From the IMG/VR virus record IMGVR_UViG_3300032050_000028, positions 58,304 through 122,303 of that record: DNA of 64,000 nucleotides. One strand, given 5' to 3'. This document shows, in pieces, positions 1 through 64,000 of the stretch. Each line of letters opens with the position of its first letter. Within the stretch, counting starts at the first letter, position 1. A program made the position numbers and the translations under genes. Under the pieces are notes generated by a model. That model did no database searches. It saw nothing but the letters and a program-made list of their open reading frames with translations, and was not told where the DNA came from. The DNA comes from a virus. Its lineage: Duplodnaviria; Caudoviricetes.

Positions 1-597
1 TTCAAAAGTGGCAACCCAGTCTTGAATATCTGTTGAAAGATTTTTACCAGTCGTGTCATAGTAATTAAAAACTTTACTAATGTCTCCAATTTTTAAAAGT
101 ATTTCAGAGAAAAGAATTGCACTTTTATTAAGTCCTTTTACATTGTGTTTAGAAATTAAGTGATAAAGATAAGTAATTTCTGTCGCATTTAACTTATGAC
201 ATGCCATATCGGTTGAATTTTTAAGCTTGGTGGATTTCATTTCATCAAACATTGACTTTAACTCGATTGCAAAAAATACGGTATTGACATCATATTCAAG
301 TTTTGTTAAAACTAAGTCTGTTAAAAAGTTTAACTGGTCTTGATTAAGATAGAAGTTATATTTTGCATCTTTAAGATTTTTTGCAAATTCTTTCCACAAT
401 TTTTGTGACTCTAAATAAAGAGAATCTTGTTCTTGATTAGATTTTCCTTTACCGTGATTATTATTTATATAATCATTTACACTTTTTATTGAATTATCCA
501 GTTCAGTTTCAAAATTTGAGTCTATAAGTAGATATTCAGTTTCATTTACTGTAAAAGAAGTTTTTGGTTTAACAACATTTGTTTGAAAATTTTCCAT
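1..597 (-). CDS. hypothetical protein, 3' end truncated by the window edge (>=199 aa)
   Basis: Read by hand, not in the ORF track: ATG at 597, MENFQTNVVKPKTSFTVNETEY..., open to position 1. Confidence 0.8.
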   Translation of the reverse strand, partial: MENFQTNVVKPKTSFTVNETEYLLIDSNFETELDNSIKSVNDYINNNHGKGKSNQEQDSLYLESQKLWKEFAKNLKDAKYNFYLNQDQLNFLTDLVLTKLEYDVNTVFFAIELKSMFDEMKSTKLKNSTDMACHKLNATEITYLYHLISKHNVKGLNKSAILFSEILLKIGDISKVFNYYDTTGKNLSTDIQDWVATFE

Positions 598-620
598 AAT
601 TTATATTTATATTTTATTTT

Positions 621-866
621 TTATCCTTTGATAACACTACTTAGTGTTATATCAAATAATTCATCTAAAGATGATAATTTGTCTTTAGCATCTGTGTATT
701 TTTCAATCCAAAGATTGAATTCAGTCATTAGATCAGAGTGTTCTCCAATTCCTGTAAGATTGGATGAGTAAAGAGATAAATTTGCTTTAGCTTCTTCCAT
801 CTCTGCTAAGTATTTAATTCGTAGAGCCGAGATATAATTTTTTCCTATTTCATTTGGTTTAATCAT
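621..866 (-). CDS. hypothetical protein
   Basis: 81-aa ORF, tightly packed in a minus-strand run. Confidence 0.7.
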   Translation of the reverse strand: MIKPNEIGKNYISALRIKYLAEMEEAKANLSLYSSNLTGIGEHSDLMTEFNLWIEKYTDAKDKLSSLDELFDITLSSVIKG

Positions 867-868
867 GA

Positions 869-1297
869 TTATATAATAAATTCTTCGTCTTTAGCATCAC
901 TTTGTTGCTCTTGATATAACTCTTCTACTTTATTTGCTCTAGCAACTTTTTCTACTCCGTATTTATTTACTAAAGATGAAAAAGTATTTAGGTCTGTTTT
1001 TACTAATTTTATTTTACCCGAATCTAAGTTAATATTTATTTTATCAATTTCTTGTTCAAATAAAATAGTTACTGACTCATCATCATAAACATTCATTAGG
1101 TCTTCATTGATGCAAACTTTGAGTTCTTTCTGAAGAATGAAAGCGTAATCATCGGCTACTTTAGCAATCTTAATTAGGTTTTTTTGTTTGCTGTCTCCAA
1201 TAAATTGGAATTTTACAGATACGGGAAATGACTTTTTGTTGAAAACTTCAAAAAAGTCATTAGTGGTATCCTCAGATAATTCATAAAATCTATCCAT
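869..1297 (-). CDS. hypothetical protein, possibly related to putative phage metallopeptidases (no HExxH)
   Basis: 142 aa; the ...ILFEQEIDKI...GKIKL.KTDL.TFS.LV.KYG pattern resembles that family; AAAC-N17-ATATAA upstream. Confidence 0.4.
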   Translation of the reverse strand: MDRFYELSEDTTNDFFEVFNKKSFPVSVKFQFIGDSKQKNLIKIAKVADDYAFILQKELKVCINEDLMNVYDDESVTILFEQEIDKININLDSGKIKLVKTDLNTFSSLVNKYGVEKVARANKVEELYQEQQSDAKDEEFII

Positions 1298-1343
1298 TTT
1301 GTTAATATAATTTTTTTATTATATTGTTATTTTGGGATAAAGT

Positions 1344-1763
1344 TTATAATAAGATTAAAAGTAATGCGATAATTGAAATTGATATACCTGGTATTACTCC
1401 ATAATATAGAGTGTTATAATATTTTTGACTTTTGAAAAGTGAAAATCCAAAAACTAAAAGATATGAGTATTTGTCTACTTTTTGAATTTCATAAACATCA
1501 TAAAGTTCTTTTAGATTTTTATTATCTAAATAGTTTGATAGTTCTGATGAGAATTGTCTTAAGTAAGTTTCTGATATTCTATCAATATCAGATTTTTTTA
1601 TAGAATATGCTTCTCCTATTAATTCTTCGGGAATATTTATTACAGTATAAAGTCTTTGAGCTTTATCAACTCTTATATTGAACATAGTTTCTAGCTCAGT
1701 TTTATTCTGGCTAATAAATTTTCTGTATGTGAGAAATAATTTTAACTTTTTAAACATATCCAT
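1344..1763 (-). CDS. hypothetical protein with C-terminal membrane anchor
   Basis: 139 aa, hydrophobic C-terminus GVIPGISISIIALLLILL. Confidence 0.7.
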   Translation of the reverse strand: MDMFKKLKLFLTYRKFISQNKTELETMFNIRVDKAQRLYTVINIPEELIGEAYSIKKSDIDRISETYLRQFSSELSNYLDNKNLKELYDVYEIQKVDKYSYLLVFGFSLFKSQKYYNTLYYGVIPGISISIIALLLILL

Positions 1764-1786
1764 TATATTTTTTATTTTAAAATTGT

Positions 1787-4700
1787 TTACATTTTATCTA
1801 ACGGAGGAGCTTGTTTGATTTTACCATCGGTTTGTAATGTAATAAATTCATCAATTGTAGCAGTAGATCTTGCAATCATTTTTAATATTTTATTTGTTTT
1901 TTCAACCTGTTCTGATAAATACCAAATGTTATTTTTTTGTTGAAGATTTCCCTTTAAAGCTGGACCACTATCTTCTCCCTCTTTTTTCCCACTTGCTGTT
2001 ACACGAGCCATCTCACCATCAGTTTTTCCAACTTTTTTGTTGGATGATTCTCTAACATCAATTTGTTTCCCACTCTGAATCGCATTTGTAAGCATCGCTA
2101 ATTGTGAAAAACTTTTTAAATTTAACAATTTCATTGCGAATCCTAATTTAATTAATGAGTTTGCTAATGCATCATATCCTTTTGATAAAGTTATCATTTG
2201 TTTTGCCATCTGAGTTATAGGATCGTTACCCGTTAAATTTTTAGCAGCGTCTGCTAATGATCCAAGAATACCTCCTCCTTTTGATTTTTGAAGTTCTCTA
2301 ACTAATGAATTAAAATCTAATAAACTCTTTCTTATTCTTTTTACCCAGTTTTGGTCAAATTTTGTATCAAAGAATTTTTTATTTTTAGCAAATATTTTCG
2401 CAATGTTTGACATTTTATTTGCTACAACAATAGGATTATTTAAAATACTTAAATCTAATTCTGCTATAGATTGTGATACTCTTACAAAACTTCCAACTGC
2501 TAATTTTAAAGCCCAAGACCATTTTTTTGTTGGATAAGATTTCCAGTCAATGTTTTTATTTGAAAATTTGAGACCTACTGCAACTATAGCTCCTGCGATA
2601 CTCTTAATTCCATTTACCATTCCTTTGATGACATCATCTCCGGATGAGAACCATCCAGTATCTTCACTTAGAGCTTTGAATACCGGAGCAAAAGCTCTGA
2701 TAGCTGCTCCTACACCCTGTCCCCATTTTGCAGAAGGATAATTTCCTTTATCAAAAGTTGCTTTGTTTTTTCCAAATATTCCAGCTGCTTCCACAATACC
2801 TTTAGATATTGTTATAATTGCTTTCTTGAATTTATCGATTGAAACTCCTGAACCAAAAAGTCCTTTCTCGGCTGCTAAAATTTTATACACAGGTGCGAAT
2901 GCTCCAATGGCTAATCCGACACCTTCGGCCCATTTTTTAGAAGGTCCGCCTTTATAAACCGCTTTCATGCCCGGTGCTCCAAAGAAGTTAGCAGCATCAA
3001 CAATACCCTGAGAAATAGTCCTTATTGCAGCTGCGAATTTCGTAGGACTTGGTCCTGATCCAGCAAATATAGACATAATTCCACCGCTCATCAACATTTT
3101 ATAAATAGGTGAAAATGCGCCTAATGCTATTGAAACACCTTCAGCCCACTTCTTAGTTGGACCTTGTTTCCAAACAGCTCCACTTTTTGCAAAAATACCA
3201 GCAACATCTACAATTGATTGAGCAATTAGTTTTACTGCGGCTGAACCTGCTTTTATGGCAACGTATCCAAGTCCTAAACTAGATACTATTAGTAATCCTA
3301 CTCCAAGAATAGCTCCTCCGAATACTAACATTAAAGATCCAACTGATGAGGCCCATTGCCAATTTGGACCTTTATTATATTTTCCTTTTGAAAGTATCTC
3401 ATCTACCGCAACAATCGTCTTTGCTATCTTTGGAACCATTTTTGTTCCTACTACAATAGCTAACGCTCCCAATCCAAATCCTGTTATAGCTAATATACCG
3501 AGAGTTACGACCGCTGCTCCAAAAATTGCTAACAGAGCTCCTATACTCAAAATCCATCTGGCTCCTGGGAATTTATCATATTTACCTTTACCTATTATTT
3601 TATCAGTTGCTAAAATTGTCGCTGCGATTAGTATAACTGCTCCAGCTCCAGCAATCATCGCTACTGCTCCTAAGCCAAATCCTGTTATAGCTAATATACC
3701 TAAGGTTACAACCGCTGCTCCAAATCCAGTCATTACTGCTCCAACACTTAATATCCATTTTAAACCTGGATATTTATCATATTTACCCTTACCTATTATT
3801 TTATCAGTTTCTACAATTGTCGCTGCTATCAGTAAAACCGCTAATGAGCCAGCCACCAACGCTACTGCTCCTAATCCAAATCCTGTGATTGCTAATACAC
3901 CTAGTGTTACAACTGCTGCTCCAAAAGCAGTCATTACGGTTCCAACACTTAATATCCATTTTAAACCTGGATATTTATCATATTTACCTTTTCTGATTAT
4001 ACCATCTACTTTAACAATTGTCTTTGCAATCATTGGGACAACTAATACTCCTGCTAAAACAGCTACTAACCCTATACCTGTCAGTGCTAAAGCTCCTAGT
4101 CCTACTATAGCAATTGCAAATCCAGTCATTACAGATCCTACACTTAGTATCCATTTTAAACTTGGATATTTATCATATTTACCTTTTCTTATTACTTTAT
4201 CAACTAAAACTATAGATAGGGCAACTAATGGAACTAGTAACATTCCTGCAGCAACCGCTGCGATTCCGATACCTGTCAATGCTATTGCTCCTAAAGCAAC
4301 TACTGCTGCTCCGAATATAGTCATTGATAGTCCTACACTAAGAGACCATTTCCAACTTGGATATTTCGAATACGTTCCGGCATTCAAAATGTGAGAAGAT
4401 GCCATAATAGCAGCTGCTATTAGTGGTATCATTAAAACACCTAATCCTATTGCTCCTGCTCCAACCCCTGAAGCAGCTACCGCCCCAACTAATAATACGG
4501 AAGGTAACATTGCTAATACAATAATAGCCAGTGCTACTCCAAATACTGCTATCTGTAGAATTTTTCCGAGTGCAATGTCAGCGCTCATATTTAATATGTG
4601 AGAAGAGAGCATTATAGCAGCTGAAATTGCTACAAATACAAGTGGGAATAAGAATACTCCTTTTTTACCAAGTATTTTATCAATTATATATAAACCAGCT

Positions 4701-5932
4701 GCTAGTTCTGGCATTACATAGGACATAAGTGCGAACAATAGAGCTATTCCAAGTGCTGTCAAAAATTGTGATAGTGTTGTAGGTATAATTAAAGCCATCA
4801 CCCATGATGAAAGAGTTATTGCTGTAGCGATTCCAACAAGAGTGAGTAATAAAACACTTTTCTTAATTTTTAATTTATCAAATGCTGCTATACCCAGTGC
4901 AATTTTTTCAAAATTTAATGATATAATTAAAAATATTGCGGATATTAAAATGGCTGTTATAGCTTTTCCGAAACTCATAGGTATAATTAAGGCCATAATC
5001 CAAGATGATAAAGTAATTGCGGTAGCAATTCCAACGAGTGTCAATATTAAAGCTGATTTTTTAACATTTAGTTTATCAAAGGCAGCTACTCCCAGTGCTA
5101 TCTTTTCAAAGTTGAATGCTATTACTGCAAAAACACCTGCTATTAATATTGCTGTGAGTGCTTGTAGAAATCCAATTGGAGTTACAAGTAGTAAAATCCA
5201 GGATGATGCGGTAATTGCTGCTGCTATTGAAACTAATGCTAAAACTAAGGCAGTTTTTTTAACTCTTAGTCTATGAAAGACCGCTACTGCAATAAATACC
5301 TTTTCTAATTTGGATGCCATCACCGCAAACATTGCAGCAATTAAAATAGCTGTAACCATTTGTGCGAATCCAATTGGTGTTATTAGTTTTAAAATCCATG
5401 AAGACATAGTTATTGCAACCGCCATTAGAACTAATGCTAAAGAAGCAACTAATACTTCTTTTACTTCGAGTTTTAATTTCGCTACTTTTTCAAAAGCAAA
5501 AGAAATTGCCAATATGGCTAATCCAAGTCCAATAACAGAAAGAAAATCTATTTTACCGACTAATTTGAAAGCCATTCCTATTGCTAATACAGCAATCGCT
5601 ATTAATATGATAGTCGCTACTCCTTTTTTAAGACTACTTTCCTTTTTCTTGTCACCACCTGCTTCCTCAAAAAGTCCAGATTTTTTATCACTAGACTTTT
5701 TCTTTTGCATAGAAAGAATTGTTTGTTGTTGGCGAAGTATCTCCTGAGTGTCTTTTTTGATTGATTTTATCTCAACACTAATTTCTTTTAGTTGATCACC
5801 AAAATCTCCTTTAGTAAGAGCAGCTCCAGTAGCAGAGCCTCCACCTTTTTTTTCTCTATTCTTTAATGCTTCCGTCATGTCTTCCAAAGCGAAGGCAACA
5901 TTCTCTAAAGCTTTTAATAACTGTTTATCCAT
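1787..5932 (-). CDS. tape-measure-like protein with long hydrophobic repeats
   Basis: 1381 aa, Ala/Gly/Ile-rich; tandem ~65-75 aa repeats with GKYDKYPxLKW / GPSKKWAEG anchors; coiled-coil termini; TATATATA motif upstream. Confidence 0.6.
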   Translation of the reverse strand: MDKQLLKALENVAFALEDMTEALKNREKKGGGSATGAALTKGDFGDQLKEISVEIKSIKKDTQEILRQQQTILSMQKKKSSDKKSGLFEEAGGDKKKESSLKKGVATIILIAIAVLAIGMAFKLVGKIDFLSVIGLGLAILAISFAFEKVAKLKLEVKEVLVASLALVLMAVAITMSSWILKLITPIGFAQMVTAILIAAMFAVMASKLEKVFIAVAVFHRLRVKKTALVLALVSIAAAITASSWILLLVTPIGFLQALTAILIAGVFAVIAFNFEKIALGVAAFDKLNVKKSALILTLVGIATAITLSSWIMALIIPMSFGKAITAILISAIFLIISLNFEKIALGIAAFDKLKIKKSVLLLTLVGIATAITLSSWVMALIIPTTLSQFLTALGIALLFALMSYVMPELAAGLYIIDKILGKKGVFLFPLVFVAISAAIMLSSHILNMSADIALGKILQIAVFGVALAIIVLAMLPSVLLVGAVAASGVGAGAIGLGVLMIPLIAAAIMASSHILNAGTYSKYPSWKWSLSVGLSMTIFGAAVVALGAIALTGIGIAAVAAGMLLVPLVALSIVLVDKVIRKGKYDKYPSLKWILSVGSVMTGFAIAIVGLGALALTGIGLVAVLAGVLVVPMIAKTIVKVDGIIRKGKYDKYPGLKWILSVGTVMTAFGAAVVTLGVLAITGFGLGAVALVAGSLAVLLIAATIVETDKIIGKGKYDKYPGLKWILSVGAVMTGFGAAVVTLGILAITGFGLGAVAMIAGAGAVILIAATILATDKIIGKGKYDKFPGARWILSIGALLAIFGAAVVTLGILAITGFGLGALAIVVGTKMVPKIAKTIVAVDEILSKGKYNKGPNWQWASSVGSLMLVFGGAILGVGLLIVSSLGLGYVAIKAGSAAVKLIAQSIVDVAGIFAKSGAVWKQGPTKKWAEGVSIALGAFSPIYKMLMSGGIMSIFAGSGPSPTKFAAAIRTISQGIVDAANFFGAPGMKAVYKGGPSKKWAEGVGLAIGAFAPVYKILAAEKGLFGSGVSIDKFKKAIITISKGIVEAAGIFGKNKATFDKGNYPSAKWGQGVGAAIRAFAPVFKALSEDTGWFSSGDDVIKGMVNGIKSIAGAIVAVGLKFSNKNIDWKSYPTKKWSWALKLAVGSFVRVSQSIAELDLSILNNPIVVANKMSNIAKIFAKNKKFFDTKFDQNWVKRIRKSLLDFNSLVRELQKSKGGGILGSLADAAKNLTGNDPITQMAKQMITLSKGYDALANSLIKLGFAMKLLNLKSFSQLAMLTNAIQSGKQIDVRESSNKKVGKTDGEMARVTASGKKEGEDSGPALKGNLQQKNNIWYLSEQVEKTNKILKMIARSTATIDEFITLQTDGKIKQAPPLDKM
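3340..4390 (-). repeat. intragenic tandem repeat, unit about 195-201 nt (65-67 aa)
   Basis: ccaacacttaatatccattttaaacctggatatttatcatatttacc recurs at 3741 and 3942 (201-nt period), with degenerate copies either side. Confidence 0.85.
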
Positions 5933-5982
5933 AAAAAACTTTCAATTTCAAAGTATATATAAAAAACATAGATACTTCTTAT

Positions 5983-5990
5983 AATATATA
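5983..5990 (+). promoter_or_regulatory. AATATATA late-type phage promoter (representative of >20 copies)
   Basis: 4 nt before ATG 5995; same motif precedes many genes on both strands; analogous to the T4 late TATAAATA box. Confidence 0.65.
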
Positions 5991-5994
5991 ACTT

Positions 5995-6444
5995 ATGAAT
6001 ATTAGAAAAATGATACAACATTACATACTTGGAGAATCACTTAAAGAGATTGAGATTAAAAGAATTTTGAATAAAATTTGTCAAAAGTCTAAATTAACAT
6101 CAAAAGAACATAATTTTTTAGATCTTTATAATGAAACTCAATTATCTAATAACAGAGATTATATGTTACTTTCAAAAAGCGTAGTTTCTACTAAAATAAA
6201 AGAAATGATAGTACTAGGTAAAAAAGTAATTTGTAATTTAACAGATAGAGATGGTAAGTTAGGTTTAGAAATAATAGATGTTGAAAATGACTATGAGAAA
6301 GATTCATCAGTAATTATCATGAAAGGTAGTATAAAACATAATTTACATGAAAAATTTCTTTATAATTTAATATATAACTTAAAGAAAGACCATTATTCAT
6401 TAGAAGAACATGATGAGTACTTTGAAAAAATTGAAGCCAGTTAA
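5995..6444 (+). CDS. hypothetical protein
   Basis: 149-aa ORF. Confidence 0.75.
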   Translation: MNIRKMIQHYILGESLKEIEIKRILNKICQKSKLTSKEHNFLDLYNETQLSNNRDYMLLSKSVVSTKIKEMIVLGKKVICNLTDRDGKLGLEIIDVENDYEKDSSVIIMKGSIKHNLHEKFLYNLIYNLKKDHYSLEEHDEYFEKIEAS

Positions 6445-6716
6445 TGAAGATTAAAAAATGGAAACAATTTAATGAAGAAATATCTGGTACTGAATTAGTT
6501 GGTCCTGTTGGTCCTGCTTATGGAGAAACCAGACTTCAAAATAAAACTATATCTTCACACCACACTAATGTAATTGAGGGAATTGATGGTAATTTTTATA
6601 CTGAAGATGAGTATAATGAATTGCACAATAACTATCTGAAATCCGGAGGTACTCCTTTAGACGGATTTTCAAAAGAAAACATTGATATTATGTTGAGTTT
6701 TTTACAGGAAGCTTAG
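6444..6716 (+). CDS. small protein with capsid-targeting-like N-terminus
   Basis: starts MKIKKWKQFNEE. Confidence 0.7.
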   Translation: MKIKKWKQFNEEISGTELVGPVGPAYGETRLQNKTISSHHTNVIEGIDGNFYTEDEYNELHNNYLKSGGTPLDGFSKENIDIMLSFLQEA

Positions 6717-6756
6717 ATTTATAATATATACCTACGATAAAAACAGAAATCAACGT

Positions 6757-8097
6757 ATGAGTAAATTAATAACCTTAAATGGAATTGACGATGAGCAACT
6801 TATATCAGAATTGTTCAATGATGAAATCCTTGTATTGGAAGATATTCAAGGATCAAAAATATGGGTCAATTGGAATGGAAATGAATTTGAAATTAGACCA
6901 AAGTCTATTTCAAATGAGCCAATAAATTTGATAGATTTGGCTATGCAAAATTACTATAATCCGGTAATTAAGTTCTTTAGTGAATTAGACGTAAATGTGA
7001 AGAATTTACTCAATAGAAAATGGTGGTTTTGTTTTGAATATTTTCCTGATAATCAACCTGCTAATATTGAGTATAATAGAGTTCCTCAAAATCAATTAGT
7101 TATCACTGCTATTAATAAAAATAAAAAGTATGACTTTTCAATAGATGAGTTAGATGAGTATGCTAGATTATTTCAAGTTGATTTGATACCCGTTATTTAC
7201 CAGGGTCAATTGACCGAGACTATGAAAGAGGCGATAAAATACTTTATTAACACTTCGGAAGAAGATTTAGAATATGTTTTTGGTGAAAAATCATTTGCTT
7301 ATTTTTTCTATAAAATACTAAATCCTAGTTTAGATAATTCCTTTTTAATGAATGAAGACTTTCAAAAGAATTTAGAAAAATTAGTTATTAGAAGTCAAAG
7401 TAGAGATATTTCTTTTGAATTATTGAATCCTCTTTATAAAAGATTCAGTGATACTAATCAGACAGATTTTGTTGAAATTTATACTTTAATACTTGTGAAT
7501 TTCTTAAATTTTTGTCAGTCGGTAAATTTGACCGATATAAATTTAAAAGGTGAGAAAAAGGATGAAATCTACATCTATCTTATTTGTAAGTTATTCAATA
7601 TCTATATGAGTGAAGTAAAAGAAGATTTATTAAATTTTGACTTCACTGTTCCTGAATTTTTCGACAAAGAGAAGTTCAAAATTAATACCGAGTTAATTAA
7701 AAATAAATTAACTAAAGACTATATAACAGAAGATAAAAAGTTAGAATATATTTTTAAAGTGATATTAGGATCATTCAATAAAAAGAGAAAGAAAGCTATT
7801 GGTGTATTTACGGAAAATACAGTCAGTTTATTTAACAAATTTGTAGATGATATTGATGTATATATTTCTAAATATCTAAATAAGATGCATGAAATAGAAT
7901 TAGGACGAGCTGGTCTTTTAGACTTTGGTGACTTCTTTGAGATTCAATATGACACAGATGCTGAGGGTCAAGTATATCCTGACGTATATGATGAGTTTGA
8001 GAAAGGAATTCCTTCTGATAAAAAGAAAAAAGGAAAAGGTGGAAAAATGCCAATAACACCAGAATCAACAGACGAGCCTAAAACACCTCTTAAATGA
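6757..8097 (+). CDS. RNA-ligase-fold (Rnl2-like) protein with degenerate active site
   Basis: LEDIQGS at motif I (ExKxDG expected), FCFEYF, IPVIYQG, EKLVIR and FELLNP at motif III/IV/V positions. Confidence 0.45.
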   Translation: MSKLITLNGIDDEQLISELFNDEILVLEDIQGSKIWVNWNGNEFEIRPKSISNEPINLIDLAMQNYYNPVIKFFSELDVNVKNLLNRKWWFCFEYFPDNQPANIEYNRVPQNQLVITAINKNKKYDFSIDELDEYARLFQVDLIPVIYQGQLTETMKEAIKYFINTSEEDLEYVFGEKSFAYFFYKILNPSLDNSFLMNEDFQKNLEKLVIRSQSRDISFELLNPLYKRFSDTNQTDFVEIYTLILVNFLNFCQSVNLTDINLKGEKKDEIYIYLICKLFNIYMSEVKEDLLNFDFTVPEFFDKEKFKINTELIKNKLTKDYITEDKKLEYIFKVILGSFNKKRKKAIGVFTENTVSLFNKFVDDIDVYISKYLNKMHEIELGRAGLLDFGDFFEIQYDTDAEGQVYPDVYDEFEKGIPSDKKKKGKGGKMPITPESTDEPKTPLK

Positions 8098-8285
8098 TGA
8101 AGGAAATTAATCTTAATATGACTTCTGTTGAGGTTAGATCTGAAACAAGATCTCTAAGAGCTACTTGGTCACATGAAATGGTGCAGGATTTAAACTCATA
8201 TCATGGTGTTTCCTTAGAGAAAGAAATAGAAAGAATTTTTAGAATTGAAAAACGAAAAAATTCAATCAAAAATATATTTCCTTAA
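8094..8285 (+). CDS. mini-protein resembling a gp23-type major capsid protein segment plus basic tag
   Basis: TRSLRATWSHEMVQDLNSYHG vs recalled T4 gp23 SRQLKAAYSIELAQDLRAVHG; C-terminal KRKNSIKNIF. Confidence 0.7.
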   Translation: MMKEINLNMTSVEVRSETRSLRATWSHEMVQDLNSYHGVSLEKEIERIFRIEKRKNSIKNIFP

Positions 8286-8288
8286 CAA

Positions 8289-8315
8289 AAACCATAATGT
8301 GAATATCATATATAA
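8289..8315 (+). promoter_or_regulatory. AAAC-N17-ATATAA promoter (middle/replication class)
   Basis: AAAC 8289-8292, ATATAA 8310-8315; the same spacing recurs before about 10 genes. Confidence 0.6.
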
Positions 8316-8320
8316 TCTAT

Positions 8321-9550
8321 ATGAAAATATCCAATAATTTACCTTCTCTTTATAAATCAAATATTACTAAAAAACTTAATAAAAAAAATCAATCTTTACA
8401 ATTCTTACCTAAATGTCTTGAATTAGTTTCCAAGACAAGTCATATCTTTTACAAAGATGAAAAAATTAAGACTTCTTACTTAATTGATATCGTTCATAAC
8501 CTTCTTCTTAAATATTATTTTAAGAAAGAAAATAAATTTACGATAAATGCTCAAGTTTTAAAAGATAAATATGGATACTTATACAAACATTATATTGATT
8601 ATCTTGTTGATAAAAGTATAATAAAGATGATTTGTAATTATAAAAAAGGTGTTACGTCTAGAATCTATTCTTTAAATCCTACAATATTTAAAGAACAGAT
8701 TAAAAGAACAAATAATCAAGATAAAGTTTTGGTAAAAAAATATAAAAAGAAAATATTTGACACTATTGAATTTGTAGATATTGATAAGTCTTCTATTAAT
8801 ATAGATATACGAGAAAAATTAATATCAGACCTTTTTTCAGTTGATATTGATTTTGAAAGAAGTCTATTTTATTTGAACTGTCTTAAAAAAGAAGACATTG
8901 ACATTTATAATAGAAATATTTATTCAGTTGAATCAATAAATGATAAACATATATTTTACCATTTTGATGATTATGGAAGACTTCATACAAATTTTACAAT
9001 ACTAAAATCATTTATACGTAAAAATTGTTTATTAATAGACGGACTAGAGACTTTTGAATTAGATATTAAAAATAGTCAGCCTCTTTTCTTATGTAAATTG
9101 ATTTCTGACTCACAAACCGCATGGGTCAATCGAGATGAATTTGAATTTTTTAAGCAACTAACAATGACTGGGAAATTTTATCAATTTTTAATGCAATCAA
9201 CTGGTGAAAAAGATAGAAATTTAGTAAAGGAAATGACATATAAGGTTCTTTTTGGAAGAAACAGAAGCAACTCAAAAGCGGACATTGAATTTAATAAATT
9301 ATTTCCTACAATTTATAATTTCATAAAGTTATATAAAAAAGAATGGGGTAATCATAAAGTATTGGCTCATGATTTACAAAGAGCTGAATCAAAATTAATC
9401 TACAATAAAATCATAAAAAAAATTATGATTTTATATCCTGATATAAAATTAATAACGGTTCATGATAGTATAGTTTTTCCTAAAATATATAAAGAAGAAA
9501 TCAAAAATATTTTTGATTATGAGTTATCAAAAGAATTTGATTTAAAGTGA
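8321..9550 (+). CDS. small family-A polymerase palm-domain protein (no exonuclease domain)
   Basis: GRLHT, motif A ELDIKNSQP, motif B R...K...VLFG, LQRAES, motif C TVHDSI. Confidence 0.6.
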   Translation: MKISNNLPSLYKSNITKKLNKKNQSLQFLPKCLELVSKTSHIFYKDEKIKTSYLIDIVHNLLLKYYFKKENKFTINAQVLKDKYGYLYKHYIDYLVDKSIIKMICNYKKGVTSRIYSLNPTIFKEQIKRTNNQDKVLVKKYKKKIFDTIEFVDIDKSSINIDIREKLISDLFSVDIDFERSLFYLNCLKKEDIDIYNRNIYSVESINDKHIFYHFDDYGRLHTNFTILKSFIRKNCLLIDGLETFELDIKNSQPLFLCKLISDSQTAWVNRDEFEFFKQLTMTGKFYQFLMQSTGEKDRNLVKEMTYKVLFGRNRSNSKADIEFNKLFPTIYNFIKLYKKEWGNHKVLAHDLQRAESKLIYNKIIKKIMILYPDIKLITVHDSIVFPKIYKEEIKNIFDYELSKEFDLK

Positions 9551-9574
9551 AAAACTAATATTAATATATATTCT

Positions 9575-10114
9575 GTGATAGATTTAACTAATCCTAAATT
9601 AGCTTTTATACTCCTTTCGTCTGAAAGATTAGATGATATGGTTTCGATATTGTATGCAAAAAATTATCAAATACTTCCAATAAAAGGTTATTATCAGGGT
9701 CAGTATGAAGATTCAGTTATGGCTTTTTCTAACATCGATAATGATGAGTTAAGAAAAGACTTGATTTTTTTATTAAATCATTTTCATCAAGATTGTGGAA
9801 TAATTAAATATACCGGAGAAAATTTAGCAAAAAAATTGTTTAAAGACGGATCTGAGAAGCCTTTAGGTATTACACTTTATAACACGGACGCTGATAACAT
9901 GTCCTATCTATATAATGGAGTAAGTTTTTCTTTTGTTGAACAAGTAAGATATTGGAAACCAAATAAATTAGAAGATTTTAAAGTCGGAATGATAGTTGAG
10001 TATTTAAATAATAATAAATGGTATCAGAAAAAAGTTGAAAATCCTGAGATTGAGTGGAAAGATATGTTTATGTTGTTATCTAAATATGACAAATTAAGAG
10101 TAGCTTCTAAATAA
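9575..10114 (+). CDS. hypothetical protein
   Basis: 179 aa, GTG start 4 nt after AATATATA. Confidence 0.7.
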   Translation: MIDLTNPKLAFILLSSERLDDMVSILYAKNYQILPIKGYYQGQYEDSVMAFSNIDNDELRKDLIFLLNHFHQDCGIIKYTGENLAKKLFKDGSEKPLGITLYNTDADNMSYLYNGVSFSFVEQVRYWKPNKLEDFKVGMIVEYLNNNKWYQKKVENPEIEWKDMFMLLSKYDKLRVASK

Positions 10115-10853
10115 TTCTAAACCAACAATATTGTTTATGCCAGTTTGGAGTTTGATTAAAGAAGTAGTTTCCAGTTAGTGAATTATCGATAAATAGTAAT
10201 CCTGGTTGGTCTATATTATTTCCTCTACAAACAATTACTTTATCATCATCAACCAATTTACTATAATAAGTAGTTAAGTTATTTCCGTTATTATCCTTAT
10301 CAAACTGAGACATATATGGTAAGAGGTTTTTTCCATATATTACTGATGTTCCTGATCCAATTCTACCATCCATCGCAATTATATTAGAACACATTAGTAT
10401 CTTTGAGATTATCTTTCTATAATCTACATCAAAATCATCTTGTAAAGTGATATCTAATGATGAGTATGGTCCATTTGCTTTAGATTTTGGACTTTGTGTA
10501 TTTTTATTTAAGAAATCAATCACTTCATTCCAACTCTTTTCATAACTCTCAAATCTTTGAGCAGTCATATTAATTTGCATTATTTTCGGACCGATAACGC
10601 CCATTGTGGATGTCGAGTTATATTGGTTAGAGACATCAACTACTTGATTTTCTCTAAATATGTTTAACTCTTCGACTTTATCATCTAATATAGCCTCAAC
10701 AACCAATTCTCTATTTTGTTGTTTAACTTTTCTCTGATACTCTTCGTCATCTGAAGAAATCATATCAACATACATTAATTGAGCATTAGGCAATTTCATT
10801 TGCTTATCTGAATAGTTACAGATAGTTTTTAATTGTTCTTTAAAATGTGTCAT
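10107..10853 (-). CDS. protein containing a degenerate gp23-like capsid C-terminal region
   Basis: YRKIISKILMCSNIIAMDGRIGSGTSVIYGKNL vs recalled gp23 FKALLFQIDKEAVEIARQTGRGEGNFIIASRNV; DKVIVCRGNNIDQPGLLF vs DYFTVGYKGPNEMDAGIYY. Confidence 0.5.
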   Translation of the reverse strand: MTHFKEQLKTICNYSDKQMKLPNAQLMYVDMISSDDEEYQRKVKQQNRELVVEAILDDKVEELNIFRENQVVDVSNQYNSTSTMGVIGPKIMQINMTAQRFESYEKSWNEVIDFLNKNTQSPKSKANGPYSSLDITLQDDFDVDYRKIISKILMCSNIIAMDGRIGSGTSVIYGKNLLPYMSQFDKDNNGNNLTTYYSKLVDDDKVIVCRGNNIDQPGLLFIDNSLTGNYFFNQTPNWHKQYCWFRII

Positions 10854-11601
10854 ATTTGTTTTTTAAACCATTACGAGCAATATCTTTATAAAGTTGTTTT
10901 GAGAATTCTTCTTTAGTCATATTCAGATACGTGTTGTGAAGTTGTAAATTTTTTTGATATAGATTCATATCTGGTTGAGGTCTTGAATGAAAGAGATGAT
11001 AACATTTTGCTTCCATTTGTTTCCAATTTAAAAAATGTTGAACTTTGATAGATACAAAGTCATCTTCTCCTCCCCATCCGATAAAATTTTCATTCCATCC
11101 GCCGATTTTATTTATTGCGTCTTTTCTGAACATACAAATTCCTCCACAAATTGGAACTTTTTGGTGGTCGGTTTCTCCTCTACCTGGTCTATTAATCTTT
11201 ATTACATCTTCAAACTGCATTGCTGACTCTTGGGGTTCTAGATCAATTACTGAATTATAAGGATTCACCATTTCAAATTGTTCTAAATGTTTAAGAGATT
11301 CAATAAAATGATTAGGATCCATCAGTAGGTCTGAATCAGCAAAAACAATTATATTTGATTTTGCTATCTTGGTGGCGTAATTAAATGCCCACGATTTGTT
11401 ATACGGTTTATTTGATTTTAAGAAAACGTGCTTACATCTAAGACCCATATGTGATATCTTAGAATGTGTATCTTGTTCAATTAATAAAACTTCTACACCC
11501 ATAAATCCGTTTATCCAATCTAAAACTCTTCTGAGGTTGTTTAATCTATCTATTTGGTGTCTATATCCAATAACGTATGTGAAAGAATGAGTTTGGTTCA
11601 T
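10840..11601 (-). CDS. GT-A glycosyltransferase (GT2/GT7 galactosyltransferase-like)
   Basis: FADSD (DxD), GGWNENFIGWGGEDDF, HLFH. Confidence 0.85.
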   Translation of the reverse strand: MNQTHSFTYVIGYRHQIDRLNNLRRVLDWINGFMGVEVLLIEQDTHSKISHMGLRCKHVFLKSNKPYNKSWAFNYATKIAKSNIIVFADSDLLMDPNHFIESLKHLEQFEMVNPYNSVIDLEPQESAMQFEDVIKINRPGRGETDHQKVPICGGICMFRKDAINKIGGWNENFIGWGGEDDFVSIKVQHFLNWKQMEAKCYHLFHSRPQPDMNLYQKNLQLHNTYLNMTKEEFSKQLYKDIARNGLKNKYDTF

Positions 11602-11646
11602 TTAAAATAATTATTTTTTATTTATATCATAATGATATATTTTTGT

Positions 11647-12270
11647 TTAAAACTTATATCTTATTACTTCAAATGCTTCGGCTAAATTTACTCCATTTTG
11701 AATTCCTCTTACTAATGCAAGAGATTTTATAAATTCTGAGCTCATGTATTTTCTTTTTGATTGTGATTTATAGAAACTTAAGCTATTTATTTTATCATTT
11801 ATGTTTTTTTCGGATAACGAGAAATACATTTGATTTTTGAATCCGGTGTTGTTCCATATTAGTTCATAACTAAGTATTGAGCAATTATTTTTAAAACATC
11901 TTATAGACTCCTCTGATATGGTTTTGTGATCTTGATGATGGTCATCAATTGATGGTGTAAAAACTAATTCTGGTGATATATTTTTTTTGATTACTACTAA
12001 ATCTTCTAAAATACTTTGTCTTTCGTAGTTGAAGTACCTGACTTTATAGTCAAAAAATAAAATATTATTTTCCAAAACTCCCAAACTTATTAGTGAGTTT
12101 TTACATTCTTCCTTTAGTGTTCCTTTTATAAAATTTTTTGGTAGTGAGTCATCACAATGTGAAAATATCGCAACAAAAATATTATTACCTTGTTCTAACA
12201 ACTTTGATATTGTTCCTCCACATCCTAATTCCGCATCATCTGTGTGTGGGGATAGTATTAAAACATTCAT
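11647..12270 (-). CDS. PIG-L family N-acetylsugar deacetylase
   Basis: SPHTDDAELGCGGTI, HQDH, AEAF. Confidence 0.9.
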   Translation of the reverse strand: MNVLILSPHTDDAELGCGGTISKLLEQGNNIFVAIFSHCDDSLPKNFIKGTLKEECKNSLISLGVLENNILFFDYKVRYFNYERQSILEDLVVIKKNISPELVFTPSIDDHHQDHKTISEESIRCFKNNCSILSYELIWNNTGFKNQMYFSLSEKNINDKINSLSFYKSQSKRKYMSSEFIKSLALVRGIQNGVNLAEAFEVIRYKF

Positions 12271-13169
12271 ATATCTTTTAATTTTTTTGAAGGAATACCA
12301 ATGTGTAATTCATTATTAGGTATATTTTTTATAACAACTGTGCCTATACCGGTCATGCTATTACTACCAACTGATGATTTATTTATTATCGAAGTTGATG
12401 GAGCGATCCAGGTATTTTCGCCAATTGTAACACTTCCCGCTATCATTGAGTTTGCTATTATTAGAGAGTTCTCGCCTATATCAACACCGTGTGCTATATG
12501 AACTAGATTATCAATTTTACAGTTTTTTCTTAACATAGTAGATCCTAAAACTGCTCTGTCGATGCAATTGTTATTTCCTATTTCTACATTGTCTTCAATG
12601 ACAACATTTCCTATATGTGGAATTAATTCATACTCACCAAGTTCGTTTTTTTCATAACCAAACCCAACACCACCTATTGTATTATTATTACCTATTATTA
12701 CATTATTACCAATTATTGTGCTTTTTAATATGACATTATTGTTACCTATATAAGTATTGTTACCAATTATTACACCGTCTTCTAACACTGTGTTTCTACC
12801 AATATTAACATTCTTTCCTATTTTATTATCAGTGTTATTAATTGAATGAATTTTATGATTCTGTTTTTCCACAAAAAAATTCTTTAATATTTCCGAAAAT
12901 ACTAATCTTGGATTTTCAACTAAAATAATTGATAGATTTGGATTTGTTGGAATTTCAGAATCTAAAGAACATATTACCGTTCCGGTTGATATTTCAAAAA
13001 TTCTATTTTTATTTTTTTCATTAAGCCACATCAGACTCTCTTCGTCAGAGTTTTCTAATTTATTTATTACTTTACTTATTGATAATATTCTTTCTGTATT
13101 TATCTTTTTAACATTATTGAATTTACTTTCTATGAATTCAACAATTTTTAATAATTGTATTTTATCCAT
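12267..13169 (-). CDS. LpxD-like hexapeptide-repeat acyltransferase
   Basis: left-handed beta-helix repeats, GGVGFGY, IDRA, KIDNLVHIAH. Confidence 0.85.
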   Translation of the reverse strand: MDKIQLLKIVEFIESKFNNVKKINTERILSISKVINKLENSDEESLMWLNEKNKNRIFEISTGTVICSLDSEIPTNPNLSIILVENPRLVFSEILKNFFVEKQNHKIHSINNTDNKIGKNVNIGRNTVLEDGVIIGNNTYIGNNNVILKSTIIGNNVIIGNNNTIGGVGFGYEKNELGEYELIPHIGNVVIEDNVEIGNNNCIDRAVLGSTMLRKNCKIDNLVHIAHGVDIGENSLIIANSMIAGSVTIGENTWIAPSTSIINKSSVGSNSMTGIGTVVIKNIPNNELHIGIPSKKLKDI

Positions 13170-13698
13170 AGACTATTATAATTTGATTTTTTATTATTTT
13201 GCTATATTCAATCGAATATCCCAATTTGTTTAATTCTGAAATATAATCATGAGCAAAACAATGTTCAGCAAGATTTTTGTTCTCATCATGATAGGATATG
13301 AGTAAAACTTTTTTACAAACTCTGTGCATCTCGGTTAATATTCTAATCATTTCTTTTTGAGGAGCATGTAACAAAACTTTAACTGTTATACCAATGTCAA
13401 AGTGATTATCCTCAAAAGGTAAATCATTTTTATGTATATCATATATTAGATGTTCAAAATCTATTTCATGTTTTGATGCTTCTTCAATTGCTCTTTGTCG
13501 ATAAAGCTCGCTAAAATCAACACCAGTTACTTTCTTATCTGCATAAAATTTGAATGTTCTTCCTATACCACATCCTATATCTAATATAGAATTGCAGTCC
13601 TCTATAAGTTTTGGTATTTCTGAATCTTCTATATAGTTTGTGTAATTACTTTTGTTAGGATCTTGTCTTTTGTTCCAGTATTCTTTTGAATTATACAT
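13162..13698 (-). CDS. class I SAM-dependent methyltransferase
   Basis: ILDIGCGIGR, GVDFS, LPFEDNHFD. Confidence 0.85.
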   Translation of the reverse strand: MYNSKEYWNKRQDPNKSNYTNYIEDSEIPKLIEDCNSILDIGCGIGRTFKFYADKKVTGVDFSELYRQRAIEEASKHEIDFEHLIYDIHKNDLPFEDNHFDIGITVKVLLHAPQKEMIRILTEMHRVCKKVLLISYHDENKNLAEHCFAHDYISELNKLGYSIEYSKIIKNQIIIVYG

Positions 13699-13713
13699 AT
13701 TATTATTTCTTTT

Positions 13714-16700
13714 TTATATTTCTTTTTGTAATTTTAGTAATTCGTAAAAATTACAAATTTTATCATTCACAATTTTACTATCCACTAAATGACCAATATT
13801 ATTCATTTTTGTTATGTTAGTTGTGCTCCTTATGGTAAATACTATTCCATTCTTATCCGAGCACTCAATTACCTTTGAATTTAATGTTATATTTTGTATC
13901 TGTTTTGAAAATGCATGGTCTAAAGATTTATTAATTTCTACTTTACCCCAGGGTTGCCAATTTATTTTTTCTAAAAAATCCTTTCTATAGAATCTTCCAC
14001 CGCCAATTGGTTCTCCAACTCTTTCATTTTCATATCCTTTCCAGTATCTTAATTCGGACTTTTCGTTAAGAAGATAAAAATCTTTAAAACCGATGTATTC
14101 GTAATCGTTTAATAGATTTTTATAAGTCAATAAAGTTTCTTTAGATAAAAAATCATCAGATCCAATCAATATAACACCATCGGGATTAAATTCTTTTGAT
14201 TTGATAAAAATTTCATTATGTTTTTTTGAAAGTGGAAAATTTGAAAATTCAACATAATAAAATCCATTATTTTCAGCTATTTTTTTTGAGACTTCTCCTT
14301 CAGAACCACATGCTATAAGGGTTAGGTTGATTTCATTTTTTAGTTCTGATTTTAATTTATTATAATATGAAAATACAAAGTCAGTAAGTCTGTGTCTTTG
14401 CCACATAGTAGTCACAATGCAAATTTTTGGTAAGTTTCTTCTATTAAAAACTTCATCTATTTTTTTATTATTTTTATTTACTACAAAAAGGCTGTTATCT
14501 ATATTTATATCATCATGTTTAATCCATCCCTCTTTGTGATTAAGTACTTTGCATTTTTTATTTTGATTTTTAATTATAATTCCTAAAAAAACATCCGCCA
14601 TGTTTGCATATTCAAAATCTTTGAATTTTAGTTTTAAATATTCGGTCCAAAAACTCATCACTCCTGTTCCCGGAAATTCTATATCTTTGTTTTCATCTAC
14701 ATTCTTTAAACATCTGTAATTTTCAGATATTTGTTTGTAATATGAAGTTGCTTTTTTACTATAATTTTTACCGTGGTAGCTGACAACTGATTCATTGTTT
14801 AATTTTTTTAATTCTTCTATAGTATTTTCGACATAATTTGAAGGATATATCAAATCATCATCAATTGAGAAATAATATGAGTCTTTGATATTTTCTATGT
14901 TATAGAATTTTCCAGCGTCACCCATGTCTATTCCGGTGTGTATAGAGCTAAAAATTTTTATTTTAGTGTCAATTAGAAAATCAAAAACTTTATAGTATCC
15001 ATTCTGATAGACAAATAACTCGTCTACTTGATCAATTATTGAATTGATTGTTTTTTTTAATGAGTCTTTTCTATCATATATTGTTGCAATTCCACACACT
15101 ATTTTTTTAGGTCTGTAATTATTTCTTATCTTCTCGACTATTTTAGATTTGGCTAACTTTTCGTCATTTGTGAGTGATAATGTTCCCTTTTGTCCGGAAT
15201 GTCTTCTGTAATTATATACAAATTTATCTAAATAACCAATTTTTTTACCTCTGCTAAGTAGTTTAAAATAAAAATCATATTCTTCTGCATAAATTAAATT
15301 ATCGTTTAATCCGTTGGTGTCTAAAAAGTCTTCTTTGTTGAAGATTATTGTACCTCCATGAATATGGTTTTTAACTAATAAATCATCAATTTTTATTGAT
15401 TTAACTTCTGGTATGTAAGTTTTTACTTGATTCTCATGAACCTCGTAACAATTAGCATGAATTAGGCTAAATTTATCTGATTTTATTTCATCATATAAAT
15501 TTTGAATTGTATCTTCTAATAGAAAGTCATCATAAGCTAAAATTTTAATATACTTGCCCTTTGATTCTTTTACTCCGTGATTAAAATTAAATGAGCAAGA
15601 TGAGTTTTTGACTGGTTTTTGTGCCAATGTGAATCTTATATTATATTCCGACTCTACATAAGACAATTCAGAACAAGAGTCTGAGGTCAATAATATTTCT
15701 AAATTGCCATTAAATTTTTGATTCTTTGCAGACAATATGCATTTTTTCAAATATTCACTAGGTTTATGTGCTAAAATTAGTATAGTAACATCTATTTCTG
15801 ATTCAAACTCTTTTAGTTTTTTATACCTATTGTCGTAATTTCTATTCTGAAGATTTCCATGATATAAATGGTCCAAACAAACATCTAAAAAAGATACTTT
15901 TGTTTTTTTATGAGAATTTATCCACCTCTGTGCTTCTTTTCCAATATTATTGTTATATTCTTTTACTTTTTGTAAAGTAAATCCATTATCTATATGGAAG
16001 AGCCCATATACAAAAATAGTATCTCCACCACCAACGTACATTTTCTCAAAAAGTTTATTTTCTTTGAGTATAGATGTTTTACCAAGCCAAGAACCACCTG
16101 GTTTATATCCCTTTCCTAAAAGTTGGTCTATGTTAGTTGAGCCAGTTGAAATAATTGATTTATGAGACTCCAAAATATTACCAGTTTCATCTAAATAATT
16201 GATTGTTTCAAATAATTGAACAAAGTCGTTATCTTTTGCAACTTCGTCTATGTTATTTAACCAATCTAAATTTTCATAAATTAAGTCGCCGTCTATCCAA
16301 ATAAAATAATCAGTATCAACTGTTTCGATTATTTTATTAATTAGTATTTCTTTAGACCAAATTTTATTTTCTTCATCACCTTTGATTGTCATTGTCTTAC
16401 AAGGAATTTCAAAGTCTATATCTCCATAATCCACAATTCCAACAATCATATTTTCATAGTAATCTTTCCATTGTTCTAAAAACTTTATAAAATTATTCTT
16501 TTGTCTAAGGTCTCCCCTATAATTAAAATAATAAGAACAAATAGTGAATGTTGATTTTTTATTAAATATTACTGAGAAATCATCATCGGTTAAAAATCTA
16601 GCAGTTTTTCTACCTGACCAATTTGTATAAGCTTCTCCTAAATGTATTATTTTATTTTCTATACTTCTTCTACTTGTGAATTTATCTCTAAAAACTAAAT

Positions 16701-17739
16701 CTGACATTGATGCGTCTTTGAAATTTTCTGGATAAAAATTACCATTCAATATTTGGTTATTTGAGTTAAAAAGTTGAAAGAATCCAAAGCCTCTGTCATT
16801 TTCCCATTTGTTTAAATCATTAGTGTCTTTTGATTTTTCCCAATTCTGAAATCTGTGATATGTTTCACATATCCATCTACCAGATGTGTAAAGAGATTCA
16901 TCATCTAATTGATTCAATTCTATTTTTTCGGTTACTATAATGTCAGCATCTAATATTAATATTAGATCTTTATTTTCAATTTGACTTAATCCATAGTTTA
17001 TAGCTTTTCCTTTATTGAATTTAGAGTCGCTATCATACATAACATCTGTTATTAAACAATTAACTCTAAACTTTTCACATATTTTTTGACACATTAAATC
17101 ATCTGTAGATGTGACTACTGTTATGTTATCAAATATCTTTTTGTTATATGGTAAAGATGTGAGTAAAAAATCATTATAGTTTACAGAAACTATTAAAACA
17201 TCAAGTTTCTTTTCCCTACTTGAATTTAATAAAATTGATTTATTAGAAGGAACTGACTTTCTTCTAATTACTTGGATTTGTTCTTTATTTGTATGCGATT
17301 CAGTATTTGGCCATGATTTAATCCTTTCTATATCAACTGAAAAGCTTTTTAAATTTACAAATATCGAATCTAAGTCATTTGATTGGTGTAGTGGTAAATT
17401 TCTATGAAAAACATAAAAACAATCGGGTTTATGATAACATTCAATTTTAGAAATATTATTAAGTGAAGACAAATCTTTCCACTTTACAAATGGATTTGAG
17501 AAAATAAAAATATCATTAGAAATTGCATTACTTTTTGCAATATTTATACAATTAAATGTTGGTTGAATAGTACGTGACTTGAATACTCTAATTTTAGGAT
17601 GACCTGAAAAATCTCTTAAATGAAAATCAGAAAAAATAAAAATTCTTTCAAATATAGATAAGTTATATTTTAAACATTCATTGAATTCGTTAGTATAAAT
17701 TGAAAAATCCGAATTGGATATTTTTAAAATCAATATCAT
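13714..17739 (-). CDS. large multi-domain glycosyltransferase (about 5 GT-A modules)
   Basis: repeated GT2-type starts and DxD motifs (LDAD, IDGD, AYDD, IDDD, GSDD); start moved from 17808 to ATG 17739, 4 nt after TATATATA. Confidence 0.8.
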   Translation of the reverse strand: MILILKISNSDFSIYTNEFNECLKYNLSIFERIFIFSDFHLRDFSGHPKIRVFKSRTIQPTFNCINIAKSNAISNDIFIFSNPFVKWKDLSSLNNISKIECYHKPDCFYVFHRNLPLHQSNDLDSIFVNLKSFSVDIERIKSWPNTESHTNKEQIQVIRRKSVPSNKSILLNSSREKKLDVLIVSVNYNDFLLTSLPYNKKIFDNITVVTSTDDLMCQKICEKFRVNCLITDVMYDSDSKFNKGKAINYGLSQIENKDLILILDADIIVTEKIELNQLDDESLYTSGRWICETYHRFQNWEKSKDTNDLNKWENDRGFGFFQLFNSNNQILNGNFYPENFKDASMSDLVFRDKFTSRRSIENKIIHLGEAYTNWSGRKTARFLTDDDFSVIFNKKSTFTICSYYFNYRGDLRQKNNFIKFLEQWKDYYENMIVGIVDYGDIDFEIPCKTMTIKGDEENKIWSKEILINKIIETVDTDYFIWIDGDLIYENLDWLNNIDEVAKDNDFVQLFETINYLDETGNILESHKSIISTGSTNIDQLLGKGYKPGGSWLGKTSILKENKLFEKMYVGGGDTIFVYGLFHIDNGFTLQKVKEYNNNIGKEAQRWINSHKKTKVSFLDVCLDHLYHGNLQNRNYDNRYKKLKEFESEIDVTILILAHKPSEYLKKCILSAKNQKFNGNLEILLTSDSCSELSYVESEYNIRFTLAQKPVKNSSCSFNFNHGVKESKGKYIKILAYDDFLLEDTIQNLYDEIKSDKFSLIHANCYEVHENQVKTYIPEVKSIKIDDLLVKNHIHGGTIIFNKEDFLDTNGLNDNLIYAEEYDFYFKLLSRGKKIGYLDKFVYNYRRHSGQKGTLSLTNDEKLAKSKIVEKIRNNYRPKKIVCGIATIYDRKDSLKKTINSIIDQVDELFVYQNGYYKVFDFLIDTKIKIFSSIHTGIDMGDAGKFYNIENIKDSYYFSIDDDLIYPSNYVENTIEELKKLNNESVVSYHGKNYSKKATSYYKQISENYRCLKNVDENKDIEFPGTGVMSFWTEYLKLKFKDFEYANMADVFLGIIIKNQNKKCKVLNHKEGWIKHDDINIDNSLFVVNKNNKKIDEVFNRRNLPKICIVTTMWQRHRLTDFVFSYYNKLKSELKNEINLTLIACGSEGEVSKKIAENNGFYYVEFSNFPLSKKHNEIFIKSKEFNPDGVILIGSDDFLSKETLLTYKNLLNDYEYIGFKDFYLLNEKSELRYWKGYENERVGEPIGGGRFYRKDFLEKINWQPWGKVEINKSLDHAFSKQIQNITLNSKVIECSDKNGIVFTIRSTTNITKMNNIGHLVDSKIVNDKICNFYELLKLQKEI

Positions 17740-17768
17740 ATAGTATATATAAACAAAATCAGGGCTAA

Positions 17769-18167
17769 ATGAAAAAAATTGGTAGATTAGAGAAAGTTTT
17801 TTTTCCAAAATTATTAGAAGGTTTTTTAACAGCTAAGATAGATACTGGTGCTTTTAATGCTTCTTTACATGTAGATTCAATTAAAGAATTAGAAAATCAG
17901 TTAGAAGTAAAAATTGGAAATAATACTTATCATTTTTGTAATTGGTCCGAGATAGAAGTTAAGAGCTCCAATGGTGAAAAACAAAAAAGATACGCAATTA
18001 AAACTAAAATTATAATTGGTCAAAAAAAATATAGTATATTTGTTTCTTTATCTAATAGAAAAGAAATGAAATACCCACTTCTGATAGGAAGAAGATTTCT
18101 TCACGTCAATGATTTTGTGGTCGATGTTAAAAAGAAGAATCATCATGGTCGACCTAAAAAAGTTTAA
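17769..18167 (+). CDS. retropepsin-like (RimK-associated) protease
   Basis: AKIDTGA...S and LLIGRRFL motifs. Confidence 0.8.
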   Translation: MKKIGRLEKVFFPKLLEGFLTAKIDTGAFNASLHVDSIKELENQLEVKIGNNTYHFCNWSEIEVKSSNGEKQKRYAIKTKIIIGQKKYSIFVSLSNRKEMKYPLLIGRRFLHVNDFVVDVKKKNHHGRPKKV

Positions 18168-18678
18168 TTATTTCACTGGTGATATAAGTGAAGTTGGTTC
18201 TGGTGTTAGTCAGATAGTTAATTTTTTTGATTTAGCCGGAAGAAATTATTTACTTTTTACACCTAATAAACCTAGTTCATCTTCTAAATATCATGACCTT
18301 TGTCTTTATCACTATTTAAACAATAAAATTGAATTTTCAAAATTTGAAGACTTTTCAGAAAAAATAAATGATAAGTCAAATTTATTTAGAGTTGATTTAT
18401 TGGTGTTTGATTTTTGGTCAATTACAAAAAATAATATGTGGCAATATATTTCTGAAATACAAAAATTCGAAATTGACTCGATAATTGTAGCAAAAGAATT
18501 TCATTACAAAACCAGTGATGATGTTAATGATTTTTGTATTAGAAAAGAGTATAAAGATTTACACAAAGTAGATACTTGGATAACTGATAAAATAGATAAT
18601 GTTACTTCAACACTAGAATCACTGAAATTAGCTTACATAAGAGATAAGAAATTAGAGCATTTGTTTGGAAATGACTGA
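18145..18678 (+). CDS. hypothetical protein with C-terminal R-x-x-K-L tag
   Basis: likely start ATG 18145; ends IRDKKLEHLFGND. Confidence 0.7.
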   Translation: MVDLKKFNYFTGDISEVGSGVSQIVNFFDLAGRNYLLFTPNKPSSSSKYHDLCLYHYLNNKIEFSKFEDFSEKINDKSNLFRVDLLVFDFWSITKNNMWQYISEIQKFEIDSIIVAKEFHYKTSDDVNDFCIRKEYKDLHKVDTWITDKIDNVTSTLESLKLAYIRDKKLEHLFGND

Positions 18679-18712
18679 AATAATTGTTAAATTTACATAA
18701 ATATATAAAAAA

Positions 18713-19777
18713 ATGAAAATAAAAAAGAAGTTTTTACAACTAACTGGAAAAACTTATCCACACGGGACTGAAAATGAATTAAAATCACATTTACCAAAAG
18801 ATTATAAAGAGGATGGATGTGGTAATTTCTATATTGAAATAGGTAGTAATCCTACTACTATGTTTACTTGTCACCTTGATACTGCTGATAGGTCTCAAAA
18901 GAAAGTAAAACACATTTTTGACGGAAATATTATTAAAACAGACGGTGATTCAATATTAGGAGCTGATGATAAAGCAGGTATGACTATAATACTCTATATG
19001 ATAGAGAATAATGTGCCTGGTTTATACTACTTCTTTATTGGTGAAGAAAGAGGATGTGTTGGTTCATCGAGGTTATCAAAGAAATGGAAAGAAACAGAGT
19101 TTTCAAAATACATCACTAAATGTGTTTCATTTGATAGAAGAGGTACTGACTCAGTTATAACAGAGCAATTTTATGGAGTATGTTGTTCTGATACTTTTGC
19201 AAAAGAACTTTCAAAAAAACTGAATTCAGTTGAACAAACTTTCAAATATATGCCCGATCCAACAGGTATTTATACAGACTCTGCTCAATTTACTGGACTT
19301 ATTCCTGAATGTACTAATATATCAGTTGGTTATTATTCTGAACACACACACAGTGAAAGACAAGATATACAACATTTAGAAAAGTTATGTAAAGCTGTTG
19401 TTAAAATTGACTGGGAAGATTTACCAATTGTAAGAGAGGCTTCTTTATACTCATATGAGGATGATTGGGATTTTGATGAAACCGACGATAATCTTATTTT
19501 TCAAAGTTATAATTTTACTTGGGTCAATTATGAAGGAAAAACATCTAAAATGATGATATCTGATGAGCAAATTGAAGTTGAAAAGGAAACTATTTCTACA
19601 TATTTAAAAACATCAGGGATGCATTCGGATTATATTGATTTGACATGGGATGGTCAAAATTTACACGGGGCTACCTTCTCAGGTTCTTATGAATACATTG
19701 CTAATAGAAATGAATTAATGGATTTAATTGAAGACCTCAAACAAATTCCAGCAAATCATTTAAAAAGTTTCATCTAA
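18713..19777 (+). CDS. M20/M28-family zinc peptidase-like protein
   Basis: CHLDT, LGADDKAG, GEERG, SFDRRG, YTDS, EHT. Confidence 0.8.
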   Translation: MKIKKKFLQLTGKTYPHGTENELKSHLPKDYKEDGCGNFYIEIGSNPTTMFTCHLDTADRSQKKVKHIFDGNIIKTDGDSILGADDKAGMTIILYMIENNVPGLYYFFIGEERGCVGSSRLSKKWKETEFSKYITKCVSFDRRGTDSVITEQFYGVCCSDTFAKELSKKLNSVEQTFKYMPDPTGIYTDSAQFTGLIPECTNISVGYYSEHTHSERQDIQHLEKLCKAVVKIDWEDLPIVREASLYSYEDDWDFDETDDNLIFQSYNFTWVNYEGKTSKMMISDEQIEVEKETISTYLKTSGMHSDYIDLTWDGQNLHGATFSGSYEYIANRNELMDLIEDLKQIPANHLKSFI

Positions 19778-19929
19778 CCATTTTTTATGATATTCTGATA
19801 TTCGGGTTGGTTTGTAATAAACAACATTTGTCCAGTCGTTAATTCTTTTGCATTCCAACCTCTTTCTTTACAAAAAATGGTTATAAATTTTTCTAATTTA
19901 CTTGTTTTATTGTTTGTAACTTTTTTCAT
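19774..19929 (-). CDS. small hypothetical protein (51 aa)
   Basis: read by hand: MKKVTNNKTSKLEKFITIFCKERGWNAKELTTGQMLFITNQPEYQNIIKNG; fills the gap exactly. Confidence 0.6.
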   Translation of the reverse strand: MKKVTNNKTSKLEKFITIFCKERGWNAKELTTGQMLFITNQPEYQNIIKNG

Positions 19930-19936
19930 ATTGTAA

Positions 19937-20368
19937 TTAATTTAATAAAAATAGATAGATAAATACTTGAGCTAAAAAACCAACCGACATTAATATTGTT
20001 CTTTTTGAGTAAGTAATTAGTCCTGTAAATCTTGGTGGTGTTTTTGACTCATCTTTCCATCCTTTTGTATAAAGGTCTTTTTGTAGTTTATTTCTTGTAT
20101 AATAGTGAGCTCCGTTGTGAAAGAAACTAAACATCAAAACCATACATAATACCGAAAGAAGCGAGTACCAACCTATAGTATGAACCATAAATTTACTTGA
20201 AATTAAGAGTACTAAAATTCTTTGTATATGAAAAATCGGATTTACATCAAAATCACAAACTTTCTTTGATTGATTTTCATAGTGCCAATAAAAACCTTCC
20301 CTTATTCCTTCTGTAATAGAATAAATAACCCAAAGAATATTCATTACAATAAGTGTAGTTAGTATCAT
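19937..20368 (-). CDS. membrane protein
   Basis: 3-4 hydrophobic segments; start moved to ATG 20368 behind AATATATA. Confidence 0.7.
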   Translation of the reverse strand: MILTTLIVMNILWVIYSITEGIREGFYWHYENQSKKVCDFDVNPIFHIQRILVLLISSKFMVHTIGWYSLLSVLCMVLMFSFFHNGAHYYTRNKLQKDLYTKGWKDESKTPPRFTGLITYSKRTILMSVGFLAQVFIYLFLLN

Positions 20369-20393
20369 TGTTGTATATATTAAAAAAATATTG

Positions 20394-20401
20394 TATCTTT
20401 G
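20394..20401 (+). promoter_or_regulatory. Bacteroidota-type -7 promoter element TAnnTTTG
   Basis: TATCTTTG, 4 nt before ATG 20406; also at 23153, 58901 and 63849. Confidence 0.6.
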
Positions 20402-20405
20402 TTTT

Positions 20406-20873
20406 ATGTTTGAGATAAAGGGTAAAATAGTGTTTGATCCAATCAATGTGACTAAAAAGCACAATGCTCAATCTGCGTGGAAAAAAGTTGCTATTGTTAA
20501 ATTTGACTGTGACTTATATGAATACTACTCTTGGTTCTTGAAAAAAAGATTTAATTTATTTTTGAATAAACCTTTAAGAGGAACTCACTTAACATTTATT
20601 AATGATATTGTAGATGATGAAATTTATTTACAAGCAAGAGACCTTTTTGATGGTAAAGAAGTTATAGTTAAATATGATCCTACTATAGTTAGGTCTAATA
20701 AAAAAGGTCACTGGTGGTTAAAGGCTGAGTCCGATGATGCTCAAAACATTAGAAATGTAATAGGTTTAGGAGATCCTTATTTTGGATATCACATAACTAT
20801 TGGTTTAGCAACTCACTTGCAATTAGAACACTCTAAGTATATAACTGACCAGTGTATAAAATTTGGGGTATAA
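20406..20873 (+). CDS. 2H phosphoesterase family protein
   Basis: two HxT motifs (HLTF, HITI) about 70 aa apart. Confidence 0.6.
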   Translation: MFEIKGKIVFDPINVTKKHNAQSAWKKVAIVKFDCDLYEYYSWFLKKRFNLFLNKPLRGTHLTFINDIVDDEIYLQARDLFDGKEVIVKYDPTIVRSNKKGHWWLKAESDDAQNIRNVIGLGDPYFGYHITIGLATHLQLEHSKYITDQCIKFGV

Positions 20874-20902
20874 AAAAAGAGAGAATTAAATTCTCTCTTT
20901 TT
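20872..20902. terminator. bidirectional intrinsic terminator
   Basis: aaaagagagaat-taa-attctctctttt between convergent genes. Confidence 0.85.
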
Positions 20903-20921
20903 ATTATTTAAATATTTATTA

Positions 20922-22118
20922 TTAAAACATATAACCTGGCTTCCTTGTCTGTAATGAGAAATCTCTTGATAATACCTCACTTATATCAGCTGTGTTTGTT
21001 AATTTTTCTACAGGTAGTCCGATCATAAAACAAGCTGCTTTCAAAGTACTTGTAAAATAATCTAAGAAATCATTTATTTTATTTTTATCGTCTAAAACCA
21101 TTCCAGCCCAAAAAGATAATGCGCCTACACCGCTTGTGACTGCTCCACCTAATATGAATGTTAAGGCATTGCTACTAAGCTCTGCTGATTGATCTGATGT
21201 CAAAATTTTATCCCAGTTATAAACATATCCGTATTCTTTTTTTCCAAAAGTGTCCATCGAGTCATCTCCGCCTACCCAGACATTAGATATCATACCTTTT
21301 CTTTCCAACTCATCAAGAAGTTTATCATGAGTAGGATCAATACCCATGTCTTCGTAATTTTGAGGATCATAATGGTGTTTTGGTGCAAAATCAGCACCAG
21401 AGTCTGTGTCTAAAAATCCAAACTTTCTATTTAATTCGTCATGAATACGTCCATATATTTCACTCCTCTTACCTACACCATATAGTATCATACCTATTCC
21501 TAATAAAAACATTGATCCTCCTAAAACTTGTGCCGCTGCTGATAACCACTTAAGGGTTTTTTGTTTTGCAACAGATTCAGAAAGTATATTTTCAATATGT
21601 TTTCTTTCACTTTCAGTCACTTCAAATCTAACGATGCCGGATTCAGCATTCCAATTGTAACCTTTTGCGGTCTCATAACGGAGAATTTGACTGTTGACAT
21701 CTATATATTGTAACTTTCCAAATGTAGGATGTTTTGGTGCATTTTTTTCAATTGTCTCTTTTAGAGTTGCATACAGTGATTGCATTTCCTCAGTAACATT
21801 CAAATCTTTAGATAGTGCTTCTACTTTTGATTTTAACTCAGCTTCACTTTGTGGATCTGATGCTGAAATTGCTTTAGTAAAGGATTTTGGATCAATAGCC
21901 TCTCTAATTTCTTTTTGAGATTGTGTCTCGATTTTATCTAAAAGATTTTTAATTGGCGCATTTTGTGAATCTTGTTGAATTGATTGATTAATCAATTCAG
22001 CTGCCTTTTTCGCTTCTTCTGGTTTTGTCTCAATTTTACCAGTTGATTTATCTTCAGAGTTCAATTCATTTTCGTAGATTTTTTTGAATCCATTAAAATT
22101 TTTAACAATTTTTTTCAT
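20922..22118 (-). CDS. putative virion internal protein with two TM segments
   Basis: MKKIVKNFNGFKKIYENE start; two hydrophobic Gly-rich helices. Confidence 0.6.
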   Translation of the reverse strand: MKKIVKNFNGFKKIYENELNSEDKSTGKIETKPEEAKKAAELINQSIQQDSQNAPIKNLLDKIETQSQKEIREAIDPKSFTKAISASDPQSEAELKSKVEALSKDLNVTEEMQSLYATLKETIEKNAPKHPTFGKLQYIDVNSQILRYETAKGYNWNAESGIVRFEVTESERKHIENILSESVAKQKTLKWLSAAAQVLGGSMFLLGIGMILYGVGKRSEIYGRIHDELNRKFGFLDTDSGADFAPKHHYDPQNYEDMGIDPTHDKLLDELERKGMISNVWVGGDDSMDTFGKKEYGYVYNWDKILTSDQSAELSSNALTFILGGAVTSGVGALSFWAGMVLDDKNKINDFLDYFTSTLKAACFMIGLPVEKLTNTADISEVLSRDFSLQTRKPGYMF

Positions 22119-22171
22119 GTCTTTATTAATTTTTTTTTATTAATCTATATATTTAATTATATTTTCTTTTT

Positions 22172-23119
22172 TTAAGCTGCGAGTGGTATTTCAAAACCGT
22201 TCATTTCTATTTCTTTACAACCTTGATTTGCAAATAAATTATCCAAATGATTCATTACGTAATCACTAACGTTTCGTTTGTCATTAGGTGACCATTTTTC
22301 ACTACCTGCTACTCTATCTTTGTAGTCAGAAAATCCTGATATTTTAGACATTGACACCGGATTGTCAGTATTTGGATCATATCCTTTAACATCTCTTACA
22401 TCTTTAAACCAAAGGCCTTTTTCTTGTAATTTATTTTTTACTTTTCTACTTATAAAAGCCACAAAAACCATAATTAAAATAGTCAAAATAGTTACTAAAA
22501 TAGATAGTAATACGGAACCAATAACTCCTATTCCGGTTGTAAAAATTACACCAGCTATTAAGTTTCCTATAGCAATTGAAAACGCCGTATTAACTCCAAA
22601 TCCAAGAACTCTGTTGAACCAAGTTTTTAACTTGAGGCTTGCATCTTCGACACCCTCTTTTGATTTTAGTTTTTCTTTGTCATCAGCAAAATTAAAAAGT
22701 GTTTTTAACGAATCTCCTGTTTTTTCATATACTCTTTTGATGTTTTCAATATTTACATCACTCCATGTCACATCTTCATATGGTTTGTTAAAAAGAAACT
22801 CATAGACATCATTTCTAAATTCTTTCCCTATTCCTGGAACATTTTTTCCACCTGTTTTTGATTCATGACCAATCCAAAATGTTCTATACACTTCTTTTGG
22901 ATCCTTAATGAGAATTTTACCATTATCATACAATTTTTTAAAAAATTTCATTACCCAATCTATGAATGACGTTCCTTTTTCCCAAACGAATTGGCCGAAT
23001 TCATTTACCCATTCAGTTATTTTATCTGCTATTTTACCCCAAATATTTCCTTCACCCCATAGCCAACCTTCATTAGTTGAGTCATAGTTGAAATTTTCAT
23101 AAGTTTTAATATATTTCAT
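22172..23119 (-). CDS. putative virion internal protein with TM hairpin
   Basis: MKYIKTYENF...TNE start; about 50-aa hydrophobic stretch. Confidence 0.6.
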   Translation of the reverse strand: MKYIKTYENFNYDSTNEGWLWGEGNIWGKIADKITEWVNEFGQFVWEKGTSFIDWVMKFFKKLYDNGKILIKDPKEVYRTFWIGHESKTGGKNVPGIGKEFRNDVYEFLFNKPYEDVTWSDVNIENIKRVYEKTGDSLKTLFNFADDKEKLKSKEGVEDASLKLKTWFNRVLGFGVNTAFSIAIGNLIAGVIFTTGIGVIGSVLLSILVTILTILIMVFVAFISRKVKNKLQEKGLWFKDVRDVKGYDPNTDNPVSMSKISGFSDYKDRVAGSEKWSPNDKRNVSDYVMNHLDNLFANQGCKEIEMNGFEIPLAA

Positions 23120-23164
23120 AACTTATATATTAATAAATAAGTTTATTTTTTGTATATTTGTATT

Positions 23165-23494
23165 ATGGATAAATATCACACTATTAGAGAAGAAGAATTA
23201 GAAACAACTAAATACTATTCTGAATCTAAATTTAATGCTTACATTAGGTTTCATAGAATATTAAGAAAGTTATACTCTAAGTTTTTTTTCTGGTCAGTTT
23301 CAATAATACCATTTTTTATTATGGTAGTTTTCTTTCTTAAAGAAGCATATCTATTTTTTCTTTTTATACATTTCATATTTTGGAAATTCTTTGGAGAAAA
23401 AATGTATCACAAACAATGTGATAAAGATATCGAAGGATTAGATATAACAATTGAAGTTTTAGAAGATATTAAAAAAGAAAAATTTAATGGATAA
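23165..23494 (+). CDS. small membrane protein
   Basis: two Phe-rich TM segments; start 23165 behind TATATTTG. Confidence 0.7.
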   Translation: MDKYHTIREEELETTKYYSESKFNAYIRFHRILRKLYSKFFFWSVSIIPFFIMVVFFLKEAYLFFLFIHFIFWKFFGEKMYHKQCDKDIEGLDITIEVLEDIKKEKFNG

Positions 23495-23840
23495 TTTTTT
23501 TGACAGTTTTAAAAAACCTGAGAAAAAACACGAACATAAAGTCAAAGTAGTTCATTTCAAAAAAGAACCTTTTGATGTTTATATTGGTCGACTTCCTGGT
23601 GGAAAATTCAACAAGTGGGCATATCCAAAAGAATTAAGAGAAACTTTTCCTGAAGGAACTCCACGAAAAGTAATAATTGATGCTTATGAAAATTATTTGA
23701 TAAATAATGAAGAACTTATGAATTCTCTTCACGAATTAAAAGATAAAACTCTTGGTTGTTGGTGTAAGAATTTAGGTGGAGGTGGAAAATCTTGTCACGG
23801 AGATATTTTAGTAAAGTGGGTCAAGAAAATGTGTAATTAA
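23487..23840 (+). CDS. DUF4326-like protein
   Basis: DVYIGR ... LGCWC ... CHGDIL signature. Confidence 0.75.
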   Translation: MDNFFDSFKKPEKKHEHKVKVVHFKKEPFDVYIGRLPGGKFNKWAYPKELRETFPEGTPRKVIIDAYENYLINNEELMNSLHELKDKTLGCWCKNLGGGGKSCHGDILVKWVKKMCN

Positions 23841-24292
23841 TTAATAATTTTATTATATAAAAATTGCACCGCTAAAGTTGAAATAGCTATTGCAATTGCT
23901 CCAAAGAGAACACCCCAGAAATTTGCAGCAATAGCACTTACTACTATTTTTATTATACCATATACAACACCACCCATCTGAAAAAAATTTAAAATAAATA
24001 CCAATATTTTATCTTTCATATCAGTAATAAAATTTTCACCTAAAATGAGGTAATTGTATGCTATCTTCAGTAGATTATTTTTAACAAAATCAACATTTGC
24101 CAAGTCTTTTACTTTGCAATTCATTTTGTTGCTTATTTTTTCTAATTCTTCAGAGATGAGACCAATCTGTTGATTATTTAGTGATTTTATATTTGAATTA
24201 ACTAAATTTTTTATGTGTTCCTCCTGATGCGGATCCAATCCACTTTCTGAATTTGACTCATTAAACTGTTCGAACTTTTTTATTATTTTCAT
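23837..24292 (-). CDS. putative virion internal protein with C-terminal TM hairpin
   Basis: start moved to 24292: MKIIKKFEQFNE. Confidence 0.6.
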   Translation of the reverse strand: MKIIKKFEQFNESNSESGLDPHQEEHIKNLVNSNIKSLNNQQIGLISEELEKISNKMNCKVKDLANVDFVKNNLLKIAYNYLILGENFITDMKDKILVFILNFFQMGGVVYGIIKIVVSAIAANFWGVLFGAIAIAISTLAVQFLYNKIIN

Positions 24293-24305
24293 ATTTAGTC
24301 TTTTT

Positions 24306-26216
24306 TTAGTGTGCATGTATAAAATTAAATAACAACTTTGAAACTGATGTGATAACTGGATTTTTTTTGGTGAAGTTTTTACCCCATTCTGTTTCCGTAA
24401 AACACCAACCTAATGTTGCTATGACTAAAACAACTAATGATATCACTTCAAATGCCATATGTAAACCAGGTATTGCATGTGTAAAAACTGATACTAAGAA
24501 AGCTAATAGAGCGCTTCCTGCGCCAATTGCTAGTCCTTTCCAATTTATTCCTTTTTTTGGAGCCTCTGATTCATTTACTTTGTTAAAATCATTAAATTTA
24601 ATTAGTCTTGATTCTTTATGTGGTTTCATGTCTTTTAGATTGACTCCAGTTGCTCTTTCAATGCCTCTGCCTGTTTCTGCATAAAACTCCTCTGCCTTTT
24701 GCACAGCACCTCCTAGTCCTATTTTTTCTCCAGCCATTTTTATCCAGTCTCCCGGTATGTGTGTTGTTAGTGCAAAAGCTTCTGCTGATGCTCCAACAAC
24801 CAGAGCTGTTATTGTTCCAATTGCGACAAATTTACCAGCATATTTTATTAAGTTTTTTACACCATCGAACATAGTTCCGAGTTTTCCACTCAACCAAGCA
24901 GGTACCGCTGATAATCCTTTAGCTACAACATCACTTAGTACTTCCATAAGTTTTCCAAAAGGTGATAAAATCCAAGATACAATTCCTATAAGCCACTTTT
25001 TAATTCCCCTTGATTCTGCTTTATGGATTTCTTTTTCTACATTTTCCTCATCTTCAGATTCTGAATTTTCAGCTTCATAAATTTTTTCAAACTTAGTTTC
25101 ATGTAATTTAACTAATTCATCAGTGTTGAAATTAGAATTTTTTGACATAAACCCTTTTAAAGAGTCCCAAATAAAACTATCATTTACTATCTCTTGTTCT
25201 TTTGTTTTTTCCTCTGTCGATTCAACTGAACCTAATATTTTATTTCCTGAAGATGTAGCTATATCCTCTACTGAATTACCGGTCAATTTTTTTAATTTGG
25301 CGCCAAAATACATTTTCATGTCTTTTATATCCTCACTGAGGATCTTCATTTCATTACCTAAATGTTCAGAATTTATTTTATCACCAAAATCTTTCACTAT
25401 AGATAACTTTGATTTCAATCCTGGTATAATTTTTAAGGCATGTGTCTTAATGAATTCCCAAACTTTACCTAAAATCTCTTTAATTTTAGTCCAAATATCC
25501 TTTACTATATTGGCTAAATTTTTGGCTAAATCTTTAAGCGTTGCATAGACCTTATCAAATACAGATTTAGATGTCTTCACAAAATCATCGATTGAATTCA
25601 TTACTTTTTTTGCTGTTGCTTCAATTTGAGCAACAATGTCTGCCCCAAATAGCTTTGTTGCTACATTTTTCAGAGCTTCTAAACCCGGTTTAAATATATC
25701 TTCTACAATTGAGTCCCAGGTTGATTGAGCAGAGTCTGACAACCAACCTAATGTATCACTTATTACACTACCAACATAATTTGCTCCTTTTTTGATACCC
25801 TTAACCACTTTTGTGTTTGAAGCCCAGTTTTTGAATTTATCCCACCTTTCACCTTCAAATATTAAAATATATTCCAAATTCTCCTCAATCAGTTTAATAT
25901 CAGACTCTGGAATATTTTTAGCTTCTAAATACTTTCTAGTTTGAATTCCTATTTCTTTTATTCTATCCTGATAAAATTTAACACAAACAATTTTCTTAGT
26001 TTCATCTAACATCTCCTTGTCTTCTAATATTAGTGAATAGTTCTCATTAACTTTATTGTTTTTCAAATAAAGACTAACAATGTCATTTTTTTTACCTTCA
26101 GTCATTATATTTTGAAATTCAGTAATTTGAAATTCTGAAATTTGTCTTCTTCTATTTGATTCTTTTATCGACATTTGTCGTCTGTAAAAGTCGTTATACC
26201 TGTTTAATCTAGACAT
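24306..26216 (-). CDS. large helical protein with TM segments, putative virion internal protein
   Basis: start 26216 MSRLNRYNDF; internal LIKFNDFNKVNE; amphipathic repeats; hydrophobic C-terminus. Confidence 0.6.
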   Translation of the reverse strand: MSRLNRYNDFYRRQMSIKESNRRRQISEFQITEFQNIMTEGKKNDIVSLYLKNNKVNENYSLILEDKEMLDETKKIVCVKFYQDRIKEIGIQTRKYLEAKNIPESDIKLIEENLEYILIFEGERWDKFKNWASNTKVVKGIKKGANYVGSVISDTLGWLSDSAQSTWDSIVEDIFKPGLEALKNVATKLFGADIVAQIEATAKKVMNSIDDFVKTSKSVFDKVYATLKDLAKNLANIVKDIWTKIKEILGKVWEFIKTHALKIIPGLKSKLSIVKDFGDKINSEHLGNEMKILSEDIKDMKMYFGAKLKKLTGNSVEDIATSSGNKILGSVESTEEKTKEQEIVNDSFIWDSLKGFMSKNSNFNTDELVKLHETKFEKIYEAENSESEDEENVEKEIHKAESRGIKKWLIGIVSWILSPFGKLMEVLSDVVAKGLSAVPAWLSGKLGTMFDGVKNLIKYAGKFVAIGTITALVVGASAEAFALTTHIPGDWIKMAGEKIGLGGAVQKAEEFYAETGRGIERATGVNLKDMKPHKESRLIKFNDFNKVNESEAPKKGINWKGLAIGAGSALLAFLVSVFTHAIPGLHMAFEVISLVVLVIATLGWCFTETEWGKNFTKKNPVITSVSKLLFNFIHAH

Positions 26217-26300
26217 ATATTGAATTTTTTTTATCTTCTTATATATTAAAAACAAAACCTTTTTTTTATTATCAATATAATTTTAGTAAAAGTATATTCA

Positions 26301-27101
26301 ATGCCTGAGTTAGCGGAATTAAAGATAATGTCTGATTATATCAATCAGATTACAAAAGGAAAAGTATTTAATAAGTCATTTCATGTATTAAAAGGAAATA
26401 ATCCTGAACAATTTCATTTATTAGACGAATTTAAAATTGATGCCGAATCCTTTGGTAAAGAACTTATTTTAAGATTTTATAGTGGAAAAGAAATTCACAA
26501 AATATCAGTATTTATGGGTATGTCTGGTAACTGGAAATGGGTACCTACTGGAGTTTGGAATGATACTAAATATTGTAGGATGAGGTTGGACTCAACTGAC
26601 GGTTGGTCACTTCTTCTTTATGGTTCTTATATGGGTCCTAAATATAAAATAGGAGGATTCACTGGAGTTAAAAGAGGACCAGATCCAACAAAAGACTTTA
26701 GAGATTTCTATGATAATGTTGTTAAAAACGTAGAAAAGAAAGCCTTTGATAAGCCAATTTGTGAGGTTTTACTTAACCAGGAATATTTTAATGGAATTGG
26801 AAATTACCTAAGAAGTACAATACTTTACTATTTAGATGTAAATCCATTTGAAGTCGCTAGAAAAGTTATAAAAGAAAATGAAAAAATACTATCAATGTGT
26901 AGAGACATTCCAATTAGAGCTTATCACTTAAACGGAGGTCAGTTATCGGACTGGAAAAACCCATTTGATACTGACTATGATGAATTTCAAGAATGGGTTT
27001 TTTATAAAAAAGGAATTTCTTGTAAAGACTCGACTGGTAGAACATTTTGGTTTAGTGAGAAATGGAAAGATTTTTGTCCTTATCAAACTATTAAATCTTA
27101 A
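26301..27101 (+). CDS. nei: Fpg/Nei DNA glycosylase, NEIL1-like
   Basis: N-terminal MPELAE, GKEL, GMSG, H2TH motif FNGIGNYLRS, zincless-finger GRTFWF. Confidence 0.9.
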   Translation: MPELAELKIMSDYINQITKGKVFNKSFHVLKGNNPEQFHLLDEFKIDAESFGKELILRFYSGKEIHKISVFMGMSGNWKWVPTGVWNDTKYCRMRLDSTDGWSLLLYGSYMGPKYKIGGFTGVKRGPDPTKDFRDFYDNVVKNVEKKAFDKPICEVLLNQEYFNGIGNYLRSTILYYLDVNPFEVARKVIKENEKILSMCRDIPIRAYHLNGGQLSDWKNPFDTDYDEFQEWVFYKKGISCKDSTGRTFWFSEKWKDFCPYQTIKS

Positions 27102-27116
27102 AAACATATAACTTTT

Positions 27117-28220
27117 ATGAATTCTGTAGACAAACAATATTTAAAATTTTTAAACCATATTTTAGAATATGGTGAAGAGAAAGGTGATAGAACTGGGACC
27201 GGAACACTTTCTACTTTTGATTACTCAATGACTTTTGATATGTCAGAAGGTTTTCCACTTCTTACTTCAAAGAAGGTTTATACAAAAGCTGTTATACACG
27301 AGCTTATATGGTTTCTTCGAGGTGATACTAATATAAGGTATTTGGTTGAAAATGGAGTTCATATTTGGGATGGAGATGCTTATAAAAACTATTTGACTAA
27401 GACTTTAATTGATAGTACTGGTAAGTGGTGTAAGGTTACAAAAGGATCTGATGGTAATAACTATCCAGAGCCATATACACAAGAAGAGTTTATTCAAGAA
27501 ATTTTAAATGATGATGAATTTGCTAATAAATGGGGTGAACTTGGTCCAGTTTATGGAAAACAATGGAGATCGTGGGGTGGGTTTGAAAAAGTTCCTTCTG
27601 GTTGGCACCACAATTCGGTGACTTCATATAAAAATGTTCCAAAGAATGACCAAATTTTAAATTTGATTAATGATTTAAAAAATAATCCAGATTCTAGAAG
27701 ACTCATGGTCAATGCATGGAATGTTGGTGAATTAGACCAAATGGTACTTCCTCCATGTCATTTTGGATTTCAATGTTATACATCAAAGATGACTTTAGAT
27801 GAAAGAAAAAAATTGTGGTGTGACTCATTAGGTAAACATATTTCATATGGTGAAGATGCTACTGAAATTTTTCTTGATGAAAGAAATGTTCCAAAAAGAA
27901 AATTAAGTTTAAAATGGTTTCAAAGATCTGTTGATTCTCCACTAGGACTACCTTTTAATATTGCATCATATGCTATACTTCTTCATCTTTTGGCTAAAGA
28001 AGTAAATATGGTGCCTCATTTGTTGAAATTTAACGGAGGTGATTGTCACATTTATATGAATCAAATTGATGGTGTTAGAGAACAATTACTAAGAGATACT
28101 TATAATTTACCAAAATTAAAATTACATAATAACTCTATCTTTGATTTGAAATATGATGATATAGAAATTATAAATTATGATGAAAGAATTAAAAATATTA
28201 AATTTCCATTAAGTAACTAA
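27117..28220 (+). CDS. thyA: thymidylate synthase
   Basis: DRTGTGT, FPLLTSK, ELIWF, LGPVYGKQWR, LPPCH, QRSVD, PFNIASY. Confidence 0.97.
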   Translation: MNSVDKQYLKFLNHILEYGEEKGDRTGTGTLSTFDYSMTFDMSEGFPLLTSKKVYTKAVIHELIWFLRGDTNIRYLVENGVHIWDGDAYKNYLTKTLIDSTGKWCKVTKGSDGNNYPEPYTQEEFIQEILNDDEFANKWGELGPVYGKQWRSWGGFEKVPSGWHHNSVTSYKNVPKNDQILNLINDLKNNPDSRRLMVNAWNVGELDQMVLPPCHFGFQCYTSKMTLDERKKLWCDSLGKHISYGEDATEIFLDERNVPKRKLSLKWFQRSVDSPLGLPFNIASYAILLHLLAKEVNMVPHLLKFNGGDCHIYMNQIDGVREQLLRDTYNLPKLKLHNNSIFDLKYDDIEIINYDERIKNIKFPLSN

Positions 28221-28231
28221 AATAAATAAAA

Positions 28232-28420
28232 ATGAAAACAGGAACAAAAAACGTTGTTGCGATTAAAGAGGCAATAAAAAATATCGAAACTTTGACTGAA
28301 AGATTCAAAAGAAAAAGAATCACACAAGAAGAATATATTCTGAGAATAAATCAAAACTTGGCAAAAATGGCTGATGAAAGAGATTATATAGAATATCTGG
28401 TCAATATCGGTCAATATTAA
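28232..28420 (+). CDS. hypothetical protein
   Basis: 62-aa ORF in the operon. Confidence 0.65.
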   Translation: MKTGTKNVVAIKEAIKNIETLTERFKRKRITQEEYILRINQNLAKMADERDYIEYLVNIGQY

Positions 28421-28436
28421 AAATTAATAAAATAAA

Positions 28437-28925
28437 ATGAATTTATCAAAGGCGGATTATAGAGATTTAATCTTAGAGCAGATTAAAAACATAGATACAA
28501 AAAATTTATCTGATGTTATTGAAATTGAAACTACATCTAAAATTATAGAAGAACAAAAGGTTTATTTCTGGATTCGTCTTTATTTGAATGAAGAAAATTC
28601 AAATATACAAATAGGTGATGATATACTAATTGAGTGGTTACCAAGTGGTGAGCGACTATCTACTAAATTTATATGTTATGGTAAACAAGGTTTAGAAAAA
28701 GACCATAATGATGAGGTCATTAATTACAATCCCGAAGATGATAAAAGAATATTGTGTCTGATGATAGATACTAAAATGGTAAATTTTAATGACGATATAC
28801 CATTTATTAGAACTTTATTTAAGACCGGATATCACTATGAGTATCAGCTTGTTAAAAGAAATGAATTGTTATTTATTTGTGAGAGAAACAATTTAATTTT
28901 AGACTATTACGATTGTGATTTCTAG
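28437..28925 (+). CDS. hypothetical protein
   Basis: 162-aa ORF. Confidence 0.7.
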   Translation: MNLSKADYRDLILEQIKNIDTKNLSDVIEIETTSKIIEEQKVYFWIRLYLNEENSNIQIGDDILIEWLPSGERLSTKFICYGKQGLEKDHNDEVINYNPEDDKRILCLMIDTKMVNFNDDIPFIRTLFKTGYHYEYQLVKRNELLFICERNNLILDYYDCDF

Positions 28926-28942
28926 AATTAAATATATAGTTT

Positions 28943-29491
28943 ATGAATCATCTTAAAAATTTTAGACTATTTGAAAAAAGTGCTGACCAGTTCACCTCTA
29001 GTGTAATCGATTTAGTAGAATTAGAGCATATCTTAATAGACTTTGAACAAATGGGTTTAGACTATGATATAAAATTTGGTTCATCTATTGTATTAGATTG
29101 GAGAGAGTTTAATGATGTTAAACACGGTGGTTCAAAAGTTCTATACTCATCGGATATTGATAGATTTACAAAATCAAGAACTAATAACTCTTTAACAATA
29201 GAATTTACCACAAATGATATACAGGATTACAATATTCAAGATACATCAGAAGCTTATCAAATGTTAAAGGATTATCTTTTTGATACTTATGATTTAATTC
29301 CGAATTATATTTATATTAATTATCATTGGAATTATATGTATTTTGAAGATTTTGATAAGATAAAAGAATATAAGAATATTTTTTCTAAAGGTGTTTTAGG
29401 TTCAGAGGATAAAAATATCTTTAAATCACACAAATTAACTTTTGGATTTTACAAAGATCCGGATGCTGTTTTCAGAGGACCTGAATTTTAA
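28943..29491 (+). CDS. hypothetical protein with capsid-targeting-like N-terminus
   Basis: MNHLKNFRLFE; AATATATA-N4-ATG. Confidence 0.7.
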   Translation: MNHLKNFRLFEKSADQFTSSVIDLVELEHILIDFEQMGLDYDIKFGSSIVLDWREFNDVKHGGSKVLYSSDIDRFTKSRTNNSLTIEFTTNDIQDYNIQDTSEAYQMLKDYLFDTYDLIPNYIYINYHWNYMYFEDFDKIKEYKNIFSKGVLGSEDKNIFKSHKLTFGFYKDPDAVFRGPEF

Positions 29492-31188
29492 CCACATTCT
29501 GGACAATCTACTCGACCCCTTCCATCACAGTCGTAGCACTCTCTTTCACCAGCACCATCACAGTCTCCACATTCTACTCTACCATCGCCGTCACAATTTC
29601 TACAATCGTAGTTACCATCACCATCGCATTTGTAGCAATCTTTTCTACCATTGCCATCACAATCTGAACATTCTTTTTTTCCAGTTCCTGAGCAATGATC
29701 ACATTTTTCTTCATTTTCAAGTTCACCATCACCACCACAGTAATCACAATCTTCTTCACCTGATCCATCACAAGTAGAACACTCTGAGTCACCAGCACCA
29801 TCACAGATATGACATTCTTCTTTACCTTCTCCATCACAATCATCACATTCAACTGTTCCTCTACCATCACATTCATAACATTCTCTAGTTCCATCTCCAT
29901 CACAAGAACTACACTCTACTCTACCGTTACCTCCACACTCTGAACAAGAACCGTTACCACCTTCTGTGTCGGTTAGTTCATATTCATAGTCAAAGTTAGA
30001 CGAATTGTATAGTTTTCCACTATATGGATTATAATACTTAAATGAATCCATATAAGGATAATTTCCATACTCTCCTTTGATATCTAATTGAACAGAAAAT
30101 TCACCCTGTCTTTTTTCAATTTCACCATCTTCTTTATGAAATTCAAAATCGGTATATTCACTAAAATCTTGTCTTGACTTAAACCAGTATTTGTTTGCAA
30201 TAGCCCATTGTTTGAATAATTGCTCATCTGCCGTTTTGATAGTGTAGATTCTATCCATTACTTTTGTAGATAATTCATAAGGTTCCATTTCCCAAAGAAT
30301 TGCTCTACCTGTAATTTTAGTTTCATCTTCTTCTGAAAGTAATATTAATAGAGATGCTTGACTATTTTGTGTATAAATTCCTAAATAATTCTGACATCTG
30401 TCATAACGCATACAAGAACTTCCCAAGCTTCCAGATTCTTCTTTATAAGCACTTCTATGATAAAACTTTTTGATATCCTGACCTTTGACGACTCTAAATC
30501 TTCTATTAAGAACGTCTTTTTCTTTTTCAACTTCTGCTCTATATTTATAAACAAAGTCTTCAACTTCAGCGTCTGTAAATTTTTGACCAGCTTTTGTTAA
30601 AAGAGCTCTAACAAATCTACCAACACCTACTTCTGAACTACGAACAGCTTCTGGTCCTGTGCTAAGTGCGTTTTTATTTACTAGTATTTGATATTTTTTT
30701 CTATCCTTTACCCATTGAAAAAGAACGATTGGATTTCCTGTAATAAACATATACTCTAAATTTGATTTATAATCTGGTAAAAGATTAGACATCTCCTCTA
30801 ATGTATATGTTTTTATTAGTTGTCCAACTTGACCAACTTCTGGTGTTTCAATATCACTTTCCTCAACTTTTTCAACACCAGATCCTTCAATTTTACCCAT
30901 GATAAAAGTTATCTGTGTCATATAACCACTATCTCTTATTACTTTAGCAACTTTCCCAACTTTATCATCTGGTTTAAAGAAGAGCGTATCGGTTTTTTCT
31001 TTATTAATATCAATATAGTTTTGATTAATATCAACTTCTCTACCTTCAACATCAATTAATTTTTTTGATATTGGAGAATCTACTTTTTTTAAAATAGAAA
31101 TAAAATCTTTAGAGAAATCAATGTTCGCCTCTAACATTAAATAGAGATGAGACTCTGTTATAAACTCGTCATATTTAAATAATTTCAT
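29488..31188 (-). CDS. protein with capsid-targeting peptide, SCM/GRAxLW/DRxY domain and 14 CxxC(xGxG) zinc repeats
   Basis: MKLFKYDEFITE; paralog of 36003; DnaJ-type Zn-finger repeats at the C-terminus. Confidence 0.75.
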   Translation of the reverse strand: MKLFKYDEFITESHLYLMLEANIDFSKDFISILKKVDSPISKKLIDVEGREVDINQNYIDINKEKTDTLFFKPDDKVGKVAKVIRDSGYMTQITFIMGKIEGSGVEKVEESDIETPEVGQVGQLIKTYTLEEMSNLLPDYKSNLEYMFITGNPIVLFQWVKDRKKYQILVNKNALSTGPEAVRSSEVGVGRFVRALLTKAGQKFTDAEVEDFVYKYRAEVEKEKDVLNRRFRVVKGQDIKKFYHRSAYKEESGSLGSSCMRYDRCQNYLGIYTQNSQASLLILLSEEDETKITGRAILWEMEPYELSTKVMDRIYTIKTADEQLFKQWAIANKYWFKSRQDFSEYTDFEFHKEDGEIEKRQGEFSVQLDIKGEYGNYPYMDSFKYYNPYSGKLYNSSNFDYEYELTDTEGGNGSCSECGGNGRVECSSCDGDGTRECYECDGRGTVECDDCDGEGKEECHICDGAGDSECSTCDGSGEEDCDYCGGDGELENEEKCDHCSGTGKKECSDCDGNGRKDCYKCDGDGNYDCRNCDGDGRVECGDCDGAGERECYDCDGRGRVDCPECG

Positions 31189-31254
31189 TACCTATATATT
31201 AAAATTGTATAACTTTTTTTAAAAAAAATTCTATAATAAAAAAATAAACTTAAA

Positions 31255-32781
31255 ATGCTTGTAGAAACCCAATATTTAACTAATACTAAACGATTGGTTG
31301 TAAGTTATGTAGATAAAACTGGTTATATAAAACTTAAATATTTTAATTGGGATAATCCTATGAAGTATGTATCTTGTGAAGACACAGATATTCAACGACA
31401 TCCTACTTTTAGGTCTTGGGATGGTAAATCAGTTAAACAGATTGAAGTAAATCATCCAGATAGATATGCTATTTATGAGTTTTTAGATTCTTTGCCTGAT
31501 AAAGAAAAAGAGGAAATATTTGAATTTAATTTACCAAAAATATTTTTCATAGATATTGAAACTGAAATTGTAGACGGTTTCCCTGAAGCCGCGGATGTTT
31601 ATGATCAAGAAGGTAATTTAGTAAAAGAGGGGGCTTCTACACAAGTTCTTTCTATATCTATAGTTTATGATGATAAAATTATACTATTGGGTTTAAAAGA
31701 TATGCCTAATGATATGCAGGATAGAATTCTAAATAATACAAATAAATATTTTGAGAAGTTTGGAACAGAATATAAATTTAAATATATCAAATATGATGAT
31801 GAATTTGATATGTTGTTTTCATTTTTTGACAAAATGATTCCTAAAATGCCATTACTTACTGGTTGGAATTTCCTTAATTATGACTGGTTATATTTGGTAA
31901 ATCGTTCTAGAAAATTAAAAAAATTTGTTAATGGTAAAGAATATAAAATTGATCCCAATACTTCATCTGTTACAAAAAGAATGAATAAGATTTGGTCTAC
32001 AAATTTTGAAGTTCCTGCTCATAGAATGATTTTTGACTACATGCAACTTTATGAGATATGTGATACATCTATCAAAGTAAAAGAATCCTCATCACTTGAT
32101 TTTGTATCACAAAAATTAGTTGGTGTTGATAAAATTAAATATACTGGTTCACTTCAAAAACTATATGAAGATGATTTTGAAACTTTTATGTATTATAACG
32201 CAGTCGATAGTGTTCTTGTTCAAAAAATTCACGAAGCAAGAAATTATATATCAATTATATTTGCGATATCTTCACTCGCTCAAATCAGAATAGTTGATGT
32301 TGTTTCTCAAATGAATAATGCACTTGGTTCACTTGCTATTACTGAAGGTGTGTTGAGAAATCGTTTTAGAAAGCAAGATAATATTGTTTTGTTTAAAGAT
32401 GATAGAGGTGATGCTGAATCTACAATTGCTGGTGGTTGGGTAAAGGATCCGGTAGTCGGATTAAATCAGTGGGTTGTTTGTTATGACTTTGCGTCACTCT
32501 ATCCCACTACACAAAGACAATTTTATATAGCCCCTGAAACTTTTGTTGGAATTCAAGATGATAAAGATAAATCTAAATGCTCAAACGGAAGAATAATAGA
32601 TTTAGAAAAACATGTAGTTTGTGTAAATGGCGTTGTTTTTGAAAAAAGACCTTCACCTACTCTTAGGATGCTTGAGGATGTTTACGCCGATCGTAAGAAA
32701 AATAAAAAGATTATGATGCAGAAAAAAGAAGAACTTAAAGAGGTTATGGATGAAATAAAAAAATTAGAAGCTGAGATTTAA
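31255..32781 (+). CDS. family B DNA polymerase, N-terminal part (3'-5' exonuclease + motif A)
   Basis: DIET (ExoI), GWNFLNYD (ExoII), YNAVD (ExoIII), GGWV, YDFASLYP (motif A); ends before KxxxNSxYG and YGDTDS. Confidence 0.85.
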   Translation: MLVETQYLTNTKRLVVSYVDKTGYIKLKYFNWDNPMKYVSCEDTDIQRHPTFRSWDGKSVKQIEVNHPDRYAIYEFLDSLPDKEKEEIFEFNLPKIFFIDIETEIVDGFPEAADVYDQEGNLVKEGASTQVLSISIVYDDKIILLGLKDMPNDMQDRILNNTNKYFEKFGTEYKFKYIKYDDEFDMLFSFFDKMIPKMPLLTGWNFLNYDWLYLVNRSRKLKKFVNGKEYKIDPNTSSVTKRMNKIWSTNFEVPAHRMIFDYMQLYEICDTSIKVKESSSLDFVSQKLVGVDKIKYTGSLQKLYEDDFETFMYYNAVDSVLVQKIHEARNYISIIFAISSLAQIRIVDVVSQMNNALGSLAITEGVLRNRFRKQDNIVLFKDDRGDAESTIAGGWVKDPVVGLNQWVVCYDFASLYPTTQRQFYIAPETFVGIQDDKDKSKCSNGRIIDLEKHVVCVNGVVFEKRPSPTLRMLEDVYADRKKNKKIMMQKKEELKEVMDEIKKLEAEI

Positions 32782-33428
32782 ACTTTTTTTGTTATGAATT
32801 CTAAATCAGGTAGTTTTTCCGAAACTATTTGTTTTGATTTTCTTAGATATTTTGAATTATCATCATAAAATATAACTTTTTTGAATCCGTATTTTTTTAC
32901 CAATTCAACTATTTTTTCACCTTTCCACATACCTGCGTTTTTTAAAAAATCAGGTTTCATGTGTATTCCGTATTTTGGACTTTGAATTCCAAAATTTTCT
33001 AAAACTTCTAAAATTTTATTTCTGATACTTTCTGGTCTTGCTGTAATTATACATTTATTTTCTACTAAATTATATATTTCTGAAATATCTTTAAGCTTGT
33101 TTGGTAGACTTTCGTCTGTATAGCAAAACTCATCTGGTTGAATTAAATATAGTCTGTTACCTTTTCTTGTCCAATCCTTATCTGATTCGTATCTCATTTC
33201 TGGATCTTCTATATAAATTCTACCGTCTTGAGATTTTAATTTAGATTTATCTTGTCCAATTTTATTTAAGGCTCTATTGACTAATTCTTTTGCTGTGATA
33301 TTTTCTGATAAATATTTTAAGGCAATATCTTCATATCTCGGTGATACTACTAATGTATCATCGAAGTCAAATACATATAGAGTTTTTTGCTCTATATTGA
33401 AATTGTCAAATCTATCAATCTTCACCAT
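32778..33428 (-). CDS. HAD-superfamily phosphatase (RNA-repair HAD-like)
   Basis: FDFDDTL, ITAR, K, FYDD motifs. Confidence 0.75.
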   Translation of the reverse strand: MVKIDRFDNFNIEQKTLYVFDFDDTLVVSPRYEDIALKYLSENITAKELVNRALNKIGQDKSKLKSQDGRIYIEDPEMRYESDKDWTRKGNRLYLIQPDEFCYTDESLPNKLKDISEIYNLVENKCIITARPESIRNKILEVLENFGIQSPKYGIHMKPDFLKNAGMWKGEKIVELVKKYGFKKVIFYDDNSKYLRKSKQIVSEKLPDLEFITKKV

Positions 33429-33600
33429 AAAGGACTTTCTCTATCAGATCAAAGTTACTTTTTCCAAACTCTTTTAGGCAGTTTGAGATAACTTCTTCCT
33501 CTGATGAAACTCCTGTTTCGAATAGTGAAGTAACAAAACATCTGACATCTTCAGTTGTTGTGTAGATTCCAAATTCATCGTATTGAGGTAGAACTGTCAT
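33415..33600 (-). CDS. hypothetical protein
   Basis: 61 aa, overlaps the start of the HAD gene; AATATATA upstream. Confidence 0.6.
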   Translation of the reverse strand: MTVLPQYDEFGIYTTTEDVRCFVTSLFETGVSSEEEVISNCLKEFGKSNFDLIEKVLYGED

Positions 33601-33710
33601 AAAGAAAATTGATTTTTTTCTTATATATTAATCATTTTCGATAAAAAACCGCTTTTTTTAAACTAAAATTGAAAAAAAAGATATAAATTTTATAAAAAAA
33701 TAATTTTTTC

Positions 33711-35378
33711 ATGTCTTTTAAAAAGGATTTATCTAAATACAAACCGAGAAAAGAACAAAGAGAAGCAATTGAGTTTATTGATAATGAGTATAAATCCAAT
33801 CCTTTGAATAAATTTTTCTTACTTAATTTACCAGTTGGTGTTGGTAAATCACATTTGGCTTTAATGATAGCTGATTGGTATAGAAAAAATGTCGATAGGA
33901 CAGCAAAGATTGATGTTATCACAAATTCTAAAATTCTACAGGATCAATATTCTAATACATATGAATCAATAACTGATTTAAAAGGAAAAGAAAATTATGA
34001 ATGTGAATCATATTCTTGTTCTTGTGCTCAGGGTGGTGAGTTTAATAGACTTAATAAAACAACATGTGAATCTTGTCCGTACTCATCAGCTAGAGAAGGA
34101 TATATGGGTGGTGGTATATCATTGACTAATTTTTATCTTTATATACTATATTCTATATACAATCCAAAAATAAGAGAATCAAGAGGTCCTAAAGTTTTAA
34201 TTGTCGATGAAGCTCATGATTTTGATGATGTAATGTCTGACTTTATTTCAATAAAAATAACTGAATCTATAATAAAGAAGTTTAGATTTAGTAACGAGAA
34301 TGATATCTTAAAAAGATTAAAATCAATATCATCGATTAGTCAATATGTTAGTTTTTTGTCTTTTCTAGAATCTGAAATACTATCAACTATCGAGTCGATG
34401 GAGAATGGTATGTCTAGTCAACCCAGAAATATAAGACAGGATAAGAGAGATTTGAAAATATCAAAAATTCTAAAATCTAAAAATAGTGATGTTAAACTCA
34501 TGCAACTAGTCACTGATTTAAGACAATACCAATTGAAAATTGAAGTCTTTCTCAAAGAGTATAAAGAAAATCCAAACAATTGGGTATTAGAAACATCATT
34601 TAGTGATAGGTTGAAACAAAGAGAATTGTCACTTGAACCTATTTGGGCATACGATTATCTTGATAAGTATGTATTCTCGCATTATGACATGGTTTTTTTA
34701 ATGTCAGGTACAATTTTAAATAAGAGTTTATTTTGTCAACTTAATGGATTGGATGTTTCTAAAGCTGTTTATTATTCTATTGGTTCTCCATTTAATGTTA
34801 AAAATAGACCTATTTTTTATATGCCACTTGGCAAGATGTCATTTAAACAAAAAGAAGAAACATTTGAGCGATATATTCCATATATAAAAAAGTTACTAGA
34901 TAAGTATAAAGGTAAAAAGGGTATTATACATACTAACTCATTTGAGCTTGCAAAGTGGATAGAAGATAAGATTAAAGATCCTAGACTTGTATTTCATGAT
35001 TCTACTAACAAAGACGAAATACTCAAAATGCATAAAGAATCAAATGAACCAACCGTGATAGTCAGTCCATCTATGGATACTGGTGTGAGTTTTGATAATG
35101 ATGATGCAAGATTCCAGATTATTGCAAAAGTCCCTTATCCATCACTTGCTTCTCAAAAAAATAAGTTAAGACAAAAAAATAATCCCGATTGGTATTCTTG
35201 GAAAACGGTTTCTGGTTTAATTCAAATGTCAGGTAGACCGGTTAGGTCAAGTTTAGATTATGCTGATACTATAATAATTGATGGATGTTTTGGTGATGTT
35301 ATAAAACATTCATCACACTTTATTCCTGATTGGATACAATTGGCTATAAAACGTATTAATGTAAAAATAGAAGCATAA
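33711..35378 (+). CDS. DinG/Rad3-like SF2 helicase
   Basis: PVGVGKS, Cys cluster CESYSCSC...CESCPY, DEAH, SGT, KVPYP, QMSGRPVR. Confidence 0.9.
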   Translation: MSFKKDLSKYKPRKEQREAIEFIDNEYKSNPLNKFFLLNLPVGVGKSHLALMIADWYRKNVDRTAKIDVITNSKILQDQYSNTYESITDLKGKENYECESYSCSCAQGGEFNRLNKTTCESCPYSSAREGYMGGGISLTNFYLYILYSIYNPKIRESRGPKVLIVDEAHDFDDVMSDFISIKITESIIKKFRFSNENDILKRLKSISSISQYVSFLSFLESEILSTIESMENGMSSQPRNIRQDKRDLKISKILKSKNSDVKLMQLVTDLRQYQLKIEVFLKEYKENPNNWVLETSFSDRLKQRELSLEPIWAYDYLDKYVFSHYDMVFLMSGTILNKSLFCQLNGLDVSKAVYYSIGSPFNVKNRPIFYMPLGKMSFKQKEETFERYIPYIKKLLDKYKGKKGIIHTNSFELAKWIEDKIKDPRLVFHDSTNKDEILKMHKESNEPTVIVSPSMDTGVSFDNDDARFQIIAKVPYPSLASQKNKLRQKNNPDWYSWKTVSGLIQMSGRPVRSSLDYADTIIIDGCFGDVIKHSSHFIPDWIQLAIKRINVKIEA

Positions 35379-35406
35379 AAAAACCCATCAATTTGATGGG
35401 TTTTTT
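35377..35406. terminator. bidirectional intrinsic terminator
   Basis: aaaaacccatcaa-t-ttgatgggttttt. Confidence 0.85.
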
Positions 35407-35420
35407 AATATTATCTAATA

Positions 35421-35933
35421 TTATTTCTTTTTTCTTGCTTCAATTGCTTTTCTAAGACCTTCTGGAAGTTTCTTCTGAGCTGCAGTTAAACCTTTACCAC
35501 CCTTTTCTTCTTTTTTGTCTTCTTTTTTGTCTTCTTTCTTATCATCCTTTTGATTTTTAGAATCTTTAGAGTCTTTGGCGTCTTTAGATGCTTTTTTCAT
35601 AGACTCTTTTTTATTACCATCTTTATCTAAATCTAAGAAATCTGGTTTTGATTTTTTAGCTTCTTTTAAGAAGTTTGAAAAAGAAGAAACTCTTTCTACT
35701 GTAGACTCATCTCCCCAAACTTTTCTTCTCATTTCGTGCTCTTCATCAGACTCGCCTTCCATATCGTAGTCTTCACCTTCGCCTTCCATGTCTTCTTCAC
35801 CTTCGCCTTCCATTTCACAAGGTTCGCATTCTTCAACATCTTCGATTTCTTCACCGGAATGTGGATTCATTTCTTCTTCATCTTCGCTAAAACGACCTAG
35901 ATCGAAGGATTCAAATTTTTTTATGTGTCTCAT
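35421..35933 (-). CDS. acidic/basic low-complexity putative prohead core or internal protein
   Basis: MRHIKKFESF; second motif SSFSNFLKE; DFLDLDKDGNKKESMKKA; Lys-rich tail. Confidence 0.6.
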   Translation of the reverse strand: MRHIKKFESFDLGRFSEDEEEMNPHSGEEIEDVEECEPCEMEGEGEEDMEGEGEDYDMEGESDEEHEMRRKVWGDESTVERVSSFSNFLKEAKKSKPDFLDLDKDGNKKESMKKASKDAKDSKDSKNQKDDKKEDKKEDKKEEKGGKGLTAAQKKLPEGLRKAIEARKKK

Positions 35934-36002
35934 AAGGATAATTTTATTTTTAATTATATATTATATTTTTATTTTCATTTTTTCATTTTTTATATATACT
36001 TT

Positions 36003-37226
36003 ATGAAATTGTTGAAATATCTCGATTTTATCTTAGAGGCCAGGGGTGATGTTAAATGCCCATCTGTAATTTCAGAGTCATTTATTAAAAGGTGTAAAAA
36101 GATTGATTCTCCGATAAGTCAGGCAATTATTGATATGGATAGAAAACCATCTTCTTATACTTTTATTAATGATAATTTAGATGGAGAGACAATTCAATAT
36201 ACTGAATCTGAAAGAGCCATAGATATTTTAAATAAAATGTTTGGTGCTTATAAAAAATTTGACCCTCAAAAATACTTATCACAAGTTAATAATCCAGAAC
36301 CTGATAGCCCTTTTTGGATGTCTAATAGGGTTGATATTAGAATAGGTCGTTTTGTTAGAAGATTTTTAGTTGATAATTTCACAGACTCTCAGATAGAAGA
36401 CTTTGTAAATAAATGGAAATCATCTTTTAAGTCAGATGGAGAAAATTTTGAGATTAGAACAGGAAATGGTATAGTTGAAGCTTATGATACAACAAATTAT
36501 CACGGTGAAGAAGGATATAATCCACTTTGGAATTCTTGTATGAATAATAGAACTGACTTAGTTGATTTTTATCTTTATGTGAAAGATTTGGAAATAGTCC
36601 TTCTTTTAGATTCTGAGAGCAAAATAATGGGAAGATCTCTTCTTTGGACCGATAACGAGGGTAGAAAGTTTTTAGATAGAGTTTATTATATAAATGATAA
36701 AGATTATTATAAATTTATAAATTTAGCAAAGGAAAATGGTTGGTATTATAAAAAAAGAAATATAAGTGGAGGATCTACTTGGATTCTAAATGGACAAGAA
36801 CAAAAAATACAGGCTAAGATTAAATTTCCTATTGAGTCTATTTCACAATTACAAGATGATTGGGGTAATCCTAAATTTCCATATGTGGATAGTTTTTACT
36901 ACTTAAGTGAAGAGGGTTTTTTAATGAATTTTGAGCCTTCTAGTTCCTACTATGTTTTGAATGATACTGATGGTCAATACGAATATTACTCTGGTGTTTA
37001 TGATGTATATGGAAATAGAGTAGAAGATGAGGATGATTATATTTTTTCAAAGACTCAAAATGGTTTAGTTTCTTTATATAATTCTGAGCATGTTGAATAT
37101 GAAGGATTTGATGACTACATTGATATCAGATATTTAGAAAATCCACAAAACGGATTTGTATTTGACCAAGAAGAACAGCAATGGTATAAAAGGGAAGATT
37201 ATGATAAAATCAAATCATCAAATTAA
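36003..37226 (+). CDS. paralog of 29488-31188 without the zinc repeats
   Basis: start moved to 36003 MKLLKYLDFILE; shares DSPIS, IGRFVR, SCM, GRSLLW, DRVY, PYVDSF, LNDTDG. Confidence 0.75.
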   Translation: MKLLKYLDFILEARGDVKCPSVISESFIKRCKKIDSPISQAIIDMDRKPSSYTFINDNLDGETIQYTESERAIDILNKMFGAYKKFDPQKYLSQVNNPEPDSPFWMSNRVDIRIGRFVRRFLVDNFTDSQIEDFVNKWKSSFKSDGENFEIRTGNGIVEAYDTTNYHGEEGYNPLWNSCMNNRTDLVDFYLYVKDLEIVLLLDSESKIMGRSLLWTDNEGRKFLDRVYYINDKDYYKFINLAKENGWYYKKRNISGGSTWILNGQEQKIQAKIKFPIESISQLQDDWGNPKFPYVDSFYYLSEEGFLMNFEPSSSYYVLNDTDGQYEYYSGVYDVYGNRVEDEDDYIFSKTQNGLVSLYNSEHVEYEGFDDYIDIRYLENPQNGFVFDQEEQQWYKREDYDKIKSSN

Positions 37227-37239
37227 TATATAGGATATA

Positions 37240-38223
37240 ATGGCGAGAATTACAAAATTTAACGAGTATTCATTTACAGAGTCAATGGTTGATGACTTTA
37301 TTAGTTCATTTGGTATAAGTGAAAAAGTTTACTCTGACTATGAACCAGAGGTTGAGGAAATACTAAATAGATTCAAAGATAGATTTGGTGACAAAAGACC
37401 AACTAATCAGGAATTTGCTGACTTTTATCATGAATTAAGATCTGAAGGTATTGATGGTATTTTGATATTTAACACTTTAGATGATTTAATTGTTGATGCT
37501 GATAAAGATGAGGAGAATCTTGATAAATCAAGTGCTTATAAAAGAATAGAGAAAAAGGTACTTTCGGATTTAAAATTAGATACAAAATTAGTTTTTACTT
37601 TTGGTGCAGGAATTGGCGCTCTTTATCCAGTAGTGCAAAAAATGATGCAAAACTTAAGTTTATCTGGAGTTGACATGTCTCAAGAAACAACCGTTTTATT
37701 AACAATTGCTTGTATTACAATTGTTTTTTTAGAAGAAAAAAAATATAAAACACCGGAACAAGAAGAAAAATTGACAAAAGATTCTAAGTCAATGCTTGAA
37801 GAACTTAGAATGAGAGGCATTGGTGATGGTATTGTAAAAAAAGTAATGAAGTCAATTGAGTCTATAAAAAATGTTTTTTCTGTTGTTGCGAAACATTTAG
37901 GTGCTATGATTGGTGGTGTTATAGATATGTTCGGGTATACTGCTATTCTTATTCCGATAATGAATGCTATACTTTGGATTATAGGAAAATATGAGATGTC
38001 TGTAGATGCTGTCATTCAAAACTTTTTTTCACTTGGAGTCGGAATAGCCTCAAGAATAGCAAAACATGGATTAGTTGAATTAATCAATAAATTAAAAGGA
38101 ATAATATCAAATAAAACAAAAGAAGAAATTATTGATGAGTTAGAAACGCCTGTAATTCAACGTTTTAGTGATATTAGAGATAAAGAATCTGGGCAAGAAG
38201 GAGATTTAATAAAGGAGCAATAA
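37240..38223 (+). CDS. putative virion internal protein with TM segments
   Basis: MARITKFNEY; several hydrophobic helices. Confidence 0.6.
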   Translation: MARITKFNEYSFTESMVDDFISSFGISEKVYSDYEPEVEEILNRFKDRFGDKRPTNQEFADFYHELRSEGIDGILIFNTLDDLIVDADKDEENLDKSSAYKRIEKKVLSDLKLDTKLVFTFGAGIGALYPVVQKMMQNLSLSGVDMSQETTVLLTIACITIVFLEEKKYKTPEQEEKLTKDSKSMLEELRMRGIGDGIVKKVMKSIESIKNVFSVVAKHLGAMIGGVIDMFGYTAILIPIMNAILWIIGKYEMSVDAVIQNFFSLGVGIASRIAKHGLVELINKLKGIISNKTKEEIIDELETPVIQRFSDIRDKESGQEGDLIKEQ

Positions 38224-38269
38224 AACCATGTTGCTTTAATTTCATATAAGTTAAAAATAAATATATTAA

Positions 38270-39601
38270 ATGACTCCTCAGTTAGAGAAAGTTTTCTTTA
38301 ATTACATTTTGGCTTATAAAAAATACTTTGAGATTGTAAAACCATTCTTTTTTAGAAATTCGGAAATACAATTTGTTTATGGTGTTATAAGAAATTACAT
38401 GTTGGTATCAACTGATAGTAAAATTCCTTCTAATAGACAAATTCTTGATATGGTTAATATTGAAGATAAAGAGGGTGTAATAACTAAGGAAATTCTAAAA
38501 TCTATACTACAAGTAGACTTAAAAGAATACGATGAAAAGAACTTTATCGAACCTAAATTTAATGCTTGGGTTTTGGCTAATCGACTTAAAACTGGTACTG
38601 TAGATATTATTGATGAGACAAGAAACTTAGATTCTATATCTGAGTTTGAAAAGGCAATTGAGGCGGCTGATAGAATTAAAGCGATAGTTGATGAGATGTC
38701 ATCTACTAACTTTGTCCAAGATGATGATTTAGGTTCAGATTTTGATGATCCGGAAAATCATGTCCAAGACTCATCTAAGTTTAAAATTAAATCAGGTTTT
38801 GAAACATTGGATCATATGTTAGGTGGTGGTTGGGATATACAAACACTTAATTGTATTATGGCTGAAACAAATAATGGTAAATCTCTTTGGATGCAAAACT
38901 TCGCAGTCAAATCAGCTGATGCTGGATATAATGTGCTTTATATAACACTTGAAATGTCGGAAAGAAAAGTTATGAAGAGATTGGGTGCCATGAGACTAAA
39001 GATTCCGATAAACGATTATGATACAATTTCCAAAGATACTGAAATGATAAAGAAAAGAATTAAGGCTTTGGGAACCTTAAAAGAAGGTGGTGATATATTT
39101 GACAAAAAAGTCGGAAAAATTTATAGTAAATTTTGGGCGGCTGGTACTGCAACAATCTCAGACTTTGATTACTACTTGCAAAAACTAAAAGATAAGAGAG
39201 ATATAAAGGTAGATTTAATAATTGTTGATTATATTACACTAGTCGCTGCTCCGAAAGGAGTAGGTGCTGATAATCTTTATACAAAAGGTAAAAGTTTAGC
39301 AGAGGGTCTAAGGGCATTAGGCGCAAAATATAAATGTCCAGTGATTACTGGTGTTCAGGTAGCAAAAGATGCTTGGAATTCATCTGATATAACACTTGAA
39401 AGTGTACCAGAGAGCAAAGCCATTGCTGAAACTGCTGACACATTTTTTGCTATAATTAGAACAGAAGAAATGAAAAGACAAAATCTTTACAGATTTAAAT
39501 TACTTAAACAAAGAGATGGTGATTTTTTAAAATCACAGATAAGATTGAACTTAAATCCAACTTATTTAACACTGGAAAATGACCAGTTTTTAGACCAATA
39601 A
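38270..39601 (+). CDS. replicative DnaB-family helicase (T4 gp41-like)
   Basis: AETNNGKS Walker A, YITLEM, IIVDY, GVQ, ESKAIAETAD, KQRDG. Confidence 0.9.
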   Translation: MTPQLEKVFFNYILAYKKYFEIVKPFFFRNSEIQFVYGVIRNYMLVSTDSKIPSNRQILDMVNIEDKEGVITKEILKSILQVDLKEYDEKNFIEPKFNAWVLANRLKTGTVDIIDETRNLDSISEFEKAIEAADRIKAIVDEMSSTNFVQDDDLGSDFDDPENHVQDSSKFKIKSGFETLDHMLGGGWDIQTLNCIMAETNNGKSLWMQNFAVKSADAGYNVLYITLEMSERKVMKRLGAMRLKIPINDYDTISKDTEMIKKRIKALGTLKEGGDIFDKKVGKIYSKFWAAGTATISDFDYYLQKLKDKRDIKVDLIIVDYITLVAAPKGVGADNLYTKGKSLAEGLRALGAKYKCPVITGVQVAKDAWNSSDITLESVPESKAIAETADTFFAIIRTEEMKRQNLYRFKLLKQRDGDFLKSQIRLNLNPTYLTLENDQFLDQ

Positions 39602-39630
39602 TGAAAATTATATAAAAAAAAATAAAATCT

Positions 39631-40566
39631 ATGGCAAAGAAAGTTATAGAAGATGACGATGATTTAGAAAACGATTTTGATACTGAAAATGTCGATGAAT
39701 TCTCAGAAGATATAAATGATGAGGAAGAAAGTGATGATGAACTAATTAGTATTGATGATGAGGATATTGACATTGACATTGTTATAGAAATAGATGATGA
39801 TGATCTAAATTTAGAAACTGAAAATGAACAAACATCTACTGAAGAAGAGATAATTTTATCTAAACATAAAATTGAAGGAAAGCACTCTCTCAAGTATGAT
39901 TCTATCTTTAAGGGTAAAAAAGAAGAACCACTAAATGAGGATGATATTGATAGTTTTTCATCATATTTTAAAGAAACTATAGAAGTTGATAAATCATCTA
40001 TGTATCATCATGAATCTATTGATAATGAGATGTATATCAGAGCTAAGCAGGTAAAAGAAAGAGTTTACGATGTTTTGAAGTTAAATACTAGTCTAAATTT
40101 CTTAAATAATAGAAGAAAACCATCAAAGGTTGATTTTAACAACTATTATGAATTATTAAAAAATAGTTTAAAGGATGAAAGTTTTACAAATATAGAATTG
40201 TTTAACGAATTAGCTGTTTATTTTTCCGATAATCTTTTTAATATGTTTAAACTTTTAGATAACAAATGGAGAAATCTTATTATAAATGAACTACAAGAAC
40301 ACATAGGAAAAAATAAAAATTCTAAAGATATCACAAATAGAAACATTTATTTAGGTACAGAAATTGAATTTATGTGGACTGATGATTTCGGAGATGAAAA
40401 GTTGATTACCGGTGTTGTGATTGCGACGGATTATGAAACATCAAATTTTCGTGTAGACTCTTATGAAAATATTTATGATATATCAATTTCAGATATAACT
40501 AAAATATTGAATAATAGCAAATTCAAGTATAATCTCAATAAATTAAATAACATAGATTTCCTCTAA
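39631..40566 (+). CDS. hypothetical protein with very acidic N-terminus
   Basis: 311 aa, first ~75 aa mostly D/E. Confidence 0.75.
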   Translation: MAKKVIEDDDDLENDFDTENVDEFSEDINDEEESDDELISIDDEDIDIDIVIEIDDDDLNLETENEQTSTEEEIILSKHKIEGKHSLKYDSIFKGKKEEPLNEDDIDSFSSYFKETIEVDKSSMYHHESIDNEMYIRAKQVKERVYDVLKLNTSLNFLNNRRKPSKVDFNNYYELLKNSLKDESFTNIELFNELAVYFSDNLFNMFKLLDNKWRNLIINELQEHIGKNKNSKDITNRNIYLGTEIEFMWTDDFGDEKLITGVVIATDYETSNFRVDSYENIYDISISDITKILNNSKFKYNLNKLNNIDFL

Positions 40567-40673
40567 AAAATTTATTTTAATTGATTATAAAAAACCTCAA
40601 AAAAATGAAAAAATGAAATTTTTAAATAAAAATTGGCAACAATATATAACTAACAAAAAATTAAAAGGCAAAT

Positions 40674-43226
40674 ATGAATATAAAAGTAACTAAAAGAAAT
40701 GGGAAAAAAGAACCGGTAATGTTAGATAAAATTCTAGATAGAATTAATCAACAAACATATGGATTAGATTCAAAATGGATATCACCTTTTGATGTTGCTC
40801 AGAAAGTAATTGCTGGTGTGACTCCTGATATAAAAACATCAACGCTAGACCAATTAGCTATGGAAACAGCAGCTTCTCTTACAACAAAACATCCGGATTA
40901 TTCTGTTTTGGCTGCAAGATTAGCAATAACAGCTCTTCACAAAGAAACAAAGAAATCATTTTCTGAGACTGTTAATGATTTATATGAATATGTTAATCCT
41001 AAAACAGGAAAACACTCTCCAATAGTATCAAAGGATTTTAATGATATAGTAAAAAAATATGCTGATGAATTAGATTCAGCTATTGTTCACTCAAGAGATC
41101 ATAACTTTGATTATTTTGGTTTTAAAACTTTAGAAAAGTCATATTTGCTAAAAATTAATGGTGAAGTAGCAGAAAGACCTCAATATATGTATATGAGAAC
41201 TGCTATACAAGTATGGGGTGAGAATTTGGAAAAAGTTATTGAAACATATAATACACTCTCTGAAGGATACTACACTCATGCAACACCAACACTTTTTAAT
41301 TCAGGTACAACAAGACCTCAGTTATCTTCTTGTTTTCTTTTAGATACTGAAACAGATTCTATAGAGGGTATATTCAATACTCTTAAAGAATCAGCTCAGA
41401 TTTCAAAAAATGCAGGTGGAATTGGAATTTCTTTTAATAAAGTAAGAGCAAAAGGAACATATATCGCTGGTACTAACGGTACATCAAATGGTATTATTCC
41501 TTTCTTGAAAATCTTTAATGAGACGGCAAGAGCGGTCGATCAAGGTGGTGGTAAACGTAAAGGTTCAATTGCAATTTATATGGAGCCTTGGCACGCTGAT
41601 ATTATGGAATTCCTAGACTTAAGAAAAAATCAAGGTAAAGATGAGATTAGAGCAAGAGACCTTTTCTTAGCTATTTGGAACAATGATTTATTTATGGAGA
41701 GAGTTGACTTAGATGAGGATTGGTCACTTATGTGTCCACATGAGTGTGAGGGTCTTAATGAGACTTATGGAGAAGAATTCAGAAAACTTTATTTAAATTA
41801 TGAAAGTAAAGGTAAAGTTAAAAGAACTGTAAAAGCAAGAGAAGTTTGGAATAAAATTTTAGAGTCTCAAATTGAAACAGGAACACCTTATATTCTTTAT
41901 AAAGATTCTATCAATGAGAAATCTAATCAATCAAATATTGGAATTGTAAGAAGTTCAAATCTTTGTGCTGAGATAGTCGAGGCGACTGGGGTTACTAAAG
42001 TTCAAAAAGAAATTTTACAAAATAAAGAACTACTAGAGTCTTTAGGTTTAGGTGAATTTTATGGCGAAGAGTCTGTTAATGAAACTGCAGTTTGTAACTT
42101 AGCTTCAATAGCACTGCCTAAATTCATTAACAAAAATAAAACTTACAATTTCAATAAGTTGTATGAAGTTGCATACAGTGCGATTGTTAATTTAAATAAT
42201 GTTATTGATGTTAATTACTATCCTTCAAAAGCGGCTAAATTTTCTAACCTATTGCATAGACCTGTTGGTTTGGGAGTGCAGGGACTTGCTGATGTCTTCT
42301 TTACACTTAATCTACCTTATGATTCTGATGACGCTAAACAATTGAATAAAGAAATTTTTGAAACTATTTATTACGCTTCGATTAAAGCATCTTGTGATTT
42401 GGCTAAGGAACAAGGAACTTATGCAACTTATAAAGGTTCTCCTATTTCAGAAGGTAAATTTCAATTCGATCTTTGGGGAGCTAAACCTACAAAAAGATGG
42501 GATTGGGAAAAATTAAGAGAAGAAGTTAAAAAACATGGTGTTAGAAATTCTTTAACAACTTGTATTATGCCAACTGCTTCTACTGCTTCTATTTTAGGAA
42601 ATGAAGCATCTTGTGAGGCTCAAACCTCAAATATGTATACTAGAGGAGTTCTTTCAGGGACATTTATCTTAGTAAATAAGTATTTAGTCAAAGAATTGGT
42701 TAAATTAGGTATTTGGGATGATAATTTAAGAAAAAGAATTATTGCTGAGAATGGCTCTGTTCAAAATATTCCACAGATTCCAACTGGTGTTAAGGAAATA
42801 TTTAAAACAGTTTATGAAATTAAACAAAGAGATGTTATTGATATGGCTGCTGATAGAGGAGCATTTATCGACCAAACTCAATCAATGAATATTTTTATGG
42901 ACTCTCCGAACTTTGCTAAATTGACTTCAATGCATTTTTATGGTTGGGGTAGAAGAAGCCTTATGAAGGATACCAATGGTCAAGTTATTTTACCACAAGG
43001 TGAAAACATTGAAATCATTTATGATAAAGATGGTAGTCCAAGATTCTATAGAGAGAAAAAGAATAATCTTAAAACTGGAATCTATTATTTGAGAAATAAA
43101 TCAGCAACAGATGCGGTTAAATTTACTATTCAAGAAGAAAAAGAAGTTAAGACAGTTGAAGAACAAATGGCTGAAATCAGCTGTTCATTGGATGATCCAG
43201 ATTCATGTTTAGCTTGTGGAGCCTAA
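40674..43226 (+). CDS. nrdA: ribonucleotide reductase class Ia large subunit with ATP cone
   Basis: VTKRNG cone, ATPTLFN, SSCF, GGGKRKG, SNLCAEI, VCNLAS, PTAST, KTGIYYLR, C-terminal CxxC. Confidence 0.97.
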   Translation: MNIKVTKRNGKKEPVMLDKILDRINQQTYGLDSKWISPFDVAQKVIAGVTPDIKTSTLDQLAMETAASLTTKHPDYSVLAARLAITALHKETKKSFSETVNDLYEYVNPKTGKHSPIVSKDFNDIVKKYADELDSAIVHSRDHNFDYFGFKTLEKSYLLKINGEVAERPQYMYMRTAIQVWGENLEKVIETYNTLSEGYYTHATPTLFNSGTTRPQLSSCFLLDTETDSIEGIFNTLKESAQISKNAGGIGISFNKVRAKGTYIAGTNGTSNGIIPFLKIFNETARAVDQGGGKRKGSIAIYMEPWHADIMEFLDLRKNQGKDEIRARDLFLAIWNNDLFMERVDLDEDWSLMCPHECEGLNETYGEEFRKLYLNYESKGKVKRTVKAREVWNKILESQIETGTPYILYKDSINEKSNQSNIGIVRSSNLCAEIVEATGVTKVQKEILQNKELLESLGLGEFYGEESVNETAVCNLASIALPKFINKNKTYNFNKLYEVAYSAIVNLNNVIDVNYYPSKAAKFSNLLHRPVGLGVQGLADVFFTLNLPYDSDDAKQLNKEIFETIYYASIKASCDLAKEQGTYATYKGSPISEGKFQFDLWGAKPTKRWDWEKLREEVKKHGVRNSLTTCIMPTASTASILGNEASCEAQTSNMYTRGVLSGTFILVNKYLVKELVKLGIWDDNLRKRIIAENGSVQNIPQIPTGVKEIFKTVYEIKQRDVIDMAADRGAFIDQTQSMNIFMDSPNFAKLTSMHFYGWGRRSLMKDTNGQVILPQGENIEIIYDKDGSPRFYREKKNNLKTGIYYLRNKSATDAVKFTIQEEKEVKTVEEQMAEISCSLDDPDSCLACGA

Positions 43227-43240
43227 CTTTTACAAAAAAT

Positions 43241-43277
43241 AAAAAAAAGGAGAAAATTTAAACTTTCTCCTTTTTTT
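43241..43277 (+). terminator. intrinsic terminator after nrdA
   Basis: aaaaggagaaa...tttctcctttt. Confidence 0.85.
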
Positions 43278-43401
43278 ATGCTATAAAAAATCCACCTTCG
43301 AAAAAAACGAAATTTTGAAGGTTGATATATAACATACTTTTAAGAAAAAAAATTAAAACTTTTTAAACTTTTTGATTTTTTGAAATAAAAGTTTAACTAA
43401 C

Positions 43402-43482
43402 AATTACCCAGTAGTGAGATAGAGAGTTACTTCGAAATTTGGATTCTAAAAAACACTCTCCGTCAATTTACTCTGGTCAATT
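43402..43482 (+). ncRNA. candidate Y-RNA-like ncRNA 1 (about 70-80 nt)
   Basis: ends pair (ccagtagt/actctgg), inner stem gagagt/actctc, GATAG before and TACTTCGA after the inner stem; upstream of Ro60. Confidence 0.6.
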
Positions 43483-43496
43483 ATATAGTTTAAAAC

Positions 43497-43717
43497 GCAA
43501 ACATAGCGATAGTTTGAGATACTTCGATACAATTTATAAATTCAGAACGATCGAAAAGTGTCTAAAGCGACTAGCTAAGACTACCAACAGCCTTTTTAAG
43601 GTGAGGTGAAAAGTCCGGAAGATACCACGTAAAGGGTCAAGTGAGATGATACTTTAATTATCGGCAAAGTTTTTGGGAGAATTCTTTGTAACGCTCAGGC
43701 TAAATTATCTTGTTTGC
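43497..43717 (+). ncRNA. candidate Y-RNA-like ncRNA 2 (221 nt)
   Basis: gcaaaca/tgtttgc closing stem, agtttgag/ctcaggct inner stem, same GATAG and TACTTCGA elements, several internal hairpins. Confidence 0.6.
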
Positions 43718-43727
43718 TAAATTATAT

Positions 43728-43769
43728 AAAAAGACCAGATTTATCTTCGGATAGTCTGGTCTTTTTTTT
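43728..43769 (+). terminator. intrinsic terminator between the ncRNAs and Ro60
   Basis: aaagaccagat-ttatc-ttcg-gata-gtctggtc-T8. Confidence 0.85.
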
Positions 43770-43798
43770 GTATTAAAATTAAAAATAAAAATAAAGTT

Positions 43799-45253
43799 AT
43801 GTCAAAATTTAACGCAACATTACCAAAACAAAAAACACTAACTGAAAACTTAGCTGGTGGACAAGCTTATTCTCAATCTACTGAGATGGCACTAGTATCT
43901 CTTTTATTAACATCATTTGTTAATGACCAGTTTTATAGAGGTGCTCAAACCACGCTACAGGAATTGAAGAAGTTATCCGAGAAAGTTAAAGACAAAGAAT
44001 TTGTCGCTAAATCTGCTATTTATGCTCGTGATAAGTTTGGAATGCGTAGTGTTACTCATGCACTTGCTGCTGAATTAACCTCTCAGTTGAATGGTGCTGA
44101 GTGGGGTAAAGACTTTTATAATAAAGTTATTGTTCGTGTTGATGACATGACTGAAATTCTTTCTTATTACTTAGCCTACAAAACCGAAAAAGACAATCCT
44201 AAGTTTCCTAATTCTTTGAAAAAGGGATTTGCTAAGGCTTTTGATAAATTTGATGGTTATCAGTTGGCTAAGTATAAAGGAGAAAACAAAGATGTTAAAC
44301 TAGTTGATATAGTAAACTTGGTCCATCCAGTTCCAACTCAAAGAAACAAAGAAGCTTTAGAACTTCTTGTAAAAGGTGAGTTAAAGAATACTGAGACTTG
44401 GGAAGCTAAGTTATCTGCAGTTGGACAACAAGCGGATTCGGAAGAAGAGTTGGCTAATTTGAAGTCAAATGCTTGGTCTGAACTTATTGAAACGAGAAAA
44501 ATTGGATATTTTGCGCTTCTTAGAAATTTAAGGAACATTATTACACAATCTCCAGGTTCTGTAAAATCGGCTTGTGAAATGTTAGTTGATGAAAAGTTGA
44601 TAAAAAACTCAAGAGTTCTTCCTTTCCGTTTTGCTACTGCTTACGATGAAATTAATAAAGTTGGATCATCTAAGGAGGTTAGAGACGTTCTTGTTGCTAT
44701 CAATCAGGCTCTTGAAGTTTCTATTCATAACGTTCCTAAATTTGAAGGTGAGACGCTTGTAGTAATGGATGTATCTGGTTCCATGATGGGTAGAGCATCT
44801 GAAATTGCTTCTCTTTTCGGAGCAGTTTTGGCAAAAGCAAACAACTGTGATGTTATGAAATTTGCCACTAATGCTGATTATAAATCATACAATCCATTGG
44901 ATTCTGTTATGTCTATAAGAAATAGTTTTAAGTATTCTGGTGGTGGAACTAACTTCAAAGCTATTTTTCAAAAGGCTAATAAAAAATATGACCGTGTTAT
45001 TATCTTAAGTGATATGCAAGGCTGGGTAGGTTATACAAGTCCATCTTCAGAGTTCAAGTCTTACAAAAAGAAATTTGATGCGAATCCTTTTGTTTATTCT
45101 TGGGATTTAGCTGGTTACGGAACTTTACAGTTTCCTGAAAATAATGTGTTTTGTTTGGCAGGATTCTCTGATAAAGTTTTTGATATTATGGGTCTTATGG
45201 AGACTGATAAGAAGGCACTTTATAATGAGATTAACTCTATCAAAATAGTTTAA
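43799..45253 (+). CDS. rsr: Ro60/TROVE-domain RNA-binding protein with vWA domain
   Basis: NLAGGQAY, YQLAKYK, HP, TWE, ALLRNLRNI, LPFRF, MIDAS DVSGSM, GGT, SDMQ. Confidence 0.92.
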   Translation: MSKFNATLPKQKTLTENLAGGQAYSQSTEMALVSLLLTSFVNDQFYRGAQTTLQELKKLSEKVKDKEFVAKSAIYARDKFGMRSVTHALAAELTSQLNGAEWGKDFYNKVIVRVDDMTEILSYYLAYKTEKDNPKFPNSLKKGFAKAFDKFDGYQLAKYKGENKDVKLVDIVNLVHPVPTQRNKEALELLVKGELKNTETWEAKLSAVGQQADSEEELANLKSNAWSELIETRKIGYFALLRNLRNIITQSPGSVKSACEMLVDEKLIKNSRVLPFRFATAYDEINKVGSSKEVRDVLVAINQALEVSIHNVPKFEGETLVVMDVSGSMMGRASEIASLFGAVLAKANNCDVMKFATNADYKSYNPLDSVMSIRNSFKYSGGGTNFKAIFQKANKKYDRVIILSDMQGWVGYTSPSSEFKSYKKKFDANPFVYSWDLAGYGTLQFPENNVFCLAGFSDKVFDIMGLMETDKKALYNEINSIKIV

Positions 45254-45254
45254 T

Positions 45255-45284
45255 AAAAAAGCCACTCAGTGAGTGGCTTTTTTT
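45255..45284. terminator. bidirectional intrinsic terminator
   Basis: aaaaaagccactc-agt-gagtggcttttt. Confidence 0.9.
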
Positions 45285-46077
45285 ATTTCCAAATGTTTTC
45301 TAAATCAATTTTTGAGTTTATATCTATTATTCTTCCGTTTTTTTTCAAAGAGTATTTTTGTATAGGTAAAAACATATTGAGTACTTCTTTAATTTTTATT
45401 TTTTCTTCAATATCTATATCAAAATTAAATATTTGAATCAAGTTTTCTATCTCGTTAAAGCTCAAATATCTTTTATGTGATAAAAAGAAAGTAAAGTCAA
45501 AACTATAATTATTAAGTTTTTTTGATTCTTTATCAGAAGATTTATAGATTAGATAATTTGTTAAACTATTTTCAACACCTATTGAAGGTAATGCGTATTT
45601 GTAACCATTTACATCAAAACACTTTTCTTCATTATTATAATATTTTGAAATTTCTTCTTTAAGATTGTAATAGTTGAAACTATCGTTACTAAACTCTATT
45701 TTATTTTTTTTGCCATTTTCTTCATCAAAATACACTATATCAATTCCTTTGTTCTTTGTAAATTTCACTATTTCTAAAAAAATGAATATGACATCTATAC
45801 TTTTTATATCATCGAAGACATAATTACTTGATAGAAAGATATTATTTTCTACTACTTTTTTAACTTTTTGAATTATCATGCCAATATCATCTTTAACAAA
45901 ATTGAATTCATATTCGATAATATCTTCTACTTTTGCTCTTTCTATTGAAATTTGAAAATCTTCATTGTAAAACAAACCTTGAGATGGAAGTTTATTATTA
46001 TCTAATTTTTTTCTTAAGTTAAGGACGCTTTTTACAACACCTATAATATTACAATTTAGAATTGACTTAATATCCAT
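45283..46077 (-). CDS. possible T4-like baseplate hub assembly protein
   Basis: LPSQGLFY motif and overall size recall gp26/gp51-like hub proteins; late-type promoter. Confidence 0.4.
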   Translation of the reverse strand: MDIKSILNCNIIGVVKSVLNLRKKLDNNKLPSQGLFYNEDFQISIERAKVEDIIEYEFNFVKDDIGMIIQKVKKVVENNIFLSSNYVFDDIKSIDVIFIFLEIVKFTKNKGIDIVYFDEENGKKNKIEFSNDSFNYYNLKEEISKYYNNEEKCFDVNGYKYALPSIGVENSLTNYLIYKSSDKESKKLNNYSFDFTFFLSHKRYLSFNEIENLIQIFNFDIDIEEKIKIKEVLNMFLPIQKYSLKKNGRIIDINSKIDLENIWK

Positions 46078-46128
46078 GATTTATATATTAATTTTCAAAG
46101 AGCCTCATGTTGACCAAATATATAAATA

Positions 46129-46854
46129 ATGGTAATCAATGATGATTGTGTTAATTATTTAGATAATATTGCTAACGATTCGATAGATTTAATTTTAATA
46201 GATCCGCCATATTTAGTCTCTAGAGATTCAAATTTTAAAAAAATATCTGAAAATACTTCCAGTCAAATGGCTACTAAATATAATATATCAATTGATTTTG
46301 GTGATTGGGACAAACAAGAATTAAATTGGAATAACTTATTTAGACAATTTTCAAGAATACTCAAAAAAGGTGGTACTTTAATTATATTTTATGATGTATG
46401 GAAATCTACAGAGATTAAGGACTTCGCTGAGATGTATAAGTTTAAACAACCAAGAGTTGGTGTTTGGTCAAAAACAAACCCAGTGCCAATTAATTCATCA
46501 GTAAACTACTTGTCAAATGCTAATGAATATTTTTTTACCTTTGTAAAAGGTTCATCACCCACGTTTAATTCTAAATATGACAATGCAATTTACAAATTTC
46601 CAATTTGTCATGGTAAAGAAAGATACTCACATCCCACTCAGAAACCTTTGCACTTAATTTCTGAACTCATTTCTAAACATTCAAATGTTGGTGATTTAGT
46701 ACTAGATTGTTTTGCTGGAACTGGTACTACAGGTCACGCTTGTAAGTTATTGAATAGAGATTTTATTTTAATAGAGAAGGATTTTAAATATTATGAAATA
46801 ATAAATGAGAGGTTAAACAAATTGACAATGGATGAATATATAGTAAAAAAATAA
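46129..46854 (+). CDS. DNA N6-adenine/N4-cytosine methyltransferase (beta class)
   Basis: DPPY, HPTQKP, VLDCFAGTGTT. Confidence 0.92.
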   Translation: MVINDDCVNYLDNIANDSIDLILIDPPYLVSRDSNFKKISENTSSQMATKYNISIDFGDWDKQELNWNNLFRQFSRILKKGGTLIIFYDVWKSTEIKDFAEMYKFKQPRVGVWSKTNPVPINSSVNYLSNANEYFFTFVKGSSPTFNSKYDNAIYKFPICHGKERYSHPTQKPLHLISELISKHSNVGDLVLDCFAGTGTTGHACKLLNRDFILIEKDFKYYEIINERLNKLTMDEYIVKK

Positions 46855-46863
46855 AACATAGTT

Positions 46864-47265
46864 ATGTCTATAATTGTAAAAAATTCACAACTAAATAGTG
46901 ATGCTGTTTCAGCACTAAATAATCTGATAGAACTCGATATAAATGCAAATGTTGCCTTTAAACTTTCAAGAATTATCAGAGAAATATCATCAATTGTTGA
47001 TGATAAAACTAAAATGGAAAAGAGAATATTTGAAAAATGGTGTGAAAAGGATGAAAATGATAAACCAAAACCAGCACTTGATGAATCTGGAAACGTGATA
47101 GAAGGTGCTGTAAATATTACAAATGTTGAGGAGTTTTCAAGAGAGATGTCTATGTTGATGGATGTTGTTAATGAAATTCCTTATAGTAAAATTAATTTTG
47201 AGGATTTAAATCTTAAAACTGCTAAGGTAAAAGATTTGCTAAAATTAGAATTTCTTTTTGAATAA
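46864..47265 (+). CDS. hypothetical protein
   Basis: 133-aa ORF. Confidence 0.7.
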   Translation: MSIIVKNSQLNSDAVSALNNLIELDINANVAFKLSRIIREISSIVDDKTKMEKRIFEKWCEKDENDKPKPALDESGNVIEGAVNITNVEEFSREMSMLMDVVNEIPYSKINFEDLNLKTAKVKDLLKLEFLFE

Positions 47266-47270
47266 AATTT

Positions 47271-47296
47271 AACCTGATTTCATCATCAGGTTTTTT
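47271..47296 (+). terminator. intrinsic terminator
   Basis: aacctgat-ttcatc-atcaggtttttt. Confidence 0.8.
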
Positions 47297-47331
47297 CTTT
47301 TTAATATATACTAAAAAGTTATATTATATAA

Positions 47332-48930
47332 ATGCCAACAACCTATAGTATTAATATTGGTCAATTGATTGAGGCTACGAGAAAACCAGACATTTTTTCA
47401 GTTTTAAAGGACTTACCGGATAACACTAAAAAATTAATATCCCCTCGTGATGTAAGAGATGCTTTTTTATCAGTCTGGGCTAACTCAACTATAAAACTTA
47501 CTACACCTGGAAATTACTCAACTTCTGAGTATATTGGTGTTGATTCTGGTAATCCAGATAATCGTGATATAAAAAGTAAAATATTATTAGGAAAAAGAAG
47601 TGTTGGTAATTTAGATGTCATGAATCCTACATTGTTAAATAGCGATACAGATATCTTCTTTTATAACACAAAATCTGATACCACAACTCAATCTTCAACA
47701 AAGATAGGATTTCTTTCAGGTACTAATAAAAATTTATTTCCTTATGCTCCTTATATAGAATCTCAATCAGTCACTGGTAGTAGAGTCGATTTTAATATAA
47801 ATAATCCATCAATTGGTGGTGGTGCTATAAGTATTTATTCAAATACTGGAAGAGTTTCCATAAATGGAATTGTATTTCCGACTTTATCTGAGAGTGCTGG
47901 TTCTGCATCAAATGGTAGAATATTGAGATATTATGGTACTTATCCTAATGGTTATTTAAAATGGGATGAGTCAATAACAACACTTACAAATATTGGAACT
48001 CCAGGAATCACAACTAGTATTTATGGTGAAAATGTTTTAGTTAACAATTATCCAATAGAATTCTGGAATGATGATTTAGTTCCTGTTACTATTGGTGGTG
48101 TGACTCAAGGTAGTTCGTTTCCGAAAGACTCTTTCACTGCGGGTGGATTTACTACACCGGGAACTGGTCAAAACTGGCCTATGACTGAGGTTATAAGAAA
48201 GGTATTATACCCTTATATTGAACCAACTTTACAATTGAGTGTATCAAATTTAGCAACCGGAACAACTTATGCTGAAAATGGTTATAATGCCACATTTTCT
48301 TTAGTTTATTCAATAACAAGCTATGCTAGAGTTGCTGACGAATATGTGAGTCATTTTGCATTAAGAAACTCATCAAATACAATATTTGAAGGTTCATCAT
48401 TTTCTGTCATACCGGGAACTACTTTGAATTCTACATTTACATATGCGACTAATTCTAATACAAGTTTCAAATTAGTTGCTTCTACTATTCCAGGTGTTAC
48501 AAACTCTGTGAGTCATCCATTTGGATTTACATTTTCTAGTGCCACTGCTAGTATTTCATTTATTAATCCAATTTTTTGTGGATTTCATCCAAGCGTAATA
48601 ACAAATACACTTGGTTTGCTTAATCTATTTTCGAATTCTAAAAAGAAAATTTTACCATACCCAGGAGCTAGTAATTCTGTTGTTTTCTCGGCTACCGGTA
48701 GCGGTTATTTTTACTTTGCTTATCCAAGTAGTTTTACGACAAATGTTGTCAGAGTTAAAGATCCTAATGGGTTTATTATACATGATACTACGTTAGGTAC
48801 TTCTTCTGCTTTCGGAAATACTTTTTCTACTATAAGTAGTCCAATTCCGTACAGCGGTCTTTATAGATTATGGAGAATTACTTTACCTACTGCTTATTCT
48901 GGCTCAGGTGAATTTGAATTTATATTTTAA
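47332..48930 (+). CDS. putative virion structural protein (beta-rich, Ser/Thr/Gly-rich)
   Basis: paralog of the next gene (ISPRDVRD, YIGVDSGNP, LLGKR, FP...SAS.G, YP); late promoter. Confidence 0.6.
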   Translation: MPTTYSINIGQLIEATRKPDIFSVLKDLPDNTKKLISPRDVRDAFLSVWANSTIKLTTPGNYSTSEYIGVDSGNPDNRDIKSKILLGKRSVGNLDVMNPTLLNSDTDIFFYNTKSDTTTQSSTKIGFLSGTNKNLFPYAPYIESQSVTGSRVDFNINNPSIGGGAISIYSNTGRVSINGIVFPTLSESAGSASNGRILRYYGTYPNGYLKWDESITTLTNIGTPGITTSIYGENVLVNNYPIEFWNDDLVPVTIGGVTQGSSFPKDSFTAGGFTTPGTGQNWPMTEVIRKVLYPYIEPTLQLSVSNLATGTTYAENGYNATFSLVYSITSYARVADEYVSHFALRNSSNTIFEGSSFSVIPGTTLNSTFTYATNSNTSFKLVASTIPGVTNSVSHPFGFTFSSATASISFINPIFCGFHPSVITNTLGLLNLFSNSKKKILPYPGASNSVVFSATGSGYFYFAYPSSFTTNVVRVKDPNGFIIHDTTLGTSSAFGNTFSTISSPIPYSGLYRLWRITLPTAYSGSGEFEFIF

Positions 48931-48932
48931 TT

Positions 48933-50453
48933 ATGACAACTTATAGTGTAAATGAATTAACACCAATTACTGAAGCAATTAGTTACAAAATAAGTGGCTC
49001 ACCTTCTTTTTTTGACCAAATTATCAACACCTTAATTGATAATGATGATAAGATGATATCACCACATGAAATAAGAGATGTTATGATATCTCTTTGGGAT
49101 GATGTTATATTCAAACAAACTGTTGCTACTGGTGCTACTGGTTTTACAGATGAATATATTGGAATAGATAATGGAAATCCAAATGAAAAAGATTTAAAAA
49201 GAAAATTTTTATTAGGTAAAAGAGCTTTTTCCGGTACGTATTCATATGTTGATTCACATGATATAATGGGATTTTCTAATAGTGTTTTATTAACATCCGA
49301 TTATGATAGTTTTATTTGGAACACTAAAAACGATAATTTTGAGCAGTTTGAGACTAAAGTGAAAATATTATCAGGTACAAATTTTGATGGTTTTAGTTCA
49401 ATGCCTACAATAGAGACTCAATATGTTTCTGACACAAACTCTTTATCTTTGAATTTTATTAATCCTAACGGTGATATAGACATAAGAAGTTCAAGTGGAA
49501 CTGTTTCAGTGGCTCAGATAACTTTTCCTAGTATTTCAGAAAGTACTGCTTCAGCCTCTACTGGAAATGTTTTAAAAATTAATTCATCTAATAATCAATT
49601 GTATTGGGATGATATAGTTTTTCCTCAATTAAGTACTATAGGTAATACGGGTTCTGAGTTGACAATATTTGGTGATCCAACTTTGATAAATGGATATCCT
49701 TTAGAATTTTCTGATAGTAGATGGAGTCCGTTACAATTTGGAGATATACAATTCGGAGATACATTTTCAAATGTCTCTTTATCTGAGATTCTTAAAAGAA
49801 TGATATATCAATATTTACCGCCTTCTTGTTCTATACAATTGACTGAGCCTTATATGTCTGGTTATGTTGAAGTTGGAACATCACCGATGCCTACTTTAGA
49901 ATATGAGATTAATAAGAAGACTTTAGACTTAAATGTTACTACTCTTACAAATATGATACCTGGTATATATAGTCCAATATCATCAAATGAATATATTAAT
50001 GTATTTTCTTCATCTGAAGGTATTGTTATTTCTCCTATTACTGCATCAACTACTAAATTTACAATAACTGTTAATGATGGTACAAGTGTAGTTTCAGCAT
50101 CAACTTCAATTACAGGTGTTTATCCATACTTTTATGGATTCTCATCTTTAGGTCAGATGACCGTAGCTGGTTTGAATTCATTAACCAAAGTCATTGAACC
50201 AAAAAATAACAAATTGATTGATTTTTCAGGAACAGGCAGTTTGTATTTTATTTATCCTAAAATTTATGGTACATTATCAAATATTTATGATGATATCGGA
50301 AATGATTATTTGTTGTCTGGTACATTTTCTGGGCCATCAACAAAAGTTTTCAACTCACCTTCTGGTTTTTGGTCATCTACTGAATATTATATTTATCAAT
50401 GGGATAATGCTATTGTTGGACCACCTTCGGTTAATTATCAATTCGTGTATTAA
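48933..50453 (+). CDS. putative virion structural protein, paralog of 47332
   Basis: ISPHEIRD, YIGIDNGNP, LLGKR, same domain order. Confidence 0.6.
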   Translation: MTTYSVNELTPITEAISYKISGSPSFFDQIINTLIDNDDKMISPHEIRDVMISLWDDVIFKQTVATGATGFTDEYIGIDNGNPNEKDLKRKFLLGKRAFSGTYSYVDSHDIMGFSNSVLLTSDYDSFIWNTKNDNFEQFETKVKILSGTNFDGFSSMPTIETQYVSDTNSLSLNFINPNGDIDIRSSSGTVSVAQITFPSISESTASASTGNVLKINSSNNQLYWDDIVFPQLSTIGNTGSELTIFGDPTLINGYPLEFSDSRWSPLQFGDIQFGDTFSNVSLSEILKRMIYQYLPPSCSIQLTEPYMSGYVEVGTSPMPTLEYEINKKTLDLNVTTLTNMIPGIYSPISSNEYINVFSSSEGIVISPITASTTKFTITVNDGTSVVSASTSITGVYPYFYGFSSLGQMTVAGLNSLTKVIEPKNNKLIDFSGTGSLYFIYPKIYGTLSNIYDDIGNDYLLSGTFSGPSTKVFNSPSGFWSSTEYYIYQWDNAIVGPPSVNYQFVY

Positions 50454-50471
50454 AAATTTTATATATATGGT

Positions 50472-51863
50472 ATGTCAATTCAAATAGTAGATAATTTTCA
50501 AATAAATGTAGCAAAGCCAGTAGACTCAAGAATAGTAGCTTCTGGTTCAGTAGCTCGTGATAATATACCATATAAGTATGAGGGTTTAAGAGTTTTTGAT
50601 ACTTCGAATGGTGTTTCGTATGTTTGGTATGGTGGTACTTGGTCAGGAGAGAATGCTAGTTCTATTACTGGTAATGGTTCTACTAATTATTTACCAAGAT
50701 ATAACACATCAAACACTTTAGCAAGTTCTGTTATTTTTCAGTCATCAAATAATATAGGTATAGGAACAACTACATTTGGTACACATACTGCAAAACTTCA
50801 AGTAGCTGGTATAGTTAGAACGACAACCGGTGGATTTTATGGAGATGGCAATAATATTACTAACCTTAACGCTTCTCAGATATTAACTGGTAGCATGAAT
50901 GTTAGTAGGTTACAAGTTACTGGTAGTAGTGGATACATGCTTATTAGAAACGCTTCAAGTGCTTATTGGGAGGATCCAGCTTTAATAAAAGTTGGTGCTT
51001 TAAAAACACCAAGAACACTATGGGGTAGATCTTTTGATGGTTCTGCGAATGTCACTGGAAATTTGAGTGATGTTGGGACTATTGCTATGGGTACTAACGG
51101 TGCTTTTAGAGCAACTATTCAATATACAATTGGTAAAAATGTCATATTAAATATTCCTGATGTGGGTACAACGACAAAGACTTTTGCTTTTTTAGAACAA
51201 GCTCAAACATTTACAGGTGCTCAGACAATAAGTAGTTCTTTGACTGTTGGTAGCACTGCTTCTTTTTTAAGTACATTTCAAATTAGTACTTCACTTACGA
51301 CTAGATTTAAAGTAAGTGGTTCTACTATTACATTTGGTCCAGATGCTCTTGGTTCTCCTTATATAAGAACTGGTAACAATACTACATCGACTGTGCCGTC
51401 TTTTACTTGGTGGGGTAATGATCAATTGGGTATTTACAGACCAGCTAATGATGTGATGGGTTTTGTTAGCGCAGGGGTAGAAAAGATGAGAATAAACACA
51501 ACTGGAGTTTCTATAGGTACTTCTGGTAATTCACTTGCAAGGGTTACTGCTGGTACGGTTCAAATAAAACAAGATGGTACAGCTCCTACTATTGTGAGAG
51601 GAAGTGGTTTCACGGCTGTTGCTAATACATCCGGTAACACTCCGGTGATTACGGTGACATTGACTGGTACTGTAGGTTCTGATATGCTTGTAGTTGCATC
51701 TATGGATGGTTCAGTCAATTATTACAAATTTAGGTGTGCTGCTGAAAAAGTTAATAGTAGTTCTTTTAAACTTGTAGTTGCTTATGAAGATGGTACTGGT
51801 GGTGCTTGGCCTGATACCTGGACTGGTTCGGTTAATGTGAGTTTTATTTGTGTTTGTATTTAA
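50472..51863 (+). CDS. tail fibre-like protein
   Basis: NIGIGTT repeat, LKTPRTLWGRSFDGSANVTG fibre repeat, EKMRI, Gly/Thr-rich. Confidence 0.7.
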   Translation: MSIQIVDNFQINVAKPVDSRIVASGSVARDNIPYKYEGLRVFDTSNGVSYVWYGGTWSGENASSITGNGSTNYLPRYNTSNTLASSVIFQSSNNIGIGTTTFGTHTAKLQVAGIVRTTTGGFYGDGNNITNLNASQILTGSMNVSRLQVTGSSGYMLIRNASSAYWEDPALIKVGALKTPRTLWGRSFDGSANVTGNLSDVGTIAMGTNGAFRATIQYTIGKNVILNIPDVGTTTKTFAFLEQAQTFTGAQTISSSLTVGSTASFLSTFQISTSLTTRFKVSGSTITFGPDALGSPYIRTGNNTTSTVPSFTWWGNDQLGIYRPANDVMGFVSAGVEKMRINTTGVSIGTSGNSLARVTAGTVQIKQDGTAPTIVRGSGFTAVANTSGNTPVITVTLTGTVGSDMLVVASMDGSVNYYKFRCAAEKVNSSSFKLVVAYEDGTGGAWPDTWTGSVNVSFICVCI

Positions 51864-52540
51864 TCAAGCTTCACAAACCAATAATTAAAGAAGATGTAAT
51901 TATCACCTATTAGATTGTAATAATCATTTTCGTGTTTTATGATAATCTTACCTTCATGGCTTCTAACCAACTCAATTTCAATTCCTTTTTCCATTCTTAA
52001 TTGTTTTCCAGTGTCAACTGAGTAACAAATAATTTCATCGTTTATGAGTTTATAATTACCAGGTTCTGGTTTTAACCATTGTTTTATTGTTTTTATAATT
52101 AGTCCTGTTGTTTTTATAACCCACTCTTTAGGTTGTAATAAGTCAAAGTCTTTGAAAACTTCAGATTTTAACTTTGGTTCTGTTGTATTTATATTTGATA
52201 TTTTACCCCAATATTCTTCATTATCTATAATAAATGTTATATAAACATCATAATTTATATTATTTACTTTTACAATCCTAAGTATTTTCATACTTTGTAT
52301 ATCTTGGTCTTCTAAAGCTAATTTACTTCTTAAATTTGAATAGGCTGATGTTCCTTTAAGATTATATAGAATATCATCAATTCTAGACATTGCTTGTCTG
52401 ATTTTATCTTGATGTTTATCAAAGGCGTTTATAGATAGTTGTGGATCATCAACTTGTGTTGCTGGTCTGGCTGAATCTGAATTTAATCTTTGAACATTAA
52501 ATTCAGTAAACTCTAGAATTAATCTATTTCTATTTTTCAT
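51860..52540 (-). CDS. hypothetical protein with capsid-targeting-like N-terminus
   Basis: RLILEFTEFN near the start. Confidence 0.7.
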   Translation of the reverse strand: MKNRNRLILEFTEFNVQRLNSDSARPATQVDDPQLSINAFDKHQDKIRQAMSRIDDILYNLKGTSAYSNLRSKLALEDQDIQSMKILRIVKVNNINYDVYITFIIDNEEYWGKISNINTTEPKLKSEVFKDFDLLQPKEWVIKTTGLIIKTIKQWLKPEPGNYKLINDEIICYSVDTGKQLRMEKGIEIELVRSHEGKIIIKHENDYYNLIGDNYIFFNYWFVKLD

Positions 52541-52541
52541 A

Positions 52542-52557
52542 TTAATATATATATTAA
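52542..52557. promoter_or_regulatory. palindromic back-to-back late-type promoter
   Basis: TTAATATATATATTAA between divergent genes 52540(-) and 52580(+). Confidence 0.6.
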
Positions 52558-52579
52558 ATAATTAAAATTACATATTGAT

Positions 52580-52900
52580 ATGAAAATTAGAAGATTTAAT
52601 GAATCAACAGAAGAACTAGACATTACACCTGAAAGAGTCGGTGAATTAATAGAAGAACTTAAAGACAGTCTTTCTTTAATAGAGGATAAGAGTGAAAGTG
52701 TTGATAAATTATTAAGTGAATTAGAAAAATATAAAAATAACTCTAAAAAGGGAAATGACCAAATAGATGATTCATTGGCTGCTCTGCAAATTATTAAAAA
52801 AAATTTAGATGAATCAACTGATAAACTTGATACGGTAATTGGTAATTTAATGGATTACAATGATGAAGGTCGAAAGTATCTTTATACAGAAAACAAATAA
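52580..52900 (+). CDS. coiled-coil protein with capsid-targeting-like N-terminus
   Basis: MKIRRFNE. Confidence 0.7.
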   Translation: MKIRRFNESTEELDITPERVGELIEELKDSLSLIEDKSESVDKLLSELEKYKNNSKKGNDQIDDSLAALQIIKKNLDESTDKLDTVIGNLMDYNDEGRKYLYTENK

Positions 52901-52937
52901 GATTAATTAGATATAATTTCTAAAATTATATTTATTT

Positions 52938-53156
52938 ATGAATGATGTCAACTTGCGTTCATCTGTTGAATTAGTTGGTGAATATACAACACAGATTATT
53001 CACTTTGTAGGTGGTGAAAAAAGAACATTTTCTGATATTGAGTCTTCTTCGATAAAACAAGGTCAATTTACAAAACTAAATATTAAAGATGGTAGAGTTA
53101 TTATGGTAAACGATAAAAATGTTCTTTGTATAGAGGTTTTTCCTCAAAAAAACTAA
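52938..53156 (+). CDS. small hypothetical protein
   Basis: 72 aa; AAAC-N16-ATATAA upstream. Confidence 0.7.
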   Translation: MNDVNLRSSVELVGEYTTQIIHFVGGEKRTFSDIESSSIKQGQFTKLNIKDGRVIMVNDKNVLCIEVFPQKN

Positions 53157-53165
53157 ATTATAAAA

Positions 53166-53981
53166 ATGATTTATGAATCTTTAAAAGACCGATTAGTTAA
53201 TACAATATTGCAATTTAAATCTTGGATTAGGTATACAAAAAAATCATATCACTTCGGAAATGATGAACCCAATACAAAATTGATGAATTGTAGATTTTCT
53301 GATAATTTCAAATTTTTTGATAAAAATAAATGGAGAATTTCACAACCATGGGGTAGATTTCATACTGGAAATCCTACTCAATATTATGGTGATGAGTCGG
53401 TTTATTTAGAGGATGGTAGTTTAACTTTAGACACAAAATATTTACCAAAAAAAGGTTTAACAACTTGGGAAAATGATATTAAGTATGATATAGATTATTC
53501 TGTTGGTTTAATTACAAGTTTAGAATCATTTGGTTATGGATTTTATGAATTCGAAATTACATTACCTAAAGGTGTTGGTCTTTGGCCTGCTGTCTGGTTG
53601 ACTGCTGTTGATACTTGGCCACCTGAAATTGATATTTTAGAGGCATATTCTGACCAATATTCTAATTATGGAAGAAAATTTCAAACTAATTTACACTTTA
53701 ATTTTAATCCTAATAAAAAAAATTCTGGTGCGAGAAATCATAGATTATTAGAACCATATCAAGTATTAAAAGTATCCTGTCATTGGAATGAAAACTTTAT
53801 AAAGATTTTCTATAATGGATATTTAGTTAGACAAGTAACATCTAAAAAAGTATTAAAGTGGTTCAAAAATAAAAAAATGACAATTGTAATTAATAATGCA
53901 CTTAGAAGTGAGTATATAAAGTATATTGATAGAAAAGAAATCACAAAGTTTAAAATATTCAGCGTAAAATATTCGAATTAA
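53166..53981 (+). CDS. glycoside hydrolase family 16
   Basis: FGYGFYE, GLWPAVW, catalytic EIDILE. Confidence 0.88.
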   Translation: MIYESLKDRLVNTILQFKSWIRYTKKSYHFGNDEPNTKLMNCRFSDNFKFFDKNKWRISQPWGRFHTGNPTQYYGDESVYLEDGSLTLDTKYLPKKGLTTWENDIKYDIDYSVGLITSLESFGYGFYEFEITLPKGVGLWPAVWLTAVDTWPPEIDILEAYSDQYSNYGRKFQTNLHFNFNPNKKNSGARNHRLLEPYQVLKVSCHWNENFIKIFYNGYLVRQVTSKKVLKWFKNKKMTIVINNALRSEYIKYIDRKEITKFKIFSVKYSN

Positions 53982-54185
53982 ATGAATTATAAAGTCAAAG
54001 GTATTGTAGTTGATGATAATAATATAAGTTCATATGGAATTGATATAGAATCTGAACTTACTAAAGTTTTATCTGAAGAATTAGCTAAAGGAATTGATAG
54101 AGAAATACTTAAGAGCTTAGGTATTCTTGAAAGACCTATAAGAAGAAAAAATTCTATAAATAGAATATACAAAAATGTTTGTTGA
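53982..54185 (+). CDS. capsid (gp23)-fragment mini-protein A with basic tag
   Basis: YGIDIESELTKVLSEELAKGIDREIL vs recalled gp23 HGMDADAELSGILATEIMLEINREVV; RRKNSINRIY. Confidence 0.7.
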   Translation: MNYKVKGIVVDDNNISSYGIDIESELTKVLSEELAKGIDREILKSLGILERPIRRKNSINRIYKNVC

Positions 54186-54354
54186 TCCAAATCAAATAAA
54201 TCCATATGATAAAATTTTAGGTGGGCCTAAAATGAATGATGATGATTTTAATGGAATAAAATCTACTTGGATTTTACTTCGTTCTGTAATACGTAAACAA
54301 AAAATTGAAAAAATATATGGAACAAAAAGTGAAGATAGGAAAGAAAAGTTCTGA
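54175..54354 (+). CDS. capsid (gp23)-fragment mini-protein B with basic tag (59 aa, not in the ORF track)
   Basis: read by hand: MFVDPNQINPYDKILGGPKMNDDDFNGIKSTWILLRSVIRKQKIEKIYGTKSEDRKEKF; overlaps both neighbours. Confidence 0.55.
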   Translation: MFVDPNQINPYDKILGGPKMNDDDFNGIKSTWILLRSVIRKQKIEKIYGTKSEDRKEKF

Positions 54355-54586
54355 TTTGGAACCTGGTTATGTTTGGGCTCCTTATATTCCAATGACAACA
54401 TCGGCGACTATAGTTGAATACGGTTCTAAGAACATAAGTAGGAAAAGAAAGATTAATAAGATATTTAATTTAGGTTTGAATATTAAAGATAATTGGTTTC
54501 CAAAAAAGTCAATTACTTCAAGATACTCTGCTGTTCAGATAAGCAATCCTTATCAGACTATATTTATAGAAGGTAATATGATATAA
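54317..54586 (+). CDS. capsid (gp23)-fragment mini-protein C with internal basic tag
   Basis: IGKKSSDLEPGYVWAPYIPM...FPKKSITSRY vs recalled gp23 VGYKGPNEMDAGIYYAPYVAL...FQPVMGFKTRY; RKRKINKIF inserted. Confidence 0.7.
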   Translation: MEQKVKIGKKSSDLEPGYVWAPYIPMTTSATIVEYGSKNISRKRKINKIFNLGLNIKDNWFPKKSITSRYSAVQISNPYQTIFIEGNMI

Positions 54587-54615
54587 TAAAACCCAACTTT
54601 TCAGTTGGGTTTTAT
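54586..54615. terminator. bidirectional intrinsic terminator
   Basis: ataaaacccaact-tttc-agttgggttttat. Confidence 0.85.
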
Positions 54616-54617
54616 TT

Positions 54618-55184
54618 TTATTTGTTATATTTTAACTTATAAAGTGTTTTGTAAATTAAAGCGACTGCTTCATCCACGATATTTAATAGATGTGAATCTT
54701 CTGGTTTAATACACTTCTTTTCTGTTTTAACAAAATTAGCTAATTCCTCAAAGTATTCAATTTTATCTTTTGATTGTGTAGATGAAGTATCAATTGTTTC
54801 ATAACCTTCAACAATTCCGTATTGACCCTGGTAAACTTCAATCATTTCATCAATAAATCCTAAAATACCTTCATAGTAATCACCAAGTGCTGTGTGTGCT
54901 GCGTGAGAACCCATTTCACCTTTTACCGTTAAATGATAAATGTGAGCCATTTCTCTACTTTCAAAAAGCTTAGAGAAGAATTTTACAACATCTCCACCTT
55001 CTGAAACCTCAACTTCACCTTCTTTTTGTTCTTCTTGTTTAGGTTCTGGTTGTAATTCTTTTTTACCAGACATAAGAGCTAAAAGTTCTTCTTTAGACAT
55101 ATCTTGATAGTTTTGTGGAAGATTAGCTTCTTCGGCTTCATTAACTCTTTTTACTTTTTTCTGAATTTCTGAAAATCTTTTCAT
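54618..55184 (-). CDS. ferritin-like (DUF5856-type) four-helix protein
   Basis: AHIYHL...HTALGDYYE...DEMIEVYQGQYG...LYKL. Confidence 0.65.
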   Translation of the reverse strand: MKRFSEIQKKVKRVNEAEEANLPQNYQDMSKEELLALMSGKKELQPEPKQEEQKEGEVEVSEGGDVVKFFSKLFESREMAHIYHLTVKGEMGSHAAHTALGDYYEGILGFIDEMIEVYQGQYGIVEGYETIDTSSTQSKDKIEYFEELANFVKTEKKCIKPEDSHLLNIVDEAVALIYKTLYKLKYNK

Positions 55185-55291
55185 ATTTAGTTTTAGTTTT
55201 TTCTGATTTATATATTAAACTTTTAATTCCATTTTTAAGAAAAGTAAATTTTAATTTTAATATATATTCTTATAAAAATAAAACTATAATT

Positions 55292-55678
55292 ATGAGTCAT
55301 ATCAAAAAATACTCAAGATTTGTTGAAGAGTTTGTAATGACAGGAACTGAAACAAAACCGGCTCCTACTACAACTCCGGCGCCAACTACGGTTCCAAGGC
55401 CTCGTCCGAGACCCGGAATAGCCCCTACTGAAACACCTTCTGAAGAAGATGCTCCTTTAGCAACTGGAACTGAAACAAAGCCGGCTCCTACTACAACTCC
55501 GGCTCCTACTACGGTTCCAAGACCTCGTACAAGACCTGGTATTGCACCAACAGAGGTTCCTTCTGAAGAAGATGCTCCTTTAGCACTCGCTAAAAAAGTT
55601 ATGGATAGATTAGAGAATGTTTATACAAAGTCATCTAAAACCGAAAGAGATGAGATTGATTCTCATTTTGAAAAATAA
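55292..55678 (+). CDS. Pro/Thr-rich protein with capsid-targeting-like N-terminus
   Basis: MSHIKKYSRFVEE followed by a 41-aa duplication. Confidence 0.75.
   Translation: MSHIKKYSRFVEEFVMTGTETKPAPTTTPAPTTVPRPRPRPGIAPTETPSEEDAPLATGTETKPAPTTTPAPTTVPRPRTRPGIAPTEVPSEEDAPLALAKKVMDRLENVYTKSSKTERDEIDSHFEK
55340..55585 (+). repeat. 123-bp in-frame direct duplication
   Basis: ggaactgaaacaaa at 55343 and 55466; TGTETKPAPTTTPAPTTVPRPR... twice. Confidence 0.9.
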
Positions 55679-55686
55679 AATATTTT

Positions 55687-57507
55687 ATGAAATCATTTGA
55701 ACAATTTATAAAAGAAGAAGTTGATTTAAGCGGAAGTAAAGGTGTTCCTTCGGATTTTATGTCAAAGTCTGAAGAACAAGCTAGACGATCTTTAGGTATT
55801 AGAGTAGATGATGAAAGAGGTGAGATGCCTAGAATTTATCCAGACTTTCAGAGAAATCAAATGGAGTCTGAAAGATTACTAAGAAATGGCCAAGATGGAA
55901 GACCTTTAAGTCGTGAAGATTTTGAAAAAAGAGTTGAGAAATTAGAAAAACTTGCAGAAAAAGTAGTAAGAGAAGAGTTTGATGATGTATTAAAATCTGG
56001 TGTTAAACCAGTTGAATTACAAATTAAATTGGTTCCAATTGGTGGTGTTACTGGAGAAATCCCAGATATTAGAGATGTCCCTCAACAAGCCGAACAGCCT
56101 GAAGAAGAACAGCCTGAAGAACAACAGGATGAAGAACAGCCTGAAGAACAACAGGATGAAGAACAGGATCAAGAAGGACAACAAGACGAACAAGACCAGC
56201 AAGAACAACAAGAACCTGGAGAAGAAGTAAAAACTAGTTTATCATCTTCAATTGATAAGAAAAAGTTATTGAATATGATAACTCAAGCCGCTGGTAAATC
56301 AACTAAAGATATTATTAGAGTTTCTGAAACTGTTGAAGAAGAATTAAGTGAGATTTTTGGTGAAAGACAAGGAAAACAAATACTTGATTGTTGGGTCAGA
56401 ATGTCCGATTTAGCTGATAAAATGGATTGGGTTATTCCGATTTCAAAAAAATCACAAATGATGAAAGGAATGCCACAAGGTATGGCCGGTGCTTGTCAAG
56501 TAAAATGGGAAAGTTTTTCTGGTAATTATTATAATTTAGATATTCTTTTAGAAAAAGAAGCAACTAAAATTGTTATTAAAGCAACTGGTGTTGATTTTCC
56601 AATGTTGATACATGAAGCAATTAAAGGTGTATATCTTTTCCTTCAGTCAAGTGCTATTAAAAAGGATAAAGAAACAGCTAAGATTATAAAAAAAGCTACT
56701 TCCTCTTTTGCTGATGAGGCACAGGATTTTAGATATGGACCACCTGCACTTGAAATGTTAATTAAATTTGTTAATAAGTTTCCAGAATCAACTGAGTATA
56801 AGCGTTTAGATACAAAAGTATATGCTATGTTAGCTAAAGATAAAGAAGGTGCTAAACAAGAATTAGAAAAAGCAAAACTTACTGCTAAAGAAGCTAAAGA
56901 AAAATCGACTAAAACAGGAGACATCAATGATGAATATGCAGCTGAAGATGCTGAATTCATAGTTGAATATTTAGAAAAAAGATTTAAGTTTGTTAAAACT
57001 GACGATCAGTTTTTAGAGATTATGAATAGTTTGTTTTCTACTTTTGATTTGGTCGGATTAAATTTTGAGTTAAATGAAGAAAAGTTTAATAATTCAAAAG
57101 CAAAAAATGAGATTTCAAAAATAATAAAATATATTGTTGATGATATTGAAGAAGCTAAAAGAGAAGCTGAGGAGTATAATAAAGCAATGGAGGATTGGAA
57201 AAGAGAACAAAAAGAACGTGAAGAAGAAGAAAAGTGGAGTTCGAAAGAAAAAGAAACTGAAGAAGAGTCTGACATAGATAAATTAGTAAGACAATCCCTC
57301 TATGGACAAAAAGAAGAACCTAAAGAAAAGAAACCATATGATCAAATGACTATGGCTGAGATTCAAATGGAAATAGATGATGCGGTGGCTGATGAAAATT
57401 ATGAATTAGCCAGTGAGTTAACTAAAAAATATCTCAAAGGAGAGGCTAAAAAAGTTTGGGAAACTGAACTTGCTAGAATTAATGAAAGAAACCACACAAG
57501 AAGATAA
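55687..57507 (+). CDS. large acidic putative internal head protein with C-terminal UVR-like helix pair
   Basis: MKSFEQFIKE; EQPEEQQDE repeats; FPMLIHEAIKG; EIDDAVADENYELASEL. Confidence 0.65.
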   Translation: MKSFEQFIKEEVDLSGSKGVPSDFMSKSEEQARRSLGIRVDDERGEMPRIYPDFQRNQMESERLLRNGQDGRPLSREDFEKRVEKLEKLAEKVVREEFDDVLKSGVKPVELQIKLVPIGGVTGEIPDIRDVPQQAEQPEEEQPEEQQDEEQPEEQQDEEQDQEGQQDEQDQQEQQEPGEEVKTSLSSSIDKKKLLNMITQAAGKSTKDIIRVSETVEEELSEIFGERQGKQILDCWVRMSDLADKMDWVIPISKKSQMMKGMPQGMAGACQVKWESFSGNYYNLDILLEKEATKIVIKATGVDFPMLIHEAIKGVYLFLQSSAIKKDKETAKIIKKATSSFADEAQDFRYGPPALEMLIKFVNKFPESTEYKRLDTKVYAMLAKDKEGAKQELEKAKLTAKEAKEKSTKTGDINDEYAAEDAEFIVEYLEKRFKFVKTDDQFLEIMNSLFSTFDLVGLNFELNEEKFNNSKAKNEISKIIKYIVDDIEEAKREAEEYNKAMEDWKREQKEREEEEKWSSKEKETEEESDIDKLVRQSLYGQKEEPKEKKPYDQMTMAEIQMEIDDAVADENYELASELTKKYLKGEAKKVWETELARINERNHTRR

Positions 57508-57535
57508 AAAAAACCCAACATATGTTGGGTTTTTT
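57506..57535. terminator. bidirectional intrinsic terminator
   Basis: aaaaacccaaca-ta-tgttgggttttt. Confidence 0.85.
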
Positions 57536-58241
57536 ATTGTTTTAATATTTGATATATCAAATATGCATCATCTACATCTTCATATGGTTTAGGTGTTGTG
57601 CTTACTGACAAAACATCATCTTTTACTAATTTACAATGATTTGACCAATAGTCATTTAATTTTTTATTTTCAATTATTGCTCTAAACATATCTGGTTTTT
57701 GAAATTTGCCGCCAGAAATTCCTAATAGATTTCTGTATTCTTCAACTATTTTAATTTTTTTTATACCTGTTTCTTTTTTTATTGGTTCATAGCTAAATTT
57801 ACAAGATTCTAATTTTAGTGTTGATGGTGACATAACCCATATGTCTTCTGAAACTTGGTCAAATAATTTTTTCCTTAGTAGTGTAGAAAAAGTTACTAAG
57901 TCAATAAGGTCACCTACTTGTGCTCCAAAATTATATCCTTCAATTCCTATTTTAGTTTCTTTTGATTTGTCTATATTAAACAAAATATCTTCAATAATTT
58001 GATCTGTAATTTTATCATAGTCTTTTAACTTAGTTAATTCTCCTTCGGAATAATCTTCAAATTCCCTATACTCTATGAATTTATATGTAACAAATTCTTC
58101 AGCGGATTTAAACCATTTAGTTATTCCTTTTTTTCCGAAAACTTTTGACTCTCTACAATAGTTATAGATTTTAAAAGTATCGCCTGAGCTAACAACTAAT
58201 GCTGTTGATATAAGTGATGGATCTATTGCGACAATATTCAT
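57534..58241 (-). CDS. RuvC-like Holliday junction resolvase
   Basis: IVAIDPSLISTA, IGIEGY, SPSTLK, DVDDAY. Confidence 0.75.
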   Translation of the reverse strand: MNIVAIDPSLISTALVVSSGDTFKIYNYCRESKVFGKKGITKWFKSAEEFVTYKFIEYREFEDYSEGELTKLKDYDKITDQIIEDILFNIDKSKETKIGIEGYNFGAQVGDLIDLVTFSTLLRKKLFDQVSEDIWVMSPSTLKLESCKFSYEPIKKETGIKKIKIVEEYRNLLGISGGKFQKPDMFRAIIENKKLNDYWSNHCKLVKDDVLSVSTTPKPYEDVDDAYLIYQILKQ

Positions 58242-58305
58242 AGATTTATATAGAAAAATAAAACTTTTTCCTTTTTCAAAATATATTTTTTATAAAATTA
58301 TAAAT

Positions 58306-58845
58306 ATGGCAAATTATTGTGATACGAAAGTGAGAATCTTAGGTGAACCTGAAGACTTACAAAGATTATTTAATAAAATTGGTGAAACTACCAATTTTAG
58401 TTCAGAAACTTATCAAGATTTATTTGAATCAGTTGATGATGTTGAAGATTGGGGCTCTAAATGGCAAGTGATGTATCCTGATTATTCCGGAGATACTATG
58501 TTGTTTATAACTGGAGAATCTGCTTGGTCACCTGCTGATGGACTTTGGAAAAAAATATCAAAAGATTATAATGCTCATATTGTTTTAGAATATTCTGAAC
58601 CTGGTATGGGATTTGCTGGTGTTACAACCTGGGAAAATGGTCAAGAAATAGATAGACAAGAAATGTCTTATTGGCAATTCATCTATGAAACCGACACTGA
58701 GTATTTTTGGGATGAAATAGGATATAAGTGTGAATGTTTTACCTTAGAGGAGGTCATTGAAGATTTAGGTGAAATCTACGAAGATATGGATGAATCTGAA
58801 AAAGAAAGAATTGTTGAAATTCACAAAAATAATTATGTAGATTAA
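58306..58845 (+). CDS. YubB/DUF1281-like ferredoxin-fold protein
   Basis: MANYC, WGSKW, SAWSP, YSEPGMGFAG. Confidence 0.7.
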   Translation: MANYCDTKVRILGEPEDLQRLFNKIGETTNFSSETYQDLFESVDDVEDWGSKWQVMYPDYSGDTMLFITGESAWSPADGLWKKISKDYNAHIVLEYSEPGMGFAGVTTWENGQEIDRQEMSYWQFIYETDTEYFWDEIGYKCECFTLEEVIEDLGEIYEDMDESEKERIVEIHKNNYVD

Positions 58846-58849
58846 AAAT

Positions 58850-58875
58850 AAAACCGAGTAAATCTCGGTTTTTTT
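58850..58875 (+). terminator. intrinsic terminator
   Basis: aaaaccgag-taaat-ctcggttttttt. Confidence 0.85.
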
Positions 58876-58922
58876 ATTTTGATAATTTAAAATTTTATAC
58901 TATATTTGTATAAATAATCACT

Positions 58923-59378
58923 ATGAAAGGACATAAAATAACTAAAACTAAAGAAGCTCTTAAATTCATATTTGCGGGTAAGTCAGTAGTAACATTTGTT
59001 AATACACAGACTGGTAATAGATTTACATATAAAGTAAAACAAGCTAAAGATTCAAATTTATTTTTTGTTAGTGTTTTGACTAATCCAGATCAATATACTT
59101 ATATTGGTACTTGTACCGATGGTAATTATAAACATGGAAAAAAATCAAATATAAATTCACAATCTCAATCTGTTAGAGTTTTTGAGTATATGATTAAAAG
59201 ATTACTTACCGATACTTTACCAGATTTCTTGGAGGTTTGGCACGAAGGTTTTTGTGGAAAATGTGGCAGAAGATTGACAGTACCATCTTCAATTCTTACA
59301 GGGATTGGTCCAGATTGTATTAAAAAACTTTCAAAATCAGATAAAAGAGATAAATTCCTAGAATTAATTTTAGCTTAA
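58923..59378 (+). CDS. DUF6011-like zinc-binding protein
   Basis: CGKCGRRLTVPSSI..GIGPDC; ends KRDKFLELILA; TATATTTG upstream. Confidence 0.7.
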   Translation: MKGHKITKTKEALKFIFAGKSVVTFVNTQTGNRFTYKVKQAKDSNLFFVSVLTNPDQYTYIGTCTDGNYKHGKKSNINSQSQSVRVFEYMIKRLLTDTLPDFLEVWHEGFCGKCGRRLTVPSSILTGIGPDCIKKLSKSDKRDKFLELILA

Positions 59379-59848
59379 TGTTTTTAATTATCTTTAGTTT
59401 ATTTCCTTTATTGTTGATTCCGATAACTATGATTCTCACGGCAAAAAGAAAGTCATTATCTTGGGAAATAAAAAAAGGCAAAATTTGTTATAATTGTAAA
59501 GATAATTTAAATCTTTCGGATAAAGACTTAATGAGTAGAATCATGGTTGATACAGACCGTAGTAAACTTTGTACTTCTTGTTCAAGAGATATGAAGATAA
59601 ATTCAATTAGAAATCCTTTAATCTCACTTAAATATAAATTTCAAAAATACTTAGCATCAAAAAAATCAGATAATTTAATTTGGTATTTCAGCATAGCGGC
59701 CTTCTTTTTTATTGTTTTGGATATTTTACTTGTATTTTTTGGTATAAAATTACACCTATCTTGGACATATAGCTCAATAAATATAATTTTTTGGTCTTTA
59801 AGTATTTATAAGATTCTATACACAACAACAAAAAAGACCTCAGAATAA
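59378..59848 (+). CDS. membrane protein with CxxC...CxxC zinc ribbon
   Basis: N-terminal TM, CYNC...CTSC, two C-terminal TMs. Confidence 0.7.
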   Translation: MFLIIFSLFPLLLIPITMILTAKRKSLSWEIKKGKICYNCKDNLNLSDKDLMSRIMVDTDRSKLCTSCSRDMKINSIRNPLISLKYKFQKYLASKKSDNLIWYFSIAAFFFIVLDILLVFFGIKLHLSWTYSSINIIFWSLSIYKILYTTTKKTSE

Positions 59849-59861
59849 TCTGAGGTCTTTT
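59830..59861. terminator. bidirectional intrinsic terminator
   Basis: aaaagacctcaga-ataa-tctgaggtctttt. Confidence 0.85.
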
Positions 59862-59896
59862 CTTAGGGTTCGAATTTCTCCGACTTATCCACCACC

Positions 59897-60115
59897 TTAT
59901 TTTTCTAAATAAGGAAACTTCTTTTTCTCAATATAATCAATTATACCTCGAACAAATAATTCTTTTATAACAGATTCACAAGTATAAGTCTTATCAAAAT
60001 AGAATTCAATGTTTTCTCTAACATTATCTATTCCTACTTTATATAGAGTTTCTATTGGAAAGTTTTCTATTTCAACATTTCTCTCTAATAATAATTCTTT
60101 AATCTTGTGTTTCAT
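59897..60115 (-). CDS. hypothetical protein
   Basis: 72-aa ORF. Confidence 0.65.
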   Translation of the reverse strand: MKHKIKELLLERNVEIENFPIETLYKVGIDNVRENIEFYFDKTYTCESVIKELFVRGIIDYIEKKKFPYLEK

Positions 60116-60123
60116 TAATCAAA

Positions 60124-60294
60124 TTATTTTTTTGCTTCTTCAACAGATGCGTTTCTATAAGGTGTAACCAATTTCTTGATCTCACCTAAAGCTTTACGCG
60201 CTCTTGTATCAGAAACTTTAGTTGTTGCTGCGTGGTTTGCTTCAAATTCAGCCCACAACGCTTTCAATTGCTCATAAACTTCTTGTTTTGTCAT
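60124..60294 (-). CDS. histone H1-like (Hc1-type) small basic protein, 56 aa
   Basis: read by hand: MTKQEVYEQLKALWAEFEANHAATTKVSDTRARKALGEIKKLVTPYRNASVEEAKK; TRARK...K....R..S signature. Confidence 0.75.
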   Translation of the reverse strand: MTKQEVYEQLKALWAEFEANHAATTKVSDTRARKALGEIKKLVTPYRNASVEEAKK

Positions 60295-60334
60295 TTCTGC
60301 TTTTTATTTTTTATAACCCTTATTTGGGTTTAGT

Positions 60335-61564
60335 TTATCCAAAAATATCGTCAGCATCTGCTGCGTCTGTGAATCCATTTGTATCATCTTCTTCATCACC
60401 CATAACATCACTGAATTGTTTTTCAACTTCTTCAATTTCATCTAATGACTTAAATCTAAAATAGTCATTTACAATTGGTGCCATTTTTCCCAATACCTCT
60501 TGTGTAAATACTTCAGATGTAAATAATTGTTTTGTTGTAACTGATTTACCTAAGTGTGAGATAAACCATCTATTACCACCCGGTACAAATTTAATCTCAC
60601 CTGTTGACTTATCAACTTCTTCTTTGCCTTTTGCAATACCAATTTGATCAAAGTATTCAGGTCTACAAAAAGCATCTAAACCTGTGTAAGGATTCATACC
60701 GTGAGCGAATGAAATATCGAATCTAATTTTCTTTGGTTTAGCCATACGATTTTTAGCAGTCTTGAATAGAACAGAGATACCAGATTGACCTAAGTCCATA
60801 TCATCCTCTTCGCCTGTTTTTAATTTAGACTTAGACATAAATCCAATAACTGAAGCCGAGTATAATAGACCATTACCTCCTTTGAGGCGCTCTTGTGGGA
60901 ATAAATCCATTGTTAAGTAAGTGTGGTTACAAACAATCATAGGAATGTCTAAGTAACCTAAATCCGTATTGATTGAACGGAACATAGAACCTAATGCTTT
61001 TGCTTTAGTCATATCTTGTTTGATATCACCTTTTAATAAATCTGCTTTTTCTTTGTTAGAAGCCATTTGACCTAATGAGTCAAGAACAATCATTAATTTA
61101 GGTAATTCAAATCCACCCATTTTTTGTTCTTTTAATTCATCAACTAATTGAGTTAATAAGATGTTAACATCCTCAACTTTGTTAGATCTAATTAATCTAA
61201 ACTTTTCTAATGAATTATCAATTCCGAATTTTGGTAAATCTTCTAAATCAATTGCTTGTTCTGTATCAATGTAGATAACTGAATATCCAGCTTTCTGTGC
61301 GTGTTTTGAAACAGAATAAGCGATAAATGATTTACCTGCTCCAGATTCACCAGCGAATGCTGTAATTCTGTTTGAAGCTATACCTCCACCGATTAGTTTA
61401 CCTGAAAGAGCCGCGTCTAACAAATAAACTCCAGTTGTAATGAATTGTTTTTCTTTAATTTCCTTTTCAATTTGAATCGGAACTGATTTTGCGATGTTAT
61501 CCAAAATTGAACCAATCTTAGAAAACTCGAACTTCTTTCCTTCTTTTGCTGATTGTTTTGCCAT
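60335..61564 (-). CDS. uvsX: RecA/UvsX recombinase
   Basis: AGESGAGKS, YIDTE, IVLDSLG, NHTY, GGNG..YSAS, KNR. Confidence 0.92.
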   Translation of the reverse strand: MAKQSAKEGKKFEFSKIGSILDNIAKSVPIQIEKEIKEKQFITTGVYLLDAALSGKLIGGGIASNRITAFAGESGAGKSFIAYSVSKHAQKAGYSVIYIDTEQAIDLEDLPKFGIDNSLEKFRLIRSNKVEDVNILLTQLVDELKEQKMGGFELPKLMIVLDSLGQMASNKEKADLLKGDIKQDMTKAKALGSMFRSINTDLGYLDIPMIVCNHTYLTMDLFPQERLKGGNGLLYSASVIGFMSKSKLKTGEEDDMDLGQSGISVLFKTAKNRMAKPKKIRFDISFAHGMNPYTGLDAFCRPEYFDQIGIAKGKEEVDKSTGEIKFVPGGNRWFISHLGKSVTTKQLFTSEVFTQEVLGKMAPIVNDYFRFKSLDEIEEVEKQFSDVMGDEEDDTNGFTDAADADDIFG

Positions 61565-61671
61565 TTTAATTAATTTTTATTTTATAGTTTATATATTAGA
61601 AAACTCACTCCTCCTTTCAAGAAAAATTAAAAAAATGTTGAAATAGGGTAAGGATTTTTTATATATAGTAT

Positions 61672-62352
61672 ATGAGAAGATTGGAATTTTTAGAAAAAGC
61701 TAGAAATATACACGGATATAAATACATTTATTTAAATTTATCAGAAAGAGTTACTTTAAATGATAAAATTGAAATTGAATATAAAGGTGATGTGTATACA
61801 CAGAAAATTTCTAAGCATTTAATGGGTAGATGTCCTGAAAAAAGTATAAAAAGGAAAACTACTGAAGGATTTATTATGGAGTCAAAACAAATTTGGGGAG
61901 ATAAGTATGATTATTCGCTTACTGAATATACTGGTGCTTTAAATAATATTAAAATTATTTATAATGGTATTATTTATGAGCAAAGAGCTAGCTCTCACTT
62001 ATTAGGATTATCTCCTGAATTTAGAAATAATGAAGAAAGTTTGCTAAGAGATAAGGTTTATCAATCAGATATTATGGGTATAAAAGAAATAAAAGAATTC
62101 TTAAGTAAATATAAAATTGACTATGAAGAAAATAAAAATTTAGACAATATTATATTTCAATTTTATATATCAAATAAAAGAACGGTAATCGAATATTTAG
62201 GTAAAGATCATAATCTTGTAAAAATCTTAGATGAATTAAAAGAGGATTATTGTGAAGATAATTACATCAATCTAATAAGAATTCGATATGATCAAATTGA
62301 TGATATTTACAGAATATTATATGAAAATTTAAAGAATTTTATAAAAAAATAA
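61672..62352 (+). CDS. homing-endonuclease-like protein (DUF723-type repeats + PD-(D/E)xK/Vsr-like domain), possibly degenerate
   Basis: FLEKARNIHG.KY.Y and FI..SK..WGDKYDYS repeats; IEY.G..H...K..YC..N.I.LIRI.Y. Confidence 0.55.
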   Translation: MRRLEFLEKARNIHGYKYIYLNLSERVTLNDKIEIEYKGDVYTQKISKHLMGRCPEKSIKRKTTEGFIMESKQIWGDKYDYSLTEYTGALNNIKIIYNGIIYEQRASSHLLGLSPEFRNNEESLLRDKVYQSDIMGIKEIKEFLSKYKIDYEENKNLDNIIFQFYISNKRTVIEYLGKDHNLVKILDELKEDYCEDNYINLIRIRYDQIDDIYRILYENLKNFIKK

Positions 62353-62883
62353 TTATTCAACTTTACCTGGTATTTCCAAATACTGGTCTAATATCTCTTT
62401 AGTTTGCATATCGTTCTCATCAAAAAGAACTTCTCCATTTTTAAGAGTAATTTTATTATCTGTGATGAGTTTTTGAAGAGCTGATTCACTTGAAAATAAA
62501 TTCATTTCATCTTCTGAAACAGATACTCTCTTATTATGTGATTCTGAGATAAATGTTGAAAATCTTTCAACTTTCATGCCTTCTTCATCTTTTTCTGGAT
62601 TAGCTTCTAAAATTCTGATTAAGCCTTCTAATTCATTAATATCAAAAAAGTCTTTTAGATTAACTTTAGTTCCTTCTAACTCTTCACCAGCAATTTCTGC
62701 AGCTTTAACTAAAAATTCTTGAACCTGTGGATCATCACATTTATCATGTAAATCCATAATAGCTCCACCGTTTAGTGTAGAAGTAATACTTTTACCACTT
62801 TTAGTGCAACTAAGAATCTTTTTAAGAGCATCTACTACCTCTTTATTATCGTCAAAACTTTCAAATAACATTAAATATTTCAT
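62353..62883 (-). CDS. hypothetical protein with capsid-targeting-like N-terminus
   Basis: MKYLMLFESF; internal MKVERFSTFISE. Confidence 0.7.
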   Translation of the reverse strand: MKYLMLFESFDDNKEVVDALKKILSCTKSGKSITSTLNGGAIMDLHDKCDDPQVQEFLVKAAEIAGEELEGTKVNLKDFFDINELEGLIRILEANPEKDEEGMKVERFSTFISESHNKRVSVSEDEMNLFSSESALQKLITDNKITLKNGEVLFDENDMQTKEILDQYLEIPGKVE

Positions 62884-62914
62884 AACTTATATATTAAATA
62901 TAAAACTCAATTTT

Positions 62915-63787
62915 TTAGAAACAAGAAAGGTATCTTTCTCCTCTATCACAAAGAATAGTTATGATGTTACCGGTCATTTCTGGGTATTTTTCTAATAGTA
63001 TTTCAGAGGCTAAAATATTTGCACCTGATGATATTCCAACAAAAAGACCTTGTTCTTTTGCAAGTCTTTTTGCCCTTTTAATAGCGTCTTCTGTTGATAT
63101 AACAATGATATCATTAACTTCATCTAAATTAACTAAGAATTTAGAGCCATCACCTATTCCTTGAATTCCGTGTAATCCGGGTTCTCCACCTGACATTACT
63201 GGTGATTCAGCTGGTTCAACAGCTACGACTTTCATATCTGGGTGATACATCTTTAAAAGTCGAGAAGTTCCCATAAGAGTTCCACCTGTTCCAGTTCCAT
63301 CGACAAATGCTGCTATTACATTGTTGTGTTGATGTAAAATTTCAACACCTGTTCCATTATAATGTGCTTCAATATTTAATGGATTGTGAAATTGATTTGG
63401 ATTAAACCAACCGTTTTCTAAAGCTAATTCGTTTCTTAATTTGATAGCGTCGTCAAATTTTCCATCTTCCACTTCTATTAACTCAGCACCATAGTATCTT
63501 AACATTTGTTTTCTTTCTTCAGACATATTACTTGGCATTACTATGACACATTTATACCCTCTTTCTGCAGCTAAAAAAGCAAATGCTATTCCTGAGTTTC
63601 CTGAAGTCGCCTCTATGATAGTATCTCCTTTTTTTATTAGTCCTCTTTTTTCAGCATCGTTGATTATATAGGATGCCATTCTATCTTTGATTGAGCCTGA
63701 TGGATTTTGACCTTCAAATTTTGCAAAGATTCTGTCTGAGATTTTAAGAAGTGGAGTTTTACCAACTTCAGAGGATAGTTTTTCCAT
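62915..63787 (-). CDS. cysK: PLP-dependent cysteine synthase
   Basis: GKTPL, NPSGSIKDR, EATSGNSG, GTGGT, HGIQGIG, GISSGA, DRGERYLS. Confidence 0.93.
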   Translation of the reverse strand: MEKLSSEVGKTPLLKISDRIFAKFEGQNPSGSIKDRMASYIINDAEKRGLIKKGDTIIEATSGNSGIAFAFLAAERGYKCVIVMPSNMSEERKQMLRYYGAELIEVEDGKFDDAIKLRNELALENGWFNPNQFHNPLNIEAHYNGTGVEILHQHNNVIAAFVDGTGTGGTLMGTSRLLKMYHPDMKVVAVEPAESPVMSGGEPGLHGIQGIGDGSKFLVNLDEVNDIIVISTEDAIKRAKRLAKEQGLFVGISSGANILASEILLEKYPEMTGNIITILCDRGERYLSCF

Positions 63788-63860
63788 TAAAAAGAGATAA
63801 TTTTTATGTTTTATATATTGATATAATTGAAGTTTATAAAAATTTTATTATATTTGCAAT

Positions 63861-64000
63861 ATGAATATTTGGATAACATCAGACACTCATTACGGACACA
63901 CAAACATAGCCGGTCCTAATGTATCTCGTTGGCAAAGAGGCTACCGAGATTTTGGTAGTGTTTGGGAAATGAACCAGGCATTGGTAGAAGGTATCAACCG
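63861..64000 (+). CDS. calcineurin-like metallophosphoesterase, 5' part (truncated by the window edge)
   Basis: MNIWITSDTHYGHTNI...RDF.SV.EMN..L; TATATTTG-N4-ATG. Confidence 0.8.
   Translation, partial: MNIWITSDTHYGHTNIAGPNVSRWQRGYRDFGSVWEMNQALVEGIN

What the first reader, a model, noticed from the sequence alone, without database searches (positions are those of the whole stretch)
53982..54586. Three tandem mini-genes that are consecutive pieces of a gp23-type major capsid protein, each carrying a basic tag
Seen: three overlapping small ORFs (67, 59 and 89 aa) closed by one terminator. The middle one, 54175-54354, is missing from the ORF track. Compared with the T4 gp23 sequence recalled from memory, A (GIDIESELTKVLSEELAKGIDREIL) matches HGMDADAELSGILATEIMLEINREVV without gaps. 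B (FVDP...DKILGGPKMNDDDFNG) weakly matches YIDQ...DYFTVGYKGPNEMDAG. C (IGKK..LEPGYVWAPYIPM...FPKKSITSRY) matches VGYK...DAGIYYAPYVAL...FQPVMGFKTRY. The pieces follow capsid-gene order. Each has its own start and its own copy of a basic motif (RRKNSINRIY, RKQKIEKIY, RKRKINKIF); in C the tag sits inside the capsid segment. A decayed pseudogene would not be expected to gain the same tag three times. Inference: an expressed library of capsid-epitope peptides, for example decoys for host defences that sense capsid protein (such sensors exist, e.g. CapRel and Lit), or assembly modulators or dominant-negative inhibitors of rival phages.
Basis: partly seen in the sequence, partly recalled or inferred. 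Interest (0 to 1): 0.88.

Follow-up and report, generated by a model that had tools for sequence, protein, structure and literature searches.

The report
Tagged capsid-fragment mini-genes in a megaphage
A giant freshwater phage carries small, conserved genes that each encode a short piece of a T4-type capsid protein joined to the same basic helix, a kind of gene not found described in the literature searched and whose job, perhaps interfering with capsid assembly, is still unknown.

Summary
A (53982-54185), B (54175-54354) and C (54317-54586) are real overlapping ORFs in three frames, closed by one terminator. A and C are collinear with a canonical gp23-type capsid protein (BLASTP E 8e-8 and 2e-7). 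B matches only weakly (E 0.078 to the phage's own capsid protein) and duplicates C's first half rather than preceding it.

They are not pseudogenes. A, B and C belong to families of 45, 12 and 222 protein clusters, nearly all of mini-gene size.

The tag R-K-x-(S/K)-I-N-K-I-F/Y is kept as a peptide while its codons vary, and AlphaFold2 models it as a helix. In C it is a 22-residue insertion.

New here:
- A fourth tagged capsid piece lies at window 8094-8285 (Pfam Gp23 42.4 bits).
- The pieces resemble canonical gp23 more than the phage's own capsid protein.
- Fused and circularly permuted forms exist elsewhere.
- In relatives the same tag ends small ORFs that resemble portal and prohead protease.

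Function is untested. My best guess, at about 0.35, is microProtein-like trans-acting modulators of T4-type head assembly.

The parts
53982..54185 (+). Mini-gene A, 67 aa. Homologue of the gp23 spine-helix segment (residues 18-46), then a linker and a basic helix tag. Its ATG directly follows the stop of the GH16 gene.
54141..54170 (+). Tag of A, RRKNSINRIY.
   Evidence: AlphaFold2 helix 50-66
54175..54354 (+). Mini-gene B, 59 aa, +1 frame. Weak homologue of own capsid protein 487-524, then the tag. Its ATG lies 11 nt before A's stop. The tail after the tag is dictated by C's coding frame.
54292..54318 (+). Tag of B, RKQKIEKIY.
54317..54586 (+). Mini-gene C, 89 aa from the ATG (93 from TTG 54305), +2 frame. 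Homologue of the C-terminal roughly 60 residues of gp23-type capsid proteins, with the tag inserted.
54440..54466 (+). Tag of C, RKRKINKIF, inside a 22-residue insertion relative to canonical gp23. It is the only confidently modelled helix of C.
54585..54616 (+). Terminator-like hairpin with a T-run, between C and the convergent DUF5856 gene.
8094..8285 (+). Fourth tagged capsid piece, called U0 in this report, 63 aa. Covers the gp23 E-loop-side strand and the start of the spine helix (Pfam Gp23 positions 131-177, 42.4 bits). It ends in EKRKNSIKNIFP. Its start overlaps the stop of the upstream 446-aa ORF (ATGA).
8250..8279 (+). Tag of U0, KRKNSIKNIF.
53166..53981 (+). Upstream GH16-family gene, abutting A (TAA then ATG). 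Relatives L006 and L008 lack it at this place, so it is an insertion here.

Best explanation
Shown: A, B, C and a fourth gene at 8094-8285 (U0) are genuine, conserved small genes of a clade of freshwater megaphages. Each abuts or overlaps the gene upstream, which suggests translational coupling. Each encodes a short segment homologous to a defined part of a canonical T4-type (gp23) major capsid protein:
- U0: the strand before the spine helix and the start of the helix.
- A: the spine helix.
- B and C: the C-terminal strands.

Each segment is joined to a conserved basic helix, R-K-x-(S/K)-I-N-K-I-F/Y; in A and C it is the most amphipathic 11-residue stretch of the protein.

Inferred: they work as microProtein-like, trans-acting fragments. 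The capsid-derived segment docks onto a gp23-type capsid protein or prohead partner at the place its parent segment would occupy. The shared helix gives all fragments one common second contact. Candidates for that contact are the membrane, the acidic scaffold or nucleic acid, and none was tested. Assembly would then be modulated or poisoned.

Because U0 and A clearly, and C modestly, resemble canonical gp23 more than the phage's own diverged capsid protein, the likeliest target is the head assembly of co-infecting T4-type phages. The phage's own assembly is a less likely target.

Tagged small ORFs resembling portal and prohead protease in a relative suggest a wider set aimed at head morphogenesis.
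For: Real genes:
- Family sizes: A 45 of 45 candidates (62-77 aa); B 12 of 12; C 222 of 223.
- An exhaustive profile search with C found 183 proteins at E<=1e-3, and 142 of the 150 listed are 157 aa or shorter.
- The B/C overlap, the frames and the terminator are the same in L008.
- Nei-Gojobori dN/dS is 0.26-0.76, against 0.25-0.28 for the essential capsid gene by the same script.

Capsid origin: evidence.

Closer to canonical gp23 than to the phage's own capsid protein:
- U0: E 4e-11 to P0279 against E 16 to own.
- A: 8e-8 against 1.5.
- C: 2e-7 against 2e-4.

Tag as a peptide module:
- In 22 regex-selected tag copies, Arg uses 4 codons and the first Ile uses 3, while the residues stay the same.
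- It is modelled as a helix with pLDDT about 77-87.
- It carries the highest hydrophobic moment in A and C.
- It sits internally in C but at the C-terminus in the LR745206 form and in permuted forms.

Wider set: in G003 a tandem of three tagged ORFs matches Gp23 (E 0.013), head maturation protease (phrog_207, E 4.4e-4) and T4 portal (Pfam E 0.0039; phrog_213, 0.0045).

Context is non-structural and variable: RNR, DnaB, Ro60 and GH16 nearby, with insertions that differ between genomes.

Contigs from RNA libraries of 2 studies cover C. This is weak, because DNA carry-over is not excluded.
Against: - No binding, localisation or phenotype data exist.
- Transcription and translation are not demonstrated.
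- C is not predicted to fold on its own (mean pLDDT 59).
- Purifying selection is only moderate.
- High conservation over many lineages would also fit a housekeeping role in the phage's own assembly.
- Likeness to canonical gp23 could simply be ancestral, if the resident capsid gene diverged fast.
- It is unknown whether T4-type phages share the host.
- B's homology is not significant.
- Portal and protease matches rest on single sequences at E 4e-4 to 4e-3. Sheath and terminase likeness is not significant (E 0.15 and 0.1).
Confidence: 0.35

Rival explanations
1. Split mini-capsid protein for the phage's own use. The pieces, in cis in some lineages and in trans here, reassemble through their strands and helices into a small P-domain-like unit. 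That unit serves the megaphage's own very large capsid as a minor, cement or scaffold-like component, with the basic helices facing DNA or the acidic scaffold.
For: - Single-frame fused forms exist: P0077 (B+C), P0190 (B-like+C) and P0206 (A-domain piece+C).
- 4 of the 14 proteins fetched are circularly permuted: C-terminal strand segment, then the GY(V/I)xAPY segment, then the helix. This is typical of parts of one compact fold.
- Abutting or overlapping starts and stops suggest translational coupling, as is common for subunits of one complex.
- A-, U0- and C-type genes co-occur in G001, G002, G003 and LR745206, 4 of the 5 related genomes searched.
- The putative scaffold gene upstream of the capsid gene is very acidic.
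Against: - The genes lie far from the head module, in variable accessory context.
- The pieces do not track the resident capsid protein in sequence.
- A and B are separated by an inserted gene in L008, and A stands alone in LR745206 and LR756502.
- C alone is modelled poorly.
Confidence: 0.25
2. Immune decoys or blockers. The fragments imitate the parts of capsid, portal and protease that bacterial sensors recognise. They occupy those sensors without activating them, or the tag delivers the bound sensor to some fate.
For: - Bacterial sensors of capsid and other core phage proteins are established. I saw the search listing and abstract of PMC9712102 (CapRel) and read passages of PMC13581612 (Avs7, 8 and 10 bind capsid protein; other Avs bind other core proteins).
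- The fragments resemble canonical, widely conserved versions of the proteins.
- The fragments come from several core proteins.
Against: - Known sensors are switched on by binding, and Avs sensors recognise the conserved core folds of their targets (passage). Short unfolded fragments are therefore more likely to be ignored or to activate.
- A decoy for the phage's own capsid protein should resemble that protein, which U0 and A do not.
- No defence or anti-defence neighbour was seen.
- The PADLOC library was not searched.
Confidence: 0.12
3. One polypeptide made by two programmed +1 shifts, or by transcriptional slippage on A-runs, joining A, B and C.
For: - A to B and B to C are both +1.
- Both upstream stops are TGA followed by T, so a +1 reading gives GAT.
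- A-runs lie at both junctions.
- Natural single-frame B-C forms exist: P0077 and P0190.
Against: - Each ORF has its own ATG, placed where the capsid homology starts.
- An inserted 189-aa gene separates A from B in L008, and A stands alone in LR745206 and LR756502.
- The stop after A is TAA in L006.
- P0077 joins the frames at the tag, not at B's stop.
- No Rfam element is present.
- P0077 comes from a single cluster and could be a homopolymer sequencing error.
Confidence: 0.08
4. The 'tag' is selected as DNA, as an A-rich translation-initiation region for the next gene or a recombination site that shuffles mini-gene cassettes. On this view the peptide is a by-product.
For: - The next gene's ATG lies at or just after the tag in A/B, in B/C and in the G003 tandem.
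- Mini-genes occur in different combinations in different genomes.
Against: - Codons vary while residues are kept.
- The tag in C is internal and followed by in-frame capsid homology.
- U0's tag is followed by a 35-nt spacer.
- TATAAATA inside A's tag is not conserved in orthologues and is not enriched in the window, with 19 seen against 16.9 expected.
Confidence: 0.04
5. A decaying duplicate of a capsid gene, that is, pseudogene debris.
For: - Three frames in 605 bp.
- The A-domain is missing.
- B is barely recognisable.
Against: - Open frames of constant length are kept across 45, 12 and 222 clusters in a genome of about 28% G+C.
- The same frame arrangement occurs in L008.
- There are invariant residues, 13 in C.
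- dN/dS is below 1.
Confidence: 0.02

Closest known systems
Full-length gp23-type major capsid protein (Pfam PF07068, HK97 fold)
   Same: Clear collinear sequence homology of U0, A and C to defined segments: Pfam positions 131-177, 165-194 and about 300-376.
   Different: Each piece covers only about 30-60 of 376 profile positions. There is no N-arm, E-loop tip or A-domain, and a basic helix is added. The pieces lie outside the head module. The phage has its own complete 568-aa capsid gene.
MicroProteins: small single-segment homologues of larger multimeric proteins that act as dominant-negative regulators in plants and animals (PMC6003976; only the abstract in the search listing was seen)
   Same: Small size. 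Homology to one interaction segment of a larger self-assembling protein. The rest of that protein is absent.
   Different: That paper's abstract names only plants and animals. Here there is a set of fragments sharing one extra helix, and the mode of action is untested.
Small capsid-redirecting proteins of phage satellites (SaPI CpmB, P4 Sid, PICI Ccm; recalled, no call)
   Same: Small proteins that act on HK97-fold capsid assembly. As I recall, Ccm is itself a capsid-protein homologue, and CpmB uses a C-terminal helix that copies the scaffold's capsid-binding end.
   Different: Those are encoded by satellites and act on the helper phage. Here the genes sit in the large phage itself, and they are fragments rather than whole domains. 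No homology was tested.
T4 Gol peptide with Lit, and capsid-sensing immunity (CapRel, Avs7/8/10)
   Same: A short stretch of gp23 can be biologically active on its own (Gol, recalled). Capsid proteins are immune triggers (PMC9712102, listing and abstract; PMC13581612, passages).
   Different: Gol is a region inside the full protein, not a separate gene, and as I recall it lies in another part of gp23. No sensor is linked to these mini-genes.
C-terminal amphipathic helices used as membrane-targeting sequences (MinD, FtsA) or as capsid-binding ends of scaffolding proteins (P22 gp8, 80alpha) (recalled, no call)
   Same: About 10-15 residues, basic plus a narrow hydrophobic face, usually at the C-terminus, and modular.
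   Different: The resemblance is in composition only. It was not tested, and no sequence from memory was used in any tool.

Membership tests
Gp23 major capsid protein (PF07068) | Score at or above Pfam's gathering cut-off (24.4 bits) | tested here: inconclusive
   U0 scores 42.4 bits and meets it. A scores 22.8 bits and does not. B and C have no hit. Among C's relatives, 15 of 33 hit at E<=0.1.
Gp23 major capsid protein (PF07068) | Coverage of the whole HK97-type fold (N-arm, E-loop, P- and A-domains; about 376 profile positions) | tested here: not met
   Matches cover profile positions 131-177 (U0) and 165-194 (A), and in G003's C-type relative 300-376. C itself aligns to P0279 residues 421-481. 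The A-domain is absent. They are fragment homologues, not capsid proteins.
MicroProteins (dominant-negative small homologues) | Small protein homologous to one interaction segment of a larger, multimer-forming protein and lacking its other parts | tested here: met
MicroProteins (dominant-negative small homologues) | Acts by forming non-productive complexes with the larger protein | not testable with these tools
   Needs binding and phenotype assays.
Programmed +1 frameshift genes (prfB or antizyme type; features recalled) | A conserved shift site at a slow or stop codon, with the downstream frame lacking its own start and always adjacent | tested here: not met
   Each ORF has its own ATG. A and B are separated by a gene in L008, and A stands alone in LR745206 and LR756502. 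The stop after A is TGA in the window and TAA in L006.
Pseudogene or decaying duplicate | Loss of open frames and neutral evolution in relatives | tested here: not met
Known RNA elements (introns, riboswitches, recoding signals in Rfam 15) | A covariance-model match at the gathering score | tested here: not met
   0 matches in the 64-kb window.

The most novel reading that the evidence does not exclude
Megaphages carry a genome-wide library of 'tagged microProteins'. These are short conserved interaction segments copied from canonical T4-type morphogenesis proteins: capsid, portal, prohead protease, and perhaps sheath and terminase. Each is fused to one common basic amphipathic helix. They would be expressed as trans-dominant weapons that derail the assembly of faster rival phages in the same cell, or alternatively blind host sensors of the core phage proteome. 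The shared helix would supply the common effector step.
Probability: 0.22. Interest if true: 0.92.

Novelty: categorically new. Interest (0 to 1): 0.8.

Why it matters
If the reading is right, this would be the first case of a virus keeping a conserved set of mini-genes built from fragments of capsid, and probably other head, proteins with a shared peptide module. Three possible consequences follow:
- A new way for phages to fight each other or evade immunity, through protein-fragment interference.
- A natural source of peptide inhibitors of T4-type head assembly.
- An example of how gene fragments are exapted instead of decaying.

It is directly testable, because the genes are about 200 bp, can be expressed in laboratory hosts, and T4-type phages are standard models.

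Even if the function turns out to be an accessory role in building very large capsids, the architecture is unusual. The same small unit occurs split, fused and circularly permuted, with a movable helix. The families are large, with 222 clusters for C, and carry no functional annotation: one cluster bears a mismatched label, the rest 'hypothetical protein' or no name.

Tried and rejected
Searches that found nothing useful:
- blastn of 53982-54586 against 50,697 phage records gave no match.
- tblastn of C against the same records gave no match at E<=1.
- Rfam on the whole window gave 0 matches.
- tRNA scan gave 0.
- Sigma-70 promoter scans were at chance level: 17 against 19.0 expected, and 3 against 4.5.
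- The T4 late-promoter word TATAAATA is not enriched, 19 against 16.9 expected, and is absent before the capsid gene.
- The ESM Atlas look-alike search for C gave a best score of 0.82, under the 0.9 level, so it is only a lead.
- Foldseek of the A model against the PDB gave 0 matches at E<=10.

Other steps that led nowhere:
- Complex prediction of A with C, using alignments A1 and A2, returned 'no answer', score 0.01 against a mark of 0.32, and controls were not run. This is no evidence either way.
- Read laying: no contig of the four RNA-library runs lay on 52500-54322, which holds the GH16 gene, A and most of B. Contigs cannot show absence.
- The RNA runs with small word shares that I did not lay (X17, X20) are no evidence.
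- Clamp-binding idea for the tag: the relaxed tag pattern hit no long ORF in this record except the 409-aa ORF, so neither the B-family polymerase part nor any other replisome ORF carries it. The idea was dropped.
- Group I or II intron, intein and homing-endonuclease remnants were considered and rejected. The resident capsid gene is intact, and the tag does not resemble intein or intron starts as I recall them.
- Hits of A to 'hypothetical proteins' of Ralstonia phage RsoM2USA and Stenotrophomonas phage RAS14 lie in 412-aa and 463-aa CDSs, presumably unlabelled capsid genes and not mini-genes.
- PolB-like, terminase-like and sheath-like identities of other tagged ORFs rest on motifs recalled from memory. 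The two tested families gave non-significant PHROG matches: sheath E 0.15, terminase E 0.1. The PolB-like ORF gave no hit.

Literature: three full-text searches and term look-ups in PMC7824862, PMC13581612 and PMC12484599 found no description of tagged capsid-fragment genes. Supplements were not opened and could hold proteomic or annotation tables that bear on this.

Full report
WHAT IS THERE

The window is bases 58304-122303 of a 122,303-bp IMG/VR virus record estimated 54% complete. It has about 28% G+C.

Its complete major capsid gene (568 aa, Pfam Gp23 89.9 bits) lies outside the window. It is 77% and 75.7% identical to those of the 635-kb and 642-kb 'uncultured phage' genomes LR745206 and LR756502, and about 30% identical to Lak phages. 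The window is therefore a fragment of a megaphage.

Fourteen DNA runs, labelled lake, freshwater or 'fungus metagenome', hold at least 88% of the sampled words of 52500-55300.

At the reported place there are three ORFs in three frames:
- A, 53982-54185, 67 aa.
- B, 54175-54354, 59 aa.
- C, 54317-54586, 89 aa from the ATG, or 93 from TTG 54305.

A's ATG directly follows the stop of a GH16-family gene. B's ATG lies 11 nt before A's stop. C's ATG lies 35 nt before B's stop. One hairpin with a T-run closes the group at 54585-54616.

HOMOLOGY TO CAPSID PROTEIN

A hits Pfam Gp23 at E 7e-5. The score of 22.8 bits is just under the 24.4 cut-off, and residues 17-46 align to profile 165-194. A also hits the PHROG major head protein family.

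An exhaustive profile search with the C family brought up P0279, a 487-aa canonical gp23-type capsid protein. The table compares each piece with P0279 and with the phage's own capsid protein.

| Piece | BLASTP to P0279 | Aligned region of P0279 | BLASTP to own capsid protein |
|---|---|---|---|
| U0 | E 4e-11 | 247-290 | E 16, nothing |
| A | 55% over 29 aa, E 8e-8 | 282-310 | E 1.5, wrong place |
| B | nothing | none | E 0.078, own 487-524 |
| C | E 2e-7 | 421-481, with one 22-residue gap | E 2e-4, own 497-553 |

The gap in C's alignment is exactly the stretch that holds its tag.

Fifteen of 33 C-family members hit Pfam Gp23 at E<=0.1, best 3e-5. Profile-profile comparison puts the C family at own-capsid 494-531 (P 9.5e-4) and the A family at 337-369 (P 5e-3).

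Three points follow:
- The pieces are in capsid order.
- About 110 residues (A-domain) are missing between A and B.
- B and the first half of C cover the same capsid segment, so B is a partial duplicate of C rather than the piece before it.

In relative L006 there is no separate B. One ORF starts with B's first residues, runs straight into C, and by eye aligns without gaps to the capsid protein.

A FOURTH COPY AND THE TAG

A search of the whole record with Pfam Gp23 found a further fragment. It is a 63-aa ORF at window 8094-8285, called U0 here. It scores 42.4 bits, E 7.6e-11, over profile 131-177 and ends in EKRKNSIKNIFP. Its ATG overlaps the stop of the upstream 446-aa ORF (ATGA).

A relaxed tag pattern occurs 7 times in all six frames of the record, and 4 of those are the four capsid pieces. 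A strict pattern gives 4 against 0.17 expected from order-2 Markov sequences.

In 22 regex-selected tag copies from the window and 17 loci of relatives, Arg is written with 4 different codons and the two Ile with 3 each, while the residues stay the same. The regex required R/K, I/V, I/L and F/Y at the fixed positions, and all 22 copies have R, I and I. Selection therefore acts on the peptide.

AlphaFold2 results:
- C, with its family alignment, has one confident element, helix 37-50, which is the tag (block pLDDT about 83; whole-protein mean 59).
- A has two helices: 22-45, the spine-helix homologue (block pLDDT 80-92), and 50-66, the tag (block pLDDT 77-87).

The tag has the highest helical hydrophobic moment in A and C, and a net charge of +2 to +3.

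CONSERVATION

- A: 45 of 45 candidates at E<=0.01, all 62-77 aa. The 26 that I aligned share 58-85% identity with A, and the tag is among the best-conserved columns.
- B: 12 of 12 candidates, 51-59 aa plus one of 82 aa.
- C: 222 of 223 candidates. The 120 listed are 73-132 aa. In the 33 aligned, 13 columns are invariant, including PY, R/I/I/F of the tag, and RY.
- The profile search of 1.84 billion representatives gave 183 proteins at E<=1e-3 and 44 at E<=1e-10. Of the 150 listed, 142 are 157 aa or shorter.

In L008 (genome G002) B and C overlap in the same frames, followed by the same terminator and the same convergent DUF5856 gene. There, however, a 189-aa gene is inserted between A and B. 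In LR745206 and LR756502, A stands alone with its tag.

U0 is syntenic in at least five other loci, in four of them between homologues of both the 446-aa and the 409-aa ORFs.

Nei-Gojobori dN/dS:

| Gene | dN/dS |
|---|---|
| A | 0.31-0.51 |
| B | 0.49 |
| C | 0.26-0.76 |
| Capsid gene, same script | 0.25-0.28 |
| Three neighbouring genes | 0.02-0.30 |

They indicate purifying selection that is weaker than on the capsid gene.

VARIANT ARCHITECTURES

I fetched 14 of the 150 listed representatives, and others came from earlier calls:
- P0077 (132 aa) has B and C in one frame.
- P0190 (125 aa) has a B-like piece and C in one frame.
- P0206 (143 aa) joins a tagged A-domain-like piece to C.
- P0232, P0239, P0249 and P0250 are circularly permuted: C-terminal strand segment, then the GY(V/I)xAPY segment, then a basic helix.
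- The LR745206 form of C has the tag at its C-terminus.
- P0247 carries a C-type module without a tag at the end of a 271-aa protein.
- By eye, P0208 and P0319 look like spurious repeat proteins.

The same small unit therefore occurs split, fused and permuted, with the helix movable.

A WIDER SET IN RELATIVES

Each of five related genomes has one full capsid gene plus 2-6 Gp23-like fragments at E<=10.

I fetched G003 whole (385,333 bp, 95% complete). The strict tag pattern occurs 6 times against 0.53 expected, and only 1 of the 6 lies in an ORF of 150 aa or more.

Besides U0, A and C, G003 has a tandem of three overlapping tagged ORFs at 342,285-342,811:
- One matches Gp23 profile 222-259 (E 0.013).
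- One matches head maturation protease (phrog_207, E 4.4e-4).
- One matches the C-terminal end of T4 portal (Pfam E 0.0039; phrog_213, E 0.0045).

Other tagged ORFs carry motifs that I recall from tail sheath, terminase and B-family polymerase. The tools gave only non-significant support for the first two (E 0.15 and 0.1) and none for the third.

G001 (436 kb) shows the same kind of tagged small ORFs. Besides U0, A and C, three further tagged families are shared between G001 and G003. One of them also lies in this record, at C1:22159-22386, with a weaker tag.

WHAT IT PROBABLY DOES

Shown:
- Conserved small genes.
- Origin from a canonical gp23-type capsid protein.
- A peptide-level helix module.
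- Placement in non-structural, variable surroundings: RNR, DnaB, Ro60 and GH16 nearby.

Contigs from RNA libraries of two studies lie on C at 90-97% identity. This is only a hint of transcription.

Inferred: fragments of self-assembling proteins that keep one contact element are the classic recipe for dominant-negative 'microProteins'. Here U0 and A clearly, and C modestly, resemble canonical gp23 more than the resident capsid protein. This points to foreign T4-type heads as the target, or else to an old origin.

I give 0.35 to a trans-acting modulator or poison of gp23-type head assembly. The rivals, with their evidence and refutation tests, are set out in the Rival explanations section:
- Split mini-capsid unit serving the phage's own giant capsid: 0.25. 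The fused and permuted forms and the translational coupling speak for parts of one fold.
- Immune decoys: 0.12.
- A single frameshifted polypeptide: 0.08.
- A DNA-level role of the tag: 0.04.
- Pseudogene: 0.02.

What the tag binds is open. Membrane, acidic scaffold and nucleic acid are candidates by composition only.

NOVELTY

Three full-text searches and three papers checked by term look-up gave no description of such genes. The families carry no functional annotation in the source databases: 'hypothetical protein' or no name, apart from one cluster with a mismatched label.

The nearest known concepts are microProteins, satellite capsid-redirecting proteins, the Gol peptide, and amphipathic targeting helices. 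They share single aspects only.

Noticed in passing
window 8321-9550 (+): A 409-aa ORF directly downstream of U0, syntenic with it in L014, L016, L017/L018 and G003. It has no Pfam or PHROG hit. By eye it carries polymerase-like motifs (YGRLHT, then DIKNSQP, then VHDS) and ends with a tag-like KEEIKNIF 11 residues before its stop.
   Followed up: partly
window 6757-8097 (+): A 446-aa ORF with no family hit. Its stop overlaps U0's start (ATGA). It is conserved upstream of U0 in LR745206 and in several IMG/VR contigs.
   Followed up: partly
window 52938-53981 (+): A 72-aa ORF plus a GH16-family glycoside hydrolase (Pfam E 1.3e-12). They lie between the 106-aa coiled-coil ORF and A. Relatives L006 and L008 have A directly after the 106-aa ORF, so this is a local insertion of accessory genes.
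   Followed up: partly
window 55292-55678 (+): A 128-aa protein with an internal direct duplication of a Pro/Thr-rich unit of about 40 residues (GTETKPAPTTTPAPTTVPRP...SEEDAPLA, twice). It is conserved in L008.
   Followed up: no
window 55687-57507 (+): A 606-aa protein with a long, strongly acidic Q/E/D-rich stretch and no family hit.
   Followed up: no
window 43799-45253 (+): A Ro60/TROVE plus vWA protein (Pfam TROVE E 2.4e-21; phrog_850, 'RNA-binding protein', E 6e-47), next to class I RNR (40674-43226) and a DnaB-like helicase (38270-39601).
   Followed up: no
window 31255-32781 (+); G001 C1:203506-203952 and 317539-318897: The B-family DNA polymerase appears split. The window ORF matches only Pfam DNA_pol_B positions 18-151. 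In G001 the N- and C-terminal parts lie more than 110 kb apart.
   Followed up: no
window 54618-55184 (-): A DUF5856 / 'starvation-inducible regulator' family gene (phrog_858, E 6.9e-17), convergent with C and sharing its terminator. Contigs from RNA libraries of three studies lie on it.
   Followed up: partly
G000 C1:22159-22386 (outside the window): A further small ORF ending in a tag-like KRENKLSKILKNV. It is an orthologue of tagged ORFs at G003 26,053-26,283 and G001 260,391-260,654. Its N-terminal part is unidentified.
   Followed up: partly
G003 C1:85134-85403 (L037) and LR756502 241210-241530 (L022): ORFs of 252-265 aa that match Gp23 profile positions about 189-323 (A-domain and part of the P-domain), with no tag. 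This is a second, larger kind of capsid-derived protein in relatives. No counterpart was found in this record at E<=10.
   Followed up: no
G000 against LR745206: The capsid gene and A are about 96 kb apart in this record but about 240 kb apart in LR745206 and LR756502. This points to a large rearrangement, a size difference or an assembly issue.
   Followed up: no
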